Assembly: GCA_913061095.1 (NCBI GenBank)
Contig: CAJXVM010000004.1
Coordinates: 127,556-191,555 of the forward strand
From: an uncultured Ignavibacteria bacterium
Lineage (GTDB): Bacteria > Bacteroidota > Ignavibacteria > SZUA-365
Direction: 5' to 3'
Length of the DNA stretch: 64,000 bases
The translations under genes were made by a program, and so were the position numbers. Every line of letters starts with the position of its first letter. The first letter of the stretch is position 1. Shown here piece after piece: positions 1 to 64,000 of this stretch. The notes under the pieces were generated by a model that saw only the letters and a program-made list of their open reading frames with translations, did not search any database and was not told where the DNA came from.

Positions 1-260
1 ATGCATCGCCGGCCATCGGGGTTGCGGGCGTACCTCGCAATATCTCTCCGTATTCTCCGGCATTCGATCAGCTGCGGGAGTCCGGGAAATTCATCGCGAT
101 ATCCGCTGATGCCTGGTCCAGGGTGCGCCCTTGACATTACGGCGAATTTTCTGCAAATAGTGCGCATACACTGACAACTGGAAGAGATAATGCTGCTATC
201 CCGCCGGAAAATCCGGGTACGGGAGAGTATATCTTGTCTTCTAAAAAGGAGGAAGCGACC

Positions 261-776
261 ATGATCCTCAGAATTGGAAACCTGATTCCGGTGCTGTTCA
301 TCGTTGCCGTGCTGCTGAGTGGATGTGCGGAGGATCCGGCGGTACGGTACGAACCGCTGATGGACAAGCATCTATCCTACTGGAATACCGGAGCGTTTGA
401 GGGGATTGAGGACGTGCTTCACGAGGATTACGCCCTGCGAATGGTACCGCGTTACGAAGCGGAGAATGGCATCGATGCGTTCAAAGCGGAAGTGACACGG
501 TGGCGCGAAGCCTACCCCGATCTCAACGTGGTGGTTGACGAAGTGGTGTATGCCGACCAGGCTGCGACTCTGCGATGGACCATTACCGCAACCCACACCG
601 GCGAGGGCATGGGTACACCGAATGGAGAGAGTGTCGAAGTGCCCGGGATGAGTCTCATCCATTTTAAGGACGGGAAGATTTTCGACGAGTGGATAGCCGG
701 AAATGCCAGATACTGGATGGAACAGCTGGGATACCGGATGATGATGCCGGAAGCGGCAACGCCAACGGAGGAATAA
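261..776 (+). CDS. SnoaL-like/NTF2-fold (predicted ester cyclase family) lipoprotein
   Basis: ORF 234..776 is listed from a TTG. An internal ATG at 261 is preceded by AAAAGGAGGAAG. The N-terminus MILRIGNLIPVLFIVAVLLSGC is a lipoprotein signal. The remainder resembles SnoaL-like ester cyclases. The terminator hairpin at 803-834 follows. Confidence 0.6.
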   Translation: MILRIGNLIPVLFIVAVLLSGCAEDPAVRYEPLMDKHLSYWNTGAFEGIEDVLHEDYALRMVPRYEAENGIDAFKAEVTRWREAYPDLNVVVDEVVYADQAATLRWTITATHTGEGMGTPNGESVEVPGMSLIHFKDGKIFDEWIAGNARYWMEQLGYRMMMPEAATPTEE

Positions 777-802
777 TTTCGTTCAGCTGGAAAGAAAGGA
801 TG

Positions 803-834
803 GAAACACCCCGTCCGCTGGATGGGGTGTTTTA
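803..834. terminator. Bidirectional intrinsic terminator between convergent genes
   Basis: AAACACCCC-gtccgctggat-GGGGTGTTTT: perfect 9-bp stem flanked by an A-run and a T-run. Confidence 0.6.
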
Positions 835-869
835 TCTCGTATACGCAGGGGGAGGCTGTTCGGCCCGTT

Positions 870-2843
870 TCACCGAACGATCGTTACCTTCTTTGTCTGT
901 CTCCACAGCCCGGTGGAGAGGGTCACGAAGTAGGTCCCGGGTGCCAGTCTGGCTGTCGGTACCATCAGCGCGTGTGATCCACCCGCGAAAACCGCTGATT
1001 CACAGACGCTCAGAACCATGCGTCCAGCCATGTTGCAGAAGCGGATTGTCAGAGGACGCTCATGCGTCAGGGTGAATGGGATGAAGACGTACGCTGTACC
1101 GGGATTGGGGTACGGATCGAGCAGTATCGTTGCCTGCGTTCTCCCGACCGCTTCCACGCGCACGACGGGAGAGTACGTGAATGAGCCATCGAAGTCGATC
1201 TGCCGGAGGCGATAGAACAGGAGAGGGTGAGGCTTCACTTCTCCACTCTGCCTGTCCGTGAACGCATATGTCCCGCCTGTATTTCCATTGCCCCGCCCGT
1301 CGACGAATCCGATCTTTTGCCATACGCCATCCGTTTCGCTTCGACGCTGAATTTCAAATCCACGATTGTTGAGTTCGGCGACGGTTTCCCACCGGAGAAC
1401 GACATTTCCAGCGGCGGCAGTCGCGGAGAAAGCCGACAGCTCGACCGGTACGAGGGAACCCGAAGAACGGATCGCGGACGCGTAAATGTCGATCGTACTC
1501 CCGCGATCATCCCACCATGCGATGATGGCGCCCCCGCTGCCGTCCGCACAGATGGAAGGATTGTCCTGGAACCCTGTCGCCGTGCAGACAGGTGTGCCGG
1601 TGGCCGCCCACTGAATCGATCCGTTTCCGCTTATTCGCTGTGCGTATATATCCCAGTCCCCTCGGCCATCCTGCCAGGTGATGATGATGCCGCCGCTGCC
1701 GTCGTTACAGAAGCGGTGATCGGCCTGCCCTCCTGATGCGGTGCACACCCGTACCCCGTTGGTTGACCATAACAGTGTTCCTGAAGGATTCACTCGTTGC
1801 GCGATAAGACCGGTGCCATTCTCATGAAAGATGATGAACATTCCGCCAATTCCGTCACCGTGAACTCTCGCACCCGCCTGGTCCCCGGATGCGGCGCAGA
1901 TCGGGATTCCGCTTGCTGCCCAGAGGGATGATCCTGATCCATCGATTCGCTGCGCATAGATATCGGTACCGTTTGTGCTGATGTACCGCCGGTCCGTCCA
2001 CACGATCAACGCACCGCCACTTCCGTCATCACAGATCTCTGCGATCCATTGATGCTCGGGAGCGGTGCTGACGGGTATCCCATTTGCTGTCCATTGGACT
2101 GTCCCGCTTCCGGATATTCGCTGGGCATATATGTCGCTTTCTACCCCGCGTTCATCACTCCATGCGATGATGATTCCTCCACTCCCATCCGGACAGAGCT
2201 TCGGGTACTTTTGCACATCTGTTGCAGTGCAGACAGGGATGCCGTCTGCTGTCCACAGCGCTGCACCGCTTCCATTGATGCGTTGCGCGTATATGTCGAA
2301 ATCATTTCCGCGCTCATCCTGCCAGGCGATGAAAATGCCGCCGGTGCCGTCAGGATGCGCCGAGATCCATCGCTGTCTCCATCGAGCAGTGCACACGGGG
2401 ACGCCGTTCGCTGTCCAGAGAGATGTGCCAGAAGAGTTTATCCGCTGCGCATAGATATCATGTTCACCTGCACCTGCGCGGATGTCCGCCCAGATGAGAA
2501 ATGCTCCCCCGCTCCCGTCGCTAAAAATGACGAGATTCTGCACATCCCCGGGAGCGCCACATATCAGGACGCCATTTTGTGTCCACTGCGGTGCGCCGTA
2601 GGAATTGAAGTGCTGCGCGTAAATGTCCTTGCTTGTCCCCCGGGTATCCTCCCAGGCAATGATCGCGCCGCCGCTTCCATCGGTGCAGACAACCGGTGCG
2701 GACTGCATCTTCGGCGCGATACAGACGGCATTGTTGATAGTTGGATCACCGTACCATTGGGCCCGGGTTTCCGGGGACAGTATCATGACGAAGAAAGTAC
2801 TCAGTATCAGTAGACGATGACGGCAGTGATTGTTGCGGGACAT
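870..2843 (-). CDS. T9SS-secreted beta-propeller-like repeat protein (~11 repeats with DIYAQRI motif) with Por C-terminal sorting domain
   Basis: Signal peptide MSRNNHCRHRLLILSTFFVMILSPETRAQ. GGAGG lies 6 nt upstream of ATG 2843. ~50-aa repeats of G(G/A)xIIAWxDxRGxxxDIYAQRIxxSGxxxWTxNGVPV. The C-terminus LLDPYPNPGT...TYFVTLSTGLWRQTKKVTIVR matches the T9SS CTD. Confidence 0.7.
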   Translation of the reverse strand: MSRNNHCRHRLLILSTFFVMILSPETRAQWYGDPTINNAVCIAPKMQSAPVVCTDGSGGAIIAWEDTRGTSKDIYAQHFNSYGAPQWTQNGVLICGAPGDVQNLVIFSDGSGGAFLIWADIRAGAGEHDIYAQRINSSGTSLWTANGVPVCTARWRQRWISAHPDGTGGIFIAWQDERGNDFDIYAQRINGSGAALWTADGIPVCTATDVQKYPKLCPDGSGGIIIAWSDERGVESDIYAQRISGSGTVQWTANGIPVSTAPEHQWIAEICDDGSGGALIVWTDRRYISTNGTDIYAQRIDGSGSSLWAASGIPICAASGDQAGARVHGDGIGGMFIIFHENGTGLIAQRVNPSGTLLWSTNGVRVCTASGGQADHRFCNDGSGGIIITWQDGRGDWDIYAQRISGNGSIQWAATGTPVCTATGFQDNPSICADGSGGAIIAWWDDRGSTIDIYASAIRSSGSLVPVELSAFSATAAAGNVVLRWETVAELNNRGFEIQRRSETDGVWQKIGFVDGRGNGNTGGTYAFTDRQSGEVKPHPLLFYRLRQIDFDGSFTYSPVVRVEAVGRTQATILLDPYPNPGTAYVFIPFTLTHERPLTIRFCNMAGRMVLSVCESAVFAGGSHALMVPTARLAPGTYFVTLSTGLWRQTKKVTIVR

Positions 2844-3035
2844 AACGGCCTCCATGAGTGCAGGTGCGATGAACACGTACGACCGCACATCCCGGATGCG
2901 GGGAGCCGGTTGTGCGTTATAACGAGACATTGTTGTCTGAATAAATGAAATGTAGGGCCCCTCATCGGGAATGTCAAATTCCAACGAAAGAAAACGTGGA
3001 AAATGGAACGACAGGCCTGAAACGGCAGACCGGAA

Positions 3036-3064
3036 AAGAAAAACCGCCCGCGGTTGCGGACGGT
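3036..3064 (-). terminator. Putative intrinsic terminator downstream of tRNA-Glu
   Basis: On the minus strand CCGTCCGC-aac-CGCGGGCGG is followed by TTTTTCTTTTCC. Confidence 0.4.
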
Positions 3065-3075
3065 TTCAGGGGGTG

Positions 3076-3148
3076 TGCACCCAACGGGATTCGAACCCGT
3101 GTTTTCAGCGTGAAAGGCTGACGACCTAGGCCTCTAGTCGATGGGTGC
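3076..3148 (-). tRNA. tRNA-Glu (anticodon UUC)
   Basis: The minus-strand sequence GCACCCATCGACTAGAGGCCTAGGTCGTCAGCCTTTCACGCTGAAAACACGGGTTCGAATCCCGTTGGGTGCA has a 7-bp acceptor stem and an anticodon loop CTTTCAC (UUC). It is near-identical in D- and T-arms to E. coli tRNA-Glu. CCA is not encoded. Confidence 0.9.
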
Positions 3149-3158
3149 CAAGTCTTTT

Positions 3159-3189
3159 AATATACCAATATCAGTGCTTCCAAGTCAAG
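3159..3189 (-). promoter_or_regulatory. Sigma70-like promoter for tRNA-Glu (TTGACT-19nt-TATATT)
   Basis: Reverse complement of 3149-3189 reads TTGACTtggaagcactgatattggTATATTaaaagacttg. The -10 box is ~10 nt upstream of the tRNA 5' end. Confidence 0.4.
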
Positions 3190-3202
3190 AGCGCGGACCG
3201 TT

Positions 3203-3922
3203 CTAGGAAATCTTTCCGAGAATGCTCTGGAAACGCAGCCGCCAGACCATGGTGACGGCTTCGCGGACGATTTTCTTGGACATTTTCGAAATGCCGACCC
3301 GCCGGTCCATGAACACGATGGGGATTTCGTGAATGCGGAAGCCTTTCTTCCAAGCTTTGAAGCTCATTTCGATCTGGAAGGAATAGCCGTTGCTGTGTAC
3401 GCGGTCGAGATCGATGGCCTTGAGCACCTCGATGCGGAAACACTTGAAGCCGCCCGTGGCGTCCCGCACGGGCAGCCCGGTGACAATGCGCGTGTACTGG
3501 TTCGCGAAGTAGCTGAGCAGCAGCCGCTTCATCGGCCAGTTCACGACGTTGACGCCCTGGATGTATCGCGAGCCGAGGACGAGGTCGTATTCCTCGATGG
3601 ACTCCAGGAAGCGCGGAAGCGTACCGGGATCATGCGAGAAGTCGGCATCCATTTCGAAAACACAGTCATAACCCTTCGCGATGGCGTATTTGAATCCGGC
3701 CACATACGCTGTACCCAGCCCCATTTTCTTCTCGCGCTCGAGCAAATGTATGCGCTGATTCTGCTCCATCATCTCCTTGACCGCATCCGCGGTGCCGTCA
3801 GGAGAATTGTCGTCGACGACAAGCACTTCAAGACGATCGTCCTGCCCCAGAATCTCAGGAATGATATTCCGGATATTCTCCAGCTCGTTGTACGTCGGTA
3901 TGATGACCAGTGCGCGATTCAT
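3203..3922 (-). CDS. GT2 polyprenol-phosphate (dolichol-phosphate-like) mannosyltransferase family glycosyltransferase
   Basis: VIIPTYNE...VVDDNSPDGT...EMDADFSHDP motifs are typical of Dpm1/ArnC-like GT2 enzymes. Confidence 0.85.
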   Translation of the reverse strand: MNRALVIIPTYNELENIRNIIPEILGQDDRLEVLVVDDNSPDGTADAVKEMMEQNQRIHLLEREKKMGLGTAYVAGFKYAIAKGYDCVFEMDADFSHDPGTLPRFLESIEEYDLVLGSRYIQGVNVVNWPMKRLLLSYFANQYTRIVTGLPVRDATGGFKCFRIEVLKAIDLDRVHSNGYSFQIEMSFKAWKKGFRIHEIPIVFMDRRVGISKMSKKIVREAVTMVWRLRFQSILGKIS

Positions 3923-4114
3923 TTCTGCGGATTGCTTCCCGTCTGCGGTGCGTTCAAGATAGATTTCAAAATATCCGAAGAATTTGCGTCAACTCAAAGT
4001 AGGAGCAGGAGCACGTAAAGACTGAGGGTGAAGAAGGCGTGGAGCAGAGGGTTCGACCGTGCGGAGGCATTTTTCGTATATTGCCGGATACGTGTTACCT
4101 GAAAGGCAGAGACA

Positions 4115-7100
4115 ATGAGAATCACTCCATCCCTTCTTTATATCATTACGCTGTTTCTTCTCATCATGGATGCACAGGCGCAGGTCGCGGATCATGTCGT
4201 GATCAGCGAGTTCGCCACGCGCGGTGCCTCCGGCAACCAGGCTGGGGAGTTCGTGGAGATCTATAATCCCACCGGCGAAACCGTCGACATCTCCGGCTGG
4301 GAACTGCAGTATCAGTCCGCCAGCGGCTCGGCATATTCACGGCTCGCACGCATCCCCGACGGGACTGAGATGCGCCCGAAATCCTTCTACCTGATCACGG
4401 GTTCCTCGTGGAACGGAACCCCGGAAGCGGATGTCACCTGGCCCTCATCCGGGATGGCCGACAACGGCAACATCCGCATTACCGACGACAGCGGACGCCC
4501 CATCGACCGCGTCGGATACGGCTCGGGCAACAATCCCGAAGGATCCGCTGCGCCGAATCACGGGACGTCCGCCAACGATAACAGCGTCGAACGCAAGGCT
4601 TCCGCGACATCGACCGCGGCAACCCTCAGTACGGGCGGCACAGAGGAATTCGCCGGCAATGGGTGGGACGGCAATGACAACGGCGCGGATTTCATCGAGC
4701 AGACCAATGGCCGGAATCCCCAGAATTCCGCAAGCGCCGCGGAGCCCCCGTCGGCGGACGGCTCCGGCACGGCCACGACTTCCGTCCAGCAAGCCGGCGC
4801 CGGCGACACGCTCGACCTTCCCATCGAGTTTACTCCCTCCGCGCAGTTCACCATCTCCGCGATGAAAGTCGTGATTCCGTCCGGCTTTCTCTGGTCAGGC
4901 AATGCCGCGGATGTCACGCTCGACTCTCGCATCCAGGCCGAGGTCTCCGTCGATGCCGACACCGTGCATCTCGACCGACTGACATTCTCCGATGTATCTG
5001 CGACCATCACGGTGGAAAATCTGGTCGCGGCGTCCAGCACGGGCAGTTATCCGTTTGTCATTCTTACCTCCGGCGGCGAGAGTTTCCTGCCCATTCAGAA
5101 TCCCCCCGCCGTCTTCGTGCGCGGCGGACCCATCCCCATCGCCGAAGCGCGTGAAAACGACGCCAACGGTGTGCCGGTGCATCTCGGCGAAATCGTGACC
5201 GTCAATGGCATCGTGACCGTGGCGGATCAGTTCGGCGCGCCGGGCTATATCCAGGATCACACCGGCGGCATCGCGATCTACGACTTCGACTTCACCGAGT
5301 CCGTCAGCATCGGCGACGAGGTGACGCTGACCGGGGAGATCACGCATTTCAACGGACTCACTGAACTCGAAAGCGTGACCATCGAGTCCATACCCTCCAC
5401 GGGCAACACCGTGACGCCCGAGGTGGTGAGTATCGAGGCACTGCTCAATGACGGGCAGGGTGGCGACGAGCGCTATGAAAGTGAGCTGGTGCGCCTCAAC
5501 AACGTGACCGTGAATACGTCGGCCTGGACGGTCAGCGGTTCCGGCACGAATTACAAACTGTCGGACGGCACCTTCGCAATCGACGTGCGCATCGATAACG
5601 ATGTGCCCTTTGCGGGAGATCCGGCTCCCGGCGGATCCTTCGACATCGTGGGCGTGCTCAGCCAGTACAAGCGCGATGCGCCGTTCGCGGGGGGATATCA
5701 GCTCATGCCGCGCCTCGGCAGCGACGTGATCGCCACAGGACCGAGGATCATCGATGGTCCGAACGTGACGGATATTCAGTCCGACGCGGTCACGCTTTCC
5801 TGGAGCACCGGCGAGGAGGCCGAGGGATTCGTGCGTTACGGGGAAACCGCCGCGTTCGAACTCGGTGTGGCCGAGAGTGACGAAACCGCCGGCGGCAGGG
5901 AGAACAGCGCGCTGATCAGCGGACTCGACCCGGCGACGATTTACCGTGTACAGGCGTATTCCGTTGCGAATGCGGATACGAGCTTTTCCCAGCCCATGTA
6001 CGTGAGCACGTCGTCACTGAATTCCACCGGGGACATCAACGTGTACTTCAACCAGGAGGTCGACAACAGTATCGCCGGCGGTGTGGAAGCGCAGGGTGAC
6101 GTGCTGATCGCGAACAGGCTTATGGACCGTATCGATGCGGCGCAATACAGCATCGACCTCTGCTTTTACAGCCTCAGCGGCCGGCCGGGCGACGATATCG
6201 CAGAACGGCTGCTCGCTGCGCGGGATCGCGGCGTACGCATCCGCGCGATTTTCGAAACGGACAACGCAAATACCAATGCCATGCGCACGCTGCGCAACAA
6301 CGTGCCTGCCATCGTCGATAACTTCGACCGCACCAATGCCGGTGCCGGACTCATGCACAACAAGTTCGTGATCATCGACGCGCGTGACCGCAGCAGCGAC
6401 CGTGACGACTGGGTCATCATGGGCTCGTGGAATCCCACCGAGCCGGGTACCTTCGACGACGCGCAGAATGTCGTGGAAATCCAGGACCAGGCGCTGGCGA
6501 ATGCTTACACGTGGGAGTTTGAGGAGATGTGGGGCTCCGGCACCGACACGCCGAACAGCGCGGCGTCGCGTTTCGGCGCGCGCAAGCTCGACAACACGCC
6601 GCATCTGTTTTTCATCGGACAGGATGAGCCGAGAATCCCCATGGAGCTGTACTTCAGTCCCAGCGACCAGGTCTCCGCCCGTCTCGTCAATGCGGTGAAC
6701 GACGCCGGCACGTCGCTGTATTTCGCCACGCTGACCTTCACCCGCGACGACATCGCGCGCGCGCTGGTCGACCGGCACGACGAAGGAATCCCCGTGCGGG
6801 GTATCATGGATAATCGCACCGACCAGGGCAGTGAGTTCGATTACCTGCAGTCCAGCGGCGTGGATGTCTTTCTCAAGAAAGGCCTGAGCGGTTTCCTCCA
6901 TCACAAGTATCTCATCGTGGATGCGGAATCCCCGGTCGCGGATGCGCCGCATGTGATTACCGGCTCGCACAACTGGTCCAACGCCGCCGAGTTTTCCAAC
7001 AACGAGAACACGCTCGTCATCCATGACCGGGCGATCGCGGAGCAGTACCTGCAGGAGTGGTATACACGCTATGTCGATGCCGGCGGCACGGGCGTGATCG

Positions 7101-7405
7101 TTCTGGATGTGGAGGATGTCACAACGGTTCCGGTGGGATTTGACGTGGCAGTGTATCCGAATCCCATGACGCGAGGCGGCACGGTTGCCGTCGAGATGGG
7201 TGAGGCCACGTCGCTGACGGAGATCCGCGTGCTCGATCTGCTCGGAAGGGTGCGGCTCTCGCGCTCGCTGAGTGACTCGTCCGCTCCGTCACAGACGCTG
7301 CGGCTCGAGGCATCGGCGCTGGAGCCGGGCACCTACGTCCTGCAGCTGCAGCGGCGTGGCGGCAGCGTGCAGTTCGCCCGCTTCGTCATCGTACCGGCAC
7401 ACTGA
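4115..7405 (+). CDS. T9SS-secreted extracellular nuclease-like protein: lamin-tail domain + OB-fold + FN3 + PLD-superfamily (2x HKD) + Por C-terminal domain
   Basis: Signal peptide MRITPSLLYIITLFLLIMDAQAQ. The LTD is VVISEF...EFVEIYNPTGETVDISGWELQY. The OB-fold-like region is GEIVTVNGIVTVADQFGAPGYIQDHTGGIAIYD. The FN3-like segment is PNVTDIQSDAVTLSWSTGEEAEGFVRYG. Two HKD motifs are present (HNKFVIID and HHKYLIVD). The CTD VAVYPNPMTRGG...VQFARFVIVPAH is T9SS-type. Confidence 0.75.
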   Translation: MRITPSLLYIITLFLLIMDAQAQVADHVVISEFATRGASGNQAGEFVEIYNPTGETVDISGWELQYQSASGSAYSRLARIPDGTEMRPKSFYLITGSSWNGTPEADVTWPSSGMADNGNIRITDDSGRPIDRVGYGSGNNPEGSAAPNHGTSANDNSVERKASATSTAATLSTGGTEEFAGNGWDGNDNGADFIEQTNGRNPQNSASAAEPPSADGSGTATTSVQQAGAGDTLDLPIEFTPSAQFTISAMKVVIPSGFLWSGNAADVTLDSRIQAEVSVDADTVHLDRLTFSDVSATITVENLVAASSTGSYPFVILTSGGESFLPIQNPPAVFVRGGPIPIAEARENDANGVPVHLGEIVTVNGIVTVADQFGAPGYIQDHTGGIAIYDFDFTESVSIGDEVTLTGEITHFNGLTELESVTIESIPSTGNTVTPEVVSIEALLNDGQGGDERYESELVRLNNVTVNTSAWTVSGSGTNYKLSDGTFAIDVRIDNDVPFAGDPAPGGSFDIVGVLSQYKRDAPFAGGYQLMPRLGSDVIATGPRIIDGPNVTDIQSDAVTLSWSTGEEAEGFVRYGETAAFELGVAESDETAGGRENSALISGLDPATIYRVQAYSVANADTSFSQPMYVSTSSLNSTGDINVYFNQEVDNSIAGGVEAQGDVLIANRLMDRIDAAQYSIDLCFYSLSGRPGDDIAERLLAARDRGVRIRAIFETDNANTNAMRTLRNNVPAIVDNFDRTNAGAGLMHNKFVIIDARDRSSDRDDWVIMGSWNPTEPGTFDDAQNVVEIQDQALANAYTWEFEEMWGSGTDTPNSAASRFGARKLDNTPHLFFIGQDEPRIPMELYFSPSDQVSARLVNAVNDAGTSLYFATLTFTRDDIARALVDRHDEGIPVRGIMDNRTDQGSEFDYLQSSGVDVFLKKGLSGFLHHKYLIVDAESPVADAPHVITGSHNWSNAAEFSNNENTLVIHDRAIAEQYLQEWYTRYVDAGGTGVIVLDVEDVTTVPVGFDVAVYPNPMTRGGTVAVEMGEATSLTEIRVLDLLGRVRLSRSLSDSSAPSQTLRLEASALEPGTYVLQLQRRGGSVQFARFVIVPAH

Positions 7406-7474
7406 CGCCACCGCCGAACCAACGGCTCGGCCAATTTCCGGATACACAAAATTCGTTCCCTGTCGCGGGGAACA

Positions 7475-7503
7475 TGCACACTGCTTCCATCGTACAGTGT
7501 GCA
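7475..7503 (+). other. Perfect 9-bp inverted repeat hairpin (TGCACACTG-11nt-CAGTGTGCA) between nuclease and A2M genes
   Basis: Read directly from the sequence. There is no T-run after it, so it is not a canonical terminator. Confidence 0.4.
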
Positions 7504-7545
7504 TAATCACGCCTGCCAGAATCGATCAATATCCGGAGACCCGTC

Positions 7546-10500
7546 ATGCTGCTCAGCATCCGCCTCGCATTTCTGCTTCTGATCACGGCACCCGTGATAT
7601 TCCTTTCGACGGAACTGCTCGAAGGACTTTCCTACACCACGAACTGGAGCGTGTTCATGAAAGGCGACTACGAGGAACAATGGAAGGAAGTCGACAGGGC
7701 GCTCGATGAGGGACTGCCGAAAACCGCGCTTGAACTCGTGGAAAAGATTTACGAGCGAGCGCAGCGCGAGGGCAACCGTCCCCAGATCGTGAAAGCCATC
7801 TCCTACCGGGTCGCCCTGCATTCGGTCACCAGTGAGGAAGACGAAACCGTCCTCATCGACGATCTCGAAACGGAAATCGATGCGGCGGAGCAGCCGGTGC
7901 GCGCGATTCTCACATCCATGCTCGCCGACCTCTACTGGAATTATTATCAGCAGAATCGCTGGCGCATCCATGAGCGCACGCAGGTGGAAGACGATCCTGC
8001 AGCAGACTTCCGCACCTGGGACGCATCCGTGTTTTTCGACACGACGGCCGCACTGTATCTGCAGGCGCTCGAGCCGGCAGATCTTCTGAAAGACACGCCC
8101 GTTGAAGCGTATCGGGACATTCTGCATGCGGGGAAGGACGGTGAGCAGTACCGGCCGACGATGTACGATGTACTGGCGCATCGCGCGCTCGATTTTTTTG
8201 AAAACGATGAGACCGACCTTCCATCCCCGCAGCAGGATTTCGAGGTCACCGGGCTGGAAGCCCTCGCGCCGCTTGATGCATTCATCGCGACGGAGTTCAC
8301 ATCCCCCAATCCCTCCAACACGAAATACAACGCCATACTCCTCTACCAGGATCTCCTGCGTTTTCACCGCGACGGCGGCAGGGAGGAGGCCGTCATCGAT
8401 CTCGATCTGCAGCGGCTGGAATTCAGCCGGCGGATCACCTGGCATGAGGACGCCGACACGACGTTCTTCCAGGCAGTGGAATCCATCTACGGGAAGTATT
8501 CCTCCTCGCCGATGTCGGCCCAGGCGGGCTATGTGCTGGCGGATTACCATTTCGACGCCGGAAACTACGTGGAGGCGCTGGCTTGCTGCAGGAAGGAAAT
8601 CGAGCGCTTCCCCGAATCGCGTGGTGCGGTGAACTGCCGCGCGCTGGAGTCGCGGATCCTGCAGAAGGAGCTGTCACTGACGGTGGAGGAAAGCATGCCG
8701 CCGGACGCGCCCTTCCTGATCAGCGCGGGCTTCAGGAATATTCGCGATGTTCATTTTCGCATTGTGCGCATGCCCTCCGACGCGCTGTTTTCCGATCGAC
8801 GGGGCTATCGCAGTGCGCGTGAACGCCTCGAAGATCTGCTTGACGGAAATGTGGTGAAAGAGTGGTCGCAGACATTGCCCGTTACCGACGATTATAAAAA
8901 GCATCTGGTGGATCTGCGCGGTCCCGCGCTGCCGCTGGGTACGTACATGCTGTTTATGAGCCACGGCGCGGATTTCTCCCTCGACGAAAACGCCATCGCC
9001 TATGCCTGGCTGCGCGTGACACGCCTCAGTCTGCAGAGTCTCAATGAACAGCGTGGAGGACCAAACCGCTTTTTTGTGCTTGATGCGGTCAATGGCTACC
9101 CGCTGGAGGACGTGAAGGTGGAGATGTTCACCCAGCGATGGGAGTCGGGCAGCTACCGCTACGAGCGTGTCCCCATGGGGGACAGGCGGACAGATGCAAA
9201 CGGGTCGTTCACGCTTGAACCCGGAAGGGATCGCCAGGGACGCTTTTTCCGCCTTTCACTCGGGAAGGACACGCTCGCGATCGGACAGTCTTTCTACGCC
9301 TGGCAGCGCGGGAGCGAACGGGCGCAGCGCCGCACCATGTTTTTCACCGACCGCGCGATCTATCGTCCCGGACAGACCGTGCACGTGAAGGGCATTGTGC
9401 TTGAAGGCAGTTCGGAAAGGGCGGATTACGCCGTGGTGAAGAATGTGCGCAGCACCGTTGTGTTTTACGATGCGAACCATCAGAAAATTCATGAGACGGA
9501 TGTTCGCACCAATGAATACGGCTCGTTCAACACGGTGTTCACCGTGCCGTCGGGCGTGCTGACGGGAATGATGTCCATCCGCAACGAATGGGGATCGACC
9601 CCTCTGCGCGTCGAGGAGTATAAACGGCCGAAATTCGAGGTGGAGTTTGAGCCGGTGAAAGGCACCTACCGTCTCAATGAAACGGTGAACGTCACGGGAG
9701 TGGCAAAAGCCTATGCCGGCGCGAACATCGACGGTGCCGAGGTGAGCTGGCGCGTGGTCCGGCGTACACGCTACCCGTACTGGTTCTGGTGGTGGCGTCC
9801 CATCCCGCGCGGCGAGGAACGCGAGATCGCGCATGGCACGACCCGTACCGACGCCGACGGGCGCTATGAGATTTCGTTCGAGGCTTTGCCGGACAAATCG
9901 GTGGACAAATCGACGCAGCCGGTGTTTACCTATGAGATCTCGGCGGATGTGACGGACATCAACGGCGAAACGCACAGCGCCACAGCGAGTGTGAGCGCGG
10001 GATACACGTCCATCGAGCTCGGACTCCGCACGGCGGAAACCGTTGATGTGCACGAGGAAGCGAAGATCGTCATCACCGCGCGCAATCTGGGCGGCGAGCC
10101 GGTTGCGACGGATGGCACCATCGTCGTCGAACGCCTCGATGCGCCGGACCGGATTCTGCGTGATCGGGTCCTGCCGAAACCGGATACCTGGCTGCTCAGC
10201 GAAGCGGAATTCGTACGTGATTTCCCCCATGACGTGTACAGGGATGAGAATATTCCCGACACCTGGCCGGTCGCAGAGCGGGTCGTTGAGCGCCGCTTCC
10301 GCTGCGGTGAGGAGGGAGAGGATTCCCTGCGCCTCGCGGATCTCGAACCCGGCCGCTACCGCATCACAATCACGGCGAAAGATCCCTCGGGCGAGGATCT
10401 CGAGCTGAAGAAATTCATCACGGCCTACCGCGCGGAGGCGCCCGTGCCGTATGCCGCGCCGGAACTGTACGTCGAGAATTCGACGCACGTGGAGCCCGGC

Positions 10501-13500
10501 GAGACCACGCGCTTCCTTTATGGCAGTGCCTACCGCGACGTGCGCGCATTGTACCGTGTACTGCGCCGCGGCGAACCGGAGCGCGAGGAGTGGAGCGATT
10601 TCGATGGTGACCTGCGAACGTTCGAACTCACGGCACAGGAAAAACATCGCGGCGGTTTCGTTGCGCAGATTTTCTTCGTGCGAAATTACCGTCTCTACCA
10701 GAAGACTGTCATCATTTCCGTTCCCTGGTCGAACAAGGATCTCGCCATCGAGACCGCGACCTTCCGCGACAAGCTGCGTCCGGGAGAGAAGGAGGAATGG
10801 CGTATCACGATCAAAGGAGCGAAGCGTGATCAGGTGGCCGCCGAAGTGCTGGCCTCCATGTACGACGCGTCGCTGGATGCCATATACAGGCAGGAGTGGC
10901 CGCGCTTCTCCTGGCCGTTTTTCGCCTGGCACGTCCAGACCTCCGATCACAGCTTCGGCGGCGCATCCGGCCAGCTCTACATGGACGACTGGAATGAGAG
11001 TCAGCCGTCATGGAATCAGCAGTACGACCGGCTGAATCTTTTCCTGCTTGGTCGCGGCCGCTATTTCTACGGTCAGCGGGCGTACATGCTGAAATCCACT
11101 GCCGTTGAAGAGGGAAGCATGGCGTTCGCCATGGGAGGTGAAGCGCCCCCGCCAGCGGCGGAAGCGGAGGACCGCGCTGTTCGTCGGGACAAAATGGAAG
11201 CGGTGCTCGACGAAGAGGCCGAGGTCGAGGAGAAGCCCGCAGAGGAAGGATCCGGTGAAGGCGGCCTCGACATGGTCAAGGCGCGCACGAATTTTGATGA
11301 AACCGCGTTTTTCTATCCCGACCTGCTGACGGACGAAGAGGGGAATGTCGTTCTGCGCTTCACCGCGCCCGAAGCGCTGACGCGCTGGAAGCTGAGGCTG
11401 TATGCGCATACGCCGGATCTGAAAACCGGTTATCTCGAAAAGACGGCGGTCACGCAGAAAGAGCTGATGGTCATGCCCAACATGCCGCGCTTTTTGCGCG
11501 AGGGCGATCGCATCGTGCTCATGACCAAGATCACGAACCTCTCCGACACGACGCTCAGCGGCACGGCCGTGCTGAAACTCTTCGACGCGCTGTCGATGCA
11601 GCCGATCGACGGGAAGTTCAATCTCCGCGACGCCGAACGCAGCTTCACTGCCGAGAAAGGGCGCAGCACGACCGCGCGTTGGGAAATCAGTGTGCCGGAG
11701 GGTGTGTCGGCCGTAACGTACCGTATCGTCGCGAAGGCCGGCAGTTTCTCCGACGGTGAGGAGATGGCGCTGCCCGTGCTGCCGAATCGCATGCTCGTCA
11801 CCGAAACCATGCCGATGAATATCCGCGGGGGACAGACGAAGGAGTTCACCTTCGAGAAGCTGGTGAACAGCGGTGCGTCGTCCACCCTGCGTCATCATCA
11901 GCTCACGCTCGAGATGACATCCCAGCCGGCCTGGTACGCGGTGCAGGCGCTGCCCTACCTGATGGAGTATCCCTACGAATGCTCCGAGCAGGTATTCAAC
12001 CGCTACTACGCCAACAGCATCGCCGGGCATATCGCCAACAGCAACCCGAAGATCAAACGCGTCTTCGATGCGTGGAAAAATACCGACGCGCTGCTCTCCA
12101 ACCTGCAGAAGAACCAGGATCTGAAGATGCTGCTGCTCGAGGAAACGCCCTGGGTGATGCAGGGCAAGGATGAAAGCGAACGCAAGAAGCGCATCGCCCT
12201 GCTGTTCGATCTCAACACCATGGGCAACAATCTCGAGAGCGCCATGCTCAAGCTGGAGAAGGCGCAGGCGAGCAACGGCGGCTGGCCGTGGTTCCCCGGT
12301 CTGCCCGAGAGCCGCTACATCACGCAGTACATCGTGGCAGGATTCGGACACCTCGACGCGTTGGATATCACCGTCAGTGACGAACGCGTCGCGCGCATGA
12401 TTCGCCGAGCCGTGAATTTCATGGACGAGCGCATGCACGCCGACTACCTCGAACTCAAGCGGCGTGAGGATGACACCTTCGATCCGGAAAAGGACTATCT
12501 CAATTACCTCGCCATACAGTACCTCTACGCCCGCAGCTATTTCCTCGATCAGGAGATTCCGGATCGCTACGATGAGTCGGTGAACTTCTGGCTCGAGGAA
12601 TCCCGCAAGTGGTGGGTGCGCCGCAATCACATGGCGCAGGGCATGATCGCGCTTGCCCTGCACCGCTTCCGCGACAGCGACGTGCCGATGGCCGTTGTGC
12701 GCTCACTGAAGGAGCGCGCACTGCAGAACGAGGAGATGGGCATGTACTGGAAATACGACCGCGGCTGGTTCTGGTACCAGGCACCGATCGAAACGCAGGC
12801 CCTGCTCATCGAGGTATTCGATGAAGTGGCGAACGACATGAACGCCGTCGAGGAAATGAAGATCTGGCTGCTCAAGCAGAAGCAGGTGCAGGACTGGGGA
12901 TCTACCGTCGCAACGGCCGAGGCCTGCTACGCGCTGCTGCGCCGCGGCAGCAATCTGCTCGCATCGGACAAGCTGGTGGAAGTCAGCATGGGCGGCGAGC
13001 GCATCGATCCGAAAGCCATGGGCGCGGACATCGAGGCCGGCACGGGACATTACCGCGTGGATTGGCGCCGCGGCGAGATCGATCCCGACATGGGACGCGT
13101 CACGGTGAAGAAGGAAGACCAGGGCATTGCCTGGGGCGCGTTGTACTGGCAGTACTTCGAACAGCTCGACAAAATCACGCCCGCACAGTCTCCGCTGCAG
13201 ATCGAGAAAAAGCTCTTCCGCCAGCGCAACACGGAGAAGGGCGTGGTGCTCGAACCGATCACCGGGGAGAATGCCCTCGAGGTAGGCGACGTGCTGAAGG
13301 TGCGCATCACGATTCGCGTGGACCGCGACATGGAATACGTGCATATGAAGGACATGCGCGGCGCTGGACTCGAACTGATCGAACAGCTCTCCGGCCATCG
13401 CTATCAGGGCGGTCTCATCTACTACGAAGCCCCGCGCGACGCCTCTGTGAATTTCTTTTTCCACTGGCTGCGCAAGGGCGTGCACGTGTTCGAGTACCCG

Positions 13501-13614
13501 CTGCGTGTCTCCCACGAGGGCCGCTTCTCAAACGGCATCTCCAGCATCCAGTGCATGTACGCTCCCGAATTCGCCGCGCATACGGCGGGGGTGACGGTTA
13601 CCGTTAAGCCGTAA
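7546..13614 (+). CDS. Alpha-2-macroglobulin family protein (2022 aa) with thioester motif CSEQ
   Basis: Signal peptide MLLSIRLAFLLLITAPVIFLSTE with GGAGAC as RBS. The size and MG-domain-like repeats fit bacterial A2M. The thioester-type motif is PYECSEQVF (CxEQ). The C-terminal receptor-binding-like domain is present. Confidence 0.8.
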   Translation: MLLSIRLAFLLLITAPVIFLSTELLEGLSYTTNWSVFMKGDYEEQWKEVDRALDEGLPKTALELVEKIYERAQREGNRPQIVKAISYRVALHSVTSEEDETVLIDDLETEIDAAEQPVRAILTSMLADLYWNYYQQNRWRIHERTQVEDDPAADFRTWDASVFFDTTAALYLQALEPADLLKDTPVEAYRDILHAGKDGEQYRPTMYDVLAHRALDFFENDETDLPSPQQDFEVTGLEALAPLDAFIATEFTSPNPSNTKYNAILLYQDLLRFHRDGGREEAVIDLDLQRLEFSRRITWHEDADTTFFQAVESIYGKYSSSPMSAQAGYVLADYHFDAGNYVEALACCRKEIERFPESRGAVNCRALESRILQKELSLTVEESMPPDAPFLISAGFRNIRDVHFRIVRMPSDALFSDRRGYRSARERLEDLLDGNVVKEWSQTLPVTDDYKKHLVDLRGPALPLGTYMLFMSHGADFSLDENAIAYAWLRVTRLSLQSLNEQRGGPNRFFVLDAVNGYPLEDVKVEMFTQRWESGSYRYERVPMGDRRTDANGSFTLEPGRDRQGRFFRLSLGKDTLAIGQSFYAWQRGSERAQRRTMFFTDRAIYRPGQTVHVKGIVLEGSSERADYAVVKNVRSTVVFYDANHQKIHETDVRTNEYGSFNTVFTVPSGVLTGMMSIRNEWGSTPLRVEEYKRPKFEVEFEPVKGTYRLNETVNVTGVAKAYAGANIDGAEVSWRVVRRTRYPYWFWWWRPIPRGEEREIAHGTTRTDADGRYEISFEALPDKSVDKSTQPVFTYEISADVTDINGETHSATASVSAGYTSIELGLRTAETVDVHEEAKIVITARNLGGEPVATDGTIVVERLDAPDRILRDRVLPKPDTWLLSEAEFVRDFPHDVYRDENIPDTWPVAERVVERRFRCGEEGEDSLRLADLEPGRYRITITAKDPSGEDLELKKFITAYRAEAPVPYAAPELYVENSTHVEPGETTRFLYGSAYRDVRALYRVLRRGEPEREEWSDFDGDLRTFELTAQEKHRGGFVAQIFFVRNYRLYQKTVIISVPWSNKDLAIETATFRDKLRPGEKEEWRITIKGAKRDQVAAEVLASMYDASLDAIYRQEWPRFSWPFFAWHVQTSDHSFGGASGQLYMDDWNESQPSWNQQYDRLNLFLLGRGRYFYGQRAYMLKSTAVEEGSMAFAMGGEAPPPAAEAEDRAVRRDKMEAVLDEEAEVEEKPAEEGSGEGGLDMVKARTNFDETAFFYPDLLTDEEGNVVLRFTAPEALTRWKLRLYAHTPDLKTGYLEKTAVTQKELMVMPNMPRFLREGDRIVLMTKITNLSDTTLSGTAVLKLFDALSMQPIDGKFNLRDAERSFTAEKGRSTTARWEISVPEGVSAVTYRIVAKAGSFSDGEEMALPVLPNRMLVTETMPMNIRGGQTKEFTFEKLVNSGASSTLRHHQLTLEMTSQPAWYAVQALPYLMEYPYECSEQVFNRYYANSIAGHIANSNPKIKRVFDAWKNTDALLSNLQKNQDLKMLLLEETPWVMQGKDESERKKRIALLFDLNTMGNNLESAMLKLEKAQASNGGWPWFPGLPESRYITQYIVAGFGHLDALDITVSDERVARMIRRAVNFMDERMHADYLELKRREDDTFDPEKDYLNYLAIQYLYARSYFLDQEIPDRYDESVNFWLEESRKWWVRRNHMAQGMIALALHRFRDSDVPMAVVRSLKERALQNEEMGMYWKYDRGWFWYQAPIETQALLIEVFDEVANDMNAVEEMKIWLLKQKQVQDWGSTVATAEACYALLRRGSNLLASDKLVEVSMGGERIDPKAMGADIEAGTGHYRVDWRRGEIDPDMGRVTVKKEDQGIAWGALYWQYFEQLDKITPAQSPLQIEKKLFRQRNTEKGVVLEPITGENALEVGDVLKVRITIRVDRDMEYVHMKDMRGAGLELIEQLSGHRYQGGLIYYEAPRDASVNFFFHWLRKGVHVFEYPLRVSHEGRFSNGISSIQCMYAPEFAAHTAGVTVTVKP

Positions 13615-13659
13615 CCCGTGTAAGCGCAGACGCGAAATTCATCTCGCGCTGATCACGTA

Positions 13660-13739
13660 AGTGCAAAGTACAAAGTGCAAAGTGCAAAAGTCAGTCGACA
13701 CACACTCCGTTTTCCGGAAGTGTTTTGCACTTTGCACTG
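13660..13739. terminator. Bidirectional terminator hairpin with 16-bp stem plus GTGCAAAGT direct repeats
   Basis: gtgcaaagtacaaagtgcaaagtgcaaaag...tgttttgcactttgcactg. AGTGCAAAGTGCAAAA pairs with TTTTGCACTTTGCACT across a ~33-nt loop. It lies between the convergent A2M and hydroxylase genes. Confidence 0.6.
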
Positions 13740-13774
13740 TTGAATGATAGGTGCACTTCGAGACGGAGAGATAC

Positions 13775-14569
13775 TCATTCCCCCGAGTACACATCCCCCT
13801 TCAGCGGCCGGAAGGCGAACAGGTGTTGACGAATGTAGTTTTTCGGAAATTCAATTTCCCTGAGTCCGTAACCGGCGGGTTTTTTCCGCTCGGGAAGAAA
13901 GCCGGTGCCGAAGATCCAGTCCCATATCGCCAGCTTGGTGGCGAAGTTGTACGAGCCATCCGCGACGACATCGGAGTGATGCCAGCGGTGCATCTCCGGT
14001 CCGTTGATCACGTACTGCAGCTTGCCGGTGTGCACGTCGATATTCGAGTGAATCCACATCCCCCAGATCGCAGATATCATGCCTTTGTAGAGGGCGACCT
14101 CGGGCGCGGCGCCGAGCAGGACAATGGGAGCGAACTCGATCGTCTGATTGATCAGGATTTCCAGCGAATGGGAGCGCGATCCCGAGAGCCAGTCCACGTC
14201 TTTCGTGGAGTGATGCGCCTCATGGATGCGCCAGAGGCGAATCGAGCGGTGCTGGATGCGGTGGAACCAGTAGATGTACAGGTCATGCGTCACCAGGAAG
14301 AGCAGCACCTGCAGCCACACGGGCCAGTGGGAAATCAGATGCATCCGCGACAGCATCGTACTCGCGTCGATCCACTGGATCAGCCAGTTGATCAGCAGTC
14401 CCAGGAGATAGCTCTGGACAATGGAATACATGATCAGATCATTCCAGAATCCTTCGCGCAGAAACTTCTGCTGCTCCTCGTACGGGAACAGCCGTTCGAA
14501 TGTGACGATGATCGCCGCCGCGATCACGATGACGAACGGGGATATCAGTTCGAGGCTCATTGATTGCAC
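13775..14569 (-). CDS. Fatty acid hydroxylase / sterol desaturase superfamily membrane protein
   Basis: Histidine boxes HRIQH, HEAHH and HRWHH sit in a polytopic hydrophobic protein. Confidence 0.8.
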   Translation of the reverse strand: MQSMSLELISPFVIVIAAAIIVTFERLFPYEEQQKFLREGFWNDLIMYSIVQSYLLGLLINWLIQWIDASTMLSRMHLISHWPVWLQVLLFLVTHDLYIYWFHRIQHRSIRLWRIHEAHHSTKDVDWLSGSRSHSLEILINQTIEFAPIVLLGAAPEVALYKGMISAIWGMWIHSNIDVHTGKLQYVINGPEMHRWHHSDVVADGSYNFATKLAIWDWIFGTGFLPERKKPAGYGLREIEFPKNYIRQHLFAFRPLKGDVYSGE

Positions 14570-14668
14570 GCCATCCTGTATGACAACATTCTGTGTGACA
14601 TGGCAGAACCGGACTCCGAGGGGAATCCGGTCCTGCAGGAGGGGGAATTGGAATCAGGTGTGCGTCCG

Positions 14669-15574
14669 TTATGCGACTTCCGGTTCCTCCTGCTTCAGAT
14701 GCACACGGCGAAGTTTCTTGCGCGGTGCGAGCTCGCTCTCGTACACGCGCTTGATTCCGTCACCGAGTGACTTTTCGATATCTCGAATGTTGGCGACGAG
14801 TCGGTATAGACCGCCGATTTCGACTGATGCGGCATGATCGGAACCCCACATGGCGCGATCAAGCGTGACATGTCGCTCGATGAACGTGGCGCCCATGGCG
14901 ACGGCGGCCCAGGTCGGTGCGAGGCCCGTTTCGTGACCGGAGTACCCGATCGGGGTGTCAGGATATTTCTGCATCAGTGTGTTCAGCATGCGGAGGTTGA
15001 GCTCGTTCACATCACAGGGGTAGGCGGATGTTGAATGGGCGATGAGCAGATTGTCTGTGCCGAGAACTTCCACGGCAGCTGCGATTTCCTCTGTGGTGGA
15101 CATCCCCGTGCTGATCATCAGCGGCTTTCCGGTTTCTTTCATGTGCTTCAGCAGTGCATGGTCGGTCAGCGAGGCGGATGGCGCCTTGTAAACCGGCGGA
15201 TCGAATTTTTCGATGGCATCGACGGACGGTTCATCCCAGCAGGAGGCGAACCAATGAATGCCCTTCTCCCCGCAGTAGCGGTCGATCTCCGCGTATTCAT
15301 CTTCGCCGAATTCGATCAGGTGCCGGTAATCGATATATCGCATGCGACCCCAGAGCGTGTCGCGCTCGACATCCCATTGATCACGGGGCACGCACAGCTC
15401 CGGTGTGCGCTTCTGAAACTTGACTGCATCGCAGCCGGAGAGAGCGGCGCCGTCGATGAGCTTTTTTGCGAGGTCAAGAGAACCGTTGTGATTGATGCCG
15501 ATCTCGGCGATGACATACACGGGATGTCCGCTGCCGACGGTTTTCTCTCTGATCTGGCGTATGGGATTGCTCAT
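14669..15574 (-). CDS. N-acetylneuraminate/pseudaminate synthase (NeuB/SpsE) family PEP-condensing enzyme, without C-terminal SAF/antifreeze-like domain
   Basis: VYVIAEIGINHNGSLDLAKKLID...DAVKFQKR...GYSGHE is the NeuB TIM-barrel signature. The internal ATG at 15574 is preceded by AGGAGAAGG, whereas the ORF-track start at 15622 has no RBS. The protein is ~302 aa, too short to carry an SAF domain. Confidence 0.75.
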   Translation of the reverse strand: MSNPIRQIREKTVGSGHPVYVIAEIGINHNGSLDLAKKLIDGAALSGCDAVKFQKRTPELCVPRDQWDVERDTLWGRMRYIDYRHLIEFGEDEYAEIDRYCGEKGIHWFASCWDEPSVDAIEKFDPPVYKAPSASLTDHALLKHMKETGKPLMISTGMSTTEEIAAAVEVLGTDNLLIAHSTSAYPCDVNELNLRMLNTLMQKYPDTPIGYSGHETGLAPTWAAVAMGATFIERHVTLDRAMWGSDHAASVEIGGLYRLVANIRDIEKSLGDGIKRVYESELAPRKKLRRVHLKQEEPEVA

Positions 15575-15781
15575 GCGGTGATCCTTCTCCTGGTGCGGTG
15601 AATGTTTCCAGGAAAAGTACACGCGCTCCGTTACGGAAGATTGAGCGGTCCGTTAAAAGTGATGTAAGGATTGATGTGCCGAGGGTAAGCGCTGTGTTCG
15701 GGCTGTGTGAGGGGGATGGACTGCAGATGACAGATTGCGGATTTCAGATGTCGCATACCGCAATAATCAGTATCGACTATC

Positions 15782-15809
15782 TGCAATATGCAATTTGCAA
15801 TCTGCAATG
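15782..15809. repeat. 4x tandem 7-bp repeat TGCAATn in a 265-bp AT-richer intra-cluster gap
   Basis: ctgcaatatgcaatttgcaatctgcaatga, read directly. It sits between the KdsC-like and NeuB-like genes. Confidence 0.5.
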
Positions 15810-15839
15810 ACTGAGCAGGAATCGCAGGAGGGTGTTGGA

Positions 15840-16475
15840 TCAGGTCGACGTTTGTCGAAGTGTAATGATGGCCTCGGCGAAGTCACGAAATGCTCCATTG
15901 CCGCCGCGCCAGTGGCAGACGTACTGGGCGAGATCGTGAATCTGCGGCATGGCATCGGCCGGTGCGGCGGTGAATCCGCGTTCTCCGATCACGTCCATGA
16001 TGCCGATGTCGTTGACATCGTCTCCGATGTAGGCGATTTCCTCGGTGGAAAGGCCGGTTTCATTCCGAATGTGGCTGAGCGTTGCGATCTTGTCCCTGAC
16101 CCCGAGGTAAAGGTGTTTGAGTTTCAGCTTCTCGGCGCGCCGTTCGAGATTCGGTGACTGTTCTCCGGTGATGATGCCCGTCTCGATGCCGAGCAGTCCC
16201 AGGCGCTCCATGCCCATGCCGTCACGGATGCTGTAGCGCTTGACGAGCTCACCATCCGCGCCGTAGTACACGCCGGTGTCCGTGAGCACACCGTCGTTGT
16301 CGGTCAGGACAAGGCGGATGCGACGCGCCCGGCGCGCGGCTTCGTCATAACTCAAATGCTGCAGAGTGCCAAGCAGACTGGAGAGCACGGTGTTTGCGGG
16401 CAGAGTATGCATGCGGGAAACATACTTGTCACCTGAATGACTTCCAAAGCGGAGTTTACCACGCTGTCCAGCCAC
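15840..16475 (-). CDS. HAD-superfamily KdsC-like (3-deoxy-ulosonate-phosphate) phosphatase
   Basis: RLVLTDNDGVLTD (DxDGV motif I), GIITGEQS and IGDDVNDIGIM (motif III) resemble KdsC/YrbI. The start is ambiguous: GTG at 16475 overlaps the SDR stop, and the alternative ATG is at 16412. Confidence 0.65.
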   Translation of the reverse strand: MAGQRGKLRFGSHSGDKYVSRMHTLPANTVLSSLLGTLQHLSYDEAARRARRIRLVLTDNDGVLTDTGVYYGADGELVKRYSIRDGMGMERLGLLGIETGIITGEQSPNLERRAEKLKLKHLYLGVRDKIATLSHIRNETGLSTEEIAYIGDDVNDIGIMDVIGERGFTAAPADAMPQIHDLAQYVCHWRGGNGAFRDFAEAIITLRQTST

Positions 16476-17277
16476 CGTCGACCACCAGATTTGCTCCTGT
16501 CATGTAGCGGGACGCATCGCCGGCGAGAAATACAATTCCACCGCGGTAATCCGTCGGACGCGCCATCTCACCCAGCGGCGTGCGGCGCGAATAGTTTTCC
16601 ACGAAATGCCTGTCCTGACCGTTCTGCACTCCGCCCGGTGACAGCGTATTTACCCGCACACCGGCCGCTCCCCAGTACGATGCGAGGAAGCGTGTGAAAT
16701 TGATGATTGCTCCTTTGGCCGTCGGATAGACGGCGGATTTGTAAAACGTCTGCGTGCCGTCCTCATTCCGGTACAGCGACTGGTCCGGCGCAACCATCCC
16801 GTATGTCGATGCGATGTTGATGATGCTGCCGCCGCCCTGTTCAGCCATGTGCGCGCCGAACACCTGGCTGCAGATGAAGGCTCCGGTCACGTTGACGTCC
16901 AGGCAGCGCCGCCAGAGATCAATCGGATAGTTCTCGAATCGGGAGGCCTCCAGTGCGGATACGGGATCCTCCACCATGTCGTTGATCGCGGCGTTGTTGA
17001 CGAGAATGTGTACGCGGCCGAATGCCTCGACAGCAGCATCGAACAGTGCGCGGACGGAGACGGGATCGGTGATGTCCGCCGCCATGCCCATGCAGCGCCG
17101 ACCGCTTTCAGCGGAGAGCTCCTCCGCGAACGACGCGCAAGCTTCGGCGTCCAGGTCGGTGGCGATGACGCTGGCGCCCGCCTCGGCAAGTGCGCGGCAG
17201 TGCTCGCGGCCGATCAGACCGAGTGCCCCGGTGACCACCGCCGTGCGGCCCTCGAGAGAAAACATCGAAGAAGTCAT
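16456..17277 (-). CDS. SDR family NAD(P)-dependent oxidoreductase
   Basis: TGALGLIG Rossmann motif, NNAA, and catalytic YPTAK. Confidence 0.8.
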   Translation of the reverse strand: MTSSMFSLEGRTAVVTGALGLIGREHCRALAEAGASVIATDLDAEACASFAEELSAESGRRCMGMAADITDPVSVRALFDAAVEAFGRVHILVNNAAINDMVEDPVSALEASRFENYPIDLWRRCLDVNVTGAFICSQVFGAHMAEQGGGSIINIASTYGMVAPDQSLYRNEDGTQTFYKSAVYPTAKGAIINFTRFLASYWGAAGVRVNTLSPGGVQNGQDRHFVENYSRRTPLGEMARPTDYRGGIVFLAGDASRYMTGANLVVDGGWTAW

Positions 17278-17281
17278 GCTT

Positions 17282-18235
17282 TCAGTTGTTCCTTGTCTTC
17301 AGTTCAAGATCGGCATAGACGGGATAATGATCCGACAGGGTGAAATCGTGGAGCACGCCGTAGTCATGCACATGCCAGTGACGGCTGAACATGATGTAGT
17401 CGAGCGTCCGATTCGGCAGCCCGGTCGGATAGGTGTAGAACGGCAGCGAATCGTCGTGCGGCACCGTGCGCAGGCCCGTATCCTCGAGAATCCGCAGCGT
17501 ACTGTCGTCATGGTAGTTGTACCGGTCGATATCCCCCTTGCCGAATTTCTCGATACGGCAGCCCGGAGCGACGGTGTTGAAATCCCCCATGAATACGATC
17601 GGCACATCCCCGAGCTTTCGCAGTACCTGCGCGATGCTCCGGGCCTGGCGCATGCGGGATTCCGGACTGTACGCATGGAGGTGGGTGTTGCCGATCCAGA
17701 TGATGCTGTCCTTGAGGAGAAACGGCGCCAGCGTGAAACCGCAGGAGGCGAGAAAGAATACTTTCCCCGGCAGCAGGTGATTGTAGGCCTGCTCCGAAAG
17801 CTTGGGCAGCTGGCTGAGCATCAGGTTCTGGTAGCGGAAGCCCGCGAATCCGACACCGTGCTCAAGTACGGAGTCGAAGCCGCTGAGAACGCGGTAGTGA
17901 TCGCGCTGCCGGTATTTCCCGATGATTTTTTCACTGACACCCAGCACGCCGTTGAAGACTTCCTGCAGTGCGACGACGTCGTAGTTCTGCCGGTGGCGAT
18001 TCAGCCACTCCGAGATGAAATACGCGTAGGCACGCGTTTCATGCATCAACTCGATGCGCTGCGCTTCCTCCTCCTTCGCACCCGCGAGTGCGAACGGAAG
18101 CTTGGGACCCTGGCCGCGATGCGTGTTGATGGTGAGGCAGCGGAGTCGGTATTCACGCAGCAGCGGCTGTGTGTCATGCGATTGAAGCAGGGAGGAGCGC
18201 TTGCGCAGTGCTTCCGATGCTATCTGTGTGATCAT
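17282..18235 (-). CDS. Endonuclease/exonuclease/phosphatase (EEP) family protein
   Basis: The C-terminal SDHYPV motif and the GDFN and NTHL signatures match the EEP fold. Confidence 0.65.
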   Translation of the reverse strand: MITQIASEALRKRSSLLQSHDTQPLLREYRLRCLTINTHRGQGPKLPFALAGAKEEEAQRIELMHETRAYAYFISEWLNRHRQNYDVVALQEVFNGVLGVSEKIIGKYRQRDHYRVLSGFDSVLEHGVGFAGFRYQNLMLSQLPKLSEQAYNHLLPGKVFFLASCGFTLAPFLLKDSIIWIGNTHLHAYSPESRMRQARSIAQVLRKLGDVPIVFMGDFNTVAPGCRIEKFGKGDIDRYNYHDDSTLRILEDTGLRTVPHDDSLPFYTYPTGLPNRTLDYIMFSRHWHVHDYGVLHDFTLSDHYPVYADLELKTRNN

Positions 18236-18265
18236 GAGCCGGGTCCTCGCTGTTTCATGCTGGAA

Positions 18266-19606
18266 TCAGGCAAGGGGCTTTCTCGCCTTGGTGTGGAAAT
18301 TGCTTGTCTTACGGAACACCGGCTCAACCGGCTCGCCGCGCAGGCGCGCGGGAAGCTCGCCTGCATCAACGGCATCACGGAGCAGGCCGAGGACCTCGCG
18401 GTATGCCGACAGCGTGTACGCGACGTCGTCATCGCTGTGACTGAATGACATGTTGTGGAAACCGGACCACAGGATGCCACGTTTGATCATCTCCTGCTGC
18501 ACGTAGGATTTCTGCAGCAGTGGATCGCCGGCGGATGCATCGAAGGTGACGATGGTGCGGGGAGCGAAACCCTTGCATCCGACGTACGGCATGCTCAGCT
18601 CCGCGGCGATGGCATTGACACCGTCCCTGAGTTTTCGTCCCTGATGGAACAGATGTTCCTGCACGTTCCGGCGGCGCATCTCCTCGATCGTGGCTCTGGC
18701 CGCTGCCAGCGAGAGCGCCTCTCCTCCGAAGGTCGTGTAGAAGAAGACATCCTGCTCGCAGAGCTCCATGATGTCTTTCCGCCCGGTGAGGATGGATAAG
18801 GGCATGCCGTTTGCGACCGCTTTCGAGAAGCAGGCCAGATCGGCCTTGATCCCGAAGTATTCCTGTGCCCCGCCCAGTGCGAGACGGAATCCCGTCCACA
18901 TTTCATCGAAAATCAGCAGTGTGCCGTTGCGCTCGCAGGCATCTTTCAGCTCGTGCAGGAAGTTGTTCTCTGGCGCATCGAACACCACAGGTTCGAGAAT
19001 CACGCATGCCGTGTCCTCATCCAGCGAATCAATGACGGATTGAATGTCGTTGTAGTTCACCGTGTACGTGAGATCACGCACCGCCTGGGGAATGCCCCGG
19101 TTGCGGTCGGTCACGGCAATGTACCAGTCATGCCAGCCATGGTAGCCGCAGCAGAGCACCGTGCTGCGGCCCGTATACGCTCGCGCCAGGCGCACCGCGG
19201 CGGAAGTCACGTCGTTGCCCGACTTGGAATACCGCACCATGTCCGCATTGGGGATGACCTCGCGGAGCAGTTCGGCGACCTCCACCTCGAGAGGATGCAC
19301 GAGCGAAAAGGTGATCCCACGCTCGAGCTGCACGCGAATGGCATCATCGACGGCGTCGTATGCGTATCCGAGCGAGATGGGACCGATGCCCATGTTGTAG
19401 TCGATGTACTCGTTTCCGTCAACATCGACGATGTGCGCCCCCTTCGCGCGGTCGATGAACTTCGGAGCCGCGCCGCGCACATACTGACCGGGACCCTTGG
19501 CGAGTGTCTGCGTCTGGCTGGGGATCAGTCCGAGCGCCCGCGCATACAACGCGTCGGATTGTGTGATATCGGGATAGTCCTGGTTGAACGCAATGGTATT
19601 TGGCAT
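18266..19606 (-). CDS. Class-III PLP-dependent aminotransferase (glutamate-1-semialdehyde aminomutase-like)
   Basis: GNEYIDY...SGNDVTSAAVRLAR...LIFDEMWTGFR...FSKAVANG contains the PLP lysine. Confidence 0.8.
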   Translation of the reverse strand: MPNTIAFNQDYPDITQSDALYARALGLIPSQTQTLAKGPGQYVRGAAPKFIDRAKGAHIVDVDGNEYIDYNMGIGPISLGYAYDAVDDAIRVQLERGITFSLVHPLEVEVAELLREVIPNADMVRYSKSGNDVTSAAVRLARAYTGRSTVLCCGYHGWHDWYIAVTDRNRGIPQAVRDLTYTVNYNDIQSVIDSLDEDTACVILEPVVFDAPENNFLHELKDACERNGTLLIFDEMWTGFRLALGGAQEYFGIKADLACFSKAVANGMPLSILTGRKDIMELCEQDVFFYTTFGGEALSLAAARATIEEMRRRNVQEHLFHQGRKLRDGVNAIAAELSMPYVGCKGFAPRTIVTFDASAGDPLLQKSYVQQEMIKRGILWSGFHNMSFSHSDDDVAYTLSAYREVLGLLRDAVDAGELPARLRGEPVEPVFRKTSNFHTKARKPLA

Positions 19607-19612
19607 GGTGTC

Positions 19613-20578
19613 TCAGAGATAGGTTTTGAACAGACTGCTCGTGTGATTGAGCATGGGTTTTTTGTCTCGATCTCCCTCCAGTGCTCGCAGAATGCGCACG
19701 GCAATGGCGCTTCCGGTGAATCCCTCATGTTCGAGCACGCGGTCGAGCGTTGCCGGTGTGAACCAGCGATGCTTCAGCGCAATCGGAAGGACGTCGGCCG
19801 TGAGCTGCTGCTGCATCATCAGTTCGGCGAGGATGGTGGTCAGTCCGCCCGTGAGGAAATGATCCTCGAGCGTGACGACCAGCGAACAGTCGCGGACCGC
19901 GGCGGCGATGGTTTCTTCATCTATCGGTTTGAGGCTCCGCAGGTTGATGACGCGGCATGCGAGGCCCTCGGCGTTCAGAAGCGTTTCCGCCGCGAGCGCT
20001 TCGCGCAGCAGAAACCCGTAGGTGAGAATGGCGACGTCATTGCCGTCGGTGAGTGTTTCCGCCTTCCCGATTGCAAACGGCGCGTGCGCCGTGACGGCCG
20101 GGAGGGCGTTGAAGCGCACATAGGCGGGAAAGGGGGATGCGACGATCCGCGGCAGCGCTTCCAGCATGTCGTCGTTGTCCGCGGGCGCGAACACCTGCAT
20201 CGGCGGGATGCCGCGCATCAGTGCGATGTCTTCAACTGCCTGGTGTGTCGGACCGTTTCCGTCCGACAGGAATCCGGGGACGGCACCGATGAGTTTCACT
20301 GGGAGCCCAGGAATCCCCACATCCGTTCGGATGAATTCGAATGCGCGAAGTGTCAGGAAAGTTGCCAGCGCATGCACGATGGGGATTCGTCCCCGCAGGG
20401 CCAGTCCGGCAGAAGCACCGACCATTGTCATTTCACTGATACCGACATCAATCAGTCGATCGCCGACGTGAGGAGGAAGATTTCGGATTGCAGCGCGATT
20501 CTCCGCGGTCATGATGACCACACGCTCATTCTCTGTGGTCATCTCTCGAAGAAGTTCTTCGTATGTCATGGTATGCAT
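19613..20578 (-). CDS. Transketolase C-terminal section (pyrimidine-binding + C-terminal domain subunit)
   Basis: It resembles split-transketolase subunit B, with GISEMTMVGASAGLA and a PTHQAVEDIALMR-like region. Confidence 0.75.
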   Translation of the reverse strand: MHTMTYEELLREMTTENERVVIMTAENRAAIRNLPPHVGDRLIDVGISEMTMVGASAGLALRGRIPIVHALATFLTLRAFEFIRTDVGIPGLPVKLIGAVPGFLSDGNGPTHQAVEDIALMRGIPPMQVFAPADNDDMLEALPRIVASPFPAYVRFNALPAVTAHAPFAIGKAETLTDGNDVAILTYGFLLREALAAETLLNAEGLACRVINLRSLKPIDEETIAAAVRDCSLVVTLEDHFLTGGLTTILAELMMQQQLTADVLPIALKHRWFTPATLDRVLEHEGFTGSAIAVRILRALEGDRDKKPMLNHTSSLFKTYL

Positions 20579-20607
20579 TCAGCTGCTGGTGAAGGAGAAT
20601 GAGGAAT

Positions 20608-21465
20608 TCAGCGCACGTGAAGCGTGTCAGAAGTCAGGGCCGCATTGCCGATGCCATGCAGCTCATCGAGCAGCATGTCGACTTCCTCCGCGGTGAAATT
20701 GACGAACCACCGGTCCGCCCGCGCCTCGATGCTCGGAAGACCCTTGCCGCGCACGGTGTCGGCGATGATCATGCTTGGACGCCGCTTCTCAAGCGGCAGA
20801 TCGGAAAAAACCTCGTCCATTGCGTCGAAAGAATGCCCGTCGATCCGGCGCACCGCCCAGCCGAAGGAAGCGAATTTCTCCTCGAGCGGCTCCAGTGGAA
20901 TCAACTCCTCGGTGCGCATGTTCGCCTGGAACCCGTTGCGGTCAACCACCACCACGAGATTATCGAGCTTGTGCGCGCCGGCGACAAGGCAGCCTTCCCA
21001 GATCGATCCCTCGTTGAGTTCACCGTCACCGAGCATGACAAACACGCGGTTTGCGGCCTTGCGCAGCTTGATGTCCAGAGCAACGCCGATGCCCACCGAC
21101 AGCAGATGTCCGAGCGACCCCGAGTGGAATTCCACCCCCGGAATGTTCCGGTTCGGGTGCCAGTAGATCGAATCGTTCGTGCGCAGGTGATTGCCCAGCC
21201 GCGCTCCGTCGATGTATCCGAGTTCGGCGAAGGTCCCGTAAACAGCCGGGACATCATGCCCTTTCGAGAGCAGGAAGTAATCCCGGTCGGGATCGTCAAC
21301 GCGGTCCGGCGCGATGTTGAGAATCCTGCGATACAGGTAGACGATGAGATCCGCGCATGACAGCGATGCACCGATGAAACACCCTCCGTCGGTCGCCAGG
21401 CGGATGATGTGTTCACGGACCCGCATCGCGGTTTGCAGCAGTTCCTGTTTTTCAGATGCGTTCAT
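20608..21465 (-). CDS. Transketolase N-terminal section (TPP-binding subunit)
   Basis: GHDVPAVYG...GSLGHLLSVGIG...GDGELNEGSIWE is the TPP-binding motif. The likely start is the internal ATG at 21465; the ORF track extends to 21513. Confidence 0.75.
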   Translation of the reverse strand: MNASEKQELLQTAMRVREHIIRLATDGGCFIGASLSCADLIVYLYRRILNIAPDRVDDPDRDYFLLSKGHDVPAVYGTFAELGYIDGARLGNHLRTNDSIYWHPNRNIPGVEFHSGSLGHLLSVGIGVALDIKLRKAANRVFVMLGDGELNEGSIWEGCLVAGAHKLDNLVVVVDRNGFQANMRTEELIPLEPLEEKFASFGWAVRRIDGHSFDAMDEVFSDLPLEKRRPSMIIADTVRGKGLPSIEARADRWFVNFTAEEVDMLLDELHGIGNAALTSDTLHVR

Positions 21466-21484
21466 GGAGTTTCCCGTTTGCGTT

Positions 21485-22321
21485 TTATGAAATGGCGAGA
21501 GAGCCGCGTGCATCTCTCGACCGTGGTGTGCGTGTTCTGTTCGCGTCGATGGTCTTCAGCTCACTGAGATGGTGACGGTACCAGTTGACGCCTGCATACA
21601 CATCGTTGATGCGAGCCAGCTCGGGTTCGCGCTGCAGCAGCCCGAGAATGTCGTCAATGCCGAAGCGCGGTGCGCCCTCCGAATACAAGGCGTCGTAAAC
21701 CTTCCGGATAAACTGGTAATCTTCGGGGTAGTCGATGGTCCAGCGATGCGACATGGAATAATCGAAGCCGCTCTCCCATGTAACGTTCCCGATGCGGTAT
21801 CGATCGGGCTGCTCCCAGATGAACGGTGTGGTGTGTTCGCGCTCCAGCGGTCGGGAAGCCTTTTTCCACGCCTCATGCAGTATGGCGATCGGCATCACCT
21901 CGACGTCATTGCCGTCTGGCCAGCTCGCGGGATGAAGATTGCTGACATAGTCGTAGCTCCGGTGATGCGCGATCCAGTACGACAGCACCCGGTCGATGAC
22001 CGCAGGATCAATCAGGGGACAGTCGGACGGAATCTTTACGACGACGTCTGCGTCATAGAGCAGCGCTGCGCGATAGTGCCGGTCGAGCAGGTCGAACGGA
22101 TCACCGCTGTAACAGGGTATGCGCTGCTGGCCGCACAGCACCCGGATATCCGTGTCGTCGGGATCCGTCGTCGTCGCAACCACGACCGTCATTGGAGTCC
22201 GTGCCATTCGAACCCGCTCCACCATGCGCAGAAGCAGCGGTTTGCCCGCAAGGGGGAGCAGCACCTTGCCCGGCAATCGGCTGCTCCCCGTGCGTGCCTG
22301 AATGATGGTGATGATATTCAT
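21485..22321 (-). CDS. Acylneuraminate cytidylyltransferase family protein (SpsF/PseF/KdsB-like CMP-sugar synthetase)
   Basis: The true start MNIITIIQARTGSSRLPGKVL is the classic CMP-Kdo/NeuAc synthetase N-terminal motif. The upstream 81 codons of the ORF are a non-coding extension. Confidence 0.75.
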   Translation of the reverse strand: MNIITIIQARTGSSRLPGKVLLPLAGKPLLLRMVERVRMARTPMTVVVATTTDPDDTDIRVLCGQQRIPCYSGDPFDLLDRHYRAALLYDADVVVKIPSDCPLIDPAVIDRVLSYWIAHHRSYDYVSNLHPASWPDGNDVEVMPIAILHEAWKKASRPLEREHTTPFIWEQPDRYRIGNVTWESGFDYSMSHRWTIDYPEDYQFIRKVYDALYSEGAPRFGIDDILGLLQREPELARINDVYAGVNWYRHHLSELKTIDANRTRTPRSRDARGSLAIS

Positions 22322-22325
22322 GCTG

Positions 22326-23384
22326 TCAGCTCCGCATCGTGGAGAAAAGACGTGCAACGTACCGCAGGGGACGTACCCCGCCCTGATACAGCGGAGCATT
22401 GATCCAGCGGTCCGTCCGCCGTGATGTTGGTGTGTCTGCGAGCACGCTGCGGCAGACGTCGGCGATATTGCGTGCGGAAGTCCCGCCGTTCTGTATCGGT
22501 GTCTGCCGGCGCAGTTCCTCCATGTCGAATTCCGAGTACACTTCCTTGCCGAGTGCGAGGCCAATGTATACGACAGTGGAAAAGCGCGTGATGAGTACCT
22601 CGCAGTTTGCGATCATGTGCTCGATATTGCCATCGGTGAAGACGAGCGCGTCTGGGACTTCCTCTCGAATTTCCTGGATCGCGCGTGCATGATTCTCATT
22701 CGGGTGGAGCTTGAAGATAAGCTGCCGCCCGGCGGCGACCTCCCGGCTGCGCCGGATCAGCCTGCGCCTGTTTTCGAACTTGAAGGTTTCGCGCGCGTCA
22801 CTCGTCGCTACGAGCACGAAATCCCGATGCGGAAAATCGTTGTCATGGAACTGCGCGCAGTTATCGAAGTTGGGAATACCGGTCACTTCCAGTTTCTCCG
22901 GTGTTACCCCCTTGCGGATGAACAGGTCGCGGTATCCCTCGCTTGCGACGCAGAATTTTTCATATGTGTCGCTGAGTCCTGTCGTGGCCGTGCTCGCGAG
23001 ATACCGTGGCAGACGGAGATGCCTGACGAGATGATAGGCGAAGCCTTCCGGATCGGTCATCCCCTCCTGCACGAGCACGATCGGACAGCGGCGCGCGTTG
23101 CTCGGGACGATGAGATCACTGCAGGTGAGGACGAGGTCATAATCGTTGTTCATGCCGTATTCATCTATCTGCAGATCATGTGACCGCAGGTAACGCAGGG
23201 CACGATTGCGCAGCTTGTTGCCGAGGATCGTGAATTCCAGAAACCCGTTGCGGCTGAGCCAGCGCAGCAGCGCGTCACCGTAGAACGGCGTGAAGAAGTG
23301 CTCCGCCTCCGGCAGGTGCTGCGCGATCTGATGCATCTGTGACGTCTGGTTCAATGATCCGCATATATAGAGAATTCGAGGCAT
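22326..23384 (-). CDS. Hypothetical protein, possibly GT-B fold glycosyltransferase (TagF/KpsS-like) acting on the CMP-sugar
   Basis: Rossmann-like N-terminus MPRILYICGS and a KLHPNE segment. This is cluster context only; no firm family assignment can be made by eye. Confidence 0.3.
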   Translation of the reverse strand: MPRILYICGSLNQTSQMHQIAQHLPEAEHFFTPFYGDALLRWLSRNGFLEFTILGNKLRNRALRYLRSHDLQIDEYGMNNDYDLVLTCSDLIVPSNARRCPIVLVQEGMTDPEGFAYHLVRHLRLPRYLASTATTGLSDTYEKFCVASEGYRDLFIRKGVTPEKLEVTGIPNFDNCAQFHDNDFPHRDFVLVATSDARETFKFENRRRLIRRSREVAAGRQLIFKLHPNENHARAIQEIREEVPDALVFTDGNIEHMIANCEVLITRFSTVVYIGLALGKEVYSEFDMEELRRQTPIQNGGTSARNIADVCRSVLADTPTSRRTDRWINAPLYQGGVRPLRYVARLFSTMRS

Positions 23385-23391
23385 GTCGTTC

Positions 23392-24447
23392 CTACGCTTT
23401 CATGAAAGCGGGTTTGAAAGGATTGACGCGAAGATACGCGAACAGGCTGATGCCGCTGCAGGCCCACAGCAGCTCCTTCCCCCGACGGAGAATGATAAAC
23501 GCGGCCGCGATGGCGGCGGCTTCCGGAATTGCAAAGGCCGTCAGTATGCTGAGGATTCCGACCTCCTGCGCGCCGATGGCGGACGGGATGAAGAAAAAGA
23601 CAAGCTTGACCACGGAAAGCGTTGCCTCGAGAGCGATTGCCTGCATGATGCTCATGCCGGATCCCAGAAGTGCCAGGATCAGCCAGGTTTCGAACGCCAT
23701 GGCGAACCAGCTGAGCAGAAACAGCAGCAGGGCGCGCAGCAGTCGCGTGCGGTGATGGCGCGCGAAGCCCGTCACATACCGGTCGATGTCTGCGACGGCA
23801 TTGCGGATGCGCGCAGCACCGCGCTGCAGCAGGGGAATCCGAATGCGTCCGAGCAGCGCGGTGATCTGTGTCAGCCGCGCACCGCTGTATGGCAGAGAAA
23901 GCACGATCCCCGCGGAGGCGGCGAGCAGGAAGGTTCCGGCGATGGAGGATGGGGATGAAAACAGTCCCAGCTCCCCGAGCGATGACGCGTGAAGCGAAAA
24001 TGCGAAGATCAGCCCGGTGATGATGAAACCGATCTGCGCGACGGCGATGTTGATTTTCGACAGCAGCGTCGATGCCACGGCGTCGGTCATCCGCAGACCG
24101 AACCGATCACGCAGCAGCAGCGGACGCAGGGTTTCCGCGAATGCGACGCCGGCGGGGAAGGTGTTCATGACGGCATCTGTCGACAGTCGGATGACGAACA
24201 TCTCACGAAGCGGCACGTGCTCACTTCCTGTCACGCACTGGCGCCAGCCGGCCGCGTCCAGAAGGATGACGGTACCGTAAGGAAGAACGATCAGTGCTGC
24301 CGCACCGCCGATCCCCTCAAGCAGACGAAGCACCTGCGCACCGTCCAGTTCACGGAACTGGCTCCATATGAACCACGCGAGCACTGCCACAATGAACAGC
24401 CGGACCGCATTCAGGAGCATCGATCGTATGGATGGCCTGGATACCAT
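23392..24447 (-). CDS. Lysylphosphatidylglycerol-synthase-TM-region (UPF0104) flippase-like integral membrane protein
   Basis: ~8 predicted TM helices, 351 aa, with the typical LPG_synthase_TM architecture. Confidence 0.6.
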   Translation of the reverse strand: MVSRPSIRSMLLNAVRLFIVAVLAWFIWSQFRELDGAQVLRLLEGIGGAAALIVLPYGTVILLDAAGWRQCVTGSEHVPLREMFVIRLSTDAVMNTFPAGVAFAETLRPLLLRDRFGLRMTDAVASTLLSKINIAVAQIGFIITGLIFAFSLHASSLGELGLFSSPSSIAGTFLLAASAGIVLSLPYSGARLTQITALLGRIRIPLLQRGAARIRNAVADIDRYVTGFARHHRTRLLRALLLFLLSWFAMAFETWLILALLGSGMSIMQAIALEATLSVVKLVFFFIPSAIGAQEVGILSILTAFAIPEAAAIAAAFIILRRGKELLWACSGISLFAYLRVNPFKPAFMKA

Positions 24448-24541
24448 GGGGTGAAGCTACACCGCACATGTTCCGGGCGCATTAATTTCCGGTAAGTTTC
24501 TTGTAGCGTGAGGGAAACAGGATGCTAACAATCCGCTGTCG

Positions 24542-25342
24542 CTACCGCGGGGGATTAAGCATGGCGATCACCCTGGCGTGCAGGGCGGGATGGGCCGCGA
24601 CCAGACTGTTTGAGGAGAGAGGGTCGTCACCTTCCCATGACGTGATCATGCCGCCGGCACCGCGGACGATCGGGATCAGCGCGTGCATGTCCCAGGGATT
24701 GAGCAGCGGATCGGTCATGATGTCGGCGTATCCGGAAACCAGCAGTGTGTATCCATAGCAGTCTCCCCAGCTGCGGAAGATGCCGGCGGCGGCGGCGAGC
24801 CTGTCAAAGGCCTGTCCGTTCCTGTGTTTCCAGACATCCACGTGATCGGTCACCAGCACGGTCGCGTCACGAATGCCGCGTCCTGTCCGCATGCGGACGG
24901 GCGCACCGTTTCGGGTTGTCGAGTGTCCGTCACCGACGAAGCGCTGCTGCAGCCGGGGCATGTTGATGCAGCCAAGCAGCGGCTCTCCATCCGCGCAGAG
25001 AGCAATGAGAGTGCCGAACAGTGGTGTTCCGGAAATGAATGATTTCGTCCCGTCAATGGGATCCAGCACCCAGCGCAGGGTGGCGTCCTCCTGATGCGTC
25101 CCGAATTCCTCACCGAGGATGCCATGATCGGGATGTCTGTCCATGATGACATCTCGCATTGCCGTTTCCGCCTCCCTGTCAGCCGCAGTCACGGGTGAGT
25201 CATCTGTTTTCCTGACCACCGGAATCCGGTGATGGTCATACCGCCGGATCACGTCAGCACTGACATCCGCAAGGCGGTGCATCGTTTCGAGGTACGATGT
25301 GGTATCCGCTTCAGAGAGATGGTCACGTGTTGTCGATGGCAT
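24542..25342 (-). CDS. Inositol monophosphatase family protein (IMPase/HisN/CysQ-like)
   Basis: LDPIDGT, GEEF and WD...G motifs. Confidence 0.75.
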   Translation of the reverse strand: MPSTTRDHLSEADTTSYLETMHRLADVSADVIRRYDHHRIPVVRKTDDSPVTAADREAETAMRDVIMDRHPDHGILGEEFGTHQEDATLRWVLDPIDGTKSFISGTPLFGTLIALCADGEPLLGCINMPRLQQRFVGDGHSTTRNGAPVRMRTGRGIRDATVLVTDHVDVWKHRNGQAFDRLAAAAGIFRSWGDCYGYTLLVSGYADIMTDPLLNPWDMHALIPIVRGAGGMITSWEGDDPLSSNSLVAAHPALHARVIAMLNPPR

Positions 25343-25405
25343 CGTCCTTCCGGGGTACAGATGATTCAGGGGGCAGGAAACCCATGATGTCTCCGTGCGT
25401 GGGAA

Positions 25406-26017
25406 TCAGTTCGTGACGTCCAGCGACTCCACCCAGAACACTTCACAGGCGCCGTCACCGGTGTCATCGCGGGAAGTGGAGGAGATCCATCGCCAGCCGT
25501 CCGTTGTGGTGACCTTGACGAGATAACCCTTCATGCGCACGATGCTCCCTTCATGCACGTTGTCGAGCACATCGCGCACCGCGTCATCGGCGGGGAGGAT
25601 GTGCACGTTGGCGCTGGATGTCTCGATCTCCCGGCGCGGGATCGGCATCAGGTCGTTCACTTTCCATTTGTACCATCGATGCCCCTGCGAGATATCCAGC
25701 TTGTCGATCACAAAGGAGTCCGACATGCGGCCCCACCCGAGGGCCAGATCCACGGGAGACAGGTCCCCCTCGCGACCGCTGCTGTATTCCTCGCGACTCA
25801 GCACGCGGGCATGGATGTCGTAATCAGCGAGTGCGGTGACCATGAATTCCTCGTGCAACCACGGTGTTTTCCGGGAGGGCTCGGTCTGCAGGGGCACATC
25901 CGGACACAGGACGCCGACGTCATGCTTGATGACGGTCTCCGGCCAGAAATGTAATACTGAATAGCCCAGTGCGATCGCGATGATGCTCCACAGCAGAACA
26001 CGTTTCCAGATACTCAT
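25406..26017 (-). CDS. Hypothetical membrane-anchored protein
   Basis: N-terminal TM helix VLLWSIIAIALGYSVL. A 4-bp overlap (ATGA) with the upstream lipoprotein gene suggests an operon. Confidence 0.45.
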   Translation of the reverse strand: MSIWKRVLLWSIIAIALGYSVLHFWPETVIKHDVGVLCPDVPLQTEPSRKTPWLHEEFMVTALADYDIHARVLSREEYSSGREGDLSPVDLALGWGRMSDSFVIDKLDISQGHRWYKWKVNDLMPIPRREIETSSANVHILPADDAVRDVLDNVHEGSIVRMKGYLVKVTTTDGWRWISSTSRDDTGDGACEVFWVESLDVTN

Positions 26018-26505
26018 TCACGGTCCTTTCCGGTTTTTGTGGCTGCCTTGCTCTCCTGGAAGAAACGGTCCAGCCGTTCCGCATCGTCCTGCGAATCGGC
26101 AATGCCGGGGATGGTCACTATGAGGACTTCATTCTCAATCGGCATACCGGGATTCTCCACAGGGAAAGTGCGCACGATTGTCCCGTCGATCACCAGCGCA
26201 GCGGTCCTGCCCCGCGAACGTGCGAAACGCCGCCAGCGTGCGTCCTGTGAGCCGGTCAATGTCATATGAAGATCATACATGTCGTCCTTCCCGGGCTTGA
26301 TCTGAAGACGGGAAATATTTTTTCCCGAGACGACGGGATCCCCCAGATGATGCTGCTCGCCGTCCTCATCGGCGAAACGTGCGGCGAGCGGATCCTCGTC
26401 AACGACCTCACGGATTTCCATGAAGTCGGAAAAAACGGGACGTGGAGGAGTGGAAGAACAGGCGGCGATGAGCAGTCCGAGAAGAAGAAGGAACGGAGCT
26501 TTCAT
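26014..26505 (-). CDS. Hypothetical lipoprotein
   Basis: The internal start MKAPFLLLLGLLIAACSS is a lipobox. The terminator at 26578-26618 lies inside the longer ORF-track extension, so the extension is non-coding. Confidence 0.5.
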   Translation of the reverse strand: MKAPFLLLLGLLIAACSSTPPRPVFSDFMEIREVVDEDPLAARFADEDGEQHHLGDPVVSGKNISRLQIKPGKDDMYDLHMTLTGSQDARWRRFARSRGRTAALVIDGTIVRTFPVENPGMPIENEVLIVTIPGIADSQDDAERLDRFFQESKAATKTGKDRE

Positions 26506-26577
26506 AACTCTCCTCTTGGGTGGGACGATGCACGCCGGACCCTGCGTCCGGCTGACTCGCATGTTACGGAGTGGCGT

Positions 26578-26618
26578 GAAAAAAAACAACGCGGTGCGTC
26601 CCTGCGAACGCACCGCGT
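26578..26618 (-). terminator. Intrinsic terminator of metallophosphoesterase gene
   Basis: On the minus strand ACGCGGTGCGT-tcgcaggg-ACGCACCGCGT is followed by TGTTTTTTTTC. Confidence 0.65.
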
Positions 26619-26637
26619 GACATGTTCGACGGTATGG

Positions 26638-27987
26638 CTATTTCACCATTCCGCTTTCCAGATTGATCGTCAGTGTGTTGTCGGCCGGCGGCGGATCGCT
26701 GAACAGCGCTTCGAGAGCGGATGCCATGAACAGCGAGTTGGCATCACCGGCCTGCTTCAGTGTCGTGATCACTCCCTGCGCCTCCGCCGTCATGGTCTCA
26801 TCGCCCCGGTAATGCGTGACGAATGCTTCCGTCATGACCGGAGCAAGCATCTGTGCCGTCTGTTCATCCACGCCGAACTGGGAGGTCAGGATATACGTGC
26901 TCAGCCCCAGCATCCCGCTCTCCAGGTAGCCATAGGCATAATCCTGAAACGCGTCACCACCGGTGTCATACTGAATGTTCTCGATCACCGCCGTCGTGAT
27001 ATCAAGCGTGCGGTCGCTGTTGAGGCGCATGATGCGATACGGACATGGCCATGTCAGCAGTGAACCTGTCTCAATATCGAAGAGAAAGCTTTCGGAGGTG
27101 CGCTTCTCGACAACATCATTTGAGTGGAAATGACCGGTCAGGACGATATGCATGCCGAGATCAGCGAATTCGCCGGAGAGCCGGGCCCAGTCGTCCACCA
27201 CGTAATCAGCGGAGATGGGGTTGAGTTTCTGTCCCTGGAAATGCTCGAGCAGTCCGTGATGCATGACACCGAAAACGGTTTTCTCCTGTGCCTGCGCCTC
27301 CTGCAGGCGCGCCTTGATCCATCCCTCGGTCGCGGCGGATAAGCGCCCTCCGGTGACGGCGTGTCCTTCTCCCTCATTTTCGCTGTACCGGCAGGCATCC
27401 ATTCCGAGAACCCAGATGCCGTCAACGGGTTCGGCAACATAACTCAATGAGGCCGGATCGCGGGCGATTGCCTCATCATAGCCGTACTCCGCATAGATCT
27501 GGGCGAATTCCTGCTCTGTCACGCTGGCGACGGGCAGTGCCTGATTCCCCTCGTACCTCACCGCATGCGGATTGCGCACGTCATGGTTGCCGGGGACGAC
27601 AAAGACCGCCTTGCCTGCCTGCTCGAGCTGTGCGCAGAATGCCGCGAAGCGCTCATGACTGCTGCGTTCACCATCCTTCGTCAAATCACCCGGGACGATG
27701 ACAATGTTGGCATCGGTGCTGAGTATTGCGCTGACAGCGGCCTCGGTCAGGGCATGACTTTCGGCGATGAGCTTGCGGTCCATCGCGATATATGACTCGA
27801 ACGCACTGCCGCTGCTGCCGAGAGTCGGATCGAAATAATGCGGATCCGAAAATACGGCGATGACGGCCGACGGATTCTGATCGACCGGTGCGGCGGGGTC
27901 GTCATCTTCGGAGCAGGCGGTGAAAAGGATCATTCCCGCTGTCATCAGCAGGAACATGCGGCGCAGATGATGTGAAGAGAAGGTCAT
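26638..27987 (-). CDS. Calcineurin-like metallophosphoesterase lipoprotein
   Basis: Signal plus lipobox LFTAC. IVPGDLTKDGE, GNHD and GHFH are metallophosphatase motifs. Confidence 0.7.
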   Translation of the reverse strand: MTFSSHHLRRMFLLMTAGMILFTACSEDDDPAAPVDQNPSAVIAVFSDPHYFDPTLGSSGSAFESYIAMDRKLIAESHALTEAAVSAILSTDANIVIVPGDLTKDGERSSHERFAAFCAQLEQAGKAVFVVPGNHDVRNPHAVRYEGNQALPVASVTEQEFAQIYAEYGYDEAIARDPASLSYVAEPVDGIWVLGMDACRYSENEGEGHAVTGGRLSAATEGWIKARLQEAQAQEKTVFGVMHHGLLEHFQGQKLNPISADYVVDDWARLSGEFADLGMHIVLTGHFHSNDVVEKRTSESFLFDIETGSLLTWPCPYRIMRLNSDRTLDITTAVIENIQYDTGGDAFQDYAYGYLESGMLGLSTYILTSQFGVDEQTAQMLAPVMTEAFVTHYRGDETMTAEAQGVITTLKQAGDANSLFMASALEALFSDPPPADNTLTINLESGMVK

Positions 27988-28093
27988 TGTGGTGGTATCC
28001 GGTTATCAATGGAACAGCTGTGTGGTGAAGGTGGTCAGTGGATGTGAGCGTCGTATGAGGAACATATATGAAAATCATATGCGTGCCCGGTCA

Positions 28094-30613
28094 TCAGCGG
28101 TGTGTCCCGATACGCAGTGCGCGTGCACGCAGCTGACGGACAAGGAGAAGAATCACCCAAATCATGCCGAACAGAAGCAGGATGCCGCCCCAGAGCTCCG
28201 GAGAAATGGAATCGATTTCGTAAAACAGAATAATCCAGCGGAACAGCGGGATGTCCGCAGGGAGGAGAGTGAGCAGGATATATGTCCCGAGAATACCGGT
28301 GATGATCCATCCGTGCAGACGGATGCGGGATGCGCTTCCCCGTGCGACAATCCAGGAGACAAGCAGAAGGGCACCCGTGATCAGCGTTGTCTGAACGGCA
28401 CCCGCATGGATGTCGAGTGGAGAGTGCATGGGCAGCATGCCCCCGGCGATCGTGAACAGCAAGACGCATGCGGCAGCCGTGCCGGAGAATACGGTCAGTC
28501 TGCGGAAGAAACCATCCAGCGAGGCCGGACTGCCGCCGAGAGTGGAAATGACGTACGACGGAATGGCGACGGCCAGTGCCGATATCATCGCTTCTCGCCG
28601 TGGTGTCAGAAAAAACGACAGCATTCCTGCGGATGCCAGAATACCGAGCATCAGAACGACCGCGTTCTTCGTCAGATACAGTCTTGCGATGGAGAGCGTC
28701 GTTCCCATGACCTGCCGTCCCTGCTCGATTGCATCCGCAAGAACGTCAAGGCGGTTGCCAAGCAGCACCATGTCCGCCGCGCCGCGTGCGACACCGCTGC
28801 CGCCCTCCATGGCCACGCTGACGTCCGCCTCCTTCAGGGCCGGGACGTCGTTGACGCCGTCACCGATCATGGCGGTGCGCTCGCGGCTCTGTCGCAGCAG
28901 ACGAACGATGCGCTGCTTGTGCTCGGGGCGCAGGCGCGTGAACACATCCCGCTCAAGGAGCAGCGGACGCAGGCGATCGTCCGGCATCGTGTCCAGGTCG
29001 TCTCCGGATACACCGGTGCGCAGTCTCTCTTCCAGTCGCAGCGCACGCAGGGCGGCCGTCGTGGCCCGCTCGGAATCGCCCGTCAGAATCTTTACGCGCA
29101 CTCCCCTCCGGAGGAAGACATCGATGCCGGCAGATGCGTCGGACCGCATCGTGTCTGCCAGCGCCGCCAGGCCGATGGGACGCACGCGGCAGGACGACGA
29201 TTCCCCGGTGATATCATCGATCGCTGCCGCACTTTCCACGAGCAGCAACTGACGGTACGGTCCCAGCTCTTCACTCTGCATCAGGGCCGCAACGCGCTTC
29301 CGCGCATCCGTGCTCATCATGCGCATCAGTACCTCCGGGGCACCGAGCAGCAGGGTGCGGAACGCCCCGTCACACCGCACCATCACCGCACCATATTTCC
29401 GTGCAGAGCTGAACGGCAGCACCTCTGTGCAGATGGTCGCATCCGTGTTGCCGCCGAGTTCACGCAGTGCCGCAATGGTCGCGTTGCTGTCCGATGTCGC
29501 ATGTGCGTAGGCGGTAAACAGCTGCCGGATATCCGCATCCTGACAGTGATCCTCACAGGGAACGATTCGTGCGACACTGAACCGATCCTCGGTCAGTGTC
29601 CCGGTTTTATCCAGGCAGACCGTTGAAACGTTTGACAGCGCTTCGACCGTATTCAGCTTTCGGATCACAGCTCCCCGACGGCTCATTCTGTACATGGCCA
29701 TCGCCTGTGTGACGGAAAAGAAGAATACAAGTCCCTGAGGAATAAGTGCCAGGACAAGCGTTGCCATGGAGCGTAGTGCACCGACATCGCTCAGTTCCGC
29801 GTGCATGCCGACAAGGAGCTGTACGGCCACGAGGAGCAGTGCGCTGACAAACATGGCACTCACGAGGATATCAATCCGTCGCTGCAGCGGAGAGGCGCGA
29901 AGCTGGAATTTCCGTGCGGTATTGACCACACGGGCGGCGTGCCGGTTCTCACCGACGTGATGCACCGTCATCATGCCGCTGCCGCTGACGCAGAAGCTTC
30001 CGGAATGAACCGGATCTCCGCTGCGTTTGCGCACGGGGACCGATTCGCCCGTTAGCAGCGCCTCGTCAATTTCGAGACCGGTCGTCTTCAGGATGACTCC
30101 GTCAGCATGCAGCTGATCACCGTGTTCAATAACCACGGTGTCTCCGCGCACGATGTCGTCAGACGGAATCGTGCGGCGGATCCCGTCACGAATGACCGTT
30201 GCGGTGGCGGGAGCGAGCATATGGACGCGTTCCAGCGCCCGACGGGCCCGGATCTCCTGAACAACGGCAATACCGGTGTTGAACAGGGCCACAGTCACGA
30301 TCCCGACACAATCGAGCAGCAGACGCTCATCACCGGTTCGCAGGTAAAACCAGCCGAGCACGACGACAATGCCGGCGACGAGAACATTGAAGACCGAGAA
30401 GATGTGTTCCGCCATGATGCGGGGGAGCGGAATCCGTTGACGGATCCCTCCGCGGTTCGAAGCACCCTCGAGCATACGCGCCTTCGCTTCGGCGCTGCTG
30501 ATGCCGAAGGGTATGGCCACGTGGTCTGGAGACGCGCTCTCACCTGTACTCATGCGTGTACGGACATCTTGCATGCACAAAAGTACGATGCCTCTCGCAC
30601 GGTTTTCCAGCAT
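28094..30613 (-). CDS. Cation-translocating P-type ATPase (P2/P3-like)
   Basis: DKTGTLT phosphorylation motif, TGES, and GDGVNDVPALKEADVSVAM. Multiple TM segments. The start is uncertain; an alternative ATG is at 30553. Confidence 0.8.
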   Translation of the reverse strand: MLENRARGIVLLCMQDVRTRMSTGESASPDHVAIPFGISSAEAKARMLEGASNRGGIRQRIPLPRIMAEHIFSVFNVLVAGIVVVLGWFYLRTGDERLLLDCVGIVTVALFNTGIAVVQEIRARRALERVHMLAPATATVIRDGIRRTIPSDDIVRGDTVVIEHGDQLHADGVILKTTGLEIDEALLTGESVPVRKRSGDPVHSGSFCVSGSGMMTVHHVGENRHAARVVNTARKFQLRASPLQRRIDILVSAMFVSALLLVAVQLLVGMHAELSDVGALRSMATLVLALIPQGLVFFFSVTQAMAMYRMSRRGAVIRKLNTVEALSNVSTVCLDKTGTLTEDRFSVARIVPCEDHCQDADIRQLFTAYAHATSDSNATIAALRELGGNTDATICTEVLPFSSARKYGAVMVRCDGAFRTLLLGAPEVLMRMMSTDARKRVAALMQSEELGPYRQLLLVESAAAIDDITGESSSCRVRPIGLAALADTMRSDASAGIDVFLRRGVRVKILTGDSERATTAALRALRLEERLRTGVSGDDLDTMPDDRLRPLLLERDVFTRLRPEHKQRIVRLLRQSRERTAMIGDGVNDVPALKEADVSVAMEGGSGVARGAADMVLLGNRLDVLADAIEQGRQVMGTTLSIARLYLTKNAVVLMLGILASAGMLSFFLTPRREAMISALAVAIPSYVISTLGGSPASLDGFFRRLTVFSGTAAACVLLFTIAGGMLPMHSPLDIHAGAVQTTLITGALLLVSWIVARGSASRIRLHGWIITGILGTYILLTLLPADIPLFRWIILFYEIDSISPELWGGILLLFGMIWVILLLVRQLRARALRIGTHR

Positions 30614-30676
30614 CGGGGAAAAGCGAACACAATTCTAAAATTCCCTGAACACGAGTGAATCCGTGATGCCATATGT

Positions 30677-31348
30677 TTGGAAGGAAACAGCGTTGGCACC
30701 ATGACCATACTGCTCCATATTGTCGCCGGGATTTTTCTGTTCATCGTCCTCTTTCGGACTGGACGTTTCCTGACGACTCCCCTCCTGCGCAGGATCGGGT
30801 TCTATAAATATTATGCTCCACTGTTCCTGACCATGCCGGCGTTCCCGCATTTTCGCACACGTGAGATTCATCTCGGCACCAGCTTCGATTTCGTGAAAAA
30901 CGGTGCGCTGCATCCGCACGAAACGATGTGGCATATGGCCGAGGGGCTCGTGCATCTCGGGGAGGCGGTACGCCGGGGAGAGATACCGCGTGACATGATT
31001 TTCGAAGGAACGACGCATTACCTGACCGAACAGACGCTCGATCGATTCGGCTTCACAGTGCATCAGCTCACTGTGTTTCAGCGCATGCTGTTTGTGCTCA
31101 ATATTCCCGAACTCGTGATGTTGCAGTCCATCGCCCGACGCCGCCCCACCCTCATCCACATGAGACAGGCGCGTCGTATCACCATTGAAGCGGAAACACT
31201 TCTCCGGCATATGGAGGAATATGAAAAATGGCGGACGATATTCGCTCAGCGCACCAAAGCCTCACGGCAGCCGGTGCGACGGTCTGCCGGAAGGGGGGTG
31301 CACGCACTGCCAGCAGGTTCCGATCTGAGGATGAATGCGATGAAGTAA
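30677..31348 (+). CDS. Hypothetical protein with N-terminal TM helix
   Basis: Codon usage looks coding-like. A hairpin terminator sits immediately 3'. The opposite-strand ORF 30635..31210 was judged to be a shadow. Confidence 0.35.
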   Translation: MEGNSVGTMTILLHIVAGIFLFIVLFRTGRFLTTPLLRRIGFYKYYAPLFLTMPAFPHFRTREIHLGTSFDFVKNGALHPHETMWHMAEGLVHLGEAVRRGEIPRDMIFEGTTHYLTEQTLDRFGFTVHQLTVFQRMLFVLNIPELVMLQSIARRRPTLIHMRQARRITIEAETLLRHMEEYEKWRTIFAQRTKASRQPVRRSAGRGVHALPAGSDLRMNAMK

Positions 31349-31353
31349 ATAGA

Positions 31354-31376
31354 AAGGGCCGCTCAGCGCGGCCCTT
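31354..31376. terminator. Bidirectional hairpin terminator (AAGGGCCGC-tcagc-GCGGCCCTT)
   Basis: Read directly. It lies between convergent genes, with a T-rich tract on the gcvP side. Confidence 0.5.
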
Positions 31377-31398
31377 GCTCGTTGCAGCGGTGCAGGTC

Positions 31399-34284
31399 TC
31401 AGGAGTTTTCGTCGGAGTACGCCTCGATCGGTGGACAGGAACACATGATGTGCCGGTCGCCGTAGGAATTGTCCACGCGCGCTACCGGCGACCAGAATTT
31501 CCGCTCCTTGACGAAGGGAAGAGGATACACGGCCTTGAAACGCGTGTACGGATGCTCCCACGCCTCGTTCATTGCTTCCGCCGCCGTGTGCGGGGCATTT
31601 CTGAGCACATTGTCCTCGGCATCCGCCGTGCCGTCGATCACTTCCTGGATCTCCCGCCGGATCTCGATCAGCGCGTCGGCGAGGCGGTCGAGTTCGGCCT
31701 TGGACTCACTCTCCGTCGGCTCGACCATCAGCGTTCCCGCAACGGGGAAGGCCAGCGTCGGCGCATGGAAGCCGTAATCGACCAACCGCTTGGCGATATC
31801 TTCCGCCTCGATGTGATACTCCTTGAAGGGACGCAGGTCGATGATGAATTCATGCGCCACGCGCCCGTTCTTTCCCGCATACAGCACCCTGTAGTGCTTC
31901 TCGAGGCGAGCTTTCAGGTAGTTGGCGTTCAGGATGGCGAACTTCGTCGCCTCCGTCAGGCCGGGACCGCCGAGCATGCGAATGTACCCGTACGAAATCG
32001 GAAGAATGCTCGCGCTGCCCCATGCCGCGGCGGATACGGCGCGGATGGCTTTCTCGCTCTGTGAACCCGAAATCGGATGTCCCGGAAGGAAAGGAACGAG
32101 ATGCTCCGCGACGGAAATCGGTCCCATGCCCGGACCGCCGCCGCCGTGAGGGATCGCGAAGGTCTTGTGCAGGTTGAGATGGCACACGTCAGCACCGATC
32201 AGTCCGGGACTCGTCAGTCCCAGCTGTGCATTCAGATTCGCGCCGTCCATGTACACCTGCCCGCCGTTGTCATGGATGATCTGGCAGATCTCCTTGATAC
32301 GCGTCTCGAACACACCGTGTGTGGACGGATAGGTGACCATCAGCGCCGACAGACGGTCGCGGTATTTCTCCGATTTTTCGCGCAGGTCGTCGACGTCGAT
32401 GTTGCCGCCGTCGTCACAGGCGACGATGACGACCTCGGAGCCTGCCATGACGGCGCTCGCGGGATTGGTACCGTGCGCGGACGAAGGGATCAGCACGACG
32501 TTGCGCTGCGCATCGCCGTTCGCGTGATGATATGCGCGGATGACCATCAGTCCCGTGTATTCACCCTGCGCGCCGGAATTCGGCTGCAGCGAGGTGGCCG
32601 CGAAACCGGTCACGACGGAGAGTTGCTTCTCCAGCTCATCGAACAGCTGTCGATAGCCCTGCGCCTGGTCTTCCGGTACGAAGGGGTGCAGGGAGGAAAA
32701 TTCCGGCCAGGTGATCGGCAGCAGCTCGGTGGCGGCGTTGAGCTTCATCGTGCAGGAGCCGAGCGAAATCATCGAGTGTACAAGCGAGATGTCCTTGTTC
32801 TCGAGCGACTTGATGTAGCGCATCATCTCCGTTTCGGAGTGATTCATGTTGAAGACGGGATGCGTCAGAAAATCGCCTGTGCGTGTCAGCGCCTCGGGGA
32901 AACCAAGATCGAGCCCGTCGAACAGCGTATCATCGATGGTGATCTCGCGTTTCGCTGTTTCGGCGAACACGCGCAGGATGGCGGCGAGGTCGTCTTCGTC
33001 CGTCGTCTCGTCGAGGGCGATGCCGACACGGTTATCTCCCGCGTAGCGGAAATTGATGCGCGCATGTTCCGCCGCGGCGCGCACGGCACTGACATCCGCT
33101 TCCACGAGCAGCGTGTCGAAGTACACGTCGTTCAGCTGGGAGTACCCGAGATCACGCAGGCCTTTATCAAGCGCCACGGCCGCCTTGTGCACATTCGATG
33201 CGATGCGGCGGAGGCCGTCGGGACCGTGATAGACAGCGTACATGCCGGCCATGACGGCGAGCAGCGCCTGAGCCGTGCAGATATTCGACGTGGCCTTCTC
33301 GCGGCGGATGTGCTGTTCGCGTGTCTGCAGCGTCATGCGGCAGGCATTGTTCCCGTGACGATCGACCGATACGCCAATGATCCGTCCGGGCACCTGACGG
33401 ATATACTTCTGCTGCGTGGCGAAAAACGCCGCGTGCGGACCGCCGTAGCCCATGGGCACGCCGAAACGCTGGGAATTCCCCACGACGATGTCCGCGCCGA
33501 GTTCCCCGGGAGGCGTCAGCATCGTCAGCGCCAGCAGGTCGGTCGCGAACACGACCATCAGTCCCTCCGCGTGTGCCCGCTCGACAAATGCGCGATAGTC
33601 TTGAACCGCGCCGTCAATGTCGGGATACTGCACGATCGCGCCGAAGTACGAGTCATCGAGTTCCGCCGTGCGGTAATCCCCCACGACCAGTTCATACCCG
33701 AGCGGTTCCGCGCGCATGCGCAGCACGTCAATGCTCTGCGGGAAGAGTGTCTCGGAGACAAAGAATTTGATGCTGTGCTTGCGCTTCGCGCTGCGCTGCA
33801 CGATGCCGTGCGCCATGATCATGGCTTCCGCCGCGGCCGTGCCCTCATCGAGCAGCGATGCGTTGGCAATTTCCATGGCCGTCAGGTCGCTGACCATGGT
33901 CTGGAAATTGAGCATGGCCTCGAGGCGTCCCTGGGCCACCTCCGCCTGGTAGGGGGTGTAGGATGTGTACCAGCCTGGATTCTCAAGGATGTTGCGGCGG
34001 ATTACACTCGGGGTGCGCGTGCCGTAATACCCCAGTCCGATGTGGGATTGCCAGAGTTCATTGCGGGAGGCAAGCGCGGCGAGTTCCTTCAGGTAGCGAT
34101 GTTCACCGATCCCGTCGGGAAGGGCGAGTGTGCCTTCGGCACGGATGTTTTCCGGGATGGTCTGATCGATCAGTGCGTCGAGCGACGCAATGCCAAGTGT
34201 CTGGAGCATGTCCTGCTCCTCGGCAATACTCGGACCGATGTGGCGTGTTTCAAAAGAAGTCTCGGGAAGATGTGTGTGTTTCAT
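31399..34284 (-). CDS. gcvP: Glycine dehydrogenase (decarboxylating), single-chain P-protein
   Basis: 961 aa, and the conserved N-terminal FETRHIGPS matches the full-length GcvP. The PLP lysine lies in the ...[18 protein letters not shown]... region. Confidence 0.9.
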
Positions 34285-34392
34285 GGTGTGGACCGATTAT
34301 CGTGAGATTTCGGATAACGGATGGAATTCTATGTTCGGAAGGCAATCCGGGATCCCCGCAGGGGGATGGACGGCTCCGGGGCACGGGGCGCC

Positions 34393-35226
34393 TCAGTCTG
34401 TCTGCGGGCTCTGCCGCTCATCCCGGGATCGCAGATATTCCAACGCCTGCGATGCCGCCTTCTGTTCCGCGGTCTTTTTATTTCCCCCTGTCCCTGTCCC
34501 GGCGGGCACACCGCCGACCTGTACTTCGACGGTGAAGAGCGGGTTGTGATCGGGACCGGCTTCGTCGATCGTTACATAACGCGGTGTCCCGAGCCCCTTC
34601 CCCTGTGCGAACTCAAGCAGGAGGCTCTTGTAGTTCTCATCCCGGCTCATCAGTGACGCGCCGAGAGTCTTGAGCAGATGCCGGGAGATGAACCCCCGCG
34701 CTGCGTCGTAGCCACCGTCAAGATAGATGGCGGCTACGAAAGCCTCCACCGCATCGACGAGAATGGATTCACTGCCGTCCTTGATGGACTGATGGGCGCT
34801 CGGACTGAGCAGCAGGAAATCGACCAGTTCGAGCCGGCGGGCGCATTCCCCGAGGGCTGCCCGGCTCACCAGGCGGGAACGCACTTTCGAAAGCTCCCCC
34901 TCCTCCGCATCCGGGAAGCTGTGATAGAGATACTCCGCGACGATGAGGTTGAGCACGGAATCTCCCAGGAATTCCATGCGTTCGTTCGACTGCACCTGTC
35001 CCGGCGGACAGAGCTGCAGATAGGATCGGTGAATCACCGCCTGGAGAAAATACTCATCGTTCCGAACCGCGTATTGGGTGCGCCGGGTAAATTCTTCCCG
35101 GTCGAAGGTCGCGAACGCGGAAAGCACCAACCGTTCCTCTTCCTGATCCTGCTCAGGAAGAGAAACAGCGGTGTGCTTTTTCTGAATGCTCTGCGTCCCG
35201 AAAACGGAACGAAGAAATCGGAACAT
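34393..35226 (-). CDS. rnc: Ribonuclease III
   Basis: ERMEFLGDSVLNL RNase III signature plus a C-terminal dsRBD. The N-terminus may be shorter than annotated. Confidence 0.85.
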   Translation of the reverse strand: MFRFLRSVFGTQSIQKKHTAVSLPEQDQEEERLVLSAFATFDREEFTRRTQYAVRNDEYFLQAVIHRSYLQLCPPGQVQSNERMEFLGDSVLNLIVAEYLYHSFPDAEEGELSKVRSRLVSRAALGECARRLELVDFLLLSPSAHQSIKDGSESILVDAVEAFVAAIYLDGGYDAARGFISRHLLKTLGASLMSRDENYKSLLLEFAQGKGLGTPRYVTIDEAGPDHNPLFTVEVQVGGVPAGTGTGGNKKTAEQKAASQALEYLRSRDERQSPQTD

Positions 35227-35244
35227 AGGATATGTTGCAGAACA

Positions 35245-36495
35245 TCAATCGCCTGAGAATCGGCGGAAGACCAGGGAAACGTTGTGTCCGCCAAACCCGA
35301 GGGAATTGGAGAGGACGACGTCGACCTGGTGATCGATCGCGTGGTTGGGCACGTAATCGAGATCACACTCGGGATCAGGCGTGGTGTAGTTGATGGTCGG
35401 GTGAATTTTGTTTGTATGAATCATCAAGACCGATGCCATGGCCTCGACGGCGCCGGCGGCACCGAGAAGATGCCCGGTCATGGATTTCGTTGAATTGATC
35501 TTCAGCTTCTGTGCGGCCTCGCCGAAAACGGTCTTGATGGCGGCCGTCTCCGTGCGGTCGTTGTAAAGCGTGGATGTTCCGTGTGCGTTGATCACGTCCA
35601 CATCCGCCGGCGACAGCTCCGCGTCGCGCAGCGACTGCTTCATCGAGCGAACGATGCCTTCCCCTCCGGGAGCGGGCTCGGTGATATGGTACGCATCGGC
35701 GGTGAAGCTCATGCCGGTGAATTCCGCATAGATCGTCGCACCGCGCCTGCGTGCGTGTTCGAGTTCCTCGAGCACCAGCACGGCGCCGCCGTCTCCCATG
35801 ACGAATCCGTCACGGTCCTTGTCGAAGGGACGGCTTGCAGTTTTCGGATCATCGTTGCGTGTGGAAAGCGCGCGCGCGGAATTGAATCCCGCGACGCCCA
35901 TCGGACAGATGGCTGCCTCGGCACCGCCGGCGAGCATGACGTCAGCGTCGCCCCGTTCAATCAGCATCAGGGCATCACCGAGCGCATGCGCCGATGTGGC
36001 GCATGCCGACGTGGTCGCGTAATTCGGTCCCTTGAAACCATGCATGATGGAAACATGGCCTGCGGCGATGTCGGAAATGAGCATGGGGACGAAGAAGGGA
36101 CTGATGCGGCGAGGATTATTCTCCTCGACGAGAACATTCTGTTGTTCCCAGTTTGTCCACATCCCGCCGATGCCCGACCCGATAATAACGCCGATGCGAT
36201 CGTAATCCATGCCGTCCGGGTTCAGGCCGGCATCGTTCACTGCCATATTGGCGGCTGCGACGGCGTAATGTGTGAACTTGTCCATCCGCCGTGCCGCTTT
36301 GCGGTCCATGAAGTCCTGAGCGTCGAACCCTTTCACTTCGGCCGCGAACCGGGTCTTGTACTCGGATGTGTCAAACGCGGTGATGAAATCGACGCCGCTG
36401 ACCCCGGCGAGCGCGTTGTTCCAGAATTCCTGCACGGACAATCCGATCGGATTGACCGTGCCCAGACCGGTCACGACGACTCGTCGTTTTTTCAT
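35245..36495 (-). CDS. fabF: Beta-ketoacyl-ACP synthase II
   Basis: VVVTGLGTVNPIG, active-site C in ATTSACATS, and the HGTST/GH triad motifs. Confidence 0.9.
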   Translation of the reverse strand: MKKRRVVVTGLGTVNPIGLSVQEFWNNALAGVSGVDFITAFDTSEYKTRFAAEVKGFDAQDFMDRKAARRMDKFTHYAVAAANMAVNDAGLNPDGMDYDRIGVIIGSGIGGMWTNWEQQNVLVEENNPRRISPFFVPMLISDIAAGHVSIMHGFKGPNYATTSACATSAHALGDALMLIERGDADVMLAGGAEAAICPMGVAGFNSARALSTRNDDPKTASRPFDKDRDGFVMGDGGAVLVLEELEHARRRGATIYAEFTGMSFTADAYHITEPAPGGEGIVRSMKQSLRDAELSPADVDVINAHGTSTLYNDRTETAAIKTVFGEAAQKLKINSTKSMTGHLLGAAGAVEAMASVLMIHTNKIHPTINYTTPDPECDLDYVPNHAIDHQVDVVLSNSLGFGGHNVSLVFRRFSGD

Positions 36496-36569
36496 GTCGT
36501 ACCTCCAGAATGGATTCCCGCCCCCGAAAGGACGGGATAATAAACAGTCACTTGAGCAAGCGTGTCCGC

Positions 36570-36812
36570 TTACTTGTTGAGATTTTCGGTGATGTACTTG
36601 ACGGCATCGCCGACGGTCGTGATCTTTTCCGCATCCTCATCCGCGATGGTCAGGTCGAATTCCTTTTCGAACTCCATCACGAGCTCAACGGTGTCGAGCG
36701 AATCGGCGCCGAGATCGTTGGTGAAGGAAGCCGTATCGGTGATCTGGCTCTCTTCGACGCCGAGCTTGTTGACAATGATCTGCTTGACTTTCTGGGTAAT
36801 GTCTTCGGACAT
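36570..36812 (-). CDS. acpP: Acyl carrier protein
   Basis: 80 aa with the [13 protein letters not shown] phosphopantetheine site. Confidence 0.95.
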
Positions 36813-36869
36813 GAGATCCTCCAGTGAAAAATGAGTAGTTGATGTATGAAGTGATTCACAAAAAAGAAC

Positions 36870-37616
36870 TTACATGATCATGCCGCCGTCGACATTGAGA
36901 ACCTGACCGGTAATATAATCAGATTTTGCCGAAGCGAGGAAAACAACGGCGTCGGCGATTTCCGCCGGCGTGCAGCCGCGTTTGAGAGGGATGACAGAGA
37001 GGAACGCTTCGCGCTGCTCATCCGAAAGCACATGCGTCATTTCGGTTTCCACGTACCCCGGCGCCACGGCATTGACCGTCACGCTGCGGCCAGCGAGCTC
37101 CTTGGCGACGGATTTGGTCAGACCGATCATGCCGGCCTTTGAGGCGGCGTAATTCGCCTGTCCCGCGTTGCCCATCACACCGACGACGGAGCTGATGTTG
37201 ACGATTTTTCCCTTCCGCTGCCGCACCATGGTCTTCGCGACCGCGCGCGTCATCAGAAACGCACCCTTGAGATTGACCGTCATGACGGCATCCCAGTCCT
37301 CGGGCGTCATGCGCAGCAGCAGCTTGTCGCGGGTGATTCCTGCGTTGTTGACGAGAATGTTGATCGCGCCGAATTCCTTGGCGACCACCGCACACTGTTC
37401 CTCCACTGCCTGCTCGTCAGTGATGTCGACGGTGTAGGAGGAGATGTTCGTCCCCGCACTGCGCAGTCCCTCCTCGAAGGATGTGTAATCATCCGGGAAC
37501 GCCACGTCGAATACGGCGATGGAGGCGCCTTCCTCGGCGAACTGCTGCACGATGGCGCGACCGATGCCCCGGGCACCGCCGGTGACGATCGCGACCTGTT
37601 CTTTCAGCTGACTCAT
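36870..37616 (-). CDS. fabG: 3-oxoacyl-ACP reductase
   Basis: TGGARGIG, NNAGI and the YAASKAG catalytic motif. Confidence 0.9.
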   Translation of the reverse strand: MSQLKEQVAIVTGGARGIGRAIVQQFAEEGASIAVFDVAFPDDYTSFEEGLRSAGTNISSYTVDITDEQAVEEQCAVVAKEFGAINILVNNAGITRDKLLLRMTPEDWDAVMTVNLKGAFLMTRAVAKTMVRQRKGKIVNISSVVGVMGNAGQANYAASKAGMIGLTKSVAKELAGRSVTVNAVAPGYVETEMTHVLSDEQREAFLSVIPLKRGCTPAEIADAVVFLASAKSDYITGQVLNVDGGMIM

Positions 37617-37661
37617 ACTGTTTCTATGGTTGAATGGGACAACACGTGATTCCTGCAGATG

Positions 37662-38570
37662 CTATGCGCTGCCGCGCAGCTCATCGAGTGTGCCTGCGGT
37701 GCGGCAGGGCAGATCGGGATTGACGCGCTTGAGCAGTCCCTGGAGCACATTCCCCGGACCGCTTTCGATGAACTGTTCCACGCCGTCGGCGATCATGTTC
37801 TCCATGGATTTCTGCCAGAGCACCGGACTGGTCACCTGCCTGAGCAGGTTCTCGCGGATGTCCGCGGCGTCGCGTTCGGGTCCGGCCGTCACGTTGGAAT
37901 ACACCGGGAAGCGGGCATCGCTGATCGGGGTCTGCTCCAGCACCGCCCCCAGCTCATCCTGCGCGTACTGCATCAGCGGGGAATGGAAGGCGCCGGAGAC
38001 GGGCAGCTTCTTGACGATGCGCACGCCTTTCTCTTTCAGCAGTGCCATGGCGCGGTCCACACCGTCGATGCTGCCGGAGATGACGATCTGTCCGGGAGAA
38101 TTGAAGTTGGCGGGCTGCACGATGCCGGTGTCGGCTGCCTCGGCACAGACCTCCTCGACCAGCGCGGGCTCGGCGCCGATCACGGCGGCCATGGTGCCCG
38201 GTGAGCGCGTGCCGGATTCCTGCATCAGTTCCCCGCGCTTCCTGACAAGGCGCATGCCGTCTTCGAAGGTCAGCGCACCGGCGGCAACCAGCGCGCTGTA
38301 TTCCCCGAGTGAATGCCCGGCGGCGGCGCTGATATCCTCATCGATGAGTTCGGCGGCGATGACACTGTGTACGAAAATTGCCGGCTGTGTGTAGCGGGTC
38401 TGCTTGAGTTCTTCGGCGGGACCCTCGAAACAGATGCGCTTCAGATCCGTGCCCATGATGTCGTTGGCGATATCGAACAGTTCGCGCGCACGGGCGACGT
38501 CGTCGTGCAGATCCCTGCCCATGCCGACGTACTGCGATGCCTGTCCGGGAAAAAGCAGTGCGTTCTTCAT
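37662..38570 (-). CDS. fabD: Malonyl CoA-ACP transacylase
   Basis: GQGSQ-like N-terminus and active site GHSLGEYSAL. Confidence 0.9.
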   Translation of the reverse strand: MKNALLFPGQASQYVGMGRDLHDDVARARELFDIANDIMGTDLKRICFEGPAEELKQTRYTQPAIFVHSVIAAELIDEDISAAAGHSLGEYSALVAAGALTFEDGMRLVRKRGELMQESGTRSPGTMAAVIGAEPALVEEVCAEAADTGIVQPANFNSPGQIVISGSIDGVDRAMALLKEKGVRIVKKLPVSGAFHSPLMQYAQDELGAVLEQTPISDARFPVYSNVTAGPERDAADIRENLLRQVTSPVLWQKSMENMIADGVEQFIESGPGNVLQGLLKRVNPDLPCRTAGTLDELRGSA

Positions 38571-38579
38571 GTCACCTCC

Positions 38580-39566
38580 TCAGATCGACCAGCGGACGTA
38601 TGTGCCGCCCCAGGTGTATCCGGCACCGAATGCCGCGAGCACGAGGTTGTCGCCCCGCTTGAGGCGGCCGTCGCCGTAATACTCGGCGAGACAGCTCGGA
38701 ATGGTGGCCGCGGTGGTGTTCCCGTACCGGTCGATGTTGACCATGACGCGTTCCATCGGCAGGCCCATGCGGTCGGCGGTGGACTGAATGATGCGCATGT
38801 TCGCCTGATGCGGAACGAGGTATGCGACATCCTCGGATGTCAGATTGTTGCGGCGCATGATCTCGAGCGAAACATCGGCCATACCGACCACGGCGACCTT
38901 GAACACCGCGCGGCCGTCCTGGTAGATGTAATGCATCTTGTTGTCCACGGTATCATGCGTGGGTGGATTCCAGCTGCCGCCGCCTTTCATGTGCAGGGCT
39001 TCCATCCCGGACCCGTCGAGGAAATTGATGGCGTCCAGCACACCGTATCCCTCTTCCTCGCTCGGCTCGAGCAGCACGGCGGCCCCGCCGTCGCCGAACA
39101 GGATGGCGATGTTGCGGTCGCTGTAGTCGGTAATGGCCGACATCTTGTCGGCGCCGATTACCAGCACGCGCCTGTACCTGCCTGACTCGATGAACTGCAT
39201 GCCTGTCGTCAGCGCGTAGAGAAAACCGGAGCAGGCGCCGCTGAGATCGAATCCCCACGCATTTTTCGCGCCCAGCTTGTGCTGCACGAGCGCGGCGGTG
39301 CTGGGGAAGAACATGTCGGGTGTTACCGTGGCGATGATGATAAGATCGATATCTTCGGGACCGATGCCGCGCTGGTCGAGCGTGCGGCGCGCGGCTTCGA
39401 CGGCGAGATCGGACGTAGCGCCTTCTTCAAGAATGCGGCGCTCGCGGATCCCGGTGCGGGTGACGATCCACTCGTCGGTGGTGTCTAGATATGACTCGAA
39501 ATACTTGTTGTCCAGCACCTTGTCCGGTGCATAATGCCCTACGGCAGTGATGGCGGCAGTAATCAT
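38580..39566 (-). CDS. fabH: Beta-ketoacyl-ACP synthase III
   Basis: The true start [14 protein letters not shown] sits 19 nt after the plsX stop. The protein is FabH-like with the ACSGF active-site Cys. Confidence 0.85.
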
Positions 39567-39585
39567 GGGGTTTCCCGATTCCATT

Positions 39586-40587
39586 TCATGAGGTTGTGGC
39601 GGAGGCCATCGCTTCACGGATGGTCTCGTTGACACGGCGGTCGAGCATCTCCTTTGCGCGGAAAATCATGTTCATGATCGCTTTCGGCGTGGAGCTGCCG
39701 TGGCCGATAATGCTGATGCCGTTGACACCCAGCAGCGGCACGCCGCCGTGTTCCTGATAATCCCAGTCCCGGATCATTCCCTTGAGCGTCTTGCCCATCA
39801 GTCCGGCCCAGATCTTGTGCAGTGGACCGCGATCGGCGAATTCCAGGAATTTGTGCTTGAGCAGCCCGGGGAAGGATTCTGCGAATTTCAGTATGATGTT
39901 GCCCGTGAAGCCGTCGCACACGACGACATCGACGGTGCCCTTGAGAATGTCCCGTCCCTCCACATTGCCGGCGAAATTGATATCCGCCCGGTCCAGAAGC
40001 GGCCAGGCATCGATGGATACGTCATTGCCTTTACTCTTCTCCTCGCCGACATTCAGCAGTCCGACCTTCGGACGCGGGCGCTGCATCATGAGTTCGGTGA
40101 ACACGCTGCCCATGATGCCGAACTGTGCCAGGTGCGAGGGTTTGCTGTCGACGTTCGCGCCGGCGTCGATAAGCAGCACCGGGCCTTTCTGCGAAGGGAG
40201 GAAGGTCCCGATTGTCGGACGCTCCACGCCGGGCAGCCGTCCCAGGATCAGTGTCGAAAGCGCCATGACCGCGCCGGTATTCCCGGCACTGACGAAGCCC
40301 TGCACTTCTCCGTCGCGCTGTTTCTCGAGGGCGACGTACATCGATGACCCACGCTTCTGCTTCATGGCGACGGCAACGGAATCGTGCATCCCGACGGTCT
40401 CCACCGTTGACAGGATCTCGATTCCGTCGGGGATGGGAGAGGGAAGATGCCGACGGATCTCCGCGTCATCTCCTGCGAGCAGAACGCGGAAATCACATCG
40501 TGGATCGCGGATACAAGACAGTACTCCCTCGACGACGTTTCGAGGGGCATAGTCCCCGCCCATTGCGTCAACAGCAATTGTCACCAC
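39586..40587 (-). CDS. plsX: Phosphate acyltransferase
   Basis: [15 protein letters not shown] is the canonical PlsX N-terminus. Confidence 0.9.
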
Positions 40588-40626
40588 GACAGGCGCCTTC
40601 CGTCCTGACCGCGTAAGCGGCCGGGA

Positions 40627-40806
40627 TCAGAGTTTGGGAGTGATGATGGAACGGCCGTTGTAATATCCGCAGTTCGGACACACACGGTGCTGCAGCTTGG
40701 TCTCGCCGCAGTTGTCACACGTTGCCGTCGAAGCGGCCTTGGCCTTGTAATGCGTGCGGCGCTTGGCCGTGCGGGCCTTCGAATGGCGATGAGTGGGATT
40801 GGGCAT
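40627..40806 (-). CDS. rpmF: 50S ribosomal protein L32
   Basis: Not in the ORF track (59 aa). Reverse complement translates to MPNPTHRHSKARTAKRRTHYKAKAASTATCDNCGETKLQHRVCPNCGYYNGRSIITPKL, with GGAG upstream. It is in the conserved yceD-rpmF-plsX position. Confidence 0.9.
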   Translation of the reverse strand: MPNPTHRHSKARTAKRRTHYKAKAASTATCDNCGETKLQHRVCPNCGYYNGRSIITPKL

Positions 40807-40846
40807 GACAGTCTCCGAATAAGAATATTCTGTATTGCGTTACGAT

Positions 40847-41362
40847 TTATCTGTCGAGATCGAGTTTTTTCAGCGCATCCCAGCGGGGATCTTCGCGCGT
40901 CTGCTTTTCGGCGCGTATGGCGTCCGGGATCGGTTTGCGGCAGGTCGGATTCCCCTCGGCGTCTTCGCCACAAATGCGGCGCATGGGGATACAGAGCACC
41001 GCGGCGTCGCGCACATCCTCGGCGATGTCCACGGTGGGGTCATGCACCGGAATTTCCCGGATGTCGGATTCTCCATCCCCGGAACCGGAATTATCATGCG
41101 CGTATACCAGTACGAAATCCGTGGTCACGGGAATCCGCACGGGATCCAGGCATCGGTCACAGGGATATGTCGCCGCCGTTTCGACCTGCACATGCAGTGC
41201 GATCTGGCTGTGCGTCTTGTCGAGATCGACATGCACGGATACGGGTTCACCGAATTCCTCGGGCAAATCAATCTCATCGGGAGCCACGGAGTAATCGAGT
41301 TCGTGACGCCCGTCGACCAGACCGGAAAGGCGAACAGGAATATGTTTTTGCTTTTTGTTCAT
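40847..41362 (-). CDS. yceD: YceD/DUF177 family protein (large-subunit rRNA accumulation protein)
   Basis: Conserved position upstream of rpmF. The internal start is MNKKQKHIPVRL. The CxxC...CxxC pair CDRCLD...CRK is typical of DUF177. Confidence 0.7.
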   Translation of the reverse strand: MNKKQKHIPVRLSGLVDGRHELDYSVAPDEIDLPEEFGEPVSVHVDLDKTHSQIALHVQVETAATYPCDRCLDPVRIPVTTDFVLVYAHDNSGSGDGESDIREIPVHDPTVDIAEDVRDAAVLCIPMRRICGEDAEGNPTCRKPIPDAIRAEKQTREDPRWDALKKLDLDR

Positions 41363-41430
41363 GTCCGGTCCTTCCAAGTCATGCAATTTATGGAAATTCC
41401 GTGCATCGTGCAAGTTGCGGCGGTGCCGCG

Positions 41431-41459
41431 TTGCCTTCATTCCGAAAATCTTGTATATT
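41431..41459 (+). promoter_or_regulatory. Sigma70-like promoter for tRNA-His (TTGCCT-17nt-TATATT)
   Basis: ttgccttcattccgaaaatcttgtatatt lies ~15 nt upstream of the tRNA 5' end. Confidence 0.5.
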
Positions 41460-41474
41460 GTCATGCTTCAACAT

Positions 41475-41548
41475 GGTGAGCGTAGCTCAGTTGGTAGAGC
41501 ATCAGATTGTGGCTCTGAGGGTCGCGGGTTCAAGCCCCGTCGCTCACC
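41475..41548 (+). tRNA. tRNA-His (anticodon GUG) with encoded G-1
   Basis: GGTGAGCGTAGCTCAGTTGGTAGAGCATCAGATTGTGGCTCTGAGGGTCGCGGGTTCAAGCCCCGTCGCTCACC. The anticodon stem is TCAGA/TCTGA with loop TTGTGGC. The extra 5' G is characteristic of tRNA-His. Confidence 0.9.
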
Positions 41549-41558
41549 CCTCCAAACA

Positions 41559-41590
41559 AACGGTCCCGCCTCGCGGGACCGTCTGCTTTT
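41559..41590. terminator. Bidirectional intrinsic terminator (tRNA-His and nrfA)
   Basis: CGGTCCCGC-ctc-GCGGGACCG is flanked by aaacaaa and tctgctttt. Confidence 0.75.
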
Positions 41591-41650
41591 GATTTCCATC
41601 CGTGTCTTCGTGCCTTTGCGCCTTCGTGCTTCAAAGACACACATTATCAC

Positions 41651-43120
41651 TCAATACTTCGCCTGCCGTACCTCCGCCTGCTTGTCCCACTTCGGCACCA
41701 CCGTCTCCATGAATTCCTTCTTTTCCGCACGGAATTTCTCCATGTCCAGCCCCAGATACTCCTGGGCCTTCGCCTTCGTTGAAATATCCGGCAGTGGAAT
41801 TTCGTCAGTGTACCCGTGCCGTGCGAGCACGCGCACGATCTTCGTCCGTGCCCGTTCGGCTTTCTCGATCGACGCGCCCAGCGTCCGCGCCGCCTCGACC
41901 GGCGAGTGGAAGCCCATCGCGTTTGATGCCGAGACGTAATCCCAGCGCCATTGTGCGTGGCGGATCAGTGTGAGCACCGGCTCCATTTCCTGCCCGGTTG
42001 CGCCCTTATCCCAGGCAAATTTCGCCTCGATATGCGCCTTTGCCAGCGCGTCTTCGGCGCGTTCACGGAGCTCCTCGATATTGTCCTGCCGCTGATAGAC
42101 GTCCTTACGCAGCTGCTCCTCGCTCTCGCGATGACAGACCTGGCAGGATGTCGAGATGGTCGCGAGCGGACTCATGATCTGGTGATTGGTGAACTTGACG
42201 CCGCCCTCGCTGCGGTAGGGCATGTGGCAGTCGGCGCAGGAGACCCCGCGGCTGGCGTGAACGCCCGTCATGTAGATTTCATAATCGGGATGCTGCGCCT
42301 TGATGATGGGAGTCTTGCTGAGCGCGTGCACGAAATCCACGTGCTCGATCTCGTCGTAATACGTCTCCATGTTCTCCGCGCTGTAGCCGTTATCCCACGG
42401 GAAGGTGAGGTACTTCTCTTCCTTCCCCTTGAAATAATATTCCACATGGCACTGTGCGCAGACGAGTGAGCGCATCTCCTGATGGGATGCCTCCTCGATG
42501 CGTTTCCCCTGACGTTCGAAAGCCTCGATCAGCGCGGGACGCGTGATGCGGAGGTTCATCGTTTTGGGATCGTGACAGTCCTGACAGCCGATGTTGTTGA
42601 CGATCTCCGGACCGAGCTCTTCCCAGGAGGCCTTGTAGAATTCGCCGACGCCGCGTTCCTCCATGACGCGCGGCACATCGGTGCTCTTGCATGTCCAGCA
42701 TGTGGCTGGCTGCGAAACCCTCGTACGCAGCGTCTTGCGGATATCTTCGACGGCGTGGTAATGGCCGCGTCCCTGGTTGTAATCGTGGGAGAATGAATAC
42801 CCCGCCCAGAGAATGACGAGATTCGGATAGCGTTCGAGGTGGTCGATGACCGAATTCCCACCATGCCTGCTCGTAAAGCCGGTGTCGGCCGTGGCGGCAT
42901 AGGTTTCGTATTCACGGGGATAATTCTCTCCCCAGACCTCGTTACGCGGCTCCCATTCGTCGATGGGTTCCACCTGCACGACGAGATCCGCCTCGTCGCG
43001 GCGCTCGACAATCGATGCGGCGAGCAGCCCGATGAGAAAGACAACGACGACGGTTCCGAGGAAGAGCGTCCAGCCCAGCCAGGGCTTTTCCTGGACGATG
43101 TCCATGATGCGGCGTTTCAT
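41651..43120 (-). CDS. nrfA: Cytochrome c nitrite reductase (ammonia-forming) pentahaem subunit
   Basis: CWTCKS is the NrfA-specific CxxCK haem-1 motif. CQDCH, CAQCH, CADCH and CQVCH follow. The internal start MKRRIMDIVQEKPWLGW has an AGGAGAA RBS and sits 19 nt after the nrfH stop. Confidence 0.9.
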   Translation of the reverse strand: MKRRIMDIVQEKPWLGWTLFLGTVVVVFLIGLLAASIVERRDEADLVVQVEPIDEWEPRNEVWGENYPREYETYAATADTGFTSRHGGNSVIDHLERYPNLVILWAGYSFSHDYNQGRGHYHAVEDIRKTLRTRVSQPATCWTCKSTDVPRVMEERGVGEFYKASWEELGPEIVNNIGCQDCHDPKTMNLRITRPALIEAFERQGKRIEEASHQEMRSLVCAQCHVEYYFKGKEEKYLTFPWDNGYSAENMETYYDEIEHVDFVHALSKTPIIKAQHPDYEIYMTGVHASRGVSCADCHMPYRSEGGVKFTNHQIMSPLATISTSCQVCHRESEEQLRKDVYQRQDNIEELRERAEDALAKAHIEAKFAWDKGATGQEMEPVLTLIRHAQWRWDYVSASNAMGFHSPVEAARTLGASIEKAERARTKIVRVLARHGYTDEIPLPDISTKAKAQEYLGLDMEKFRAEKKEFMETVVPKWDKQAEVRQAKY

Positions 43121-43139
43121 GTGTTCTCCTGTAAGTGCG

Positions 43140-43736
43140 CTATTGATTCTGTGGTGTGTCTTCGAGATAGTCGCGCAGCCATTTCGGGGCGACCGGACCG
43201 GGCAACGGCACGCGCGCATACGGCGTGGATGCCAGACTGTTCACACGCCCGTGGGGTACCTCGCGGTGGCAATCCCAGCAGAGCAGCCCCTCTTTCGCGG
43301 CCGCATGCATCGCGGTTACGCTCGTGGCGGAAACCTCGTGCACGAGATCCCCGTGACAGCGGATACAGTTCTCCTGCACGACGTCGATGCCGGCCTGCTT
43401 GATGCGGATGACCTGCGGCTCGAGGCGCAGCGTGAACATCGTGGCGTGGCGGAGCCCGTCACTTGCCTTGAAGGCGTAGGTGCGCAGGGGGTTGTCATGC
43501 GGGACGTGACAGTCGTTGCAGGTGGTGCCGCGACCGTGGCTGCTGTTGCGCCAGGTCACGTACTGCGGCGCCATGACATGACAGTTGACGCAGGCGCGCG
43601 GGTCGTCGGACAGGTAGGATACCGCGTTCGAGATGTAAAGCACGAACGCGCCGAGACCCGCCAGGATGCCGACGATGATCAGCACCGGCAGGCGCCACTT
43701 CGGGGGAGGGATGAAGAATTGCAGGGGACGAAACAT
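43140..43736 (-). CDS. nrfH: Cytochrome c nitrite reductase small subunit, NapC/NirT-family tetrahaem quinol dehydrogenase
   Basis: N-terminal TM helix plus four CxxCH motifs (CVNCH, CNDCH, CIRCH, CWDCH). The gene is directly upstream of nrfA. Confidence 0.85.
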   Translation of the reverse strand: MFRPLQFFIPPPKWRLPVLIIVGILAGLGAFVLYISNAVSYLSDDPRACVNCHVMAPQYVTWRNSSHGRGTTCNDCHVPHDNPLRTYAFKASDGLRHATMFTLRLEPQVIRIKQAGIDVVQENCIRCHGDLVHEVSATSVTAMHAAAKEGLLCWDCHREVPHGRVNSLASTPYARVPLPGPVAPKWLRDYLEDTPQNQ

Positions 43737-43866
43737 GTCTTCTCTGTGCCTGTTTCACGTGTTCTCGGGAGCTGACGGCGACCGGGTGGATCGCGTATTC
43801 TCAAGTGGCAGCGTTCGCGTCAATCGCATCCCATTGGACGGAGGCGATCGACGCGAACACATGCTG

Positions 43867-45129
43867 TCAGAAATTGACCGTGGTCATCAGGTAGCCCCAG
43901 TTCGCCGCGTCGGCGGTACCGGGCAGAAGGGGACGGTTTTCGCTGCCGCTGAACATGGAATATCCGAGTGTCATGTTGACGGCATCGGCGATGGTCCATT
44001 TTGCGTATGCATCGATCTCGGTGCCGATGGATTGCTCGAATTCTGCGGACGACCCGCCGCGCTCCGCCGGATCGATCACCGTGGAGAACAGATGCACATC
44101 CGCACCGACGGTCAGTCCTCCGGCGGGAACAAGGCTCGCCTGCACGATGATGTTCTGCAGGCCGAGTTCATCGGTATGCAGCGGGATGTTCGTGAAGTAA
44201 TCCATGTGTCCGTAGGACCGATGATTCGAGGCGTACAGCGTGTTGAACGCGCCGTAGGTGTCCGGGTCATCGGGATCCTGACCGGAGAGGCGGTCGATGC
44301 CGGCGCCGAGACGGAGCTCCGCCAGGTTCTCAAAAGTATATCCGAGGCGCACGCCGATGAGGTTGGCGCTGATGTCGCGGCTCTCCGAACCGGGTGCGAG
44401 CGGCATGTAGTCACCGGTCTGCAGCGCGGCGTCGACTTTATAGTCGAAGTTCCCGGCCTGGCCGGCGGAATAGAAACCTGCCGTCATGCGGTTCTGGCGC
44501 ACCGTGCCGCCTTCGGGCACAGATGATCCCTCGGGATTATCGTAGAGCAGGAATCCCTCGACCGTGTAATCCCGCTCGGCGGGAGCCCAGACGGCCCAGC
44601 CGCCTGCGAGGAAGACGTCGCGCATGTAATCGGGATTGACGGGATTCCGCGTGACCGCGGCGCCGATGGCGTCGAAGCTGAATTCTCCCCCGGTGAGACG
44701 CAGCACGCCGGCGTCGAAGCTGCGGCTGAAGTTGTTCCACGGCGACTCGCCGAGCAGACGCTGATTGCCGTATGCCAGCACCTGGCGTCCGAGTTTGAAG
44801 GACAGCAGTCCGTCCGCAAGTCCGGTCACCTCGACGAATCCCTGGCGCAGATCGAAATGGGCCGCACCGGTATTGAGCACACTGGCTTCCTGCCCGAACG
44901 TGCGGGCGTCCTGCAGTTCGGCCACCACGCGTACCTGCTCGTTTACCTGCGCATCCGCGCGCAGGCGCACCCGCAGCACGTGGTACACGTCATGATGACT
45001 CTCCTCGAAAAAGCTTCTGTCGTCGAACTCGCTTCTCTCGCGGAAATGTCCGGAAAACTCGACGTTCTGCGCGGGAAGCACGGCGGTGGAGAAGAGAAAA
45101 ACGCAGAGAATCGCAAGTATGTGTTTCAT
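43867..45129 (-). CDS. Outer-membrane beta-barrel porin (alginate-export/AlgE-like family)
   Basis: Signal peptide MKHILAILCVFLFSTAVLPAQ. The pattern of alternating residues is beta-rich, and the protein ends in a C-terminal F. Confidence 0.55.
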   Translation of the reverse strand: MKHILAILCVFLFSTAVLPAQNVEFSGHFRERSEFDDRSFFEESHHDVYHVLRVRLRADAQVNEQVRVVAELQDARTFGQEASVLNTGAAHFDLRQGFVEVTGLADGLLSFKLGRQVLAYGNQRLLGESPWNNFSRSFDAGVLRLTGGEFSFDAIGAAVTRNPVNPDYMRDVFLAGGWAVWAPAERDYTVEGFLLYDNPEGSSVPEGGTVRQNRMTAGFYSAGQAGNFDYKVDAALQTGDYMPLAPGSESRDISANLIGVRLGYTFENLAELRLGAGIDRLSGQDPDDPDTYGAFNTLYASNHRSYGHMDYFTNIPLHTDELGLQNIIVQASLVPAGGLTVGADVHLFSTVIDPAERGGSSAEFEQSIGTEIDAYAKWTIADAVNMTLGYSMFSGSENRPLLPGTADAANWGYLMTTVNF

Positions 45130-45165
45130 GATCGGAGCCCTTTAAAATTGGTGATGATCGTACGT

Positions 45166-46308
45166 TTACCGGACGCCGCTTCCGGCGCCGCCACTGTTCT
45201 CGCGCCAGCGGGTCTGATCGACATCCCGCGAAGACCGGCCGTTCTGCCGGGCGGTGTTCTCCTGCGGAGCGCTGCCCTGATTGTGCCGGTAGATCGGATT
45301 GTCGATATCCTTGATGCGCCGCGAGTACTCGGCTTCACCGACGATGCTGTGCCAGTTGCCTGTCAGCATGGCCAGTCCGGTGACCAGAACGAAAACGCCG
45401 ACCACGGCGGCGGCGACCCAGGCCGGCCGCACGGCGCGGCGGCTTCTGCGCGATGCCTTCAGCTGCAGCGTTTCCCTGACGGGACACGCCGCGACACATG
45501 CCATACAGGTCGTGCATTCGTCCGACATGACCGTATGAACACGATCGACGGCAATACGGTTCGGACACACTTTCGCGCATTTCGAGCAGTCGATGCAGCT
45601 CTCCGCGTTGCGCGTGATGCGAAACGGGCTCAACAGGCCGGTGATGCCAAGCAGGGCTCCGTAGGGGCAGAGGTAACGGCACCAGAAATTCCGGATCACG
45701 AGCGAAAAGGCAACGAGCACTCCGATGACGATCAGGGAGAACTGACTGATATTCTTGAAAAACAGAAACATTTTTACGTCAGCGACGCGATTGTACGGAC
45801 TGTCGAGAAACATCCGCAGGGAGAGGGCGTCCATCTGGAAAAACACAACATATATAAGGAAGGCCAGCATGAGGTATTTCAGCGAGCGCAGCGGATAATC
45901 GAGCCACTTCCACACGCGGAAATTCCGGCCGAACAGCTTTTTCCCGAATTCCCCGATGTTCTCCGAAAGCGTGCCGACAGGACACAGCCAGCTGCAGAAG
46001 GATTTCTTCAGAAGAACGGACATCGCGATGATGGCGATGAGGATGGACAGTCCCGCCGGATGCACCGGGTGGATGCTGCCGTCCAGCATCAGATACCAGA
46101 GGCTCATCAGCGCGGAGATGGGGAGAAAGCCCTCCACGCCCGGGGGACGCGCAACCTGCACGGCGCCGCTGCCTTCGTGCCAGTAATACCACAGGGTGAA
46201 TTCCACACCGATCCAGAGGCAGAGCGCGATGAACGCCGCCTGCACCCAGAAGCGCAGCTGCTGACTGTCTGGCGTCTTCCATTTCCGTATGTGTATGTGC
46301 CACTTCAT
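45166..46308 (-). CDS. NapH/MauN-family membrane-bound polyferredoxin (two 4Fe-4S CxxCxxCxxxCP motifs plus two CX3CP motifs)
   Basis: CIDCSKCAKVCP and CTTCMACVAACP. CSWLCP and CRYLCPYG lie in TM regions. Confidence 0.7.
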   Translation of the reverse strand: MKWHIHIRKWKTPDSQQLRFWVQAAFIALCLWIGVEFTLWYYWHEGSGAVQVARPPGVEGFLPISALMSLWYLMLDGSIHPVHPAGLSILIAIIAMSVLLKKSFCSWLCPVGTLSENIGEFGKKLFGRNFRVWKWLDYPLRSLKYLMLAFLIYVVFFQMDALSLRMFLDSPYNRVADVKMFLFFKNISQFSLIVIGVLVAFSLVIRNFWCRYLCPYGALLGITGLLSPFRITRNAESCIDCSKCAKVCPNRIAVDRVHTVMSDECTTCMACVAACPVRETLQLKASRRSRRAVRPAWVAAAVVGVFVLVTGLAMLTGNWHSIVGEAEYSRRIKDIDNPIYRHNQGSAPQENTARQNGRSSRDVDQTRWRENSGGAGSGVR

Positions 46309-46351
46309 TATAGATACTCGACTCTAATATCGATTTTATGGATAAAAAAAC

Positions 46352-46804
46352 TCAGCCTTTCGCCGCGTATTCCGCGAGCACATGGGCGATTTTCTCGCGG
46401 GAGAGCGGGAGGAGGTCGGCGAGGCTGTCTTCCGAGAGCATGCCGCGGATCTGGTCGCGCACGGCGCCCCAGCGGTCGTGCACGGGACATGGTTTCCCGG
46501 TGCCGCATCCCGGGAAGCCGAGGACGCAGCTTTCGAGGAAGTCGAGTCCGTCAATGGCATCCACCACGTCGATCAGGCGAATCTTTTCCGGCGAGCGCTG
46601 AAGGGTGAATCCGCCATGCACGCCCTTGTAGGATTTCAGCACGTCTTTTTCGCTGAGTGCCTGCAGAATTTTCGCAAGGAAATGCACCGGGATGTTGAGT
46701 TCCGCCGCGATCTCCTTGATCCCCACGCGACGGTCCGGTTTCGTGGCGATGTACAATGTCGCCTGTATCCCGTATTCGCACGCCCGTGAAAAAATGATTG
46801 ACAT
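46352..46804 (-). CDS. Rrf2-family Fe-S transcriptional regulator (NsrR/IscR-like)
   Basis: N-terminal wHTH YGIQATLYIA...GIKEIAAELNIPVHFLAKILQAL, and a three-Cys cluster CVLGFPGCGTGKPC. Confidence 0.85.
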   Translation of the reverse strand: MSIIFSRACEYGIQATLYIATKPDRRVGIKEIAAELNIPVHFLAKILQALSEKDVLKSYKGVHGGFTLQRSPEKIRLIDVVDAIDGLDFLESCVLGFPGCGTGKPCPVHDRWGAVRDQIRGMLSEDSLADLLPLSREKIAHVLAEYAAKG

Positions 46805-46828
46805 GATTCAGAAACTCGACTCTGTTAT

Positions 46829-46867
46829 CTACATTCGTAATGTAGCGCTTCCGCGGACATGAGTCAA
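46829..46867 (-). promoter_or_regulatory. Sigma70-like promoter (TTGACT-17-TACATT) of the nsrR operon, overlapped at -10 by a perfect 7-bp inverted repeat CTACATT-cgt-AATGTAG (putative Rrf2/NsrR operator)
   Basis: Reverse complement reads cgcTTGACTcatgtccgcggaagcgcTACATTacgAATGTAGataac, ending ~25 nt before the ATG. The half-site ACATT/AATGT resembles NsrR-box half-sites. Confidence 0.55.
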
Positions 46868-46881
46868 GCGGAAATGGAAGC

Positions 46882-46960
46882 GTCATGCAGCTTCCCCGCA
46901 TCATGCAGCTTCCCCGCGTCATGCAGTACGCCCACGGGTCATGCTGAGCCCGTCGAAGCA
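46882..46960. repeat. Phased TCATGC-containing direct repeats (2 perfect 18-bp units + 3 degenerate, spacing 18-20 bp)
   Basis: gtcatgcagcttccccgc a tcatgcagcttccccgc g tcatgcagtacgcccacggg tcatgctgagcccgtcgaa gcatg. It lies upstream of the nsrR promoter. Confidence 0.5.
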
Positions 46961-46978
46961 TGTCGCGCCCTCGCCGCA

Positions 46979-48070
46979 TCACCGGGTAAACAGATCTTCC
47001 TGCAGTTCTTCATCGACCATGCGGTAAATGCCGTGCTCGAGTGTGACGGCGAACACGCGCACGGGGTAGCCGGGCGCGATGAGTACACGCATGACATCCG
47101 TGGTTGGAAGACCGTCGTTGATCTCTGTCCATGTGTTCCCGCCGTCAATCGATCGATGCACACCGCTGTGGATGGCCGAGAGGTAGATGATATCCTCGTT
47201 CCAGGGATGAATCGCGATCTCGGAGATCTCTTCGATGGCGTTGACCTGAGCCCATGTGAGGCCCGCGTTTGTGGACACGTACAGTCCCGCGCCATGCCCG
47301 GTGATCCCCGCATATACGACATCCGGATTCGAGGGAGAGAACGCCAGACAGCGCGCGCCGGTGAACTTGTCGCGATTGATGCCCTCCTGTGCCGGCTTCC
47401 AGGTATCTCCGGCATCATTCGACCGCAGAAGCGCCGTAATCGACGAGGCGCCGGCAAGCATAGTCCACGGCCGATCCGGATGGCTTGCCACACACTGGAT
47501 CCCGAGATCCGGCAGCTTCTGATTCCAGGTGCGACCGTCATCACGGCTGACGAAAATGCCATGGGCCCATCCGAGCCCGCAGACCAGCGCCGCATTGATT
47601 CCGTTCGTACGGAGAATATGAAGAATGCCCCCGGATGTCCAGTTGTTCGGCGTGTCGATGATGTCCCAGCTTTCGCCGGCATTCGTGCTGAGAAAGAGGT
47701 TCTTCACACTCTTTCGCCCGCTGAAGCCCGCGTACAGCCTGCTGCGGTCGGCGGGATCAATGCACAGCGCCGTGACGCGTTCTCTGCGGTAGGATTCCGG
47801 GATGCCGGTGTTGTGGAGAATCCAGTTGAAACCGCCGTCGACGGATTTGTACAGACGGCCGAAATCCGTGCCGCAGTACATGGTCAGCGAATCGGCGGGA
47901 TCGATGGCGATGGTGTACACGAGCGTGTGCTGCAGCCCGCGGTTCATGGGCTCCCAGGCGGATGTCTGCGCTCGAAGTCCGGAGGCGGTGAACAGCGCGG
48001 AATCCGCGAGCAGCACGACGGCTGCGATGATAATGATGACGGTGAATCGACGCATGTTGCTCCTCCTCAC
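46979..48070 (-). CDS. Secreted BNR/sortilin-like (Ycf48-like) beta-propeller repeat protein
   Basis: The signal peptide and repeated S/TxDxGxTW motifs (SVDGGFNW, STNAGESW, SRDDGRTW, SNDAGDTW, STNAGLTW, SIDGGNTW). Confidence 0.65.
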   Translation of the reverse strand: MRRSNMRRFTVIIIIAAVVLLADSALFTASGLRAQTSAWEPMNRGLQHTLVYTIAIDPADSLTMYCGTDFGRLYKSVDGGFNWILHNTGIPESYRRERVTALCIDPADRSRLYAGFSGRKSVKNLFLSTNAGESWDIIDTPNNWTSGGILHILRTNGINAALVCGLGWAHGIFVSRDDGRTWNQKLPDLGIQCVASHPDRPWTMLAGASSITALLRSNDAGDTWKPAQEGINRDKFTGARCLAFSPSNPDVVYAGITGHGAGLYVSTNAGLTWAQVNAIEEISEIAIHPWNEDIIYLSAIHSGVHRSIDGGNTWTEINDGLPTTDVMRVLIAPGYPVRVFAVTLEHGIYRMVDEELQEDLFTR

Positions 48071-50157
48071 TTCAGCAGTGTCATGGTGATGCTGCGCTGC
48101 AGTCCCCCGCGGGTCAGCACGCAGAAATACGTTCCCGACGGCAGCGCGATGCCGGCATCGTCCCGGCCGTCCCAGACGAGACTGTGCGTGCCGGGCGCGT
48201 AGTCACGGTCCGCCAGTGTGCGCACCAGCCGTCCCAGCGCATCGTAAATGCAGATGCGCACACGGGAATCACCGCTGCTGCGCGACGGAATGAAAAAGCG
48301 GATCGTGGTCGCGGGATTGAAGGGATTCGGGTAATTCTGCTCCAGCTCCAGGTCACGCGCCGCGGCGATCTCGCCGACGGCGTTCGCGTCCCCCGGATCC
48401 ACTTCCCGGTACGCGATGAACGCGGTGAACGGCGTCAGCAGATTGTACTTTTCACTCAGCCGGATTACCGCCTCGCGGATCTCCGTCGAATCCTCCACGT
48501 CGCGCAGGCGCACGAGCAGCTGATCAATGCGCTTCGATGCCCACAGCCGTGCGACCTGCACGAGCTCTGTCGTGTCTTCCCGCAGCAGCAGAGGACGCGT
48601 GGCGCGGTGACGGACCGAAAATCCCTGCGGGCGGTAGGAGAACGTGCAGGAATCCCGCACCGGGGACAGAAACCGTCCCGTTCCAGTCATGGCGGCCGGA
48701 TTCGTCACGAGCAGCGATGTGGCAGGAAAGATGTCGGCAACGCCGGCGGGGTATTCCAGCAGCGCATCCTGCACGAGCGTGTTCTCGAAGCTAAACGTCG
48801 TGCGGCGCAGCGCGTCGTCGAAATCCATCCCCTGTTCGAGCGCGCAGAGCCGGCCTCCCGTCATGCCCGCGAGATCATGCAGCAGTTCAAGGCGCTCGGT
48901 GAATATCGTGATGGGATAGAAACACACCGTGTGCGTTCCCACGCGCAGATGCGCCGCCAGCTCGCCTGCATCGGTTGCACCACGGTTCGGGAGTCCGTCG
49001 GTGATGAAAATGCAGCGCTTGTTCGCCTCCGGCCGCAGGGCGAGCCGGCCGATCGCTTTGAGCACGGCCTCGTAATCGGTGATGCCGCGCGGGGTGTATT
49101 TCAGCTGTAGAAATGTTGATGCGGTCATCCGCGCGGTGATGTTCGCGAATATCATTCCGGTGTCGGACGGAAAATGCAGGATGTCGCCGTTGAACAGAAG
49201 AATATGGCAGCGGTCGCTCGGCAGCAGGCGCGCCATGATGTTGGCCATTGCGGTCATGACCATCCCCTGGCGCAGTCCGGTCATGCTGCCCGACGCGTCG
49301 ATCGCAAAAATGAAATCGGTTTTGACATCCTGCGATACGTCGATCGTGTCCGGAAACCAGAGCATGAAAAAACTGCTGTCCGATGTCCCCGTCTCGGTAT
49401 GCGTCAGCACGAACAGTGAATCGCTCCATCCTTCCAGCGCGAAGGTCAGCGCGAAATCCTCCTCGATGAGCAGGTTCTCATGCTCGAGATCCAGCAGCTG
49501 CCGTCGGTCGCTGACATCGGTCCGGCTGAGCATCGTCGGACGATCGTCGAAGTTCGTCTTGCTCGACGTGATCGGTGCGTCCATCGCCAGCTCGACGCGC
49601 AGGGCGATGCGCTGCAGGGGGGCGGACTGGTAGCCGCTCATGTTCAGCGGATAGGTATACCGTAGCGTTCCTTCACGGTTCACCGGCAGCTCGTGGAAAT
49701 ATTCGATCTCGATGCGCCGCTCTTCGCCGGGACGAATGGGAAAAATGCGCAGCTGGAAACGGTTCGCGCTCATGGTTTCGAGGATGGCGGGATCGCCGAC
49801 GCCCTCTTGTTTGAGGGAGTCGTAGATCTGCTTCGCCTCCTCGAGCCGCTTGACCACGAAGCGGATACGCTCGCCGTCGACCCACATCCACAGGCCGTCC
49901 GCCCGCGCACCGTCGGGAAGCTCGAACACGTAGAATCCCTCCAGTTCATACGGGTGATCGTTGCGGAAGGTCTCGTCGACATGCGTCACGGCGAGGCGGT
50001 TGCGGATGATGACGTGAGAACGGACCTCCTGCTGCACGAGATTGTAGATGGGAGACGCCGTGCCGAGTTCGCGTGCGAAGAGCTTTCCGGCCTCCGCGGT
50101 TGCGCCCGCCGCGAGGAACAGGGTGAGCAGGATCAGAACGGAACGGATCATTTTCAT
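48067..50157 (-). CDS. VIT + von Willebrand factor A (MIDAS DASGSM) protein with T9SS C-terminal sorting domain
   Basis: The internal start MKMIRSVLILLTLFLAAGATAEA is preceded by GGAG. The N-terminal VIT-like region, the VWA DxSxS motif and the LEQNYPNPFNPATTIRFFIP...TLLK CTD are all present. A 4-bp overlap with the downstream BNR gene is noted. Confidence 0.7.
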   Translation of the reverse strand: MKMIRSVLILLTLFLAAGATAEAGKLFARELGTASPIYNLVQQEVRSHVIIRNRLAVTHVDETFRNDHPYELEGFYVFELPDGARADGLWMWVDGERIRFVVKRLEEAKQIYDSLKQEGVGDPAILETMSANRFQLRIFPIRPGEERRIEIEYFHELPVNREGTLRYTYPLNMSGYQSAPLQRIALRVELAMDAPITSSKTNFDDRPTMLSRTDVSDRRQLLDLEHENLLIEEDFALTFALEGWSDSLFVLTHTETGTSDSSFFMLWFPDTIDVSQDVKTDFIFAIDASGSMTGLRQGMVMTAMANIMARLLPSDRCHILLFNGDILHFPSDTGMIFANITARMTASTFLQLKYTPRGITDYEAVLKAIGRLALRPEANKRCIFITDGLPNRGATDAGELAAHLRVGTHTVCFYPITIFTERLELLHDLAGMTGGRLCALEQGMDFDDALRRTTFSFENTLVQDALLEYPAGVADIFPATSLLVTNPAAMTGTGRFLSPVRDSCTFSYRPQGFSVRHRATRPLLLREDTTELVQVARLWASKRIDQLLVRLRDVEDSTEIREAVIRLSEKYNLLTPFTAFIAYREVDPGDANAVGEIAAARDLELEQNYPNPFNPATTIRFFIPSRSSGDSRVRICIYDALGRLVRTLADRDYAPGTHSLVWDGRDDAGIALPSGTYFCVLTRGGLQRSITMTLLK

Positions 50158-50274
50158 CGTCGGTACTCCGCAGGATGGAACAGACATCATGATGACACGG
50201 CAATGTGGTGATCGTTCCCCCGACGGTTCTCCTTCGCTCTGTCTCGCATCCATCGGAGTATTTCATCTGCAATC

Positions 50275-51609
50275 GTGATGTTCTATATTCCGGCAGACAT
50301 CCTGAACCGATTCGCTTTCGTCATGCATCCGTTCCTCCTCTTCATTTCTGCCCCGCCGGCCGATTCGCTCCCCGTGCTCTTTCAGAAAGCCGCCGTCAGT
50401 CTGCTGGTCGGCGCGCTTGTCGGACTCGAACGCGAGCGCTCGCAGGATGAGCATCTGCGACTCTTCGCCGGCATCCGCACATTTCCGCTGATCGGTCTGC
50501 TCGGTTTCCTCGCCGCCCTGCTCGGTGCCGCATTCACGACGTGGATGCTCGGCATCGTCGCCGCCGGATTCATCGCCCTCGTGATCACCTCGTACTACCT
50601 CGAAGCGCGCGAAGGATCACACGGCGCGACCAGCGAAGTGGCCGCGGTGATCGTGTTCATTCTCGGCGCGCTGATCTACCGGGACTACTACGTCGTGGCC
50701 ATCGCCGCGAGCGTCGTGCTCACACTTTTTCTCTCGCTCAAGCAGCCGCTGCAGAACCTGATCGCGCATGTCCATGAGGAGGATATCTACGCGACACTCA
50801 AGTTCGCCATCATCACGGCCATCGTCCTGCCCGTACTGCCCGACACCACCATCGGTCCGCTCGACGTCCTCAATCCCCGCCAGGTCTGGTACATGGTCGT
50901 TCTCATCGCCGGCATCAGCTTCGCCGGCTACGTGCTCGTGAAGGTGTTCGGCTCGAAAAAGGGGCTCTCGCTGACGGGCATGATGGGCGGACTCGTTTCC
51001 AGCACCGCCGTCACGCTGTCATTCTCCCAGAAGAGCCGCGAGGCGCCGGAGCTCGGGAAAACCTTCGCCTCCGCCATCGTGCTTGCCTGCACCATCATGT
51101 ACCCGCGCATCCTGATCGAGATCGCAGTGGTTAACCGCTCGCTGCTCGCGCACATGTGGGTACTGATCGTCATCCTCACTGCGAGCGGACTCGCGGCCAC
51201 GGCGCTGCTGCTGTTCGGGAAACGCAAACAGACCACCGGCGAAGTGAAGCTCAAGAATCCCTTCGAACTGATGTCGGCCATTAAATTCGGTCTGATATTT
51301 GCCGTGATTCTCTTTGTCTCGAAAGCCGCCCAGCAGTACCTCGGCAGCGGCGGTGTGTACCTCGCGGCGGGATTGGCGGGACTGACAGATGTGGACGCCA
51401 TCACGCTGTCGATGGCTAATCTCGCGAAAGAATCCCTCAGTGAGGATACCGCCGCCATCGCCATTCTGATCGCCGTGGTCACCAACACCATTGTCAAGGC
51501 GGGAATCGCCTTTGTTCTCGGCGCCTCGGCTCTGCGCCGCTATACCCTGCCCGGCTTCGGACTCGTCGTCGTCACCGGACTCATCCTGATCGGCTGGATG
51601 CTGCTTTGA
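50275..51609 (+). CDS. MgtC/SapB + DUF4010 family integral membrane protein
   Basis: Polytopic, with the MgtC-like N-terminal region AAVSLLVGALVGLERE. An alternative start is at 50323. Confidence 0.65.
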   Translation: MMFYIPADILNRFAFVMHPFLLFISAPPADSLPVLFQKAAVSLLVGALVGLERERSQDEHLRLFAGIRTFPLIGLLGFLAALLGAAFTTWMLGIVAAGFIALVITSYYLEAREGSHGATSEVAAVIVFILGALIYRDYYVVAIAASVVLTLFLSLKQPLQNLIAHVHEEDIYATLKFAIITAIVLPVLPDTTIGPLDVLNPRQVWYMVVLIAGISFAGYVLVKVFGSKKGLSLTGMMGGLVSSTAVTLSFSQKSREAPELGKTFASAIVLACTIMYPRILIEIAVVNRSLLAHMWVLIVILTASGLAATALLLFGKRKQTTGEVKLKNPFELMSAIKFGLIFAVILFVSKAAQQYLGSGGVYLAAGLAGLTDVDAITLSMANLAKESLSEDTAAIAILIAVVTNTIVKAGIAFVLGASALRRYTLPGFGLVVVTGLILIGWMLL

Positions 51610-51833
51610 ACCCGCTGCGGCCGTCATCCTCTCCGCCTGGCGGCGTTTGACATCGCACCGGCCCAGCATGCTTCATCCCGCCGCTGAAAACAGGCAGTCA
51701 GTCTGTTGAACTCGTCAGTCAGAATTTGAACTGGAGAGTCAGTTTATTGTACTCGCCGGTCGCCGGTCCGCAGAAATGCCGTTTCCGGTGCGGAAATGCC
51801 TCTTTTCACGGTTTTTCGGGATGTTGTGCCCGA

Positions 51834-51953
51834 GGATGCCGGGCTGCGGGGATGCCGGGCTGCGGGGATGCCGGGCTGCGGGGATGCCGGGCTGCGGGGA
51901 TGCCGGGCTGCGGGGATGCCGGGATACCGGGATACAGGGATGCCGGGCTGCAG
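51834..51953. repeat. Tandem array of 16-bp unit GGATGCCGGGCTGCGG (5 perfect + ~2 degenerate copies), intergenic
   Basis: Read directly. The unit length is not a multiple of 3. It lies immediately 3' of the CHAD-domain gene stop (51958). Confidence 0.8.
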
Positions 51954-51957
51954 ACCC

Positions 51958-53628
51958 TCAGGCACGGAGCAGCGACTGCAGGAGGCGTCTGCGGAAGTCG
52001 CTGCCGGTGAACACCGCCCAGGTGCCGCCGAAGGATGTCAGCAGCGTGTGCTTGCGTGACTGCCGTTCGGCCAGGTAGGTGAGAAGGGGGGCGGTGTTGA
52101 GGCGCTCGGAGAGCGGGCGCGCGGACTGTCGGATATCGAGTTCATGCGTGAACGCGGTGATGAGCTCCATCGCCGTCTGGTCGTCCTGCAGGTTGCCGAG
52201 ATAGTCCTGCGCGTCGGTCACCTGCTTGATGACTTTCTTCGCCTGCGGACCGAGGATATCGACGAGAAACTCCATCGTGTAGCGCAGTTTCTTGAACTGG
52301 ATGCGCAGCTGATGCAGCTGGTCGAGCGTAGCAGTGTCGAGCTCCGCATCGAAGGCGAGCACGTCTGTGAAACGCTCGATGACAAGCACCGGAGCGATCT
52401 GGCCGATTTTCTTGGGGACGCCCTCGATGACCGCCGGCTCGGGCGCGGCGTTTCCATCCTCCGAAGCAAGGAAGTGCTCGAAGGCTGCGCAGAAGGACGT
52501 GTAGCTGTCCGACCGCAGGAACTCCCGCAGGGCGGCGAGATCCTTCTGCCGTTGCGCCTCCCACTCCTGGATCAGTGTCTCGAATGCCGGAGCGTCCTCT
52601 GCGGAGAGTCCGTCCGCGTACTCCCGCATATGCATGATAAGCACGTCGAGATCGCGCACGCGGCCGAGCACCCTCCCGACGCGCTTGAGGGATTTCCGAT
52701 GCGGTTTCGCTTTCTTGGGGATGAACGCCTGCGAGAACACGTCGAACGCGGAGCGCATCCGCCGGGTGGCGACGCGCATCTTGTGCACGACCTCGGGATC
52801 CTCGCCGAGCATGCCGCTCTCACCGTGCCGCAGCATTTCCTCGAAATGCATGCGGAGAACCTTACGTGCCGCCGTGTTGTAACTGTCCGAGGGCAGGAGT
52901 CCGGGGGATTTCTTCTTCGCGGATTTCGCTGCTTTTTTCCCACCGTCCGGTTTCCCGCCGTCCGGTTTCCCGCCGTCCGGTTTCCCGCCGTCCGGTTTCC
53001 CGCTTCTGCGGACATTCTCCCCGCCATCGGAGTCCTGACCGGATCGGACATCCTGCCCGCCGTCGGCATCCTTCCCACTGCCGGCGGTTTCCTGCCGCCC
53101 GCGCTCTCCGCGCTGCCGGAGGTCGAAGATGCGCATCCCATCCCGTTCGAACGCCTTGCGCCAGAAGCGGGTGCGGCTTTCCGACAGGCCGATTTCGCGG
53201 GCGATTTGGTTGGTGCTTTTTCCCGAGGAGTACGACAGGATCAGATGCACCCGTTTCTGCAGGTCCTCGCCGACATCGCCGTCGAGCATGCTGCGCAGCC
53301 GTGCCGCGTCGTCATCGCTGAGCAGGTGCGCCGGGTCGGGGCCGGATGCAGTGCTCTCGCGCGGTGCGCGCCGCTCGGGAGTGAAATCCTCCGAGAACAT
53401 GTCCATCCCGTGCCGCTCGAACACCTTGCGCCAGAAGCGGGTGCGGCTTTCCGAGAGTCCGACCGCGCGGGCGATGTCGCGCGTCTGCGCGCCGTCGGCG
53501 TACTGCAGCAGGATGCCGGCATTGCGCCGTGCCTCGTCGGTCGATGACGGATCCTCGATGATCCGTTGCAGGTGGATTCTCTGTTCGTCGTTCAGCTTCA
53601 TGGTGCCATCCCGCGCTGGTGTTCGCAA
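51958..53628 (-). CDS. Duplicated IS630-like HTH + (KPDGG)4 linker + CHAD-domain protein
   Basis: The HTH unit is TRDIARAVGLSESRTRFWRKVFERHGM, repeated as TNQIAREIGLSESRTRFWRKAFERDGM. The KPDGG x4 linker is low-complexity. The C-terminal ~300 aa carries the CHAD signature VVHKMRVATRRMRSAFDVF and conserved His/Arg. An alternative start is at 53601. Confidence 0.65.
   Translation of the reverse strand: MRTPARDGTMKLNDEQRIHLQRIIEDPSSTDEARRNAGILLQYADGAQTRDIARAVGLSESRTRFWRKVFERHGMDMFSEDFTPERRAPRESTASGPDPAHLLSDDDAARLRSMLDGDVGEDLQKRVHLILSYSSGKSTNQIAREIGLSESRTRFWRKAFERDGMRIFDLRQRGERGRQETAGSGKDADGGQDVRSGQDSDGGENVRRSGKPDGGKPDGGKPDGGKPDGGKKAAKSAKKKSPGLLPSDSYNTAARKVLRMHFEEMLRHGESGMLGEDPEVVHKMRVATRRMRSAFDVFSQAFIPKKAKPHRKSLKRVGRVLGRVRDLDVLIMHMREYADGLSAEDAPAFETLIQEWEAQRQKDLAALREFLRSDSYTSFCAAFEHFLASEDGNAAPEPAVIEGVPKKIGQIAPVLVIERFTDVLAFDAELDTATLDQLHQLRIQFKKLRYTMEFLVDILGPQAKKVIKQVTDAQDYLGNLQDDQTAMELITAFTHELDIRQSARPLSERLNTAPLLTYLAERQSRKHTLLTSFGGTWAVFTGSDFRRRLLQSLLRA
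52944..53003 (-). repeat. In-frame 15-bp tandem repeat x4 (CGTCCGGTTTCCCGC) encoding KPDGG x4
   Basis: Read directly. It lies inside CDS 51958..53628. Confidence 0.85.
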
Positions 53629-53707
53629 CGATTTCCGGCATTCGGAAGAATTCTATGTATAAAGAAAACGGCGGTGTAAATCAATCGTCTTTGCCGAGGA
53701 CGCAATT

Positions 53708-55108
53708 GTGCATACATTGAATCGATGCAGTACATTGCAATTACAGGACCAGAACCGGAGGTTACGATTGGTGCGATTGTTCATCCACGCCATGCTCCTG
53801 CTGACACTGTCGGGAGGCATGCTGATGGCTGAGTCCGGAGAGAACGGCGTGTTTCCTTACGCATACACGGTGGAAACGCTCGAAAACGGACTGACGGTCA
53901 TCATGATTCCGATGTCGGGAAGCGGATTGATGTCCTACTACAGCATCGTCCGCACCGGATCCCGCGATGAGTTCGAGGCCGGAAAGACAGGCTTCGCCCA
54001 CTTCTTTGAACACATGATGTTTCGCGGCACGAAGAATTATCCCGCCGCGATGTACGACCGCATGGTGACCGAGATGGGTGCCGATGCGAACGCCTACACA
54101 ACGGACGACTACACGGCCTACCACCTGTCGTTCGCCGCGGAGGATCTCGAGACCGTTGTGAAGCTCGAAAGCGACCGCTTTCAGAACCTCGACTACGAGG
54201 AGGCGGCCTTTCAGACAGAGGCCGGCGCGGTGTATGGCGAGTACCGCAAGAACATCAGCAATCCCTGGCAGGTGCTGTTCGAAGCGCTGCTCGGGAAGGC
54301 TTTCACGCGGCACACGTACGGACATACCACCATCGGCTTCGAGGATGACATCAAGGCCATGCCGCAGCTCTATGAATACAGCAAAGAGTTTTTCTCGCGT
54401 TACTATCGTCCCGACAACACCGTGCTGCTGCTCGCCGGCAATTTCAGGGAAGCCGACGCGATGGAGCTCATCCGCCGCCATTATGGCGACTGGGAGGCCG
54501 GTTATCAGATGCCGGATGTACTCGCGGAGCCCGCGCAGACCGAAGAGCGCAGTGTGGATGTGACCTACGAGGGAAAGACGCTCCCCCTGCTTGTCGTGTC
54601 GTACAAGGGTCCCGCCCTCGACGTCGGGGATCCGGTCATGGTCGCCGGCTCGATGCTCGAGGAGCTGCTCTTCGGCGAGACAAGCGACATTTACCGCACG
54701 CTCGTGCTCAAGGAGCAGAAAGTGCAGTTCATCAGCGCGGATTTCGGCTTCAACCGCGATCCGCGGCTATGGAGCATTTACGCGATGATCAAGGACGAGG
54801 CTGACATCGCATCGGTGCGCACGGAGATCGACCGCACTATCGCACAGTTCCGCAGCAGGACGGTCAGCGACCGGCAGCTCGCTGACCTGAAGAAGCGGCT
54901 GAAGTACAGCTTCCTCATGGGACTTGACACGCCAGACAAGGTCGCGGGGCGGTTGGCCCGGCTGACCGCGATCACCGGCGGCATCGACGTCGTCGATCGG
55001 CTGTACGTGGCGTACGACGCCGTGACGCCGGATGACCTCCGCGCTGCGGTCGAGCGCTATCTCGCCGACGAGCGGCGTACCATCGCAACACTGAAGGGGA
55101 GGGAGTGA
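53708..55108 (+). CDS. M16 family zinc peptidase (pitrilysin-like, active HxxEH subunit)
   Basis: HFFEHMMFRGT inverzincin motif and a signal peptide. Confidence 0.8.
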   Translation: MHTLNRCSTLQLQDQNRRLRLVRLFIHAMLLLTLSGGMLMAESGENGVFPYAYTVETLENGLTVIMIPMSGSGLMSYYSIVRTGSRDEFEAGKTGFAHFFEHMMFRGTKNYPAAMYDRMVTEMGADANAYTTDDYTAYHLSFAAEDLETVVKLESDRFQNLDYEEAAFQTEAGAVYGEYRKNISNPWQVLFEALLGKAFTRHTYGHTTIGFEDDIKAMPQLYEYSKEFFSRYYRPDNTVLLLAGNFREADAMELIRRHYGDWEAGYQMPDVLAEPAQTEERSVDVTYEGKTLPLLVVSYKGPALDVGDPVMVAGSMLEELLFGETSDIYRTLVLKEQKVQFISADFGFNRDPRLWSIYAMIKDEADIASVRTEIDRTIAQFRSRTVSDRQLADLKKRLKYSFLMGLDTPDKVAGRLARLTAITGGIDVVDRLYVAYDAVTPDDLRAAVERYLADERRTIATLKGRE

Positions 55109-56604
55109 TCATGACACGACTTCGTTCCATCATCATCCTTGCCGGCATGCTCATGAGCGCCTGTTCTCCTCCTCCATCCGAAAACGTCGTTCTCCTTCCC
55201 GTCGCAGACGATCCGACCATCAGCTTCCGTGTCTGGTTCAAAGTCGGCTCCCAGTGCGATCCGGCGGGCAAGGAAGGACTGGCCGCGCTGACCGCCGCGA
55301 TGATGACCGAGGGCGCGACCGAGGCACGCTCCTACGAGACCATTCTCGCGGAGCTGTACCCCATCGCGGCCTCGTATGGCGCCAGTGTGGACAAGGAGAT
55401 GACGATCATCAGCGGCCGCATCCACCGCGACAATCTCGATCCCTACTACGAGCTCTTCACCGATGCCATCCTGCATCCCGCTTTCGCGGAGGAGGACTTC
55501 GAACGCATCCGTACCGACATGATCAACAGTATCCGCAAGTCGCTCCGCTACGCAAACGACGAGGAGCTCGGCAAGGCGGTGCTCTACGACTTCATTTACG
55601 AAGGCACGCCGTACGGTCATCTCGACATGGGCACCGTCAGCAGTCTCGAGAATATTACGCTAGACGACGTGCGCAGCTTCTACCGCGCCTGGTTTACCGG
55701 GCAAAACCTGATCGTCGGACTTGGCGGCGGTTACCATGATACGCTTGTCTTCAATATCCAGGAGGACCTCGCGGCCCTGCCGGCCAGCGAGCCCACGCAG
55801 CCCCCGCCGCCGGAGCCCGCATCGTTCGAGGGACTGCACATGCGCATTGTCGAGAAGGACTGCAATGCCACGGCGATCAGTTTCGGATTTCCGATTGACG
55901 TGCTGCGCGGTGACGAGGATTTCTGGGCGCTGGCGCTGTTCAACTCATGGTTCGGCGAGCATCGCAACTCTTCGTCGCATCTCTACCAGGTGATCCGCGA
56001 GGCGCGGGGCATGAATTACGGCGATTACTCCTATATCGAGATATTCCCCAACGGCGGACGCCGCCAGATGCCGCCCACGAATCACGCCCGCCGGCAGCAG
56101 CTCTTCGAGGTATGGATTCGTCCCGTCCAGCACGCGCATCGCCACTTCGCGCTGCGCGCCGCGATCCGCGAGCTGCAGCAGGTGATCGAGAACGGCATGA
56201 CGGAGGAGCAGTTCGAGCTCACGCAGCGTTTTCTCGGCAAATACGCGCTGCATTACGCGACGACGACATCGCGGCGACTCGGGTATGCCATCGACAGCAA
56301 GTTCTACGGCATGCATGGCGAGTATGTCGAGCTGTTCCGCCGCGAGATCGCGAACCTCACGCTGGAGGAAGTCAACGCGGCGATTCGCAGGCATCTGCAG
56401 TTCAGCAACATCAGGATCGCGGCGGTGACATCAGGCGCGGAGGAATTCAAGCGCGATCTCATTGCGGATGTTCCGAGTCCGATCACGTACGAGACTCCCA
56501 AGCCGGAGGAGGTGCTCGAGGAAGACAGGGCGATCATGGCATATCCGCTGAACTTTACCGAAGACAGGATCACCATCATCCCCGTGGAGGATGTATTTGA
56601 TTGA
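55105..56604 (+). CDS. M16 family peptidase, second (non-HxxEH) subunit-like lipoprotein
   Basis: Lipobox LMSAC. It is homologous to M16 but lacks HxxEH. A 4-bp overlap with the upstream M16 gene is noted. Confidence 0.7.
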   Translation: MIMTRLRSIIILAGMLMSACSPPPSENVVLLPVADDPTISFRVWFKVGSQCDPAGKEGLAALTAAMMTEGATEARSYETILAELYPIAASYGASVDKEMTIISGRIHRDNLDPYYELFTDAILHPAFAEEDFERIRTDMINSIRKSLRYANDEELGKAVLYDFIYEGTPYGHLDMGTVSSLENITLDDVRSFYRAWFTGQNLIVGLGGGYHDTLVFNIQEDLAALPASEPTQPPPPEPASFEGLHMRIVEKDCNATAISFGFPIDVLRGDEDFWALALFNSWFGEHRNSSSHLYQVIREARGMNYGDYSYIEIFPNGGRRQMPPTNHARRQQLFEVWIRPVQHAHRHFALRAAIRELQQVIENGMTEEQFELTQRFLGKYALHYATTTSRRLGYAIDSKFYGMHGEYVELFRREIANLTLEEVNAAIRRHLQFSNIRIAAVTSGAEEFKRDLIADVPSPITYETPKPEEVLEEDRAIMAYPLNFTEDRITIIPVEDVFD

Positions 56605-58864
56605 ACGCATCGACACGCTGCGGGATCTGCAGCTGCCGGCTCATGCGGTGATCATCGCCGACCGGCAGCTCCCGCAGGAGTATCTCTCCCGCTTCCACGA
56701 TCCCATTCTCGTGGATGCGGGGGAATCGCTCAAGACGCTCGCGGCCGTCGAGGATCTCGCTGTCGCGGTGCTCAAGCGTCGGTCGAGCAAGCCGTTGACC
56801 CTGGTCGCATTTGGGGGAGGCAGCATCGGCGACGCGGTGGGGTTTCTCGCGAGCATTCTCTGGCGCGGGGTCGCGCTCTGGCATGTGCCGACAACGCTTC
56901 TGGCCATGGTCGATTCCGCGCACGGCGGCAAGACCGCCGTGAACCTCGGTGTCGCCAAGAATCAGCTGGGCACGTTTTATCCCGCGGAAAAAGTAGTATT
57001 CGTCTGGGAATTCCTGGCCACGCTGCCGGTGCATCAGCGGCGCGACGGCGTCGTGGAGCTTCTCAAAACCCTGTGGCTCGGCGATGCGGCCGGCAGCCGC
57101 GCCCTGCAGGCGCGCGACGTGGAAACGCTCGCGTTCGCACCGTTTGACGAGATCGCCCCGGCATTGACGCAGATGATCGATGCGGCCGTGCGCATCAAGC
57201 AGAATATTGTACACGAGGATCCACGCGAAGAGAAGGGCCTGCGCACAGTGCTGAATCTCGGGCATACGATCGGTCATGCGCTGGAACTGATTACGGGCCT
57301 CGGGCACGGAGCCGCGGTGGCCTGGGGCATGGCATCTTCGCTGGTCTTTTCCGAACGTGAAGGGATGGATGCGCCGGCGCTGCGGCACTGCCGTGAAACG
57401 CTGGCACCGCTTCTCGTACCGTTCGGCGCGATGCCCGCACGGGAGGTGCTGCGCGGCGCGATGGCACGCGATAAAAAGCGCAGTGACGATCAGCTGCGCT
57501 CCGTCGTTCTTCATGCGTTCGGCGCGCCGCATGTGCACGCCGACATCAGCGCCGATCAATGGATCGGAGCACTCGAGCAGGCCTACGACCATTTCTCCCG
57601 CTCACCGCTGCGGGTGCGTGTCGAACGCGAGCGTTCGGTGACGCTGGTCATCGACGCAAGCAAATCGGAGCTGAACCGGGCGCTGATCATCGCATCGCAG
57701 CGCATCGGTCGCACCTGCATCGTCGGGAAAAGTGAGGCGGAGGACGTCACGTTCATGCTGCGCGCCCTGCGTGGACTCGGGTATCCTGTCGAGGAGACGG
57801 CGAAGGGCTATGTGGTCGACAATCTCAACAGTGAACTCCAGCAGGATGAAGCAGGGGAGGGCCGGCGCATTTACGTGGGTGAGGGCGGCACGACACTGCG
57901 CTTCCTGCTGGCCCTGTGCGCAACGTCGGTGAAGCGCAGCAAAATCGTGGTCGCCCCTTCGCTGCTGCGCCGGCCGCATGAGCCGTTGCTCCGTGCCCTT
58001 CGCAGCGGAGGTGCGTCCATCGAACCCTTCGATGACCTTTCGGGACAGGGTTTCGTGCTGCGCGGCTGGGAGCGGATGCCGGAGGCATTCTCGGTTGAGA
58101 GTGACGCATCTTCGCAGTTCGCTTCGGCGATCGCGCTGCTGAGTGTCGGCGCGGAAGCGCCGTTCACCCTGCGCCTGCTCGGGGAGACCGTCAGTGAAAG
58201 CTATCTGCGCATGACGCTGTCGCTGCTGGAACTTGCCGGAGTTGAGCATATCCGGCACGAGGATTTGATTGCATTCAATCAGACGGAGCGCCTCAACGAA
58301 AAGCTGACGCTTGAGATGGAGCCTGATGCGAGTTCAGCCGCTGTATGGAGCGCAGCTCGTTTTCTCGGCCATCCCTGTGACCCCGGGAGAAAGGCGCGCG
58401 TGCCGCGTCAGCCCGACAGCGCCGTGGATCGCTTTCTTGCCCGGCTGCAGGAAGCGGATCGCGCGCCGCAGGACATCGATCTCTCCGAGGTGCCCGATCT
58501 GCTGCCCGTGCTGACCGTCGCCGCGCTGACGCGCAGGCATCCGGTCACCTTCACGGGGGTGTCGCATCTGCGGCACAAGGAGTCGAATCGTCTCGATGAT
58601 TTCGCGTCCTCTCTGCGTGATGTGGGCGCGAAGGTGGAAGCGAGTGCCGATGGACTGCAGGTGCGTCCCGGCACGGAGATCATGCCCGACACGCTGTTCT
58701 GTACACACGGGGATCATCGGCTGGTCATGGCCGCCGCACTGCTCGCATTTGCCGCCGCTGTTCCGTTGCGCATCGACTACGCCTGGAGCGTCAGCAAGTC
58801 CTATCCGCGTTTCTGGGACGATCTCCGCCGCGCTGGCTGGACGCTGCAGCTGCCGGAAGCCTGA
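56591..58864 (+). CDS. Bifunctional 3-dehydroquinate synthase / 3-phosphoshikimate 1-carboxyvinyltransferase (AroB-AroA fusion)
   Basis: The N-terminal part has FGGGSIGDAVGF, the GGK motif and NLGHTIGHALE (AroB). The C-terminal part has DASKSELNRALIIAS, GEGGTTLRFL and RHKESNRL (EPSP synthase). Confidence 0.8.
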   Translation: MYLIERIDTLRDLQLPAHAVIIADRQLPQEYLSRFHDPILVDAGESLKTLAAVEDLAVAVLKRRSSKPLTLVAFGGGSIGDAVGFLASILWRGVALWHVPTTLLAMVDSAHGGKTAVNLGVAKNQLGTFYPAEKVVFVWEFLATLPVHQRRDGVVELLKTLWLGDAAGSRALQARDVETLAFAPFDEIAPALTQMIDAAVRIKQNIVHEDPREEKGLRTVLNLGHTIGHALELITGLGHGAAVAWGMASSLVFSEREGMDAPALRHCRETLAPLLVPFGAMPAREVLRGAMARDKKRSDDQLRSVVLHAFGAPHVHADISADQWIGALEQAYDHFSRSPLRVRVERERSVTLVIDASKSELNRALIIASQRIGRTCIVGKSEAEDVTFMLRALRGLGYPVEETAKGYVVDNLNSELQQDEAGEGRRIYVGEGGTTLRFLLALCATSVKRSKIVVAPSLLRRPHEPLLRALRSGGASIEPFDDLSGQGFVLRGWERMPEAFSVESDASSQFASAIALLSVGAEAPFTLRLLGETVSESYLRMTLSLLELAGVEHIRHEDLIAFNQTERLNEKLTLEMEPDASSAAVWSAARFLGHPCDPGRKARVPRQPDSAVDRFLARLQEADRAPQDIDLSEVPDLLPVLTVAALTRRHPVTFTGVSHLRHKESNRLDDFASSLRDVGAKVEASADGLQVRPGTEIMPDTLFCTHGDHRLVMAAALLAFAAAVPLRIDYAWSVSKSYPRFWDDLRRAGWTLQLPEA

Positions 58865-58881
58865 ACCCGCCCGGCCGCCTT

Positions 58882-60126
58882 ATGCGCATCCTCCTGCTGA
58901 CAGACCGATACCCGGAAGATCCCCTGCACGCCGCGACGGGATGGCTGGCGTCGCATGTGCGGTCACTACGCACCTTCGCGCACGTGGATGTCGTCAGCTT
59001 TCAGCGTGTCTTCCCTCGCGTGAAAAGCATGCTGTCCCGCCGCGCGGCGGAAGGAAGCCAGCGCCCGCGCGTCTTTCCGCTCTCGCAGGTGCGTGACGAA
59101 CAGGGGGGACGCGTGTTTCTGCGCCGCGCCTTCACACTTCCGGATTCCCTATCATGGGGATTGACCACACGCCTGATTTCCCTGCAGCACGGACGCTTTC
59201 TCCACCACCTTTGCCGCGATCACCGCCCGGACATAATCGTGGTGCATTTCACCCATCCGTCCGCGGATATCGCGCTCGCAAGCGGTCGCCGATTCGGCAT
59301 CCCTGTCTGCATCGCGGCAAACGACACCCCTGCCGTTTACTCCGCGGAAGGGAAGCACCGGGCGGTACGGTGGATGCGGCGCCGGCTCAAGCATGCAGAT
59401 CAGGTGGTCACGCAGTGCGAATCGCATGCGCGGGCAGTCGCGCGTGTCATCGGGCACGATCGCATAACAATCATCCCGCTCGGGATCGATGCGCATTTCA
59501 CTCTCTCGATGTCCGCCGATCCGAAGGCGTCAGCCCCGGTTGACTCATCCTCTGCCGGAATCCAGTCCGGTCCGTTTCACTGCCTGTTCGTCGGACGTCT
59601 CGACGATCCGCTCAAGCATCTCGACGTCGTGCTTCGGGGGATCGCAGCGGCTCGGACGCAGACCGGGGCCGATATTCGCCTGACCGTTGCCGGTGACGGG
59701 ATTCTCCGCAGACATTTCGAGCGACTGGCACGCTCTCTCGGTGTCTCGGGCGCGGTGGATTTCCCCGGCTGGGTCTCCCGGGATGACCTCCCCGCGCTGT
59801 ACCGTCATCACCACCTGTTTGTCTTCCCCTCGGAAATCGAATCTTTCGGTCTCGTCTACCTTGAGGCAGCGGCTGCTGGATTGCCTGTCGTCGCGCGCGC
59901 GGGCACGGGTATCGTACCGGAACTTGGCGATTGCGGTGCCGCGCTTCGGCTAATCGACGAAAGCAGCACCACCGCCCTGAGTGCGGCGATTGTCGACTGT
60001 GTCGGGCAGTATGAAAGATTCTGCGCGAAAGCGCGTCTCGCCGTACCTGTCGTGATGAGGCGGTTTTCATGGGAGGAGCATGCGCGGCGCTGGAAGGAAC
60101 TCCTGGAGGAGACGAGCAAGGAGTAG
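58882..60126 (+). CDS. GT4 family glycosyltransferase
   Basis: The EIESFGLVYLEAAAAGLPVV (ExFG...E) GT4 motif. Confidence 0.8.
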   Translation: MRILLLTDRYPEDPLHAATGWLASHVRSLRTFAHVDVVSFQRVFPRVKSMLSRRAAEGSQRPRVFPLSQVRDEQGGRVFLRRAFTLPDSLSWGLTTRLISLQHGRFLHHLCRDHRPDIIVVHFTHPSADIALASGRRFGIPVCIAANDTPAVYSAEGKHRAVRWMRRRLKHADQVVTQCESHARAVARVIGHDRITIIPLGIDAHFTLSMSADPKASAPVDSSSAGIQSGPFHCLFVGRLDDPLKHLDVVLRGIAAARTQTGADIRLTVAGDGILRRHFERLARSLGVSGAVDFPGWVSRDDLPALYRHHHLFVFPSEIESFGLVYLEAAAAGLPVVARAGTGIVPELGDCGAALRLIDESSTTALSAAIVDCVGQYERFCAKARLAVPVVMRRFSWEEHARRWKELLEETSKE

Positions 60127-60163
60127 CCCCGAATGGTCGTCATTCCATTCATGTGCAGAACAC

Positions 60164-60203
60164 AAAAAAACCGTCATGCTTCGACAGGCTCAGCATGACG
60201 GTT
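60164..60203 (-). terminator. Intrinsic terminator of glyA (also hairpin 3' of GT4 gene)
   Basis: CCGTCATGCT-11nt-AGCATGACGG, with TTTTTTT on the minus strand. Confidence 0.65.
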
Positions 60204-60262
60204 CCTGTATAAGTGGCGGAAGATAGCCGCCGGATTTTCAACGTTGCGGGTGAGCGCTCAGC

Positions 60263-61570
60263 TCAGTCCTCCAGTTCCGTGTACAGAGGAAACTTCGAAC
60301 AGTATTCCTTAACATCCGTGCGGATGCCGTCGAGCACCGCGTCCTTGCCGATGTTGTTGATGACGCTGTCGATGGTGTCGGCGATGAAGGTCATGTCTTT
60401 CTCGCGGAAGCCGCGCGTGGTCACGGCCGCCGTCCCGATGCGGATGCCGCTGGTCACGAAGGGCGAGCGGTCATCGAAGGGAACCATGTTTTTGTTGAGC
60501 GTGATGCCGGCCTGCTCCATTGCGTTCTCGGCGTCCTTGCCGGTGACGTCCTTGTTGTGCAGGTCGATGAGCATGAGGTGGTTGTCCGTACCGCCCGAGA
60601 TCAGGTTGAATCCCTTGTCCGCGAGCAGTTTCGCGAGCGCGGCCGCGTTGGCCTGCACCTGCTTCTGATAGGTGACGAACCCGGGCGCGAGCGCCTCGCC
60701 GAAGGCGACGGCCTTCGCGGCGATGACATGCATCAGCGGCCCGCCCTGCACGCCGGGCATGACCATGCTGTCGAGCACCTCCGACATCATGCGTGTGCGA
60801 CCGGACTTGCGCGCGACGATGCCGAACGGGTTTTCCCAGTCCTTGCCCATCATCAGGATGCCGCCGCGCGGCCCGCGCAGCGTCTTGTGGGTCGTGGACG
60901 TCACGACGTGACAGTGCGGCAGTGGGTCGTTGAGCAGTTTGGCCGCGATCAGTCCGGAGGGGTGCGCGATATCCGCCCACAGCCAGGCGCCGATCCTGTC
61001 CGCGATTTCGCGAAAGGCCTTGTAGTCGATGTTCCGCGGGTACGAACTGGCGCCCACGATGATCATTTTCGGCTTCTCGCGCGTGGCCGCATCCTCGACC
61101 TGGTTCATGTCGATGGTGCCTGTTTCTTTGTCGACGCCGTACGAAACGATGTCGTACAGTTTCCCGGAGAAATTCACCGGTGATCCGTGCGTCAGGTGGC
61201 CGCCGTGCGCGAGGTCCATGCCGAGCACCTTGTCGCCCGGATTGACGAAGGTGAAATACACGGCCTGGTTGGCGGTGGCGCCGGAGTGGGGCTGCACGTT
61301 CGTGTATTCCGCCCCGAACAGCTGTGAAAGCCGCTCGCGCGCGAGGTCCTCGGCCTGGTCGACGAATTCGCAGCCGCCGTAATAGCGCTTGCCGGGATAT
61401 CCCTCCGCGTACTTGTTCGTCAGGACGCTGCCGGTGGCTTCGAGCACTGACGGACTGGCATAGTTTTCCGAGGCGATCAGCTGCAGCTTGTTGATCTGCC
61501 GTTCGACCTCGTGATGAATGATGTCATGGATTTTTGGATCGGATTGAGCTAGGTAAGACATGATGTGCAC
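60263..61570 (-). CDS. glyA: Serine hydroxymethyltransferase
   Basis: The [16 protein letters not shown]...[16 protein letters not shown]...[12 protein letters not shown] motifs, including the PLP lysine. Confidence 0.95.
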
Positions 61571-61630
61571 TCTCGGGTGGTGAACAATTGCCGTGTTCGG
61601 ATTCTCAAAATACGAAATGTTGCAGGCTGG

Positions 61631-61657
61631 AAAAAAAACGGCGGGATGTACCCGCCG
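61631..61657 (-). terminator. Intrinsic terminator of T9SS-secreted protein gene
   Basis: On the minus strand CGGCGGG-tacat-CCCGCCG is followed by TTTTTTTT. Confidence 0.7.
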
Positions 61658-61682
61658 CTAGTAAGAGTTTCCGGTGTCCGTG

Positions 61683-62915
61683 TCAGCGAATAAGTGCGAT
61701 CTGCCGGTTGGCGCTGACCTGCTCTCCACCGCCGATGCCGGCGCTGAAACGCACGAAATAGACGCCCGCGGGAAGTGCTTCTCCGCTGGAAGAACGCGCA
61801 TCCCACTGGAGCACGTGGCGTCCGGCCTGGCGGGATTCACCATCGAGCAGCGTCGCGACACGCTCTCCGATGGCATTATACACATGGAGATGAACATTGC
61901 CGGGCACCGCGAGCGTGAAGGGGATGCTTGCGCCCGTACCGACCCGCACCGGGCTGGGATACGTCTGCTCCAGTCCGATAACGGAAGGCAGAATCTCCGC
62001 GGAAAGAATCTCGCTGTAGGAATGCGAGCCGTCGGTATCCACCTGTTTCAGCCGGTAAAACACGAGGTTGCCTTCCCGTTCGGCGACAGGATTGTCATCG
62101 ACGAATGTATATGTGTGCGGTTCCGTCGTTGTCCCGCGGCCGGGCACGAATCCGATGCGTTCGAAGTGTTCACCGTCACCGCGCTCGATCTCAAAACCGA
62201 GGTTCGAAGTCTCCGTCGCCGTATGCCAGCTGAGCAGCATGCTGCCGTCGGGTCGTCCGGTGACATTGAACGCGGAAAGCTCCACCGGGACGAGCAGGTT
62301 CTGCACGATGATGATCGAGTCATTCACGTTTGTCGTCAGATCGGCGCTGAAGATCGCGGTTGTCTGCTGATTCTGGATGCTCTGGAAATCCTTGGTGCCG
62401 TAGGGCTCAACGCTGAACAGTCCGAGTGTGACCGTGCCGGGAGCGGTGGGCATGATGTTCATACTGTACCGCATGATTTCGTAGTAGTCGTCATTGAGCG
62501 GATTCCCCTGACAGTCGCTCGAGGGAGTAAAATTCTGATCGTTCACCGGCAGGGCGTATGAAGGATTGCCATGATGACCGTCCTGATTGAACCATGCAGA
62601 CGCACCGAAGTTTGTGCTCCGGTAGGGATATGCCCAGGCCCCGGCGTTATAGCGCTGGGCTGCACCCTGGAAGACGAGTTTGGAGCTTGTATACGTGAAA
62701 ACGACGCTGTATCCGCCGATGGCGCCATACGGCGGGGCCCATTGATTTGACAGCGGTTTGATCTCGAACGCCGCGATCAGCGCACCGCCCTGTCCCTGAT
62801 TGCAGACGGCGCGAACACGCATGATGACATTGTCCGCGGTGATGACCTGCGCCCGTGTGCTATGGGCGAGGAGAACAAAAACAGCCACTGTCAACAGTGT
62901 ACCAATACTGCGCAT
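61683..62915 (-). CDS. Secreted protein with T9SS C-terminal sorting domain and a ~95-aa pre-CTD module shared with CDS 870..2843
   Basis: Signal peptide MRSIGTLLTVAVFVLLAHSTRAQ. The shared module runs VPVELSAFNVTG...NLGFEIER...FYRLKQVDTDGS. The CTD ends YFVRFSAGIGGGEQVSANRQIALIR. Confidence 0.6.
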   Translation of the reverse strand: MRSIGTLLTVAVFVLLAHSTRAQVITADNVIMRVRAVCNQGQGGALIAAFEIKPLSNQWAPPYGAIGGYSVVFTYTSSKLVFQGAAQRYNAGAWAYPYRSTNFGASAWFNQDGHHGNPSYALPVNDQNFTPSSDCQGNPLNDDYYEIMRYSMNIMPTAPGTVTLGLFSVEPYGTKDFQSIQNQQTTAIFSADLTTNVNDSIIIVQNLLVPVELSAFNVTGRPDGSMLLSWHTATETSNLGFEIERGDGEHFERIGFVPGRGTTTEPHTYTFVDDNPVAEREGNLVFYRLKQVDTDGSHSYSEILSAEILPSVIGLEQTYPSPVRVGTGASIPFTLAVPGNVHLHVYNAIGERVATLLDGESRQAGRHVLQWDARSSSGEALPAGVYFVRFSAGIGGGEQVSANRQIALIR

Positions 62916-63259
62916 AGAAAACCTCCGATTGACAGACAGGATCTGAGTTTTATTATATCACATTTTTCAGCCAGATGCACCCCCGCACCCGGGGAAGCCG
63001 GAAAAATGTTCTTCATGTGAGACGCATTCTGCGGACCCCTGAATTGGGGAAGTCATTCTGTCCGGACGTGGAAATAGTTCACGCGCTGTTCAGATTCTTC
63101 ACACCATTGAGAGAGTCATCCGCGCTAACTGCAGCAATTTTGGGGCTTCCTTTTTCGGCGCGATATTTGCATCGCGACACAGCAACAGGAATCGCATTGA
63201 GCAATACAGCTGACCGGGCTGTTCCGTTCAGCATTCACTCTCCAGTTTCGTGAGTGATT

Positions 63260-64000
63260 ATGCAAGAAGAGCCACTCCCCAAAGACGCAACCTCCCCTGT
63301 ATTTCTTCGTCCGCAATTTGAATTCAAGCTTCTTCGCCAGATGGGCCTTGCTGCCTACGGTGGTTCGACATTCGGGGAATGCTACGCCGTCGCACTGGAA
63401 ATGCAGGAGTGGGATCCGTTTACGTGGGCCGAAAAATGGGCTGAACTCGCTACCACCGTCGAGACCCAGGGGGATCAATCCTCCCGGGCGGGACATGAAA
63501 TCAGCGCGCGGGAGGCATACTCACGAGCCGCGAATTATTTCCATGCCGCCGAGTATTATGCGACGATCGCAGGGACAGAGTTCGTGCAGTACGGGGGAAA
63601 GTGTTCTGCCTGTTTCGAAAAGGCGATGGAACATTCACAGCATCACTGGGAGCCCGTTGATATTGAGGCTGATCATCGCGTCTATCCATGCCACTTTTTC
63701 GCGCCTGATCATTCCGGCCACAAGCGCAGGACAGTTGTTATCATCCCCGGCATCGAAAGCTGTGCGGAGGAGCAGTACTTTTACGCCGGTATCGCGGCTT
63801 TGAAACGCGGGTACAATGTCTTTGTCTTTCAGGGCCCCGGTCAGGCGGGTATGATGCGGAAGCACCCCGAGAGTTATCTGCGAAACGATTACGAAGTGCT
63901 GCTGCAGGATGTACTCGATGTTCTGTACAATCGCGAAGATGTGGATCCTGATCATATCGCGGTCATGGGCAACGGTCTCGGCGGCTATTTTGCCGCGCGC
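63260..64000 (+). CDS. Alpha/beta hydrolase (FrsA/DUF1100-like esterase), 5' partial running off window end
   Basis: Not in the ORF track, presumably because there is no stop before the window edge. The frame is open from ATG 63260 and contains FVFQGPGQAG and MGNGLGGYFAA (GxSxG-like nucleophile elbow region). Confidence 0.5.
   Translation, partial: MQEEPLPKDATSPVFLRPQFEFKLLRQMGLAAYGGSTFGECYAVALEMQEWDPFTWAEKWAELATTVETQGDQSSRAGHEISAREAYSRAANYFHAAEYYATIAGTEFVQYGGKCSACFEKAMEHSQHHWEPVDIEADHRVYPCHFFAPDHSGHKRRTVVIIPGIESCAEEQYFYAGIAALKRGYNVFVFQGPGQAGMMRKHPESYLRNDYEVLLQDVLDVLYNREDVDPDHIAVMGNGLGGYFAAR

Follow-up and report, generated by a model that had tools for sequence, protein, structure and literature searches.

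A split transketolase-like gene pair with a replaced catalytic histidine pair, set in a conserved seven-enzyme cassette that may make an amino-ulosonic acid

Two adjacent genes in a 64-kb window (the whole stretch of DNA analysed here) resemble the halves of a transketolase and lie among genes of the sugar-nucleotide type, raising the question of whether they encode a housekeeping enzyme or a dedicated one and, if dedicated, what reaction it catalyses. The original prediction described a split transketolase with a 29-nt gap between cytidylyltransferase and aminotransferase genes, devoted to C2-ketol transfer and separate from central metabolism. Open reading frames, translations and Pfam searches reproduced the genes, coordinates, gap and flanks exactly:

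21485 to 22321, minus strand: cytidylyltransferase of the KdsB/NeuA family (CTP_transf_3), upstream flank of the pair, 278 aa; Pfam 6.4e-23, 82 bits against a cut-off of 22.6
20608 to 21465, minus strand: TK-N, the half of the split transketolase-like enzyme with the PP domain, which binds the ThDP diphosphate, 285 aa, ATG at 21465
20579 to 20607, minus strand: spacer from the TK-N stop to the TK-C start, 29 nt
19613 to 20578, minus strand: TK-C, the half with the Pyr domain and C-terminal domain, 321 aa
18266 to 19606, minus strand: class-III PLP aminotransferase (glutamate-1-semialdehyde aminomutase-like), downstream flank of the pair, 446 aa; Pfam Aminotran_3 1.3e-46

When genes were called independently on the metagenome contig of origin, the same genes with the same lengths resulted. 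The TK-N start was set at 21465 and not at the in-frame ATG at 21513, because a start there would overlap the preceding gene. TK-N matched Pfam Transketolase_N (1.3e-28), and TK-C matched Transket_pyr (2.2e-26) and Transketolase_C (3.2e-25). The closest solved structure is the split-gene transketolase of Carboxydothermus hydrogenoformans (6yak, 1.7e-50 for TK-N; 6yaj, 8.6e-46 for TK-C); these database matches are far beyond chance. The PP-domain gene and the Pyr/C-terminal gene are adjacent and co-oriented, and a naturally fused 674-aa homologue (P0124) spans both halves within the same cassette. Neither half reaches the cut-off in either family: with the best NCBIfam transketolase model, whose cut-off is 488 bits, TK-N scores 211 and TK-C 163, and the dxs model for DXS, with a cut-off of 466 bits, gives TK-C 159 and TK-N 32. 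With modest confidence, and as part of the seven-enzyme pathway described below, we favour the view that TK-N and TK-C together make up a single ThDP-dependent enzyme that belongs to the transketolase/DXS/E1 superfamily and is not a pentose-phosphate transketolase.

We mapped the active site onto Escherichia coli TktA through bridging sequences and family alignments (TktA numbering unless TK-N or TK-C is named). His66, His100, Asp155, Asn185, Glu411, Phe437 and His473 are kept. The set that binds ThDP and Mg2+ is present and invariant in the family (LGDGELNEG...DRNG, LSKGH and GISE), as are YWHPN, which carries His100, and GPTHQ, which carries His473; TK-C retains Glu49, which activates the cofactor, and His112 of the THQ motif. 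The signature motifs of TK-N are GGCFIGASLS and RWFVNF. His26 is replaced by Phe30 of TK-N, invariantly in 20 of 20 and 25 of 25 sequences, and the region of His261 reads R-W-F-V-N-F, with Trp253-Phe254 at the histidine position, again invariantly and with no histidine. The DXS position that aligns with His26 (His49) is histidine in E. coli Dxs and phenylalanine in the window enzyme. The sugar-phosphate clamp (Arg358, Ser385, His461 and Arg520) and Asp469 are not retained as a set: Ala takes the place of Ser385 (the region reads TAENRAA), Val that of His461 and Asn that of Asp469, and Arg520 is deleted or Ala across the family (deleted in the TK-C of the window). Arg358 may be the only clamp residue that survives, judged by its alignment with Arg285, the C-terminal and family-invariant residue of TK-N. 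TK-C also has two new invariant arginines, Arg28 and Arg32, in the motif TAENRAAIR; together with the alignment of Arg285 to Arg358, these make an anionic sugar-phosphate substrate possible.

In transketolase, His26 and His261 contact the donor C3-OH and the acceptor aldehyde oxygen, His100 and His473 hold the dihydroxyethyl-ThDP intermediate, and Asp469 reads the acceptor C2-OH. The clade-wide replacement of the catalytic histidine pair thus implies a different chemistry. In a set of 150 representatives obtained by clustering at 50% identity, only this clade and a few sister clades have the histidine-less signature. The C. hydrogenoformans enzyme (36% identity to the N half and 32% to the C half) resembles the window pair in having a PP-domain gene followed by a Pyr and C-terminal gene, and in sharing the ThDP/Mg motif, His66, His100, Glu411 and His473. 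It keeps, however, the canonical catalytic and phosphate-binding set (GHPGGSLS, WHG, THAG, GEDG and the GRS arginine), whereas the window family reads CFIGASLS, RWFVNF, AVPG and DGNG and has lost the arginine by deletion. The two enzymes are also split at different points, in that the window residue aligned with Arg358 is the last of TK-N.

The rest of the cassette in the window comprises the following genes:

23392 to 24447, minus strand: LPG_synthase_TM membrane protein (MprF flippase-like, HpnL-like), found in 26 of 86 related loci
22326 to 23384, minus strand: 352-aa GT-B-fold protein of a family without a name
17282 to 18235, minus strand: Exo_endo_phos-family phosphoesterase, between the aminotransferase and SDR genes, found in 8 of 86 loci
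16456 to 17277, minus strand: classical SDR, best matched by sugar-acid dehydrogenases (gluconate 5-dehydrogenase, KduD)
15840 to 16412, minus strand: KdsC/YrbI-family HAD phosphatase (ulosonate-phosphate phosphatase type), 190 aa
14669 to 15574, minus strand: PEP-condensing ulosonic acid synthase of the NeuB family, lacking a C-terminal SAF domain, 301 aa; Pfam NeuB 1.6e-73
13775 to 14560, minus strand: membrane di-iron enzyme of the FA_hydroxylase superfamily; Pfam 1.6e-29

The genes from LPG_synthase_TM through the HAD phosphatase are spaced 4–43 nt apart. The cytidylyltransferase and the NeuB protein both fall below every equivalog cut-off. For the former, only the N-terminal half aligns to KdsB models, all NCBIfam KdsB and PseF models stay below cut-off, and the PDB match is 6oew (3e-32); a longer open reading frame, which begins with TTG and extends to 22564, runs into the upstream gene and is probably spurious. 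The NeuB protein scores 243 bits against 400 for NCBIfam NeuB and 186 bits against 340 for PseI, carries the motifs IAEIGINHNG, KFQ, SGHE and ERH in alignment to 1vli, and counts 1vli and the SAF-less 6ncs among its PDB relatives; a Pfam search of this protein for a SAF domain gave no match. The phosphatase passes the TIGR01670 cut-off (134.9 bits against 106.95) and scores 143 bits against 180 for the Kdn-9-P phosphatase model. In NCBIfam the aminotransferase scores 392 bits for PRK06209 (cut-off 486) and 271 bits for GntE, and its PDB relatives include GSA aminomutases, an aminopentol aminotransferase and aminoglycoside C-6' aminotransferases. The 352-aa protein, whose top structural matches are NeuC and 2-epimerases, either transfers the activated sugar or is a hydrolase/epimerase like NeuC. 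The phosphoesterase is a lineage-specific addition. A neighbouring IMPase-family gene (24542 to 25342) was rejected as a part of the cassette; it is HisN-like (271 bits against 275) and recurs only in close relatives.

Seven enzymes form the conserved module: the aminotransferase, the KdsC-type phosphatase, TK-N, TK-C, the SDR, the CTP_transf_3 cytidylyltransferase and the SAF-less NeuB. Scanning species-representative genomes gave at least 588 confirmed matches. The labels of the loci and proteins that we examined point to about nine phyla, with wastewater, soil and phototrophic lineages among them. Gene order is identical in Minicystis rosea, Bacteroidia and Ignavibacteria, and the pair is plasmid-borne in Methylomagnum ishizawai. 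Across the 86 loci we counted the cytidylyltransferase in 80, the GT-B protein in 77, TK-C in 76, the aminotransferase in 66, the SDR and NeuB in 58 each and the HAD phosphatase in 46; the hydroxylase closes the cassette in 48. Around these loci, LPG_synthase_TM was the only further recurrent gene. Two sister clades hold the same seven enzymes in polysaccharide-type clusters with Wzx/Wzy, glycosyltransferases and a LIC12162-family protein, and both lack the 352-aa GT-B protein; the TK genes adjoin the aminotransferase in all three clades. LIC12162-family proteins are found with neuABC genes elsewhere (PMC6679464).

The sequences show which genes are present, how the active site is altered, how well the module is conserved and where in genomes it lies. 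From this we regard it as somewhat probable that the seven enzymes turn central metabolites into a 3-deoxy-2-ulosonic acid (Kdo/sialic-acid-like) that bears an amino substituent and is activated with CMP. The order of steps, donor, product and acceptor that we infer would be as follows. The enzyme appears to keep all that is needed to bind ThDP and form a hydroxyethyl- or dihydroxyethyl-ThDP intermediate, and to have lost both the histidine pair that would deprotonate the donor C3-OH and protonate the acceptor aldehyde and most of the sugar-phosphate clamp. With the pair and most of the clamp lost, decarboxylative work on a 2-oxo-acid donor (hydroxypyruvate-type) is most likely. The ThDP enzyme would thus decarboxylate the 2-oxo acid and release a carbonyl compound, which the adjacent aminotransferase would aminate; the SDR would set the oxidation state, NeuB would join the aldehyde to PEP, the KdsC-type phosphatase would strip the phosphate and the cytidylyltransferase would activate the product. 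In the window operon, the GT-B protein, the MprF-like protein and the OlsE-like hydroxylase would then transfer, flip or tailor the product on its way to a membrane lipid or envelope acceptor. The aminotransferase could also act on the ulosonic acid itself and not on the product of the ThDP enzyme.

This logic resembles the activation of Kdn and Kdo (Kdn-9-P synthase, BT1713 and CMP-Kdn synthetase; KdsA, KdsC and KdsB), in which PEP is condensed with an aldose phosphate and a KdsC-family phosphatase and a CTP_transf_3 enzyme follow. The module differs from those systems in that its NeuB lacks SAF and falls below equivalog cut-offs, its cytidylyltransferase is KdsB-like in the N-terminal half only, and it has three extra obligatory partners (the ThDP enzyme, the class-III aminotransferase and the SDR). 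The early steps of the aminoshikimate (AHBA) route, with RifL, RifK, RifM, the split transketolase Rif15A/B and RifH, parallel the module by enzyme class: an oxidoreductase, an aminotransferase, a HAD phosphatase, a split transketolase and a synthase that condenses PEP to give an amino-3-deoxy-ulosonate phosphate. Most AHBA steps use other enzyme families (GFO, DegT and DAHP-synthase types), and the route has no cytidylyltransferase and a product that enters a shikimate-like route.

A doubtful but possible alternative, closest to the original prediction, is that the two genes do encode a true ketol transferase or carboligase, which would add a C2 (glycolaldehyde) unit to an aldehyde. The aminotransferase would then aminate the new ketone and the SDR would produce an aldehyde; the resulting 2-amino-2-deoxy-aldose (or its phosphate) would pass to NeuB to give a 5-amino, sialic-acid-like ulosonic acid with an extended skeleton. 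This scheme gives all seven enzymes a role, and it agrees with the retention of His100 and His473 and with the aminotransferase next to the TK genes in all three clades. Dedicated split transketolases occur in the LysW pathways of Streptomyces (the DADH route, vazabitide/azinomycin type), where the adjacent aminotransferase probably aminates the carbonyl made by the transketolase; in the DADH pathway, transketolase-mediated C2 extension followed by transamination is reportedly established logic. The Streptomyces enzyme is 42% identical, and, as in the window, an aminotransferase is directly adjacent. It keeps both histidines, however, which are absent from the enzymes of the window, the M. ishizawai plasmid and two further loci (L091 and L098), and its cluster has a DegT-type aminotransferase in a LysW/ArgB/ArgC/NRPS context without NeuB, KdsC or a cytidylyltransferase. 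The histidine pair is missing in every member of the window family, the Asn at position 469 replaces the reader of the acceptor C2-OH, and central metabolism already supplies the common ketose phosphates. Of the predicted function, the dedicated, non-housekeeping character is supported and the C2-ketol transfer, as stated, is not: the two histidine positions are invariantly Phe30 and Trp253-Phe254, in an enzyme whose Streptomyces relative has preserved both. The acid/base duty could pass to other residues (invariant His120 in GSLGH, Asn256, or Arg28 and Arg32 of TK-C), so carboligation is conceivable; chain extension or branching by the window pair is possible and would need non-canonical chemistry.

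We consider unlikely a logic like that of aminoethylphosphonate, in which NeuB would make a 2-oxo-3-deoxy acid phosphate, the ThDP enzyme would decarboxylate it, the aldehyde would become a primary amine and the amino-polyol phosphate would be cytidylylated, with a TagF-like 352-aa protein attaching the phospho-alcohol head group. A 3-deoxy acid lacks the C1-OH that His100 binds in a donor, yet His100 is kept; the KdsC-type phosphatase, which scores above its family cut-off, would remove the phosphate that this scheme requires; and the 352-aa protein is absent from the sister clades. To our knowledge, CTP_transf_3 enzymes act on ulosonic acids and not on phospho-alcohols, which also counts against it.

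Quite unlikely, too, is a classical nonulosonic-acid pathway from a UDP-sugar, with the 352-aa protein as a NeuC-like hydrolysing 2-epimerase, the SDR and aminotransferase as tailoring enzymes and the ThDP enzyme taking the role of an acetyltransferase by providing an acyl or C2 substituent. The NeuC and 2-epimerase structural matches of the 352-aa protein would fit such a route, but in a profile comparison it matches E. coli WecB only weakly, with an Asp opposite His213 of WecB. Because the sister clades hold the seven enzymes without this protein, the module must start from something other than a UDP-sugar route. The SDR is also of the classical type and not a 4,6-dehydratase, the aminotransferase is class III and not DegT, and the KdsC-type phosphatase implies phosphorylated intermediates.

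It is highly improbable that the pair is the housekeeping transketolase in split form: active split transketolases do exist (the C. hydrogenoformans enzyme) and no canonical or other tkt was found in the 64-kb window, but the catalytic and phosphate-binding residues that a pentose-phosphate transketolase needs are gone, both halves score far below the transketolase equivalog cut-offs given above, and the pair has a fixed place in an accessory, glyco-type operon that recurs in patchy contexts across phyla, a plasmid among them.

For the amino-ulosonic acid pathway that we prefer, the genes around some cassettes hint at a membrane-lipid acceptor. OlsB-like GNAT and OlsA-like PlsC genes adjoin the cassette on the M. 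ishizawai plasmid (L096) and at four other loci (L022, L025, L032 and L039), that is, in 5 of about 85 loci from three phyla, and an LplT gene also lies beside the cassette in one of the five; neither the window nor most loci contain an OlsB or OlsA gene. For the hydroxylase that closes the cassette, the sole NCBIfam match is OlsE, a hydroxylase of the ornithine-lipid system (136 bits, far under the 475 cut-off), and the LPG_synthase_TM identity of the membrane protein points the same way. Adjacency in the five loci and the OlsE match, far below cut-off as it is, suggest the lipid link. No known ornithine-lipid modification uses a nucleotide sugar (PMC12971839). Tentatively, the histidine-less split ThDP enzyme and the class-III aminotransferase may constitute an undescribed route to a new class of amino-ulosonic acids in hundreds of environmental species from about nine phyla, the acid in the window lineage being, or being attached to, the head group of a membrane aminolipid. 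In one version of this proposal, drawn by analogy with aminoDAHP formation, an aromatic cluster (Phe30, Trp253, Phe254 and Phe257) would replace the histidine pair to handle ammonium or iminium at the cleavage carbon; the enzyme would then release an imino-aldose, from which NeuB would make a 4-amino-3,4-dideoxy-ulosonic acid. A sphingolipid connection, considered in view of the overlap with sphingolipid-producing phyla and of the aminoglycosphingolipid of Chlorobium, was dropped, as no serine palmitoyltransferase-like gene recurs near the cassette; an Aminotran_1_2 gene at one locus (L095) is a generic aminotransferase.

Full-text searches of the literature on split transketolases, NeuB and nonulosonic acids, ornithine lipids, LIC1216x proteins and aminoglycosphingolipids found no description of the cassette and no product or publication that could be linked to the module. 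A NeuB phylogeny paper notes of SAF-less NeuB only that it occurs in environmental bacteria, and a 2026 review of aminolipids (PMC12971839) does not mention such genes. The kind of enzyme is not new, since dedicated split transketolase-like enzymes are already known in specialized metabolism; what is new is the combination of the clade-wide replacement of the histidine pair, the lock-in with a seven-enzyme module containing NeuB, KdsC and a cytidylyltransferase, and the wide spread. If our reading is right, two things await discovery: a new ThDP reaction and a common sugar acid of the cell envelope, which might be a lipid head group. Culturable carriers include M. ishizawai, Flectobacillus rivi and M. 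rosea. The current annotations of these genes, 'transketolase' or 'DXP synthase domain protein', can mislead reconstructions of pentose-phosphate and isoprenoid metabolism in metagenome-assembled genomes.

Between positions 13000 and 26000 of the window, promoter and terminator matches were no commoner than in shuffled sequence. The cassette seemingly ends after TK-N at two loci (L031 and L034), and a third (L017) has only the TK pair; because the flanks there hold unrelated genes, which gave no hint of the function, we take the operon to be split in these genomes.

The TK-N and TK-C genes, encoding the two halves of a split transketolase-like ThDP enzyme, lie on the minus strand within a unit of eleven co-oriented genes. 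A stop-to-start gap of 29 nt separates them, and by Pfam they are flanked by a cytidylyltransferase and a class-III aminotransferase, as the original prediction described; exact positions, Pfam domains and public gene calls agree. The same genes are called on a public contig that includes the window (ENA ERZ508512 NODE_31, 248 kb), and in one homologue of the same cassette TK-N and TK-C are naturally fused.

First gene of the unit, minus strand: LPG_synthase_TM, an MprF/HpnL-like membrane protein
21485-22321, minus strand: CTP_transf_3 cytidylyltransferase
20608-21465, minus strand: TK-N, 285 aa, ATG start; Pfam Transketolase_N (1.3e-28)
19613-20578, minus strand: TK-C, 321 aa, ATG start; Pfam Transket_pyr (2.2e-26) and Transketolase_C (3.2e-25)
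18266-19606, minus strand: class-III aminotransferase
17282-18235, minus strand: Exo_endo_phos phosphoesterase, between the aminotransferase and SDR genes

In order of transcription, the unit comprises LPG_synthase_TM, a 352-aa GT-B protein whose family has no name, the cytidylyltransferase, TK-N, TK-C, the aminotransferase, the Exo_endo_phos phosphoesterase, an SDR, a KdsC-type HAD phosphatase, a SAF-less NeuB and an FA_hydroxylase-family membrane protein. Intergenic gaps are 4-43 nt from LPG_synthase_TM through the HAD phosphatase, 265 nt before NeuB and 108 nt before the FA_hydroxylase gene. An IMPase-family gene upstream was left out of the unit because it resembles histidinol-phosphatase. 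The longest cytidylyltransferase ORF (21485-22564, minus strand) has a TTG start and shares about 240 nt with the upstream gene for the 352-aa protein; starting from the ATG at 22321 gives 278 aa and a 4-nt gap, in agreement with public gene calls. The HAD phosphatase scores above the YrbI/KdsC family cut-off (134.9 versus 106.95 bits), whereas NeuB and the cytidylyltransferase give clear domain matches yet fall under all curated equivalog cut-offs. The aminotransferase is nearest to glutamate-1-semialdehyde aminomutase-like proteins, and its structural relatives include aldehyde or terminal-carbon aminators (aminoglycoside C-6' aminotransferases and aminopentol aminotransferase); the SDR is nearest to sugar-acid dehydrogenases (gluconate 5-dehydrogenase and KduD).

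Among solved structures, the split Carboxydothermus hydrogenoformans transketolase is closest (36% identity for TK-N, 32% for TK-C); identity to Escherichia coli TktA is 27% and 25%, respectively. The TktA active site was mapped to the family through full-length and split relatives that served as bridging sequences, and conservation was taken from family alignments. By this mapping (TktA numbering), the ThDP machinery is kept (LSKGH with His66, GDG...N with Asp155 and Asn185, and the activating Glu411), as are His100 and His473, which hold dihydroxyethyl-ThDP. In published transketolase structures, His26 and His261 form hydrogen bonds with the C3-OH of the donor and the aldehyde oxygen of the acceptor, the sugar phosphate is bound by Arg358, Ser385, His461 and Arg520, and Asp469 binds the C2-OH of the acceptor. 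Here, the His26 position is an invariant phenylalanine (motif GGCFIGASLS) and the His261 segment is an invariant R-W-F-V-N-F without histidine. In the TK-C family, His461 is replaced by valine and Asp469 by asparagine, a two-residue deletion covers the Arg520 position, and the Ser385 region is a rebuilt loop (TAENRAAIR) with two new invariant arginines. Arg285, the invariant final residue of TK-N, aligns to Arg358, so one or more of the anion-binding arginines may be retained, and the protein is split at a different point from the Carboxydothermus enzyme. In a set of 150 wider-family representatives, clustered at 50% identity, only the window clade and a small number of sister clades show the His-less signature; the first histidine is present in nearly all the remaining split relatives. 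Judged on these residues, the window pair is not a canonical transketolase. Many distant relatives of 580-675 aa (P0163, P0182, P0184, P0211, P0220, P0230, P0248 and P0252) have the TK-N-like domain at the C terminus (residues ~320-670), an arrangement that may reflect fusion or circular permutation of transketolase-like proteins; in most, the second catalytic position is W-Y, not W-H.

The residues present suggest that the enzyme could still form a ThDP-bound hydroxyalkyl intermediate, but the acid/base pair of transketolase and most of its phosphate clamp are absent. Its regular partners are an aminotransferase, an SDR, a PEP-condensing synthase, an ulosonate-phosphate phosphatase and a cytidylyltransferase. 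We propose that it uses a 2-oxo-acid donor decarboxylatively, since this half-reaction has no need of a C3 base and a hydrophobic leaving-group pocket is favourable to it. The neighbouring aminotransferase would aminate the carbonyl product, and the other enzymes would convert the resulting aldehyde to a CMP-activated amino-3-deoxy-2-ulosonic acid. The strongest alternative is the C2-ketol transfer originally predicted, which would build an extended or branched skeleton. It has a precedent in Streptomyces LysW-type clusters, in which a split transketolase beside an aminotransferase works in tandem with it, and His120 (GSLGH) or another residue may stand in for the lost pair. However, the Streptomyces enzyme has both histidines whereas the window enzyme has neither, so we rank C2 extension below decarboxylative use and consider it rather unlikely. 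There is a slim chance that the NeuB product is decarboxylated in an aminoethylphosphonate-like manner to yield a CDP-alcohol, and a slimmer one that the genes serve a UDP-sugar route involving a NeuC-like enzyme; the pair is very unlikely to have a housekeeping role.

Scanning one genome per species yielded at least 588 confirmed matches. Gene order is kept in Minicystis rosea (Myxococcota), a 5.2-Mb Bacteroidia contig, which also has the flanking synteny of the window, and Ignavibacteria (TK-N identity, 69-78%). The 80 loci kept carry the labels Bacteroidota, Ignavibacteriota, Kapaibacteria, Chlorobi, Myxococcota, Acidobacteriota, Gammaproteobacteria and Chloroflexi; homologues of the 352-aa protein, every one annotated "hypothetical", add KSB1 and Nitrospirae. 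In 86 loci, of which many are truncated by contig ends, we counted the cytidylyltransferase in 80, the GT-B protein in 77, TK-C in 76, the aminotransferase in 66, the SDR and NeuB in 58 each, FA_hydroxylase in 48, the HAD phosphatase in 46, LPG_synthase_TM in 26 and Exo_endo_phos in 8. Clustering of all flanking ORFs revealed no further recurring gene around the cassette. One locus (L018) has Exo_endo_phos without the KdsC-type HAD, so the former might replace the latter as phosphatase. In L031 and L034 (also L040, L053 and L076), the operon is broken directly after TK-N (DUF2147, GT-B protein, cytidylyltransferase, TK-N, then unrelated genes), and TK-C and the remaining genes of the module presumably lie elsewhere in these genomes; in L017, the TK-N/TK-C pair stands on its own.

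Two sister clades (46-48% identical), also without the His pair, have the same enzymes in other settings. One is an O-antigen-like cluster (aminotransferase, NeuB fusion, cytidylyltransferase, TK-N, TK-C, SDR, glycosyltransferases and Wzy); the other runs aminotransferase, HAD, TK-N, TK-C, SDR, cytidylyltransferase and SAF-less NeuB, then a LIC12162-family protein and a Wzx-like flippase. Elsewhere, neuABC genes are accompanied by LIC12162-family transferases and "surface carbohydrate biosynthesis proteins" (PMC6679464). This recurrence marks the seven enzymes as the functional unit, which looks like a sugar-nucleotide pathway, and the GT-B protein, hydroxylase and MprF-like protein are additions specific to the window clade. 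Both split transketolase-like enzymes with dedicated roles and modules that activate Kdo, Kdn or nonulosonic acids are already known. No curated family matched the His-less clade, the seven-enzyme partnership or the lipid-flavoured version, and no description of the cassette was found in the literature searched, most subscription journals being outside its scope.

The sole match of the terminal hydroxylase, well under cut-off, is OlsE, an ornithine-lipid head-group hydroxylase. After the cassette on plasmid pRS11DPr1 of Methylomagnum ishizawai come genes for LplT, an OlsB-like GNAT N-acyltransferase and an OlsA-like PlsC acyltransferase, and the acyltransferase pair also adjoins the cassette in four more loci (Ignavibacteriota and Bacteroidota). 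The OlsE-like match and these neighbours point to a membrane-lipid or envelope destination for the product, on the basis of gene adjacency in a minority of loci. At the plasmid locus (NZ_AP019784.1, 158543-183397), RefSeq labels TK-N '1-deoxy-D-xylulose-5-phosphate synthase N-terminal domain-containing protein' and gives it a terpenoid GO term, and it labels the cytidylyltransferase 'glycosyltransferase family protein'; both labels are probably mistaken and could lead pathway reconstruction astray.

The window also encodes the following.

870-2984, minus strand, and 4115-7405, plus strand: two large secreted proteins with type IX secretion C-terminal sorting domains
7546-13614, plus strand: alpha-2-macroglobulin-like protein, 2022 aa (MG2, A2M and bMG10 domains)
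41651-43219, minus strand: NrfA-type cytochrome c552, a pentahaem nitrite reductase (Pfam 4.9e-178)
56591-58864, plus strand: AroB-AroA fusion, 757-aa ORF (DHQ_synthase and DHQS_C joined to an EPSP synthase domain)

The fusion unites two non-consecutive steps of the shikimate pathway. The alpha-2-macroglobulin-like gene is convergent with the end of the cassette, and a Bacteroidia genome (L003) keeps this neighbour, with FabF, RNase III and GcvP genes on the opposite side. The type IX sorting domains, taken with the nearest relatives, put the organism in the Bacteroidota/Ignavibacteriota group; one of the two sorted proteins has a lamin-tail domain along with DUF5689 and two PLD-like domains.

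Follow-up and report, generated by a model that had tools for sequence, protein, structure and literature searches.

What do a membrane polyferredoxin and an outer-membrane barrel do beside the genes of an ammonia-forming nitrite reductase, and does a single regulator control them all? The question is raised by a locus in a 64 kb stretch of DNA (hereafter the window) from an uncultured Ignavibacteria bacterium, in which five genes lie on the minus strand at nt 41651–46804. They specify, in order of transcription, a Rrf2-family regulator, a membrane polyferredoxin, a barrel of the Alginate_exp family, NrfH and NrfA. A compact rrf2-polyferredoxin-porin-nrfH-nrfA locus had been proposed in a preliminary description, and all five genes were found, at the positions given below.

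Gene content

The last gene, nrfA (nt 41651–43120, minus strand), codes for a pentahaem ammonia-forming nitrite reductase that exceeds the cut-off of model NF008339 (630.4 bits against 595) and matches PF02335 with an E value of 4.9e-178. Its haem motifs, CWTCK (CXXCK, the Lys-ligated active-site haem), CQDCH, CAQCH, CADCH and CQVCH, are invariant in the alignment. The longest ORF extends to nt 43219, and the conserved start, MKRRIMDIV, is at nt 43120. Upstream of it, nrfH (nt 43140–43736, minus strand) specifies a membrane-anchored tetrahaem quinol dehydrogenase (TIGR03153, 168.7 bits against a cut-off of 134.2), the translation of which shows the motifs CVNCH, CNDCH, CIRCH and CWDCH and a hydrophobic N-terminus.

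The third gene (nt 43867–45129, minus strand) encodes an AlgE-like, 18-stranded outer-membrane barrel with a signal peptide, a candidate nitrite (anion) channel. The protein passes PF13372 (129.9 bits against 25.2; E = 1.3e-37), its AF2 model (pLDDT 89.8) has 18 strands, and the top PDB match is AlgE (3rbh; Foldseek E = 3e-17, TM about 0.7). Arginines R30, R32, R53 and R115 are invariant, and R55, R76 and R124 nearly so. Its surroundings do not support function as an alginate exporter: no genes for alginate polymerisation or modification, or for polysaccharides, are found within 10 kb on either side.

The polyferredoxin gene (nt 45166–46308, minus strand) codes for two Fer4_5 (CX3CP) units and a 2x[4Fe-4S] domain, with five predicted TM helices and a conserved, short C-terminal tail (AF2 pLDDT 85.8); a search for a solved homologue of the membrane domain found none. 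The preliminary description had called the protein NapH-like, but it shares 49% identity with E. coli YccM (over 317 of about 360 residues, E = 2e-103) and 24% with E. coli NapH (E = 1e-10), and both NapH models score far below their cut-offs (NF007013, 80.2 bits against 234; TIGR02163, 88.5 bits against 213). E. coli YccM itself gives the same sub-threshold scores with these models. The Pfam architecture of two Fer4_5 units and a dicluster domain is identical to that of YccM, both proteins have a C-terminal TM helix followed by a W-x-S/x-x-x-E-x-Y tail, and invariant periplasmic-loop motifs (RPPGVEGFLPIS and SPYN) distinguish the YccM group from NapH. No curated YccM-family model was found, and membership was judged against the E. 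coli protein; on similarity, architecture and length class, the polyferredoxin is assigned to the YccM family. Identity as CcoG (cupric reductase) was rejected (TIGR02745, 33.8 bits against 316.7; the C-terminus is only a short, partly disordered tail of ~60 aa). TM4 and TM5 enclose the Fe-S domain, which is on the Lys/Arg-rich side, and the C-terminal domain of the homologous CcoG is periplasmic (PMC7558416). The YccM clusters are accordingly predicted to be cytoplasmic, on the opposite side from the NrfH haems.

Regulator, operators and transcription unit

The first gene (nt 46352–46804, minus strand; PF02082, E = 1.6e-29) carries the motif C93-X6-C100-X5-C106-X2-H109, and these cluster-ligand Cys/His residues are kept in 26–28 of 28 homologues. 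It had been labelled nsrR. The three cluster-ligand cysteines of NsrR are indeed present and conserved (C93, C100 and C106, plus H109), but this feature is common to IscR and other Rrf2 proteins and does not discriminate NsrR, and the ligand pattern of three Cys and a His is nearer to IscR. All NCBIfam equivalogs tried (NsrR, IscR, SufR-like, CymR and RirA) fell below cut-off; NsrR was rejected at 40.3 bits against 182 (NF008240), and IscR at 56.5 bits against 207.6 (TIGR02010) and 34.8 bits against 275 (NF008110). Neither of the earlier labels, nsrR and napH-like, which were interpretations, is confirmed in that form.

A sigma-70-like promoter (TTGACT-17-TACATT, nt 46839–46867, minus strand) is predicted by consensus scan upstream of rrf2, and in relatives a -35 (TTGACT/TTGCAT) and a -10 (TAnnTT) occupy the same position. 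Just downstream of the -10 lies a putative operator, O1 (nt 46809–46838, minus strand; PWM 32.4 bits), a partial palindrome T(A/C)GA-N8-TCGA with extended arms. This motif is kept upstream of rrf2 in 14 loci (for example, CTTAACATCGA-N8-TCGATGTTAAG in locus L008 and ATAGATAA-N9-TTATCTAT in locus L016). A putative second copy, O2 (nt 46311–46340, minus strand; PWM 28.2 bits), which lay outside the training set of the PWM, ends 3 nt before the yccM-like start codon, and second sites are present in the rrf2-yccM gap of eight loci. A scan of 586 kb of loci gave no further match of at least 20 bits, and in the rest of the window nothing scored above 18 bits. The motif is unlike the 11-1-11 consensus of E. 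coli NsrR. Action of O2 by roadblock or looping is speculative, since the site has no room for a separate promoter.

Gaps between successive genes, from rrf2 to nrfA, are 43, 36, 130 and 19 bp, and by pattern scan none of them contains a terminator-like site. The operon is flanked by the promoter and by a terminator hairpin, a GC-rich structure with T-rich tails on both strands that lies between nrfA and a convergent tRNA-His gene (nt 41560–41582; terminator scan, plus strand). On the minus strand its stem is followed by GTTTGTTTGG, and this is likely to be the end of the operon. What counts against a single operon is a strong hairpin without a U-tract directly after the porin stop codon (nt 43811–43860, minus strand; from folding energy), which could split expression. 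The MFE of the porin-nrfH gap is -54.9 kcal/mol against -38.8 kcal/mol for shuffles (z = -4.1). This hairpin is not conserved, the corresponding gaps in relatives being 16–60 bp. The earlier proposal that one Rrf2 regulator stands in front of all the genes agrees with the compact, conserved, same-strand unit that has Rrf2 at its head, an operator at the regulator's own promoter and a second copy.

Gene order and neighbourhoods in relatives

Because the same five-gene order was seen in at least 13 non-identical loci from genomes and metagenomes (median gaps 43/96/29/19 bp), the arrangement is not due to chance. Comparison of nrfA neighbourhoods, as the preliminary description had suggested, shows that both the polyferredoxin and the porin genes do occur in the nrf loci of relatives, rather than being missing from them. 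In several further gene orders, too, these genes are found with nrfHA or with Hao-like cytochromes.

Relatives of the porin with 27–59% identity adjoin nrfHA (before or after), Hao-like cytochromes, NirK with Crp and ScdA, or an NnrS/Crp/haem-copper-oxidase cluster. Among metagenome porin loci with at least 2.5 kb of flank, 31 of 53 carry a gene from the N-oxide panel, and 22 of 53 (about 40%) have none nearby; in six of the latter that were checked, the neighbours are mostly unrelated, such as tRNA synthetase and adenylate kinase.

The neighbours of yccM were examined at nine places, namely the source contig of the window and eight relatives. The gene is directly preceded by Rrf2, or by Crp and a FrdX-like gene, at all nine. 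NrfHA is present at four places, and a Hao-like cytochrome with an NNT-family cytochrome at two, while two of the eight relatives' contexts are without a multihaem enzyme and have qNor, hemerythrin or DUF1858 genes. No hcp, frdX or hemerythrin gene, any of which could be a cytoplasmic partner of YccM, is present in the window itself, and this counts against the reading favoured below.

Proposed function and alternatives

The reading we favour, with a probability of about 0.6, is that the locus is a single NO- or nitrite-responsive operon uniting nitrite entry, nitrite reduction and a membrane Fe-S protein of the stress regulon. The Rrf2 repressor, carrying an Fe-S cluster, would bind at its own promoter, to the dyad operator covering the transcription start, and also to the second copy 0.5 kb downstream, directly before the next gene; modification of the cluster would lift repression, and four genes would be expressed. 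The arginine-lined, 18-strand AlgE-like barrel would admit nitrite, and possibly other N-oxyanions, to the periplasm, NrfH would oxidise menaquinol, and NrfA would reduce nitrite (and NO or hydroxylamine) to ammonium. YccM would sit in the inner membrane with its two [4Fe-4S] clusters and two CX3CP motifs facing the cytoplasm, most likely linking the menaquinone pool to cytoplasmic Fe-S partners (of FrdX/Hcp or hemerythrin type), and would probably not be an electron donor to NrfA.

The preliminary description had offered either nitrite uptake or an alternative quinol-oxidising route as the role of the additional genes. Uptake through the porin is plausible from its fold and genomic partners; small anions usually cross general porins, and a dedicated channel may be needless. 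The quinol route is the weaker reading, and we consider it unlikely. On this view a NapH-type quinol dehydrogenase would give NrfA, via NrfH, an alternative or additional route, on the pattern of NapGH and NapC in E. coli; NapH reportedly interacts with NapC. The polyferredoxin does have the NapH/NosR/CcoG core of two TM-CX3CP units and a dicluster domain. Its gene lies directly beside those of NapC/NirT-family cytochromes (NrfH, or the 500-aa NNT of Hao-like clusters) in six of the eight relatives' contexts and, in several gene orders, in many metagenome loci; E. coli yccM adjoins the tor locus, of which TorC belongs to the same family. Cytochromes of NrfH or NNT type are immediate neighbours in most loci, as would also be expected if YccM worked with them directly. 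The predicted cytoplasmic position of the clusters makes a second quinol route to NrfA improbable, and so does the lack of a NapG-like periplasmic ferredoxin among the five genes of the cluster, all of which are assigned. In addition, identity is far higher to YccM than to NapH, NrfH alone is already a complete quinol dehydrogenase, a multihaem enzyme is missing from two of the relatives' contexts, and 13 of the 27 nrfHA loci with enough flank are without YccM.

Two other readings appear still less probable. It is improbable that YccM is a sensing component and not an enzyme, a NosR/NirI-like membrane redox relay by which the Fe-S cluster state of the neighbouring regulator is set or repaired and the redox state of the quinone pool, or NO in the membrane, is coupled to transcription. 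No neighbour of yccM is as constant as a regulator (either Rrf2 itself or Crp with a FrdX-like ferredoxin in between), the rrf2-yccM gap of only about 43 bp holds an operator, and there is a weak match to the C-terminal part of NosR. Yet the partner regulators come from two unrelated families, which is more in keeping with a regulated target than with a dedicated co-sensor, and E. coli NsrR is a direct NO sensor without YccM. Moreover, the E. coli nsrR and yccM genes, connected through the regulon (PMC5320621), are unlinked. We give the smallest chance to the barrel being a general or polysaccharide-related outer-membrane protein whose place beside nrfHA has no substrate-specific meaning. Its family is named for alginate export, its substrate is not directly evident from sequence, some relatives at 30% identity lie among unrelated genes, and Rrf2-YccM-NrfHA occurs without a porin in a close relative (L010) and in two more distant ones (L019 and L021). 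Against this, polysaccharide genes are lacking nearby, N-oxide enzymes of four types (NrfA, Hao-like, NirK, and haem-copper oxidase with NnrS) adjoin porin relatives in at least five gene orders across the whole range of identities, and a porin-type gene is co-regulated with nrf in Bacteroides thetaiotaomicron (PMC10434189).

Beyond the single operon that we favour, a wider interpretation is put forward tentatively, the odds being somewhat against it: that relatives of the Alginate_exp barrel are an unrecognised family of nitrite or N-oxyanion channels and that YccM is the missing membrane electron entry of the NsrR/HcpR response. In the FCB group and outside it, the channel family would then serve the periplasmic enzymes NrfA, Hao-like/ONR and NirK. 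Electrons would pass, for example, from menaquinol through YccM to FrdX/Hcp or to Fe-S repair, which would explain why the orphan E. coli gene yccM is an NsrR target.

Comparison with known systems

The barrel resembles AlgE of Pseudomonas aeruginosa in being an 18-strand monomeric barrel with conserved arginines, but the two share only 15–17% identity, and the window protein has N-oxide enzymes rather than alginate machinery as genomic partners. With NapH of the NapGH system the polyferredoxin has the superfamily core in common (TM helices with CX3CP motifs and a cytoplasmic 2x[4Fe-4S] domain), and it differs in its extra N-terminal helix, extra C-terminal TM helix and conserved tail, as well as in lacking NapG.

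NsrR also acts at the E. coli nrf promoter. The E. coli NsrR regulon (hmp, ytfE, hcp-hcr, the nrfA promoter and yccM) is alike in that a Rrf2 Fe-S regulator controls a YccM-family gene, the yccM promoter being bound by NsrR in vivo (ChIP-seq and ChIP-chip, PMC5320621). There, however, the genes are scattered and under a true NsrR, whereas in the window they form one operon with a regulator that fails the NsrR model and a different operator sequence. The same families, again in nitrosative stress, make up the HcpR regulons of Desulfovibrio and Desulfuromonas (hcp, frdX, membrane-bound polyferredoxin/yccM, nrfHA, cupin and a predicted porin; PMC545781, PMC1274295, PMC4534486), under a regulator of the Crp/Fnr family. 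The Desulfuromonas 'yccM polyferredoxin' has a predicted HcpR site (PMC545781), and in D. gigas GSNO induces a 'membrane-bound polyferredoxin' via HcpR1, together with nrfA, hcp and frdx (PMC4534486). The Desulfovibrio polyferredoxin DGI_1194 may belong to the YccM family. For the predicted porin of D. gigas, dependence on HcpR was not confirmed (PMC4534486). Genes for FrdX-like, Hcp, cupin, YccM and NrfHA proteins are physically joined in loci L026, L028 and L032, which are related to that of the window.

The preliminary description had held that the polyferredoxin and porin genes are not standard nrf components, which is true only of the textbook operons of E. coli and Wolinella. The polyferredoxin is already a member of NsrR/HcpR regulons alongside nrfHA (PMC5320621, PMC545781, PMC4534486), and the claim does not hold for BT1414–BT1418 of B. 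thetaiotaomicron (PMC10434189). The BT1413–BT1418 cluster of that species encodes a Crp-like regulator, an alginate-export-family protein, CcsA, CcsB, NrfA and NrfH, with BT1414 (alginate export family) co-regulated 30–36-fold with nrfHA-ccsBA (PMC10434189). It is similar to the window in that one co-regulated operon combines nrfHA with an Alginate_exp-family outer-membrane protein, the regulator being adjacent (PMC10434189). Unlike B. thetaiotaomicron, the window has no ccsBA haem-lyase genes in the cluster or the rest of its 64 kb, the porin gene is upstream of nrfH, Rrf2 replaces Crp and a YccM gene is present; the B. thetaiotaomicron layout, with the porin after nrfA, recurs in loci L031 and L028.

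Gene content and organisation of the locus

Translation and searches with domain and equivalog models confirmed the five genes, and their coordinates, that the preliminary description had listed. All lie on the minus strand (nt 41651–46804) and specify, in order of transcription, an Rrf2-family regulator (nt 46352–46804; PF02082, E 1.6e-29), a membrane polyferredoxin of 380 aa (nt 45166–46308) with two Fer4_5/CX3CP units (CSWLCP, CRYLCP) and two 4Fe-4S motifs, an Alginate_exp barrel of 420 aa (nt 43867–45129; PF13372, E 1.3e-37), NrfH (nt 43140–43736; TIGR03153, 168.7 bits against a cut-off of 134.2) and NrfA (nt 41651–43120; NF008339, 630 bits against a cut-off of 595). NrfA carries one CWTCK and four CXXCH motifs; its conserved start is MKRRIMDIV at nt 43120 and the gene ends at nt 41651. 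The NrfHA pair is ordinary. Successive genes are separated by 43, 36, 130 and 19 bp, and a pattern scan of these gaps found no terminator-like sites. An Rfam scan of the window returned two tRNAs only, and thus no riboswitch or known leader.

Directly after the porin stop codon, inside the 130 bp porin–nrfH gap, is a near-perfect hairpin (nt 43811–43860, minus strand) with a 17 bp stem, three further pairs and no U-tract, the fold of which gave z = -4.1 relative to shuffles. It is not conserved, since the porin–nrfH gaps in relatives measure 16–60 bp, and its role could lie in mRNA processing, in mRNA stability or in partial termination. A second hairpin (nt 41560–41582), rich in GC and with a T-rich tail on each strand, lies between nrfA and a convergent tRNA-His gene (nt 41476–41550, plus strand), and appears to be a bidirectional terminator for both.

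Searches of the 64 kb window (tblastn) for Hcp, FrdX, Crp, Hao-like, ResB, CcsA, NorB and cupin proteins gave no matches, so that these partners, present in relatives, fall outside the 64 kb. No ResB/CcsA (NrfI-like) haem lyase for the CXXCK haem is found near nrfA or elsewhere in the window, whereas Bacteroides and three related loci (L029–L031) carry the corresponding genes; the lyase must therefore be encoded elsewhere in the genome.

Predicted promoter and operators, and the Rrf2 regulator

A sigma-70-like promoter (TTGACT-17-TACATT, nt 46867–46839) precedes rrf2, and relatives have a -35/-10 pair at the equivalent position. Immediately 3' of the -10 there is a conserved motif, T(A/C)GA-N8-TCGA, with palindromic arms, exemplified by CTTAACATCGA-N8-TCGATGTTAAG in L008 and ATAGATAA-N9-TTATCTAT in L016, two of the related loci. 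The window copy (O1, nt 46809–46838) is a weaker but still recognisable form. A weight matrix trained on 14 rrf2-upstream sites detected a second candidate operator (O2, nt 46311–46340) that scored 28.2 bits and ends 3 nt ahead of the polyferredoxin start codon. Beyond these operator sites the window holds no matrix match above 18 bits, and all matches of at least 20 bits in 586 kb of related loci are either rrf2-upstream sites or sites in the rrf2–polyferredoxin gap. The gap site, which was outside the training set, occurs in eight loci. When the window was shuffled 20 times by mononucleotide, one shuffle reached a score of 22, so lone sites near that value are unconvincing; O2 is credible because of its score, position and recurrence. 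The conserved operator provides a handle for predicting the regulon of this Rrf2 protein in metagenome-assembled genomes (MAGs).

The regulator carries the motif C93-X6-C100-X5-C106-X2-H109, kept in 26–28 of 28 homologues, and judged from its sequence is very probably an Fe-S-cluster protein. It had been labelled nsrR, but it falls below the cut-offs of all curated equivalog models: NsrR (40 bits, cut-off 182), IscR (56 bits, cut-off 208) and the SUF regulator (70 bits, cut-off 111). The name is therefore a functional guess and not a family assignment.

Just 5' of the rrf2 promoter, between the adjoining BNR-repeat gene and the -35, is an 18 nt tandem repeat, TCATGCAGCTTCCCCGCA (nt 46883–46926; 2.4 copies, 96% match), possibly a binding site for another factor.

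The membrane polyferredoxin belongs to the YccM family

The polyferredoxin had been described as NapH-like, a designation that needs revision. It shares 49% identity over 317 residues with E. coli K-12 YccM (b0992; BLASTP, E 2e-103) and 24% with E. coli K-12 NapH (E 1e-10). Against NapH models, the cut-offs of which are 213 and 234, the scores of the window protein and of YccM are no more than 80–94 bits, and the two proteins have the same Pfam architecture. On these grounds the protein is a YccM-family member within the NapH/NosR/CcoG superfamily. Across an alignment of 48 homologues the eight ferredoxin cysteines and both CX3CP motifs are invariant, as are the loop motifs RPPGVEGFLPIS (residues 54–65), H83-P84, P171-Y172-N173, D177 and M180, and there is a conserved C-terminal tail (W319, E327, Y328, Y340, H342).

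In an AF2 model (pLDDT 85.8) the dicluster domain is inserted between the fourth and fifth of five long helices. The distribution of Lys/Arg residues (five at the N-terminus, one in loop 1 and seven in loop 2) and the published four-helix topology of NapH point to a cytoplasmic location of the CX3CP motifs and Fe-S clusters, which would place the conserved loops and tail in the periplasm. The periplasmic C-terminal domain of the homologue CcoG (PMC7558416) argues for the same arrangement. PDB sequence and Foldseek searches returned no fold match to the membrane domain, and as only generic ferredoxin domains were matched, structure yields no functional clue for YccM.

Published work connects YccM genes with regulators that respond to NO. 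NsrR occupies the yccM promoter of E. coli in vivo (ChIP-seq in CFT073, ChIP-chip in K-12), where there is an 11-1-11 NsrR site (PMC5320621), and in Desulfuromonas an HcpR site is predicted for a gene annotated 'yccM, polyferredoxin' (PMC545781). In D. gigas, GSNO acts through HcpR1 to induce a membrane-bound polyferredoxin (DGI_1194), a candidate member of the YccM family, along with nrfA, hcp and frdx (PMC4534486). A context survey of eight relatives (54–73% identity) and the window's own source contig showed a regulator directly ahead of each YccM gene: Rrf2 at some places, Crp with a FrdX-like ferredoxin after it at the others. NrfHA was found at four places, a Hao-like multihaem cytochrome (PF13447) with a 500 aa NapC/NirT-family protein at two, and at two others, which had no multihaem enzyme, the neighbours were qNor/hemerythrin/Rrf2 or DUF438-hemerythrin-PAS and DUF1858 genes. 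Establishing what YccM does would assign a function to an orphan of the NsrR/HcpR regulons.

Two further neighbourhoods were seen. The E. coli gene is 71 bp from torS on the same strand (K-12 1052289–1056178, L047), adjoining the TMAO reductase system, of which TorC is a NapC/NirT-family cytochrome; the adjacency may be coincidence, or hint at a link between YccM and that family. The DUF438-hemerythrin-PAS_10 gene followed by DUF1858 occurs directly 3' of nrfA in an Ignavibacteria MAG (L004, 12807–14932) and directly 3' of Crp–FrdX-like–YccM in another genome (L130, 8114–9902), and is a further recurrent member of the N-oxide 'toolkit'.

The AlgE-like porin

The porin has a signal peptide ending LPA|QN, and its AlphaFold model is an 18-strand barrel (pLDDT 89.8). 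Matches in the PDB came from the fold search alone, a sequence search having returned none, and the best were all AlgE (E 3e-17, TM about 0.7, 15–17% identity). Residues R30, R32, R53 and R115 are invariant in 43 homologues and R55, R76 and R124 nearly so. In strands 1 and 2 the conserved arginines alternate with hydrophobic residues, a pattern suggestive of a pore that is anion-selective and has an arginine ladder on its lumen side.

No polysaccharide genes lie near the porin. Its relatives include one (43% identity) whose neighbours are ScdA/YtfE, a Crp regulator and a fusion of NirK with cytochrome c (TIGR02376, 367 bits, cut-off 296), a second (34%) in the order porin–NrfH–NrfA, a third (27%) between Crp/NnrS genes and a hemerythrin and haem-copper-oxidase cluster, and others beside Hao-like cytochromes. 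The porin alignment seeded 80 metagenome loci, 53 of them with at least 2.5 kb of flank. In 31 of the 53, at least one gene of the N-oxide panel (our set of nitrogen-oxide genes for scoring neighbourhoods) was present, usually less than 300 bp away; in six without a panel match, the neighbours checked were mostly unrelated. YccM was present in 15 of the 53, in orders including YccM–NrfH–NrfA–porin and YccM–porin–NrfH. An ABC transporter at locus L045 was considered as NrtABCD and dropped, NCBIfam giving no NrtA assignment. A recurrent module (L005, L041, L070, L083 and others) combines the porin with a 500 aa NapC/NirT-family protein and a multihaem cytochrome of Hao-like type (PF13447, about 445 aa), often together with Crp–FrdX-like–YccM, and probably serves as an octahaem nitrite/hydroxylamine reductase in parallel to NrfHA.

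A search of the available literature for a NapH-like or porin component of nrf loci found only a passing mention in B. thetaiotaomicron, where BT1414, an 'alginate export family protein', is in an operon (BT1414–BT1418) with ccsA, ccsB, nrfA and nrfH, changes 30–36-fold alongside these genes and is adjoined by a Crp-like regulator gene (PMC10434189).

Conservation and variants of the locus

One genome per GTDB species was scanned using an alignment of NrfA proteins (A1), which returned 33 loci; maps of high-GC loci were taken from tblastn and not from ORF calling. Counting these and other loci, the full Rrf2–polyferredoxin–porin–NrfH–NrfA order was found in 13 non-identical loci (NrfA identity 72–86%; median gaps 43/96/29/19 bp), from records labelled as Bacteroidota or Ignavibacteria MAGs, some evidently mis-binned as Chromatiales. 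The comparison of nrfA neighbourhoods supports the association of both additional genes with nrf: among 27 nrfHA loci with enough flank, 14 have the polyferredoxin and 14 a porin relative, so that neither gene is absent from the nrf loci of relatives, although these fractions are not population estimates as the N-terminal scan patterns bias the sample to this NrfA clade.

Variant arrangements are Rrf2–polyferredoxin–NrfHA without the porin (L010, L019, L021, L129), Rrf2–NrfHA (L016), Crp–NrfHA (L037), bare NrfHA after rpoA–rplQ (L023, L024, L036, L038), NrfHA–porin (L025, L028), NrfHA–ResB–CcsA–porin (L031), FrdX-like–cupin–NrfHA–polyferredoxin (L026) and regulator–FrdX-like–Hcp–NrfHA(–porin) (L028, L032). 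The single isolate among the loci analysed is Carboxylicivirga sp. N1E11 (L028), in which the arrangement is of Crp type with the order FrdX-like–Hcp–NrfH–NrfA–porin; none of the five-gene loci comes from an isolate. One of the loci without the porin (L010, 6404–10243; NrfA 80% identity) has the order Rrf2–YccM–NrfH–NrfA and the same flanks, which suggests that the porin gene was recently lost or gained within conserved synteny.

The flanks are syntenic in relatives, with VIT/vWA and BNR genes upstream and yceD–rpmF–plsX–fabH downstream; together with the uniform GC content this rules out a mobile island and indicates a stable chromosomal locus. The two genes directly upstream (nt 46979–50253, minus strand) specify secreted proteins, one with BNR/sortilin repeats and the other with VIT and vWA domains and a T9SS-type C-terminal sorting domain, the latter supporting an FCB-group origin. 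The pair is syntenic with the operon in several relatives (locus clusters c17 and c23) and has no evident functional link to it.

Proposed mechanism

We propose that the five genes form a single operon for which NO or nitrite is the signal. The Rrf2 Fe-S protein would repress from O1, over the transcription start, and at O2 would act as a roadblock or form a loop ahead of yccM, with modification of its cluster lifting repression. The porin would let nitrite into the periplasm, where NrfH would carry menaquinol electrons to NrfA, which would make ammonium and can also remove NO and hydroxylamine. YccM, its clusters predicted to face the cytoplasm, would be a co-induced component of the stress regulon and would most probably connect Fe-S partners in the cytoplasm to the quinone pool by electron exchange. 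Of this scheme, the analysis establishes the gene identities, their conservation, the recurrence of the operator, the porin fold and the membership of the YccM family, and infers the effector, the repression logic, the porin substrate and the topology and partners of YccM.

The main alternative, raised in the preliminary description, is that YccM feeds NrfH. YccM genes very often adjoin those of NapC/NirT-family cytochromes, and the tor locus is next to yccM even in E. coli, but the predicted orientation of the YccM clusters towards the cytoplasm, the self-sufficiency of NrfH, the lack of NapG in the five-gene locus and the existence of YccM loci without any multihaem enzyme make this route unlikely. 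Co-induction of YccM as a stress-regulon component is the reading we prefer.

Significance and comparison with known nrf systems

Nitrite ammonification by NrfA retains nitrogen in soils, sediments, bioreactors and the gut, and nrfA is frequent in Bacteroidota/Ignavibacteria-type organisms. In many uncultured lineages the porin and YccM both recur beside multihaem nitrite reductases of the periplasm, and these two uncharacterised families are now tied to genes open to experiment in model species, yccM of E. coli and BT1414 of B. thetaiotaomicron. Should the porin prove to be a nitrite channel, affinity for nitrite, and hence competition with denitrifiers, would be affected.

To our knowledge, the textbook nrf operons of E. 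coli and Wolinella have neither an outer-membrane component nor YccM, and in that respect the earlier view of the two additional genes as non-standard holds; it goes too far in that yccM was already known as an NsrR/HcpR target and the porin gene of the Bacteroides nrf operon had been noted in passing. Control of nitrite/NO genes by Rrf2 or Crp is likewise familiar, and the five-gene locus is not surprising in principle. The novelty lies in a five-gene operon that is compact and conserved and has a pair of operators, in the identification of the 'NapH-like' gene as YccM, and in the breadth of the association of this AlgE-like subfamily with periplasmic N-oxide enzymes.

Follow-up and report, generated by a model that had tools for sequence, protein, structure and literature searches.

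A double helix-turn-helix CHAD protein from an uncultured Ignavibacteria bacterium as a candidate link between polyphosphate and DNA

INTRODUCTION

Polyphosphate (polyP) alters chromatin-like organization, and in many bacteria its granules are located within the nucleoid or on it. A protein that links these nucleoid-associated granules to DNA has been identified only in Pseudomonas, where it is AlgP, and CHAD proteins have been named as candidates (PMC13556221, PMC11894788). The function of phosins is described as unknown in the same recent papers (PMC13556221, PMC11894788). Known CHAD phosins include CtCHAD of C. tepidum (6QV7/6QVA/3E0S), PptA and PptB of R. eutropha, PptA of Streptomyces (6RN5), and the CYTH-CHAD protein YgiF of E. 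coli. In CtCHAD, the central polyP-contact residues (H253, R256, R260, R296, and R418/Y419) have been defined by mutagenesis, and the affinity of CHAD for polyP is in the nanomolar to micromolar range (PMC6537752). PhaF, a protein of polyhydroxyalkanoate (PHA) granules, has a double role as a granule-to-nucleoid tether and a regulator of transcription (PMC11894788).

Characterized CHAD proteins stand alone or are fused to CYTH, and none has a DNA-binding domain in the literature searched. In contrast, we describe here a gene whose product joins two helix-turn-helix (HTH) units to a CHAD domain, found in a 64-kb window of genomic DNA (the whole stretch that was analyzed). We suggest, with a probability of roughly 0.45, that this protein is a DNA-anchored phosin, through which polyP would be coupled to the chromosome in a manner analogous to PhaF or AlgP. 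As a natural fusion of a polyP-binding fold to modules of a DNA-binding type, it is a concrete candidate for the link between polyP and DNA.

RESULTS

An intact gene encodes two HTH units, a disordered linker, and a CHAD domain

The maximal open reading frame (ORF) reported in an initial annotation of this DNA was recovered at 51958-53628 on the minus strand, encoding 556 amino acids (aa) from a TTG at 53628 (ORF list), as was its layout of an HTH pair, a (KPDGG)4 linker, and a CHAD domain, each part of which was found by Pfam or TRF (Table 1). The ATG at 53601 is the likely start of the gene; in the alignment, the first residue of the orthologues is a Met equivalent to this codon, and a public protein (P0001) has the 547-aa form with 100% identity to the predicted product. 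Residue numbers below follow the 547-aa form unless noted. The gene is intact and conserved, and is present as 1 copy in the same chromosomal neighborhood in 8/8 orthologous loci.

Table 1. Features of the HTH-HTH-CHAD locus (window coordinates; residues in 547-aa numbering)
Feature	Coordinates	Strand	Remarks
HTH-HTH-CHAD CDS, most likely	51958..53601	-	547 aa + stop
HTH unit 1	53368..53601	-	residues 1-78; Pfam HTH_28/HTH_23
Short linker between HTH units	53317..53367	-	residues 79-95, predicted disordered
HTH unit 2	53113..53316	-	residues 96-163; Pfam HTH_23/HTH_29/HTH_Tnp_1
Long disordered linker	52915..53112	-	residues 164-229, between HTH unit 2 and CHAD
(KPDGG)x4 repeat	52936-53003	-	15-bp tandem repeat, 4.5 copies (TRF)
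CHAD domain	51961..52914	-	residues 230-547; Pfam core residues 248-481
Intergenic region shared with divergent M16 operon	53602..53770	.	gene calls; presumably both promoters
Divergent operon: M16 peptidase, M16 peptidase, AroB-AroA fusion	53708..58864	+	Pfam
MgtC/DUF4010 membrane protein gene, convergent	50275..51609	+	Pfam

In the AlphaFold model, pLDDT values are 31 to 57 along the long linker, falling below 50 for residues 163-224, and are also below 50 for residues 79-90 between the two HTH units, where the sequence is variable in the alignment. Besides the net-neutral KPDGG repeat, the long linker holds a short Lys-rich stretch, KKAAKSAKKK. Both its length and its sequence vary among orthologues, one of which (L082) has an unrelated 27-bp repeat. 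Conservation across the family does not extend to KPDGG, which, like the Lys-rich stretch, is short and lineage-specific.

The CHAD domain retains the central polyP contacts of CtCHAD

The CHAD domain proposed at the C terminus was confirmed by a Pfam match (PF05235) to ORF residues 257-490 (556-aa numbering) with an E value of 6.5e-53, a score of 180.5 bits against a gathering cut-off of 25.6, and coverage of model positions 2-227 of 228. The sequence of CtCHAD in the PDB was matched with an E value of 4e-23. The AlphaFold model has pLDDT values above 90 over residues 230-547, displays the two four-helix bundles, pseudo-twofold symmetry, and central cavity of the CHAD fold, and superposes on the polyP-bound C. 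tepidum CHAD. In Foldseek searches, it matched 6qv7, 6qva, and 3e0s with E values of about 1e-10 and target-normalized TM-scores of 0.85 to 0.90, and 6qv5 and 6rn5 with E values of about 1e-6.

In a pairwise HMMER map, CtCHAD residues H253/R256/R260/R296/R418/Y419 correspond to H273/R276/R280/R316/R440/Y441, and all six are invariant in 71/71 relatives. The conserved CHAD His and Arg positions, whose loss had been named at the outset as grounds for dropping the proposal, are intact. At the periphery, where basic patches of CHAD bind long polyP chains, the "front" patch residues R438 and K441 of CtCHAD map to K459 and T462 (basic in 37/71 relatives at each position), and the "back" patch R385/K386/K389/K390 maps to I/E/T/D (basic in 0-12 of 71 relatives). 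By this mapping, the pair of peripheral basic patches is not kept, and the back patch is not conserved. As judged from its homology to CtCHAD, the CHAD domain of the HTH-HTH-CHAD protein almost certainly binds polyP.

The crystallized CtCHAD segment itself (residues 208-522 of the 522-aa Q8KE09) was considered as a truncated double-HTH protein, a reading that was rejected as far as the closest relatives of the segment show. The closest Chlorobiaceae homologues of the segment (56% identity, 457-461 aa) have CHAD as their only Pfam domain and are without HTH, and their N termini look like degenerate CYTH-type regions. A search with the segment found no exact entry.

The HTH units are an ancient, conserved pair of transposase type

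HTH unit 1 is modeled with a pLDDT of about 97 as helices at residues 5-16, 22-35, 40-47, and 51-69, followed by a conserved tail, F-x-P-x-x-R-R; its invariant residues in the alignment are A28, Y34, G37, S50, S52, R53, R55, R58, G65, and F69. HTH unit 2, likewise confidently folded as four helices (pLDDT above 90), aligns as the counterpart of the lone HTH in the one-HTH (class B) members of the family; across 71 sequences, its G127 is invariant, and conservation reaches 90% or more at Y124, T130, S140, R145, W147, R148, and G155. The units exceed the Pfam cut-offs for HTH_28, HTH_23, HTH_Tnp_1, and HTH_29, and the best NCBIfam match is to positions 2-56 of 299 of an IS630 transposase model (38.2 bits), which bears out their description as IS630-like. 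They had also been called near-identical, which is wrong, since they share 45% identity (30/67); only their recognition-helix halves are close (81 nt, 85% DNA identity), with the identical stretch GLSESRTRFWRK. In an alignment with overall identities as low as 35%, 20 positions of the HTH pair are invariant. The two units come from an ancient duplication, after which both were kept.

One reading of this N-terminal region is that it is a decaying IS630-type transposase fragment, fused to CHAD by accident and without a function of its own. It draws on the best NCBIfam match being an IS630 transposase N terminus (38 bits) and on the JGI label "CHAD domain-containing protein/transposase" carried by relatives. 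That score lies well under the cut-off of 100, however, and covers about 55 of 299 model positions; Pfam scans found no DDE or other transposase catalytic family even at E values up to 1, a search for flanking inverted repeats found none, and there is no transposase neighbor within the window. No transposase gene adjoins the orthologous gene in 7/8 loci; the exception is the locus L088, where a small transposase ORF of the Y1 type lies at a distance of about 1.2 kb. Also against a remnant are the single copy in conserved synteny, the maintenance of both units since an ancient duplication, HTH residues that are invariant across phyla in the alignments, and the hundreds of homologues that share the layout. 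We give this reading a negligible probability; the conservation data effectively refute it, and the concern raised in the initial annotation that the HTH might be a pseudogenized transposase fragment does not apply.

The two HTH domains have net charges of 0 and +1 and are thus roughly neutral overall, which fits site-specific binding better than histone-like coating of the nucleoid. On its conserved surface, the third helix is rich in Arg and Lys (SRTRFWRK). The top-ranked fold analogues of the pair, all weak, are nearly all HTH domains that bind double-stranded DNA (dsDNA), and include the DUX4 double homeodomain-DNA complex, the DNA-binding domains of the Tc3 and Mos1 transposases, Cbp1, sigma region 4, and KorA. 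Neither the fold search of the pair against the PDB (all E values above 0.1) nor a profile search against it gave a significant match, whether to a solved DNA complex or to any other structure. DNA binding by the HTH units would follow from their homology to DNA-binding families.

Alternatively, the HTH modules might not bind DNA in vivo and might serve instead as extra modules for binding polyanions (polyP or RNA), for protein-protein contacts, or for oligomerization, making the protein an ordinary granule-surface phosin of higher avidity. The Arg/Lys-rich third helix is compatible with this, as are the failure to match any solved DNA complex and the company that the HTH keeps with polyP-processing domains; on many proteins, polyP is also in competition with nucleic acids (PMC11894788). 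On the other side, Pfam firmly places the unit in transposase- and homeodomain-like DNA-binding HTH families, and its best-ranked structural analogues nearly all bind dsDNA. In addition, CHAD already binds polyP at nanomolar to micromolar affinity (PMC6537752), which leaves little reason for keeping an invariant module as a further, weak polyP site. We consider this alternative improbable.

The fusion is widespread and recurs with polyP enzymes

A homologue search showed that the best 120 homologues all carry this HTH type and CHAD, 34 with two HTH units and 86 with one, and that homologues with the HTH-CHAD layout number in the hundreds. The architecture had been called novel; it is common in metagenomes, and what stands of that claim is that we found no description of the family in the literature searched. 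The family is widespread and is generically annotated in public sources, and no cultured host was found among the homologues listed. Poly-HTH array proteins with 4 to 31 units also exist; they show that the unit can serve as a scaffold of repeats, in keeping with a role other than DNA binding.

HTH-CHAD fusions occur in at least three phyla. The same HTH module is found in HTH-CHAD, HTH-PpxIII-CHAD, CYTH-HTH-CHAD, and CYTH-HTH-PpxIII-CHAD proteins of Chloroflexota and Actinomycetota. In a GTDB scan, 17/27 HTH-containing loci among the matches listed, which are without FCB-group genomes or C. tepidum, have PPK1, PPK2, or PPX within three genes; the 27 loci are mostly from Chloroflexota and Actinomycetota, and the linked genes are often co-directional. 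A polyP-linked function is strengthened because the same HTH recurs inside CYTH/PpxIII/CHAD proteins and in ppk/ppx clusters.

A conserved divergent operon fits a regulator as well as shared ancestry

In 8/8 double-HTH loci, with protein identities as low as 37%, the gene is divergent from the M16-M16-AroB/AroA operon, whose last gene encodes a fusion of DHQ synthase and EPSP synthase (Pfam), and an MgtC/DUF4010 gene is nearby in 7/8 orthologous loci. The operon is a possible regulatory target or merely conserved synteny. We found no ppk1, ppk2, or ppx in the 64-kb window or within ±6 to 8 kb of the seven other double-HTH loci, so the polyP link is not visible locally. No sigma-70-type promoter match was found in the shared intergenic region, and a search of the eight orthologous intergenic regions, a small sample, found no shared 6- to 8-mer beyond shuffle expectation.

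Immediately beyond the stop codon lies a perfect tandem array of 16-bp units, which was considered as a binding-site array for the protein and rejected; it is not a family feature, because it is absent from the orthologous loci and present once in the window.

These data bear on whether the protein is a polyP-responsive one-component transcription factor, in which the HTH pair would sit on an operator and polyP bound to CHAD, or sequestration to granules, would shift promoter occupancy; the operator could lie, for example, in the intergenic region with the M16-M16-AroB/AroA operon or near ppk/ppx in Chloroflexota. The protein does combine an HTH and a ligand-binding domain in one polypeptide, the one-component design, and its gene is divergent from the same operon in all eight double-HTH loci and lies inside polyP gene clusters in other phyla, as the genes of pathway-specific regulators often do. 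The near-neutral charge of the HTH domains is what would be expected of site-specific binders, and PhaF is a precedent for a granule tether that is also a transcription regulator (PMC11894788). Against this reading, the eight intergenic regions share no word beyond shuffle expectation, the double-HTH synteny could reflect shared ancestry alone, and in Chloroflexota the gene mostly runs in the same direction as ppk genes and hence is not divergent from ppk. In multidomain enzymes, the same HTH is flanked by catalytic CYTH on one side and PpxIII/CHAD on the other, an unusual placement if it belonged to a dedicated transcription factor, and the long, disordered, variable linker is poorly suited to allosteric coupling, although control by sequestration would still be workable. 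On balance, we regard a regulator as the main rival of the tether reading, rather unlikely in itself, if less so than HTH modules that do not bind DNA.

DISCUSSION

Our preferred reading is that the HTH-HTH-CHAD protein tethers polyP to DNA. The central cavity of the CHAD domain, which is basic, would clamp a polyP chain in the way seen in the crystal structure of the C. tepidum CHAD-polyP complex, and the two transposase-type HTH modules would bind dsDNA as a bipartite unit, probably making contact through their recognition helices (S-x-S-R-T-R-F/Y-W-R-K) and through the basic tail, F-x-P-x-R-R, that follows the first HTH. A disordered spacer of about 65 residues would leave the DNA-binding and polyP-binding activities independent, and polyP chains or granules would be coupled to the chromosome for their positioning, their inheritance, or local polyP delivery. 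We infer this outcome, along with the polyP binding and DNA binding behind it, from the homology of the modules. The proposal in the initial annotation, a polyP-linked DNA-binding protein acting as tether or regulator, is consistent with all of our findings, with both binding activities likewise read from homology.

The long, variable, and disordered linker is easier to reconcile with a tether than with a sensor that works by allosteric coupling. In addition, since the HTH travels with polyP-handling enzyme domains, a DNA-localizing module explains its distribution more simply than a transcription factor does. Several observations count against a tether: the HTH charge is near neutral, which also suits a regulator; the 8/8 divergent layout with the M16-M16-AroB/AroA operon is a classic regulator-target arrangement; and there are no local ppk1, ppk2, or ppx genes, the HTH fold matches have E values above 0.1, and the back patch of CtCHAD is not conserved.

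More broadly, and a little more tentatively than for the single protein, HTH-CHAD, CYTH-HTH-CHAD, and HTH-PpxIII-CHAD proteins may form a widespread, unrecognized class of dedicated polyP-to-chromosome adaptors that bring polyP granules or enzymes of polyP processing to specific sites on DNA. Such a class would be a folded-domain counterpart of AlgP and PhaF in the FCB group, Chloroflexota, and Actinomycetota, and its members might possibly also act as polyP-gated regulators. The HTH-CHAD fusion offers a ready-made two-headed (DNA and polyP) reagent for synthetic biology or imaging. If the protein were a regulator instead, a domain dedicated to sensing polyP would be found in a transcription factor for the first time.

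Among known systems, the N-terminal region resembles the bipartite DNA-binding domain at the N terminus of IS630/Tc1-mariner transposases, and also the Pax paired domain and the CENP-B N terminus, in having tandem bundles of the HTH_23/HTH_28/HTH_29 type with a basic connector. It is not a PAI/RED-like combination, because both units copy the first HTH type, and the protein differs from these transposases in lacking a DDE domain, terminal inverted repeats, and multicopy spread and in scoring below the family cut-off. Like one-component HTH regulators, it has an HTH and a ligand-binding domain in one chain and, in the double-HTH class, a conserved divergent operon; unlike them, it has a long disordered linker, no detected operator, and an HTH that also occurs inside multidomain polyP enzymes. 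To our knowledge, CHAD is not the sensor domain of any characterized regulator.

As in PhaF and PhaM of PHA granules and AlgP, which spaces polyP granules in P. aeruginosa, a granule module and a DNA module are connected by a flexible or disordered joint, here by homology of the modules. There is no sequence homology to these proteins, which reach DNA through disordered histone-H1-like repeats of the KPAA type, compared with two folded HTH domains here; in place of a histone-H1-like Lys/Ala/Pro repeat tail, the HTH-HTH-CHAD protein has only KKAAKSAKKK and KPDGG. The granule-binding module differs as well, being CHAD here and a phasin or coiled-coil domain in PhaF, PhaM, and AlgP. With the CHAD phosins, the protein shares its C-terminal 318 residues, a bona fide CHAD domain in which the six central polyP contacts are kept.

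Gene and domain layout

The coding sequence most likely begins at the ATG at 53601 rather than at the start of the 556-aa open reading frame, because this ATG is the start of the identical public protein P0001 (547 aa; contigs of up to 252 kb) and orthologues have their initial Met at the equivalent position. Pfam thresholds were passed by both HTH units and by CHAD, and the repeat encoding the (KPDGG)4 element was located, as the initial annotation had described. Its term "near-identical" for the HTH pair was an overstatement, since the units share 45% protein identity and are close only in their recognition-helix halves, where 81 nt have 85% DNA identity (53125-53205 versus 53395-53475) and the stretch GLSESRTRFWRK is identical in both. 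This likeness at the DNA level points to gene conversion acting locally or to constraint on the codons.

Features of the HTH-HTH-CHAD gene, its predicted protein, and the surrounding window (strand in parentheses; residues of the 547-aa form)
Feature	Location	Basis or remark
Open reading frame	51958-53628 (-)	556 aa
Coding sequence, most likely	51958-53601 (-)	547 aa
Two HTH units	N-terminal	Pfam, above thresholds of HTH_28, HTH_23, HTH_Tnp_1, HTH_29
(KPDGG)x4 element	52936-53003	15-bp tandem repeat
CHAD (complete)	C-terminal part	Pfam, E = 6.5e-53, 180.5 bits vs cutoff 25.6
Two four-helix HTH units	residues 1-70, 96-163	AlphaFold, pLDDT >90
Short disordered connector between HTH units	residues 79-90	AlphaFold model
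Long disordered linker with KPDGG repeat	residues 163-224	pLDDT about 31-57
All-helical C-terminal domain, confident	residues 230-547	AlphaFold model
16-bp minisatellite	51834-51951	perfect units x5.6; degenerate 8-bp units up to 51951
MgtC/DUF4010 gene	50275-51609 (+)	membrane protein
VIT + FlgD_ig protein	48067-50253 (-)	728 aa
AroB-AroA fusion	56591-58864 (+)	one 757-aa ORF, 3-dehydroquinate synthase + EPSP synthase
tRNA genes	3076-3148 (-), 41476-41548 (+)	sole Rfam matches at gathering threshold in window

The minisatellite, with unit GGATGCCGGGCTGCGG, lies between two convergent genes and starts 7 nt past the stop codon. It is found only here in the window (6 matches versus 0.12 expected) and, being absent from the orthologous loci, is specific to this genome and not a family feature; by eye, its plus strand has G3-4 tracts 4 to 5 nt apart, a G-quadruplex-type pattern. 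An unrelated 27-bp tandem repeat (x2.4) lies within the coding sequence of the orthologue P0012 (L082:8497-8560). Its placement on the linker is approximate, and it suggests that the linker may be a hotspot of repeat expansion across the lineage.

The HTH pair is conserved at a stable locus

The best NCBIfam match of the protein, at 38 bits against a cutoff of 100, is to the first ~55 positions of the IS630 transposase model. That the N-terminal part is a transposase remnant is nevertheless very improbable: Pfam finds no DDE domain in the protein, even at an E value of ≤1, no inverted repeats flank the gene, and the gene holds the same position in eight of eight loci (proteins 37 to 100% identical), divergent from an operon of two M16 peptidase genes and the AroB-AroA fusion. 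In addition, the HTH pair has 20 positions that do not vary across 21 sequences of 35 to 78% overall identity. Across species, HTH1-HTH1 and HTH2-HTH2 identities (53% and 51%) exceed that of HTH1-HTH2 (45%), from which we infer that the duplication predates this lineage and that both copies have been maintained. Three defining features of the IS630 transposase family were tested and none was found, so we rejected membership in it.

The neighbors of the gene in the window are housekeeping genes. In each of the eight double-HTH loci, the AroB-AroA fusion is the last gene of the M16-M16 operon, and an MgtC/DUF4010 gene is nearby in seven of them; in two loci (L083 and L086) a response regulator gene (Response_reg + GerE) lies between the latter and the HTH-HTH-CHAD gene. 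The VIT + FlgD_ig protein ends in a tail, …NYPNPFNPATTIRF…, that resembles the secretion sorting domains of the FCB group, in keeping with the Bacteroidota/Ignavibacteria-type labels that the closest homologues bear.

The CHAD domain retains the polyP-cavity residues

An AlphaFold model built from a 71-sequence alignment had a mean pLDDT of 86. Its C-terminal domain matched the Chlorobium tepidum CHAD (CtCHAD) structures 6qv7, 6qva, and 3e0s, which include a polyP complex (E about 1e-10, target-normalized TM 0.85 to 0.90), and also Ricinus CHAD and Streptomyces PptA. An origin of CtCHAD in a double-HTH protein was considered and rejected on the basis of its closest Chlorobiaceae homologues, for which Pfam gives CHAD alone. 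Mutagenesis showed that the CtCHAD polyP cavity is lined by H253, R256, R260, R296, and R418/Y419 (Lorenzo-Orts et al., PMC6537752). In a pairwise HMMER map these correspond to H273, R276, R280, R316, R440, and Y441. None of the six varies among the 71 family members, so the His/Arg positions on which the CHAD assignment had been made to depend are kept. The peripheral "front" residues are conserved in part only, and by the same map the "back" patch is not conserved among family members.

The evidence that the HTH pair binds DNA is indirect. Pfam places the units in transposase/homeodomain-like HTH families; their third helix carries an invariant S-x-S-R-x-R-x-W-R motif, and a conserved basic F-x-P-x-R-R tail follows HTH1. 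Fold searches with the units returned nothing significant (all E > 0.1), and no solved structure is related to the pair by sequence. The top-ranked analogues at this level are nearly all double-stranded-DNA-binding HTH domains, among them the DUX4 double homeodomain-DNA complex, the Tc3 and Mos1 transposase DNA-binding domains, the CRISPR-repeat-binding protein Cbp1, sigma region 4, and KorA. A role of the HTH other than DNA binding seems to us improbable. The net charges of the domains are 0 and +1, a near neutrality more in keeping with site-specific binding than with a histone-like coating role.

HTH-CHAD proteins form a modular family

The architecture had been taken as novel, but a whole family shares it: in all 120 best homologues an HTH of this type accompanies CHAD. 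Two HTH units are present in 34 (about 500 aa; FCB-group metagenome-assembled genomes labeled Bacteroidota or Ignavibacteria) and one in 86 (about 430 to 460 aa, or about 620 to 725 aa with an inserted region), the lone unit aligning with HTH2. A scan of GTDB species representatives gave at least 575 confirmed relatives of the CHAD part; the 80 loci retained from the matches listed are almost all from Chloroflexota and Actinomycetota. Using a custom HTH-unit HMM and Pfam, we found the HTH module in these loci as HTH-CHAD, HTH-PpxGppA_III-CHAD, CYTH-HTH-CHAD, and CYTH-HTH-PpxGppA_III-CHAD. In the CYTH-bearing forms (e.g., L007:9362-11260, L012:8462-11032, and L038:9242-11563, from Chloroflexota and Actinomycetota) the HTH sits between polyP-handling domains, often with ppk1 or ppk2 adjoining, and CYTH+HTH_23+CHAD was seen independently in precomputed Pfam annotations of further clusters. 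An HTH-less PpxIII-CHAD form was Pfam confirmed in locus L004, and some HTH-less CHAD proteins whose N-terminal region is long resemble the classical CYTH-CHAD type.

Neighbor-gene clustering followed by Pfam identified PPK1 in 29, PPK2 in 21, and PPX in 14 of 78 loci, and one of these lies within three genes, often codirectionally, in 17 of the 27 GTDB-scan loci with an HTH-bearing CHAD gene. No polyP genes were found within 6 to 8 kb on either side in the double-HTH loci or in the 64-kb window.

An HTH-pair profile gave 784 matches at E ≤ 1e-3 (109 at E ≤ 1e-10) among 1.84 billion representative proteins; in addition to CHAD fusions, the matches include proteins consisting solely of 4 to 31 tandem HTH units. 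For P0242, P0244, and P0250, Pfam gives only HTH-type domains (as many as 9 HTH_23 stretches within 801 aa), and the profile finds 16 stretches in P0248 (1,391 aa) and 31 in P0266 (3,045 aa); these five proteins appear to be poly-HTH arrays, built mainly from tandem HTH_23/28/29 units.

A possible DNA-anchored phosin

Our favored reading, to which we give a probability of about 45%, is that the protein is a DNA-anchored phosin. CHAD would hold polyP and the HTH pair DNA, and the flexible spacer of about 65 residues would let both be held simultaneously, so that polyP chains or granules would be coupled to the chromosome. This reading is favored by the long, variable, disordered linker, by the repeated placement of the HTH between catalytic polyP domains, where a localization module is simpler than a transcription factor, and by the literature. 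PolyP granules are nucleoid associated, a protein linking them to the nucleoid is known only in Pseudomonas (AlgP), PhaF is the linker of PHA granules, and CHAD proteins have been named as candidate granule-nucleoid linkers (PMC13556221; PMC11894788).

The main alternative, a polyP-responsive regulator, we consider somewhat unlikely: the divergent M16-M16-AroB/AroA operon in eight of eight loci and the near-neutral HTH charge speak for it, but the eight orthologous intergenic regions share no conserved word and the HTH occurs inside multidomain enzyme architectures. Anchoring and regulation are compatible, since PhaF does both.

Comparison with known systems

We found no description of an HTH-CHAD protein in the literature searched, including key CHAD papers, and no cultured host among the matches listed. 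Public databases name these proteins "CHAD domain-containing protein," at times with "/transposase" or "/transposase-like protein." Thus, the domains are known and the combination is already in sequence databases, but it appears to be unstudied; it bears directly on the question of what links polyP to the nucleoid. By sequence, fold, and cavity residues the protein belongs to the CHAD/phosin family and, lacking the three defining features, not to the IS630 transposases, and it may work like PhaF/PhaM/AlgP-type tethers, by analogy and without homology to them.
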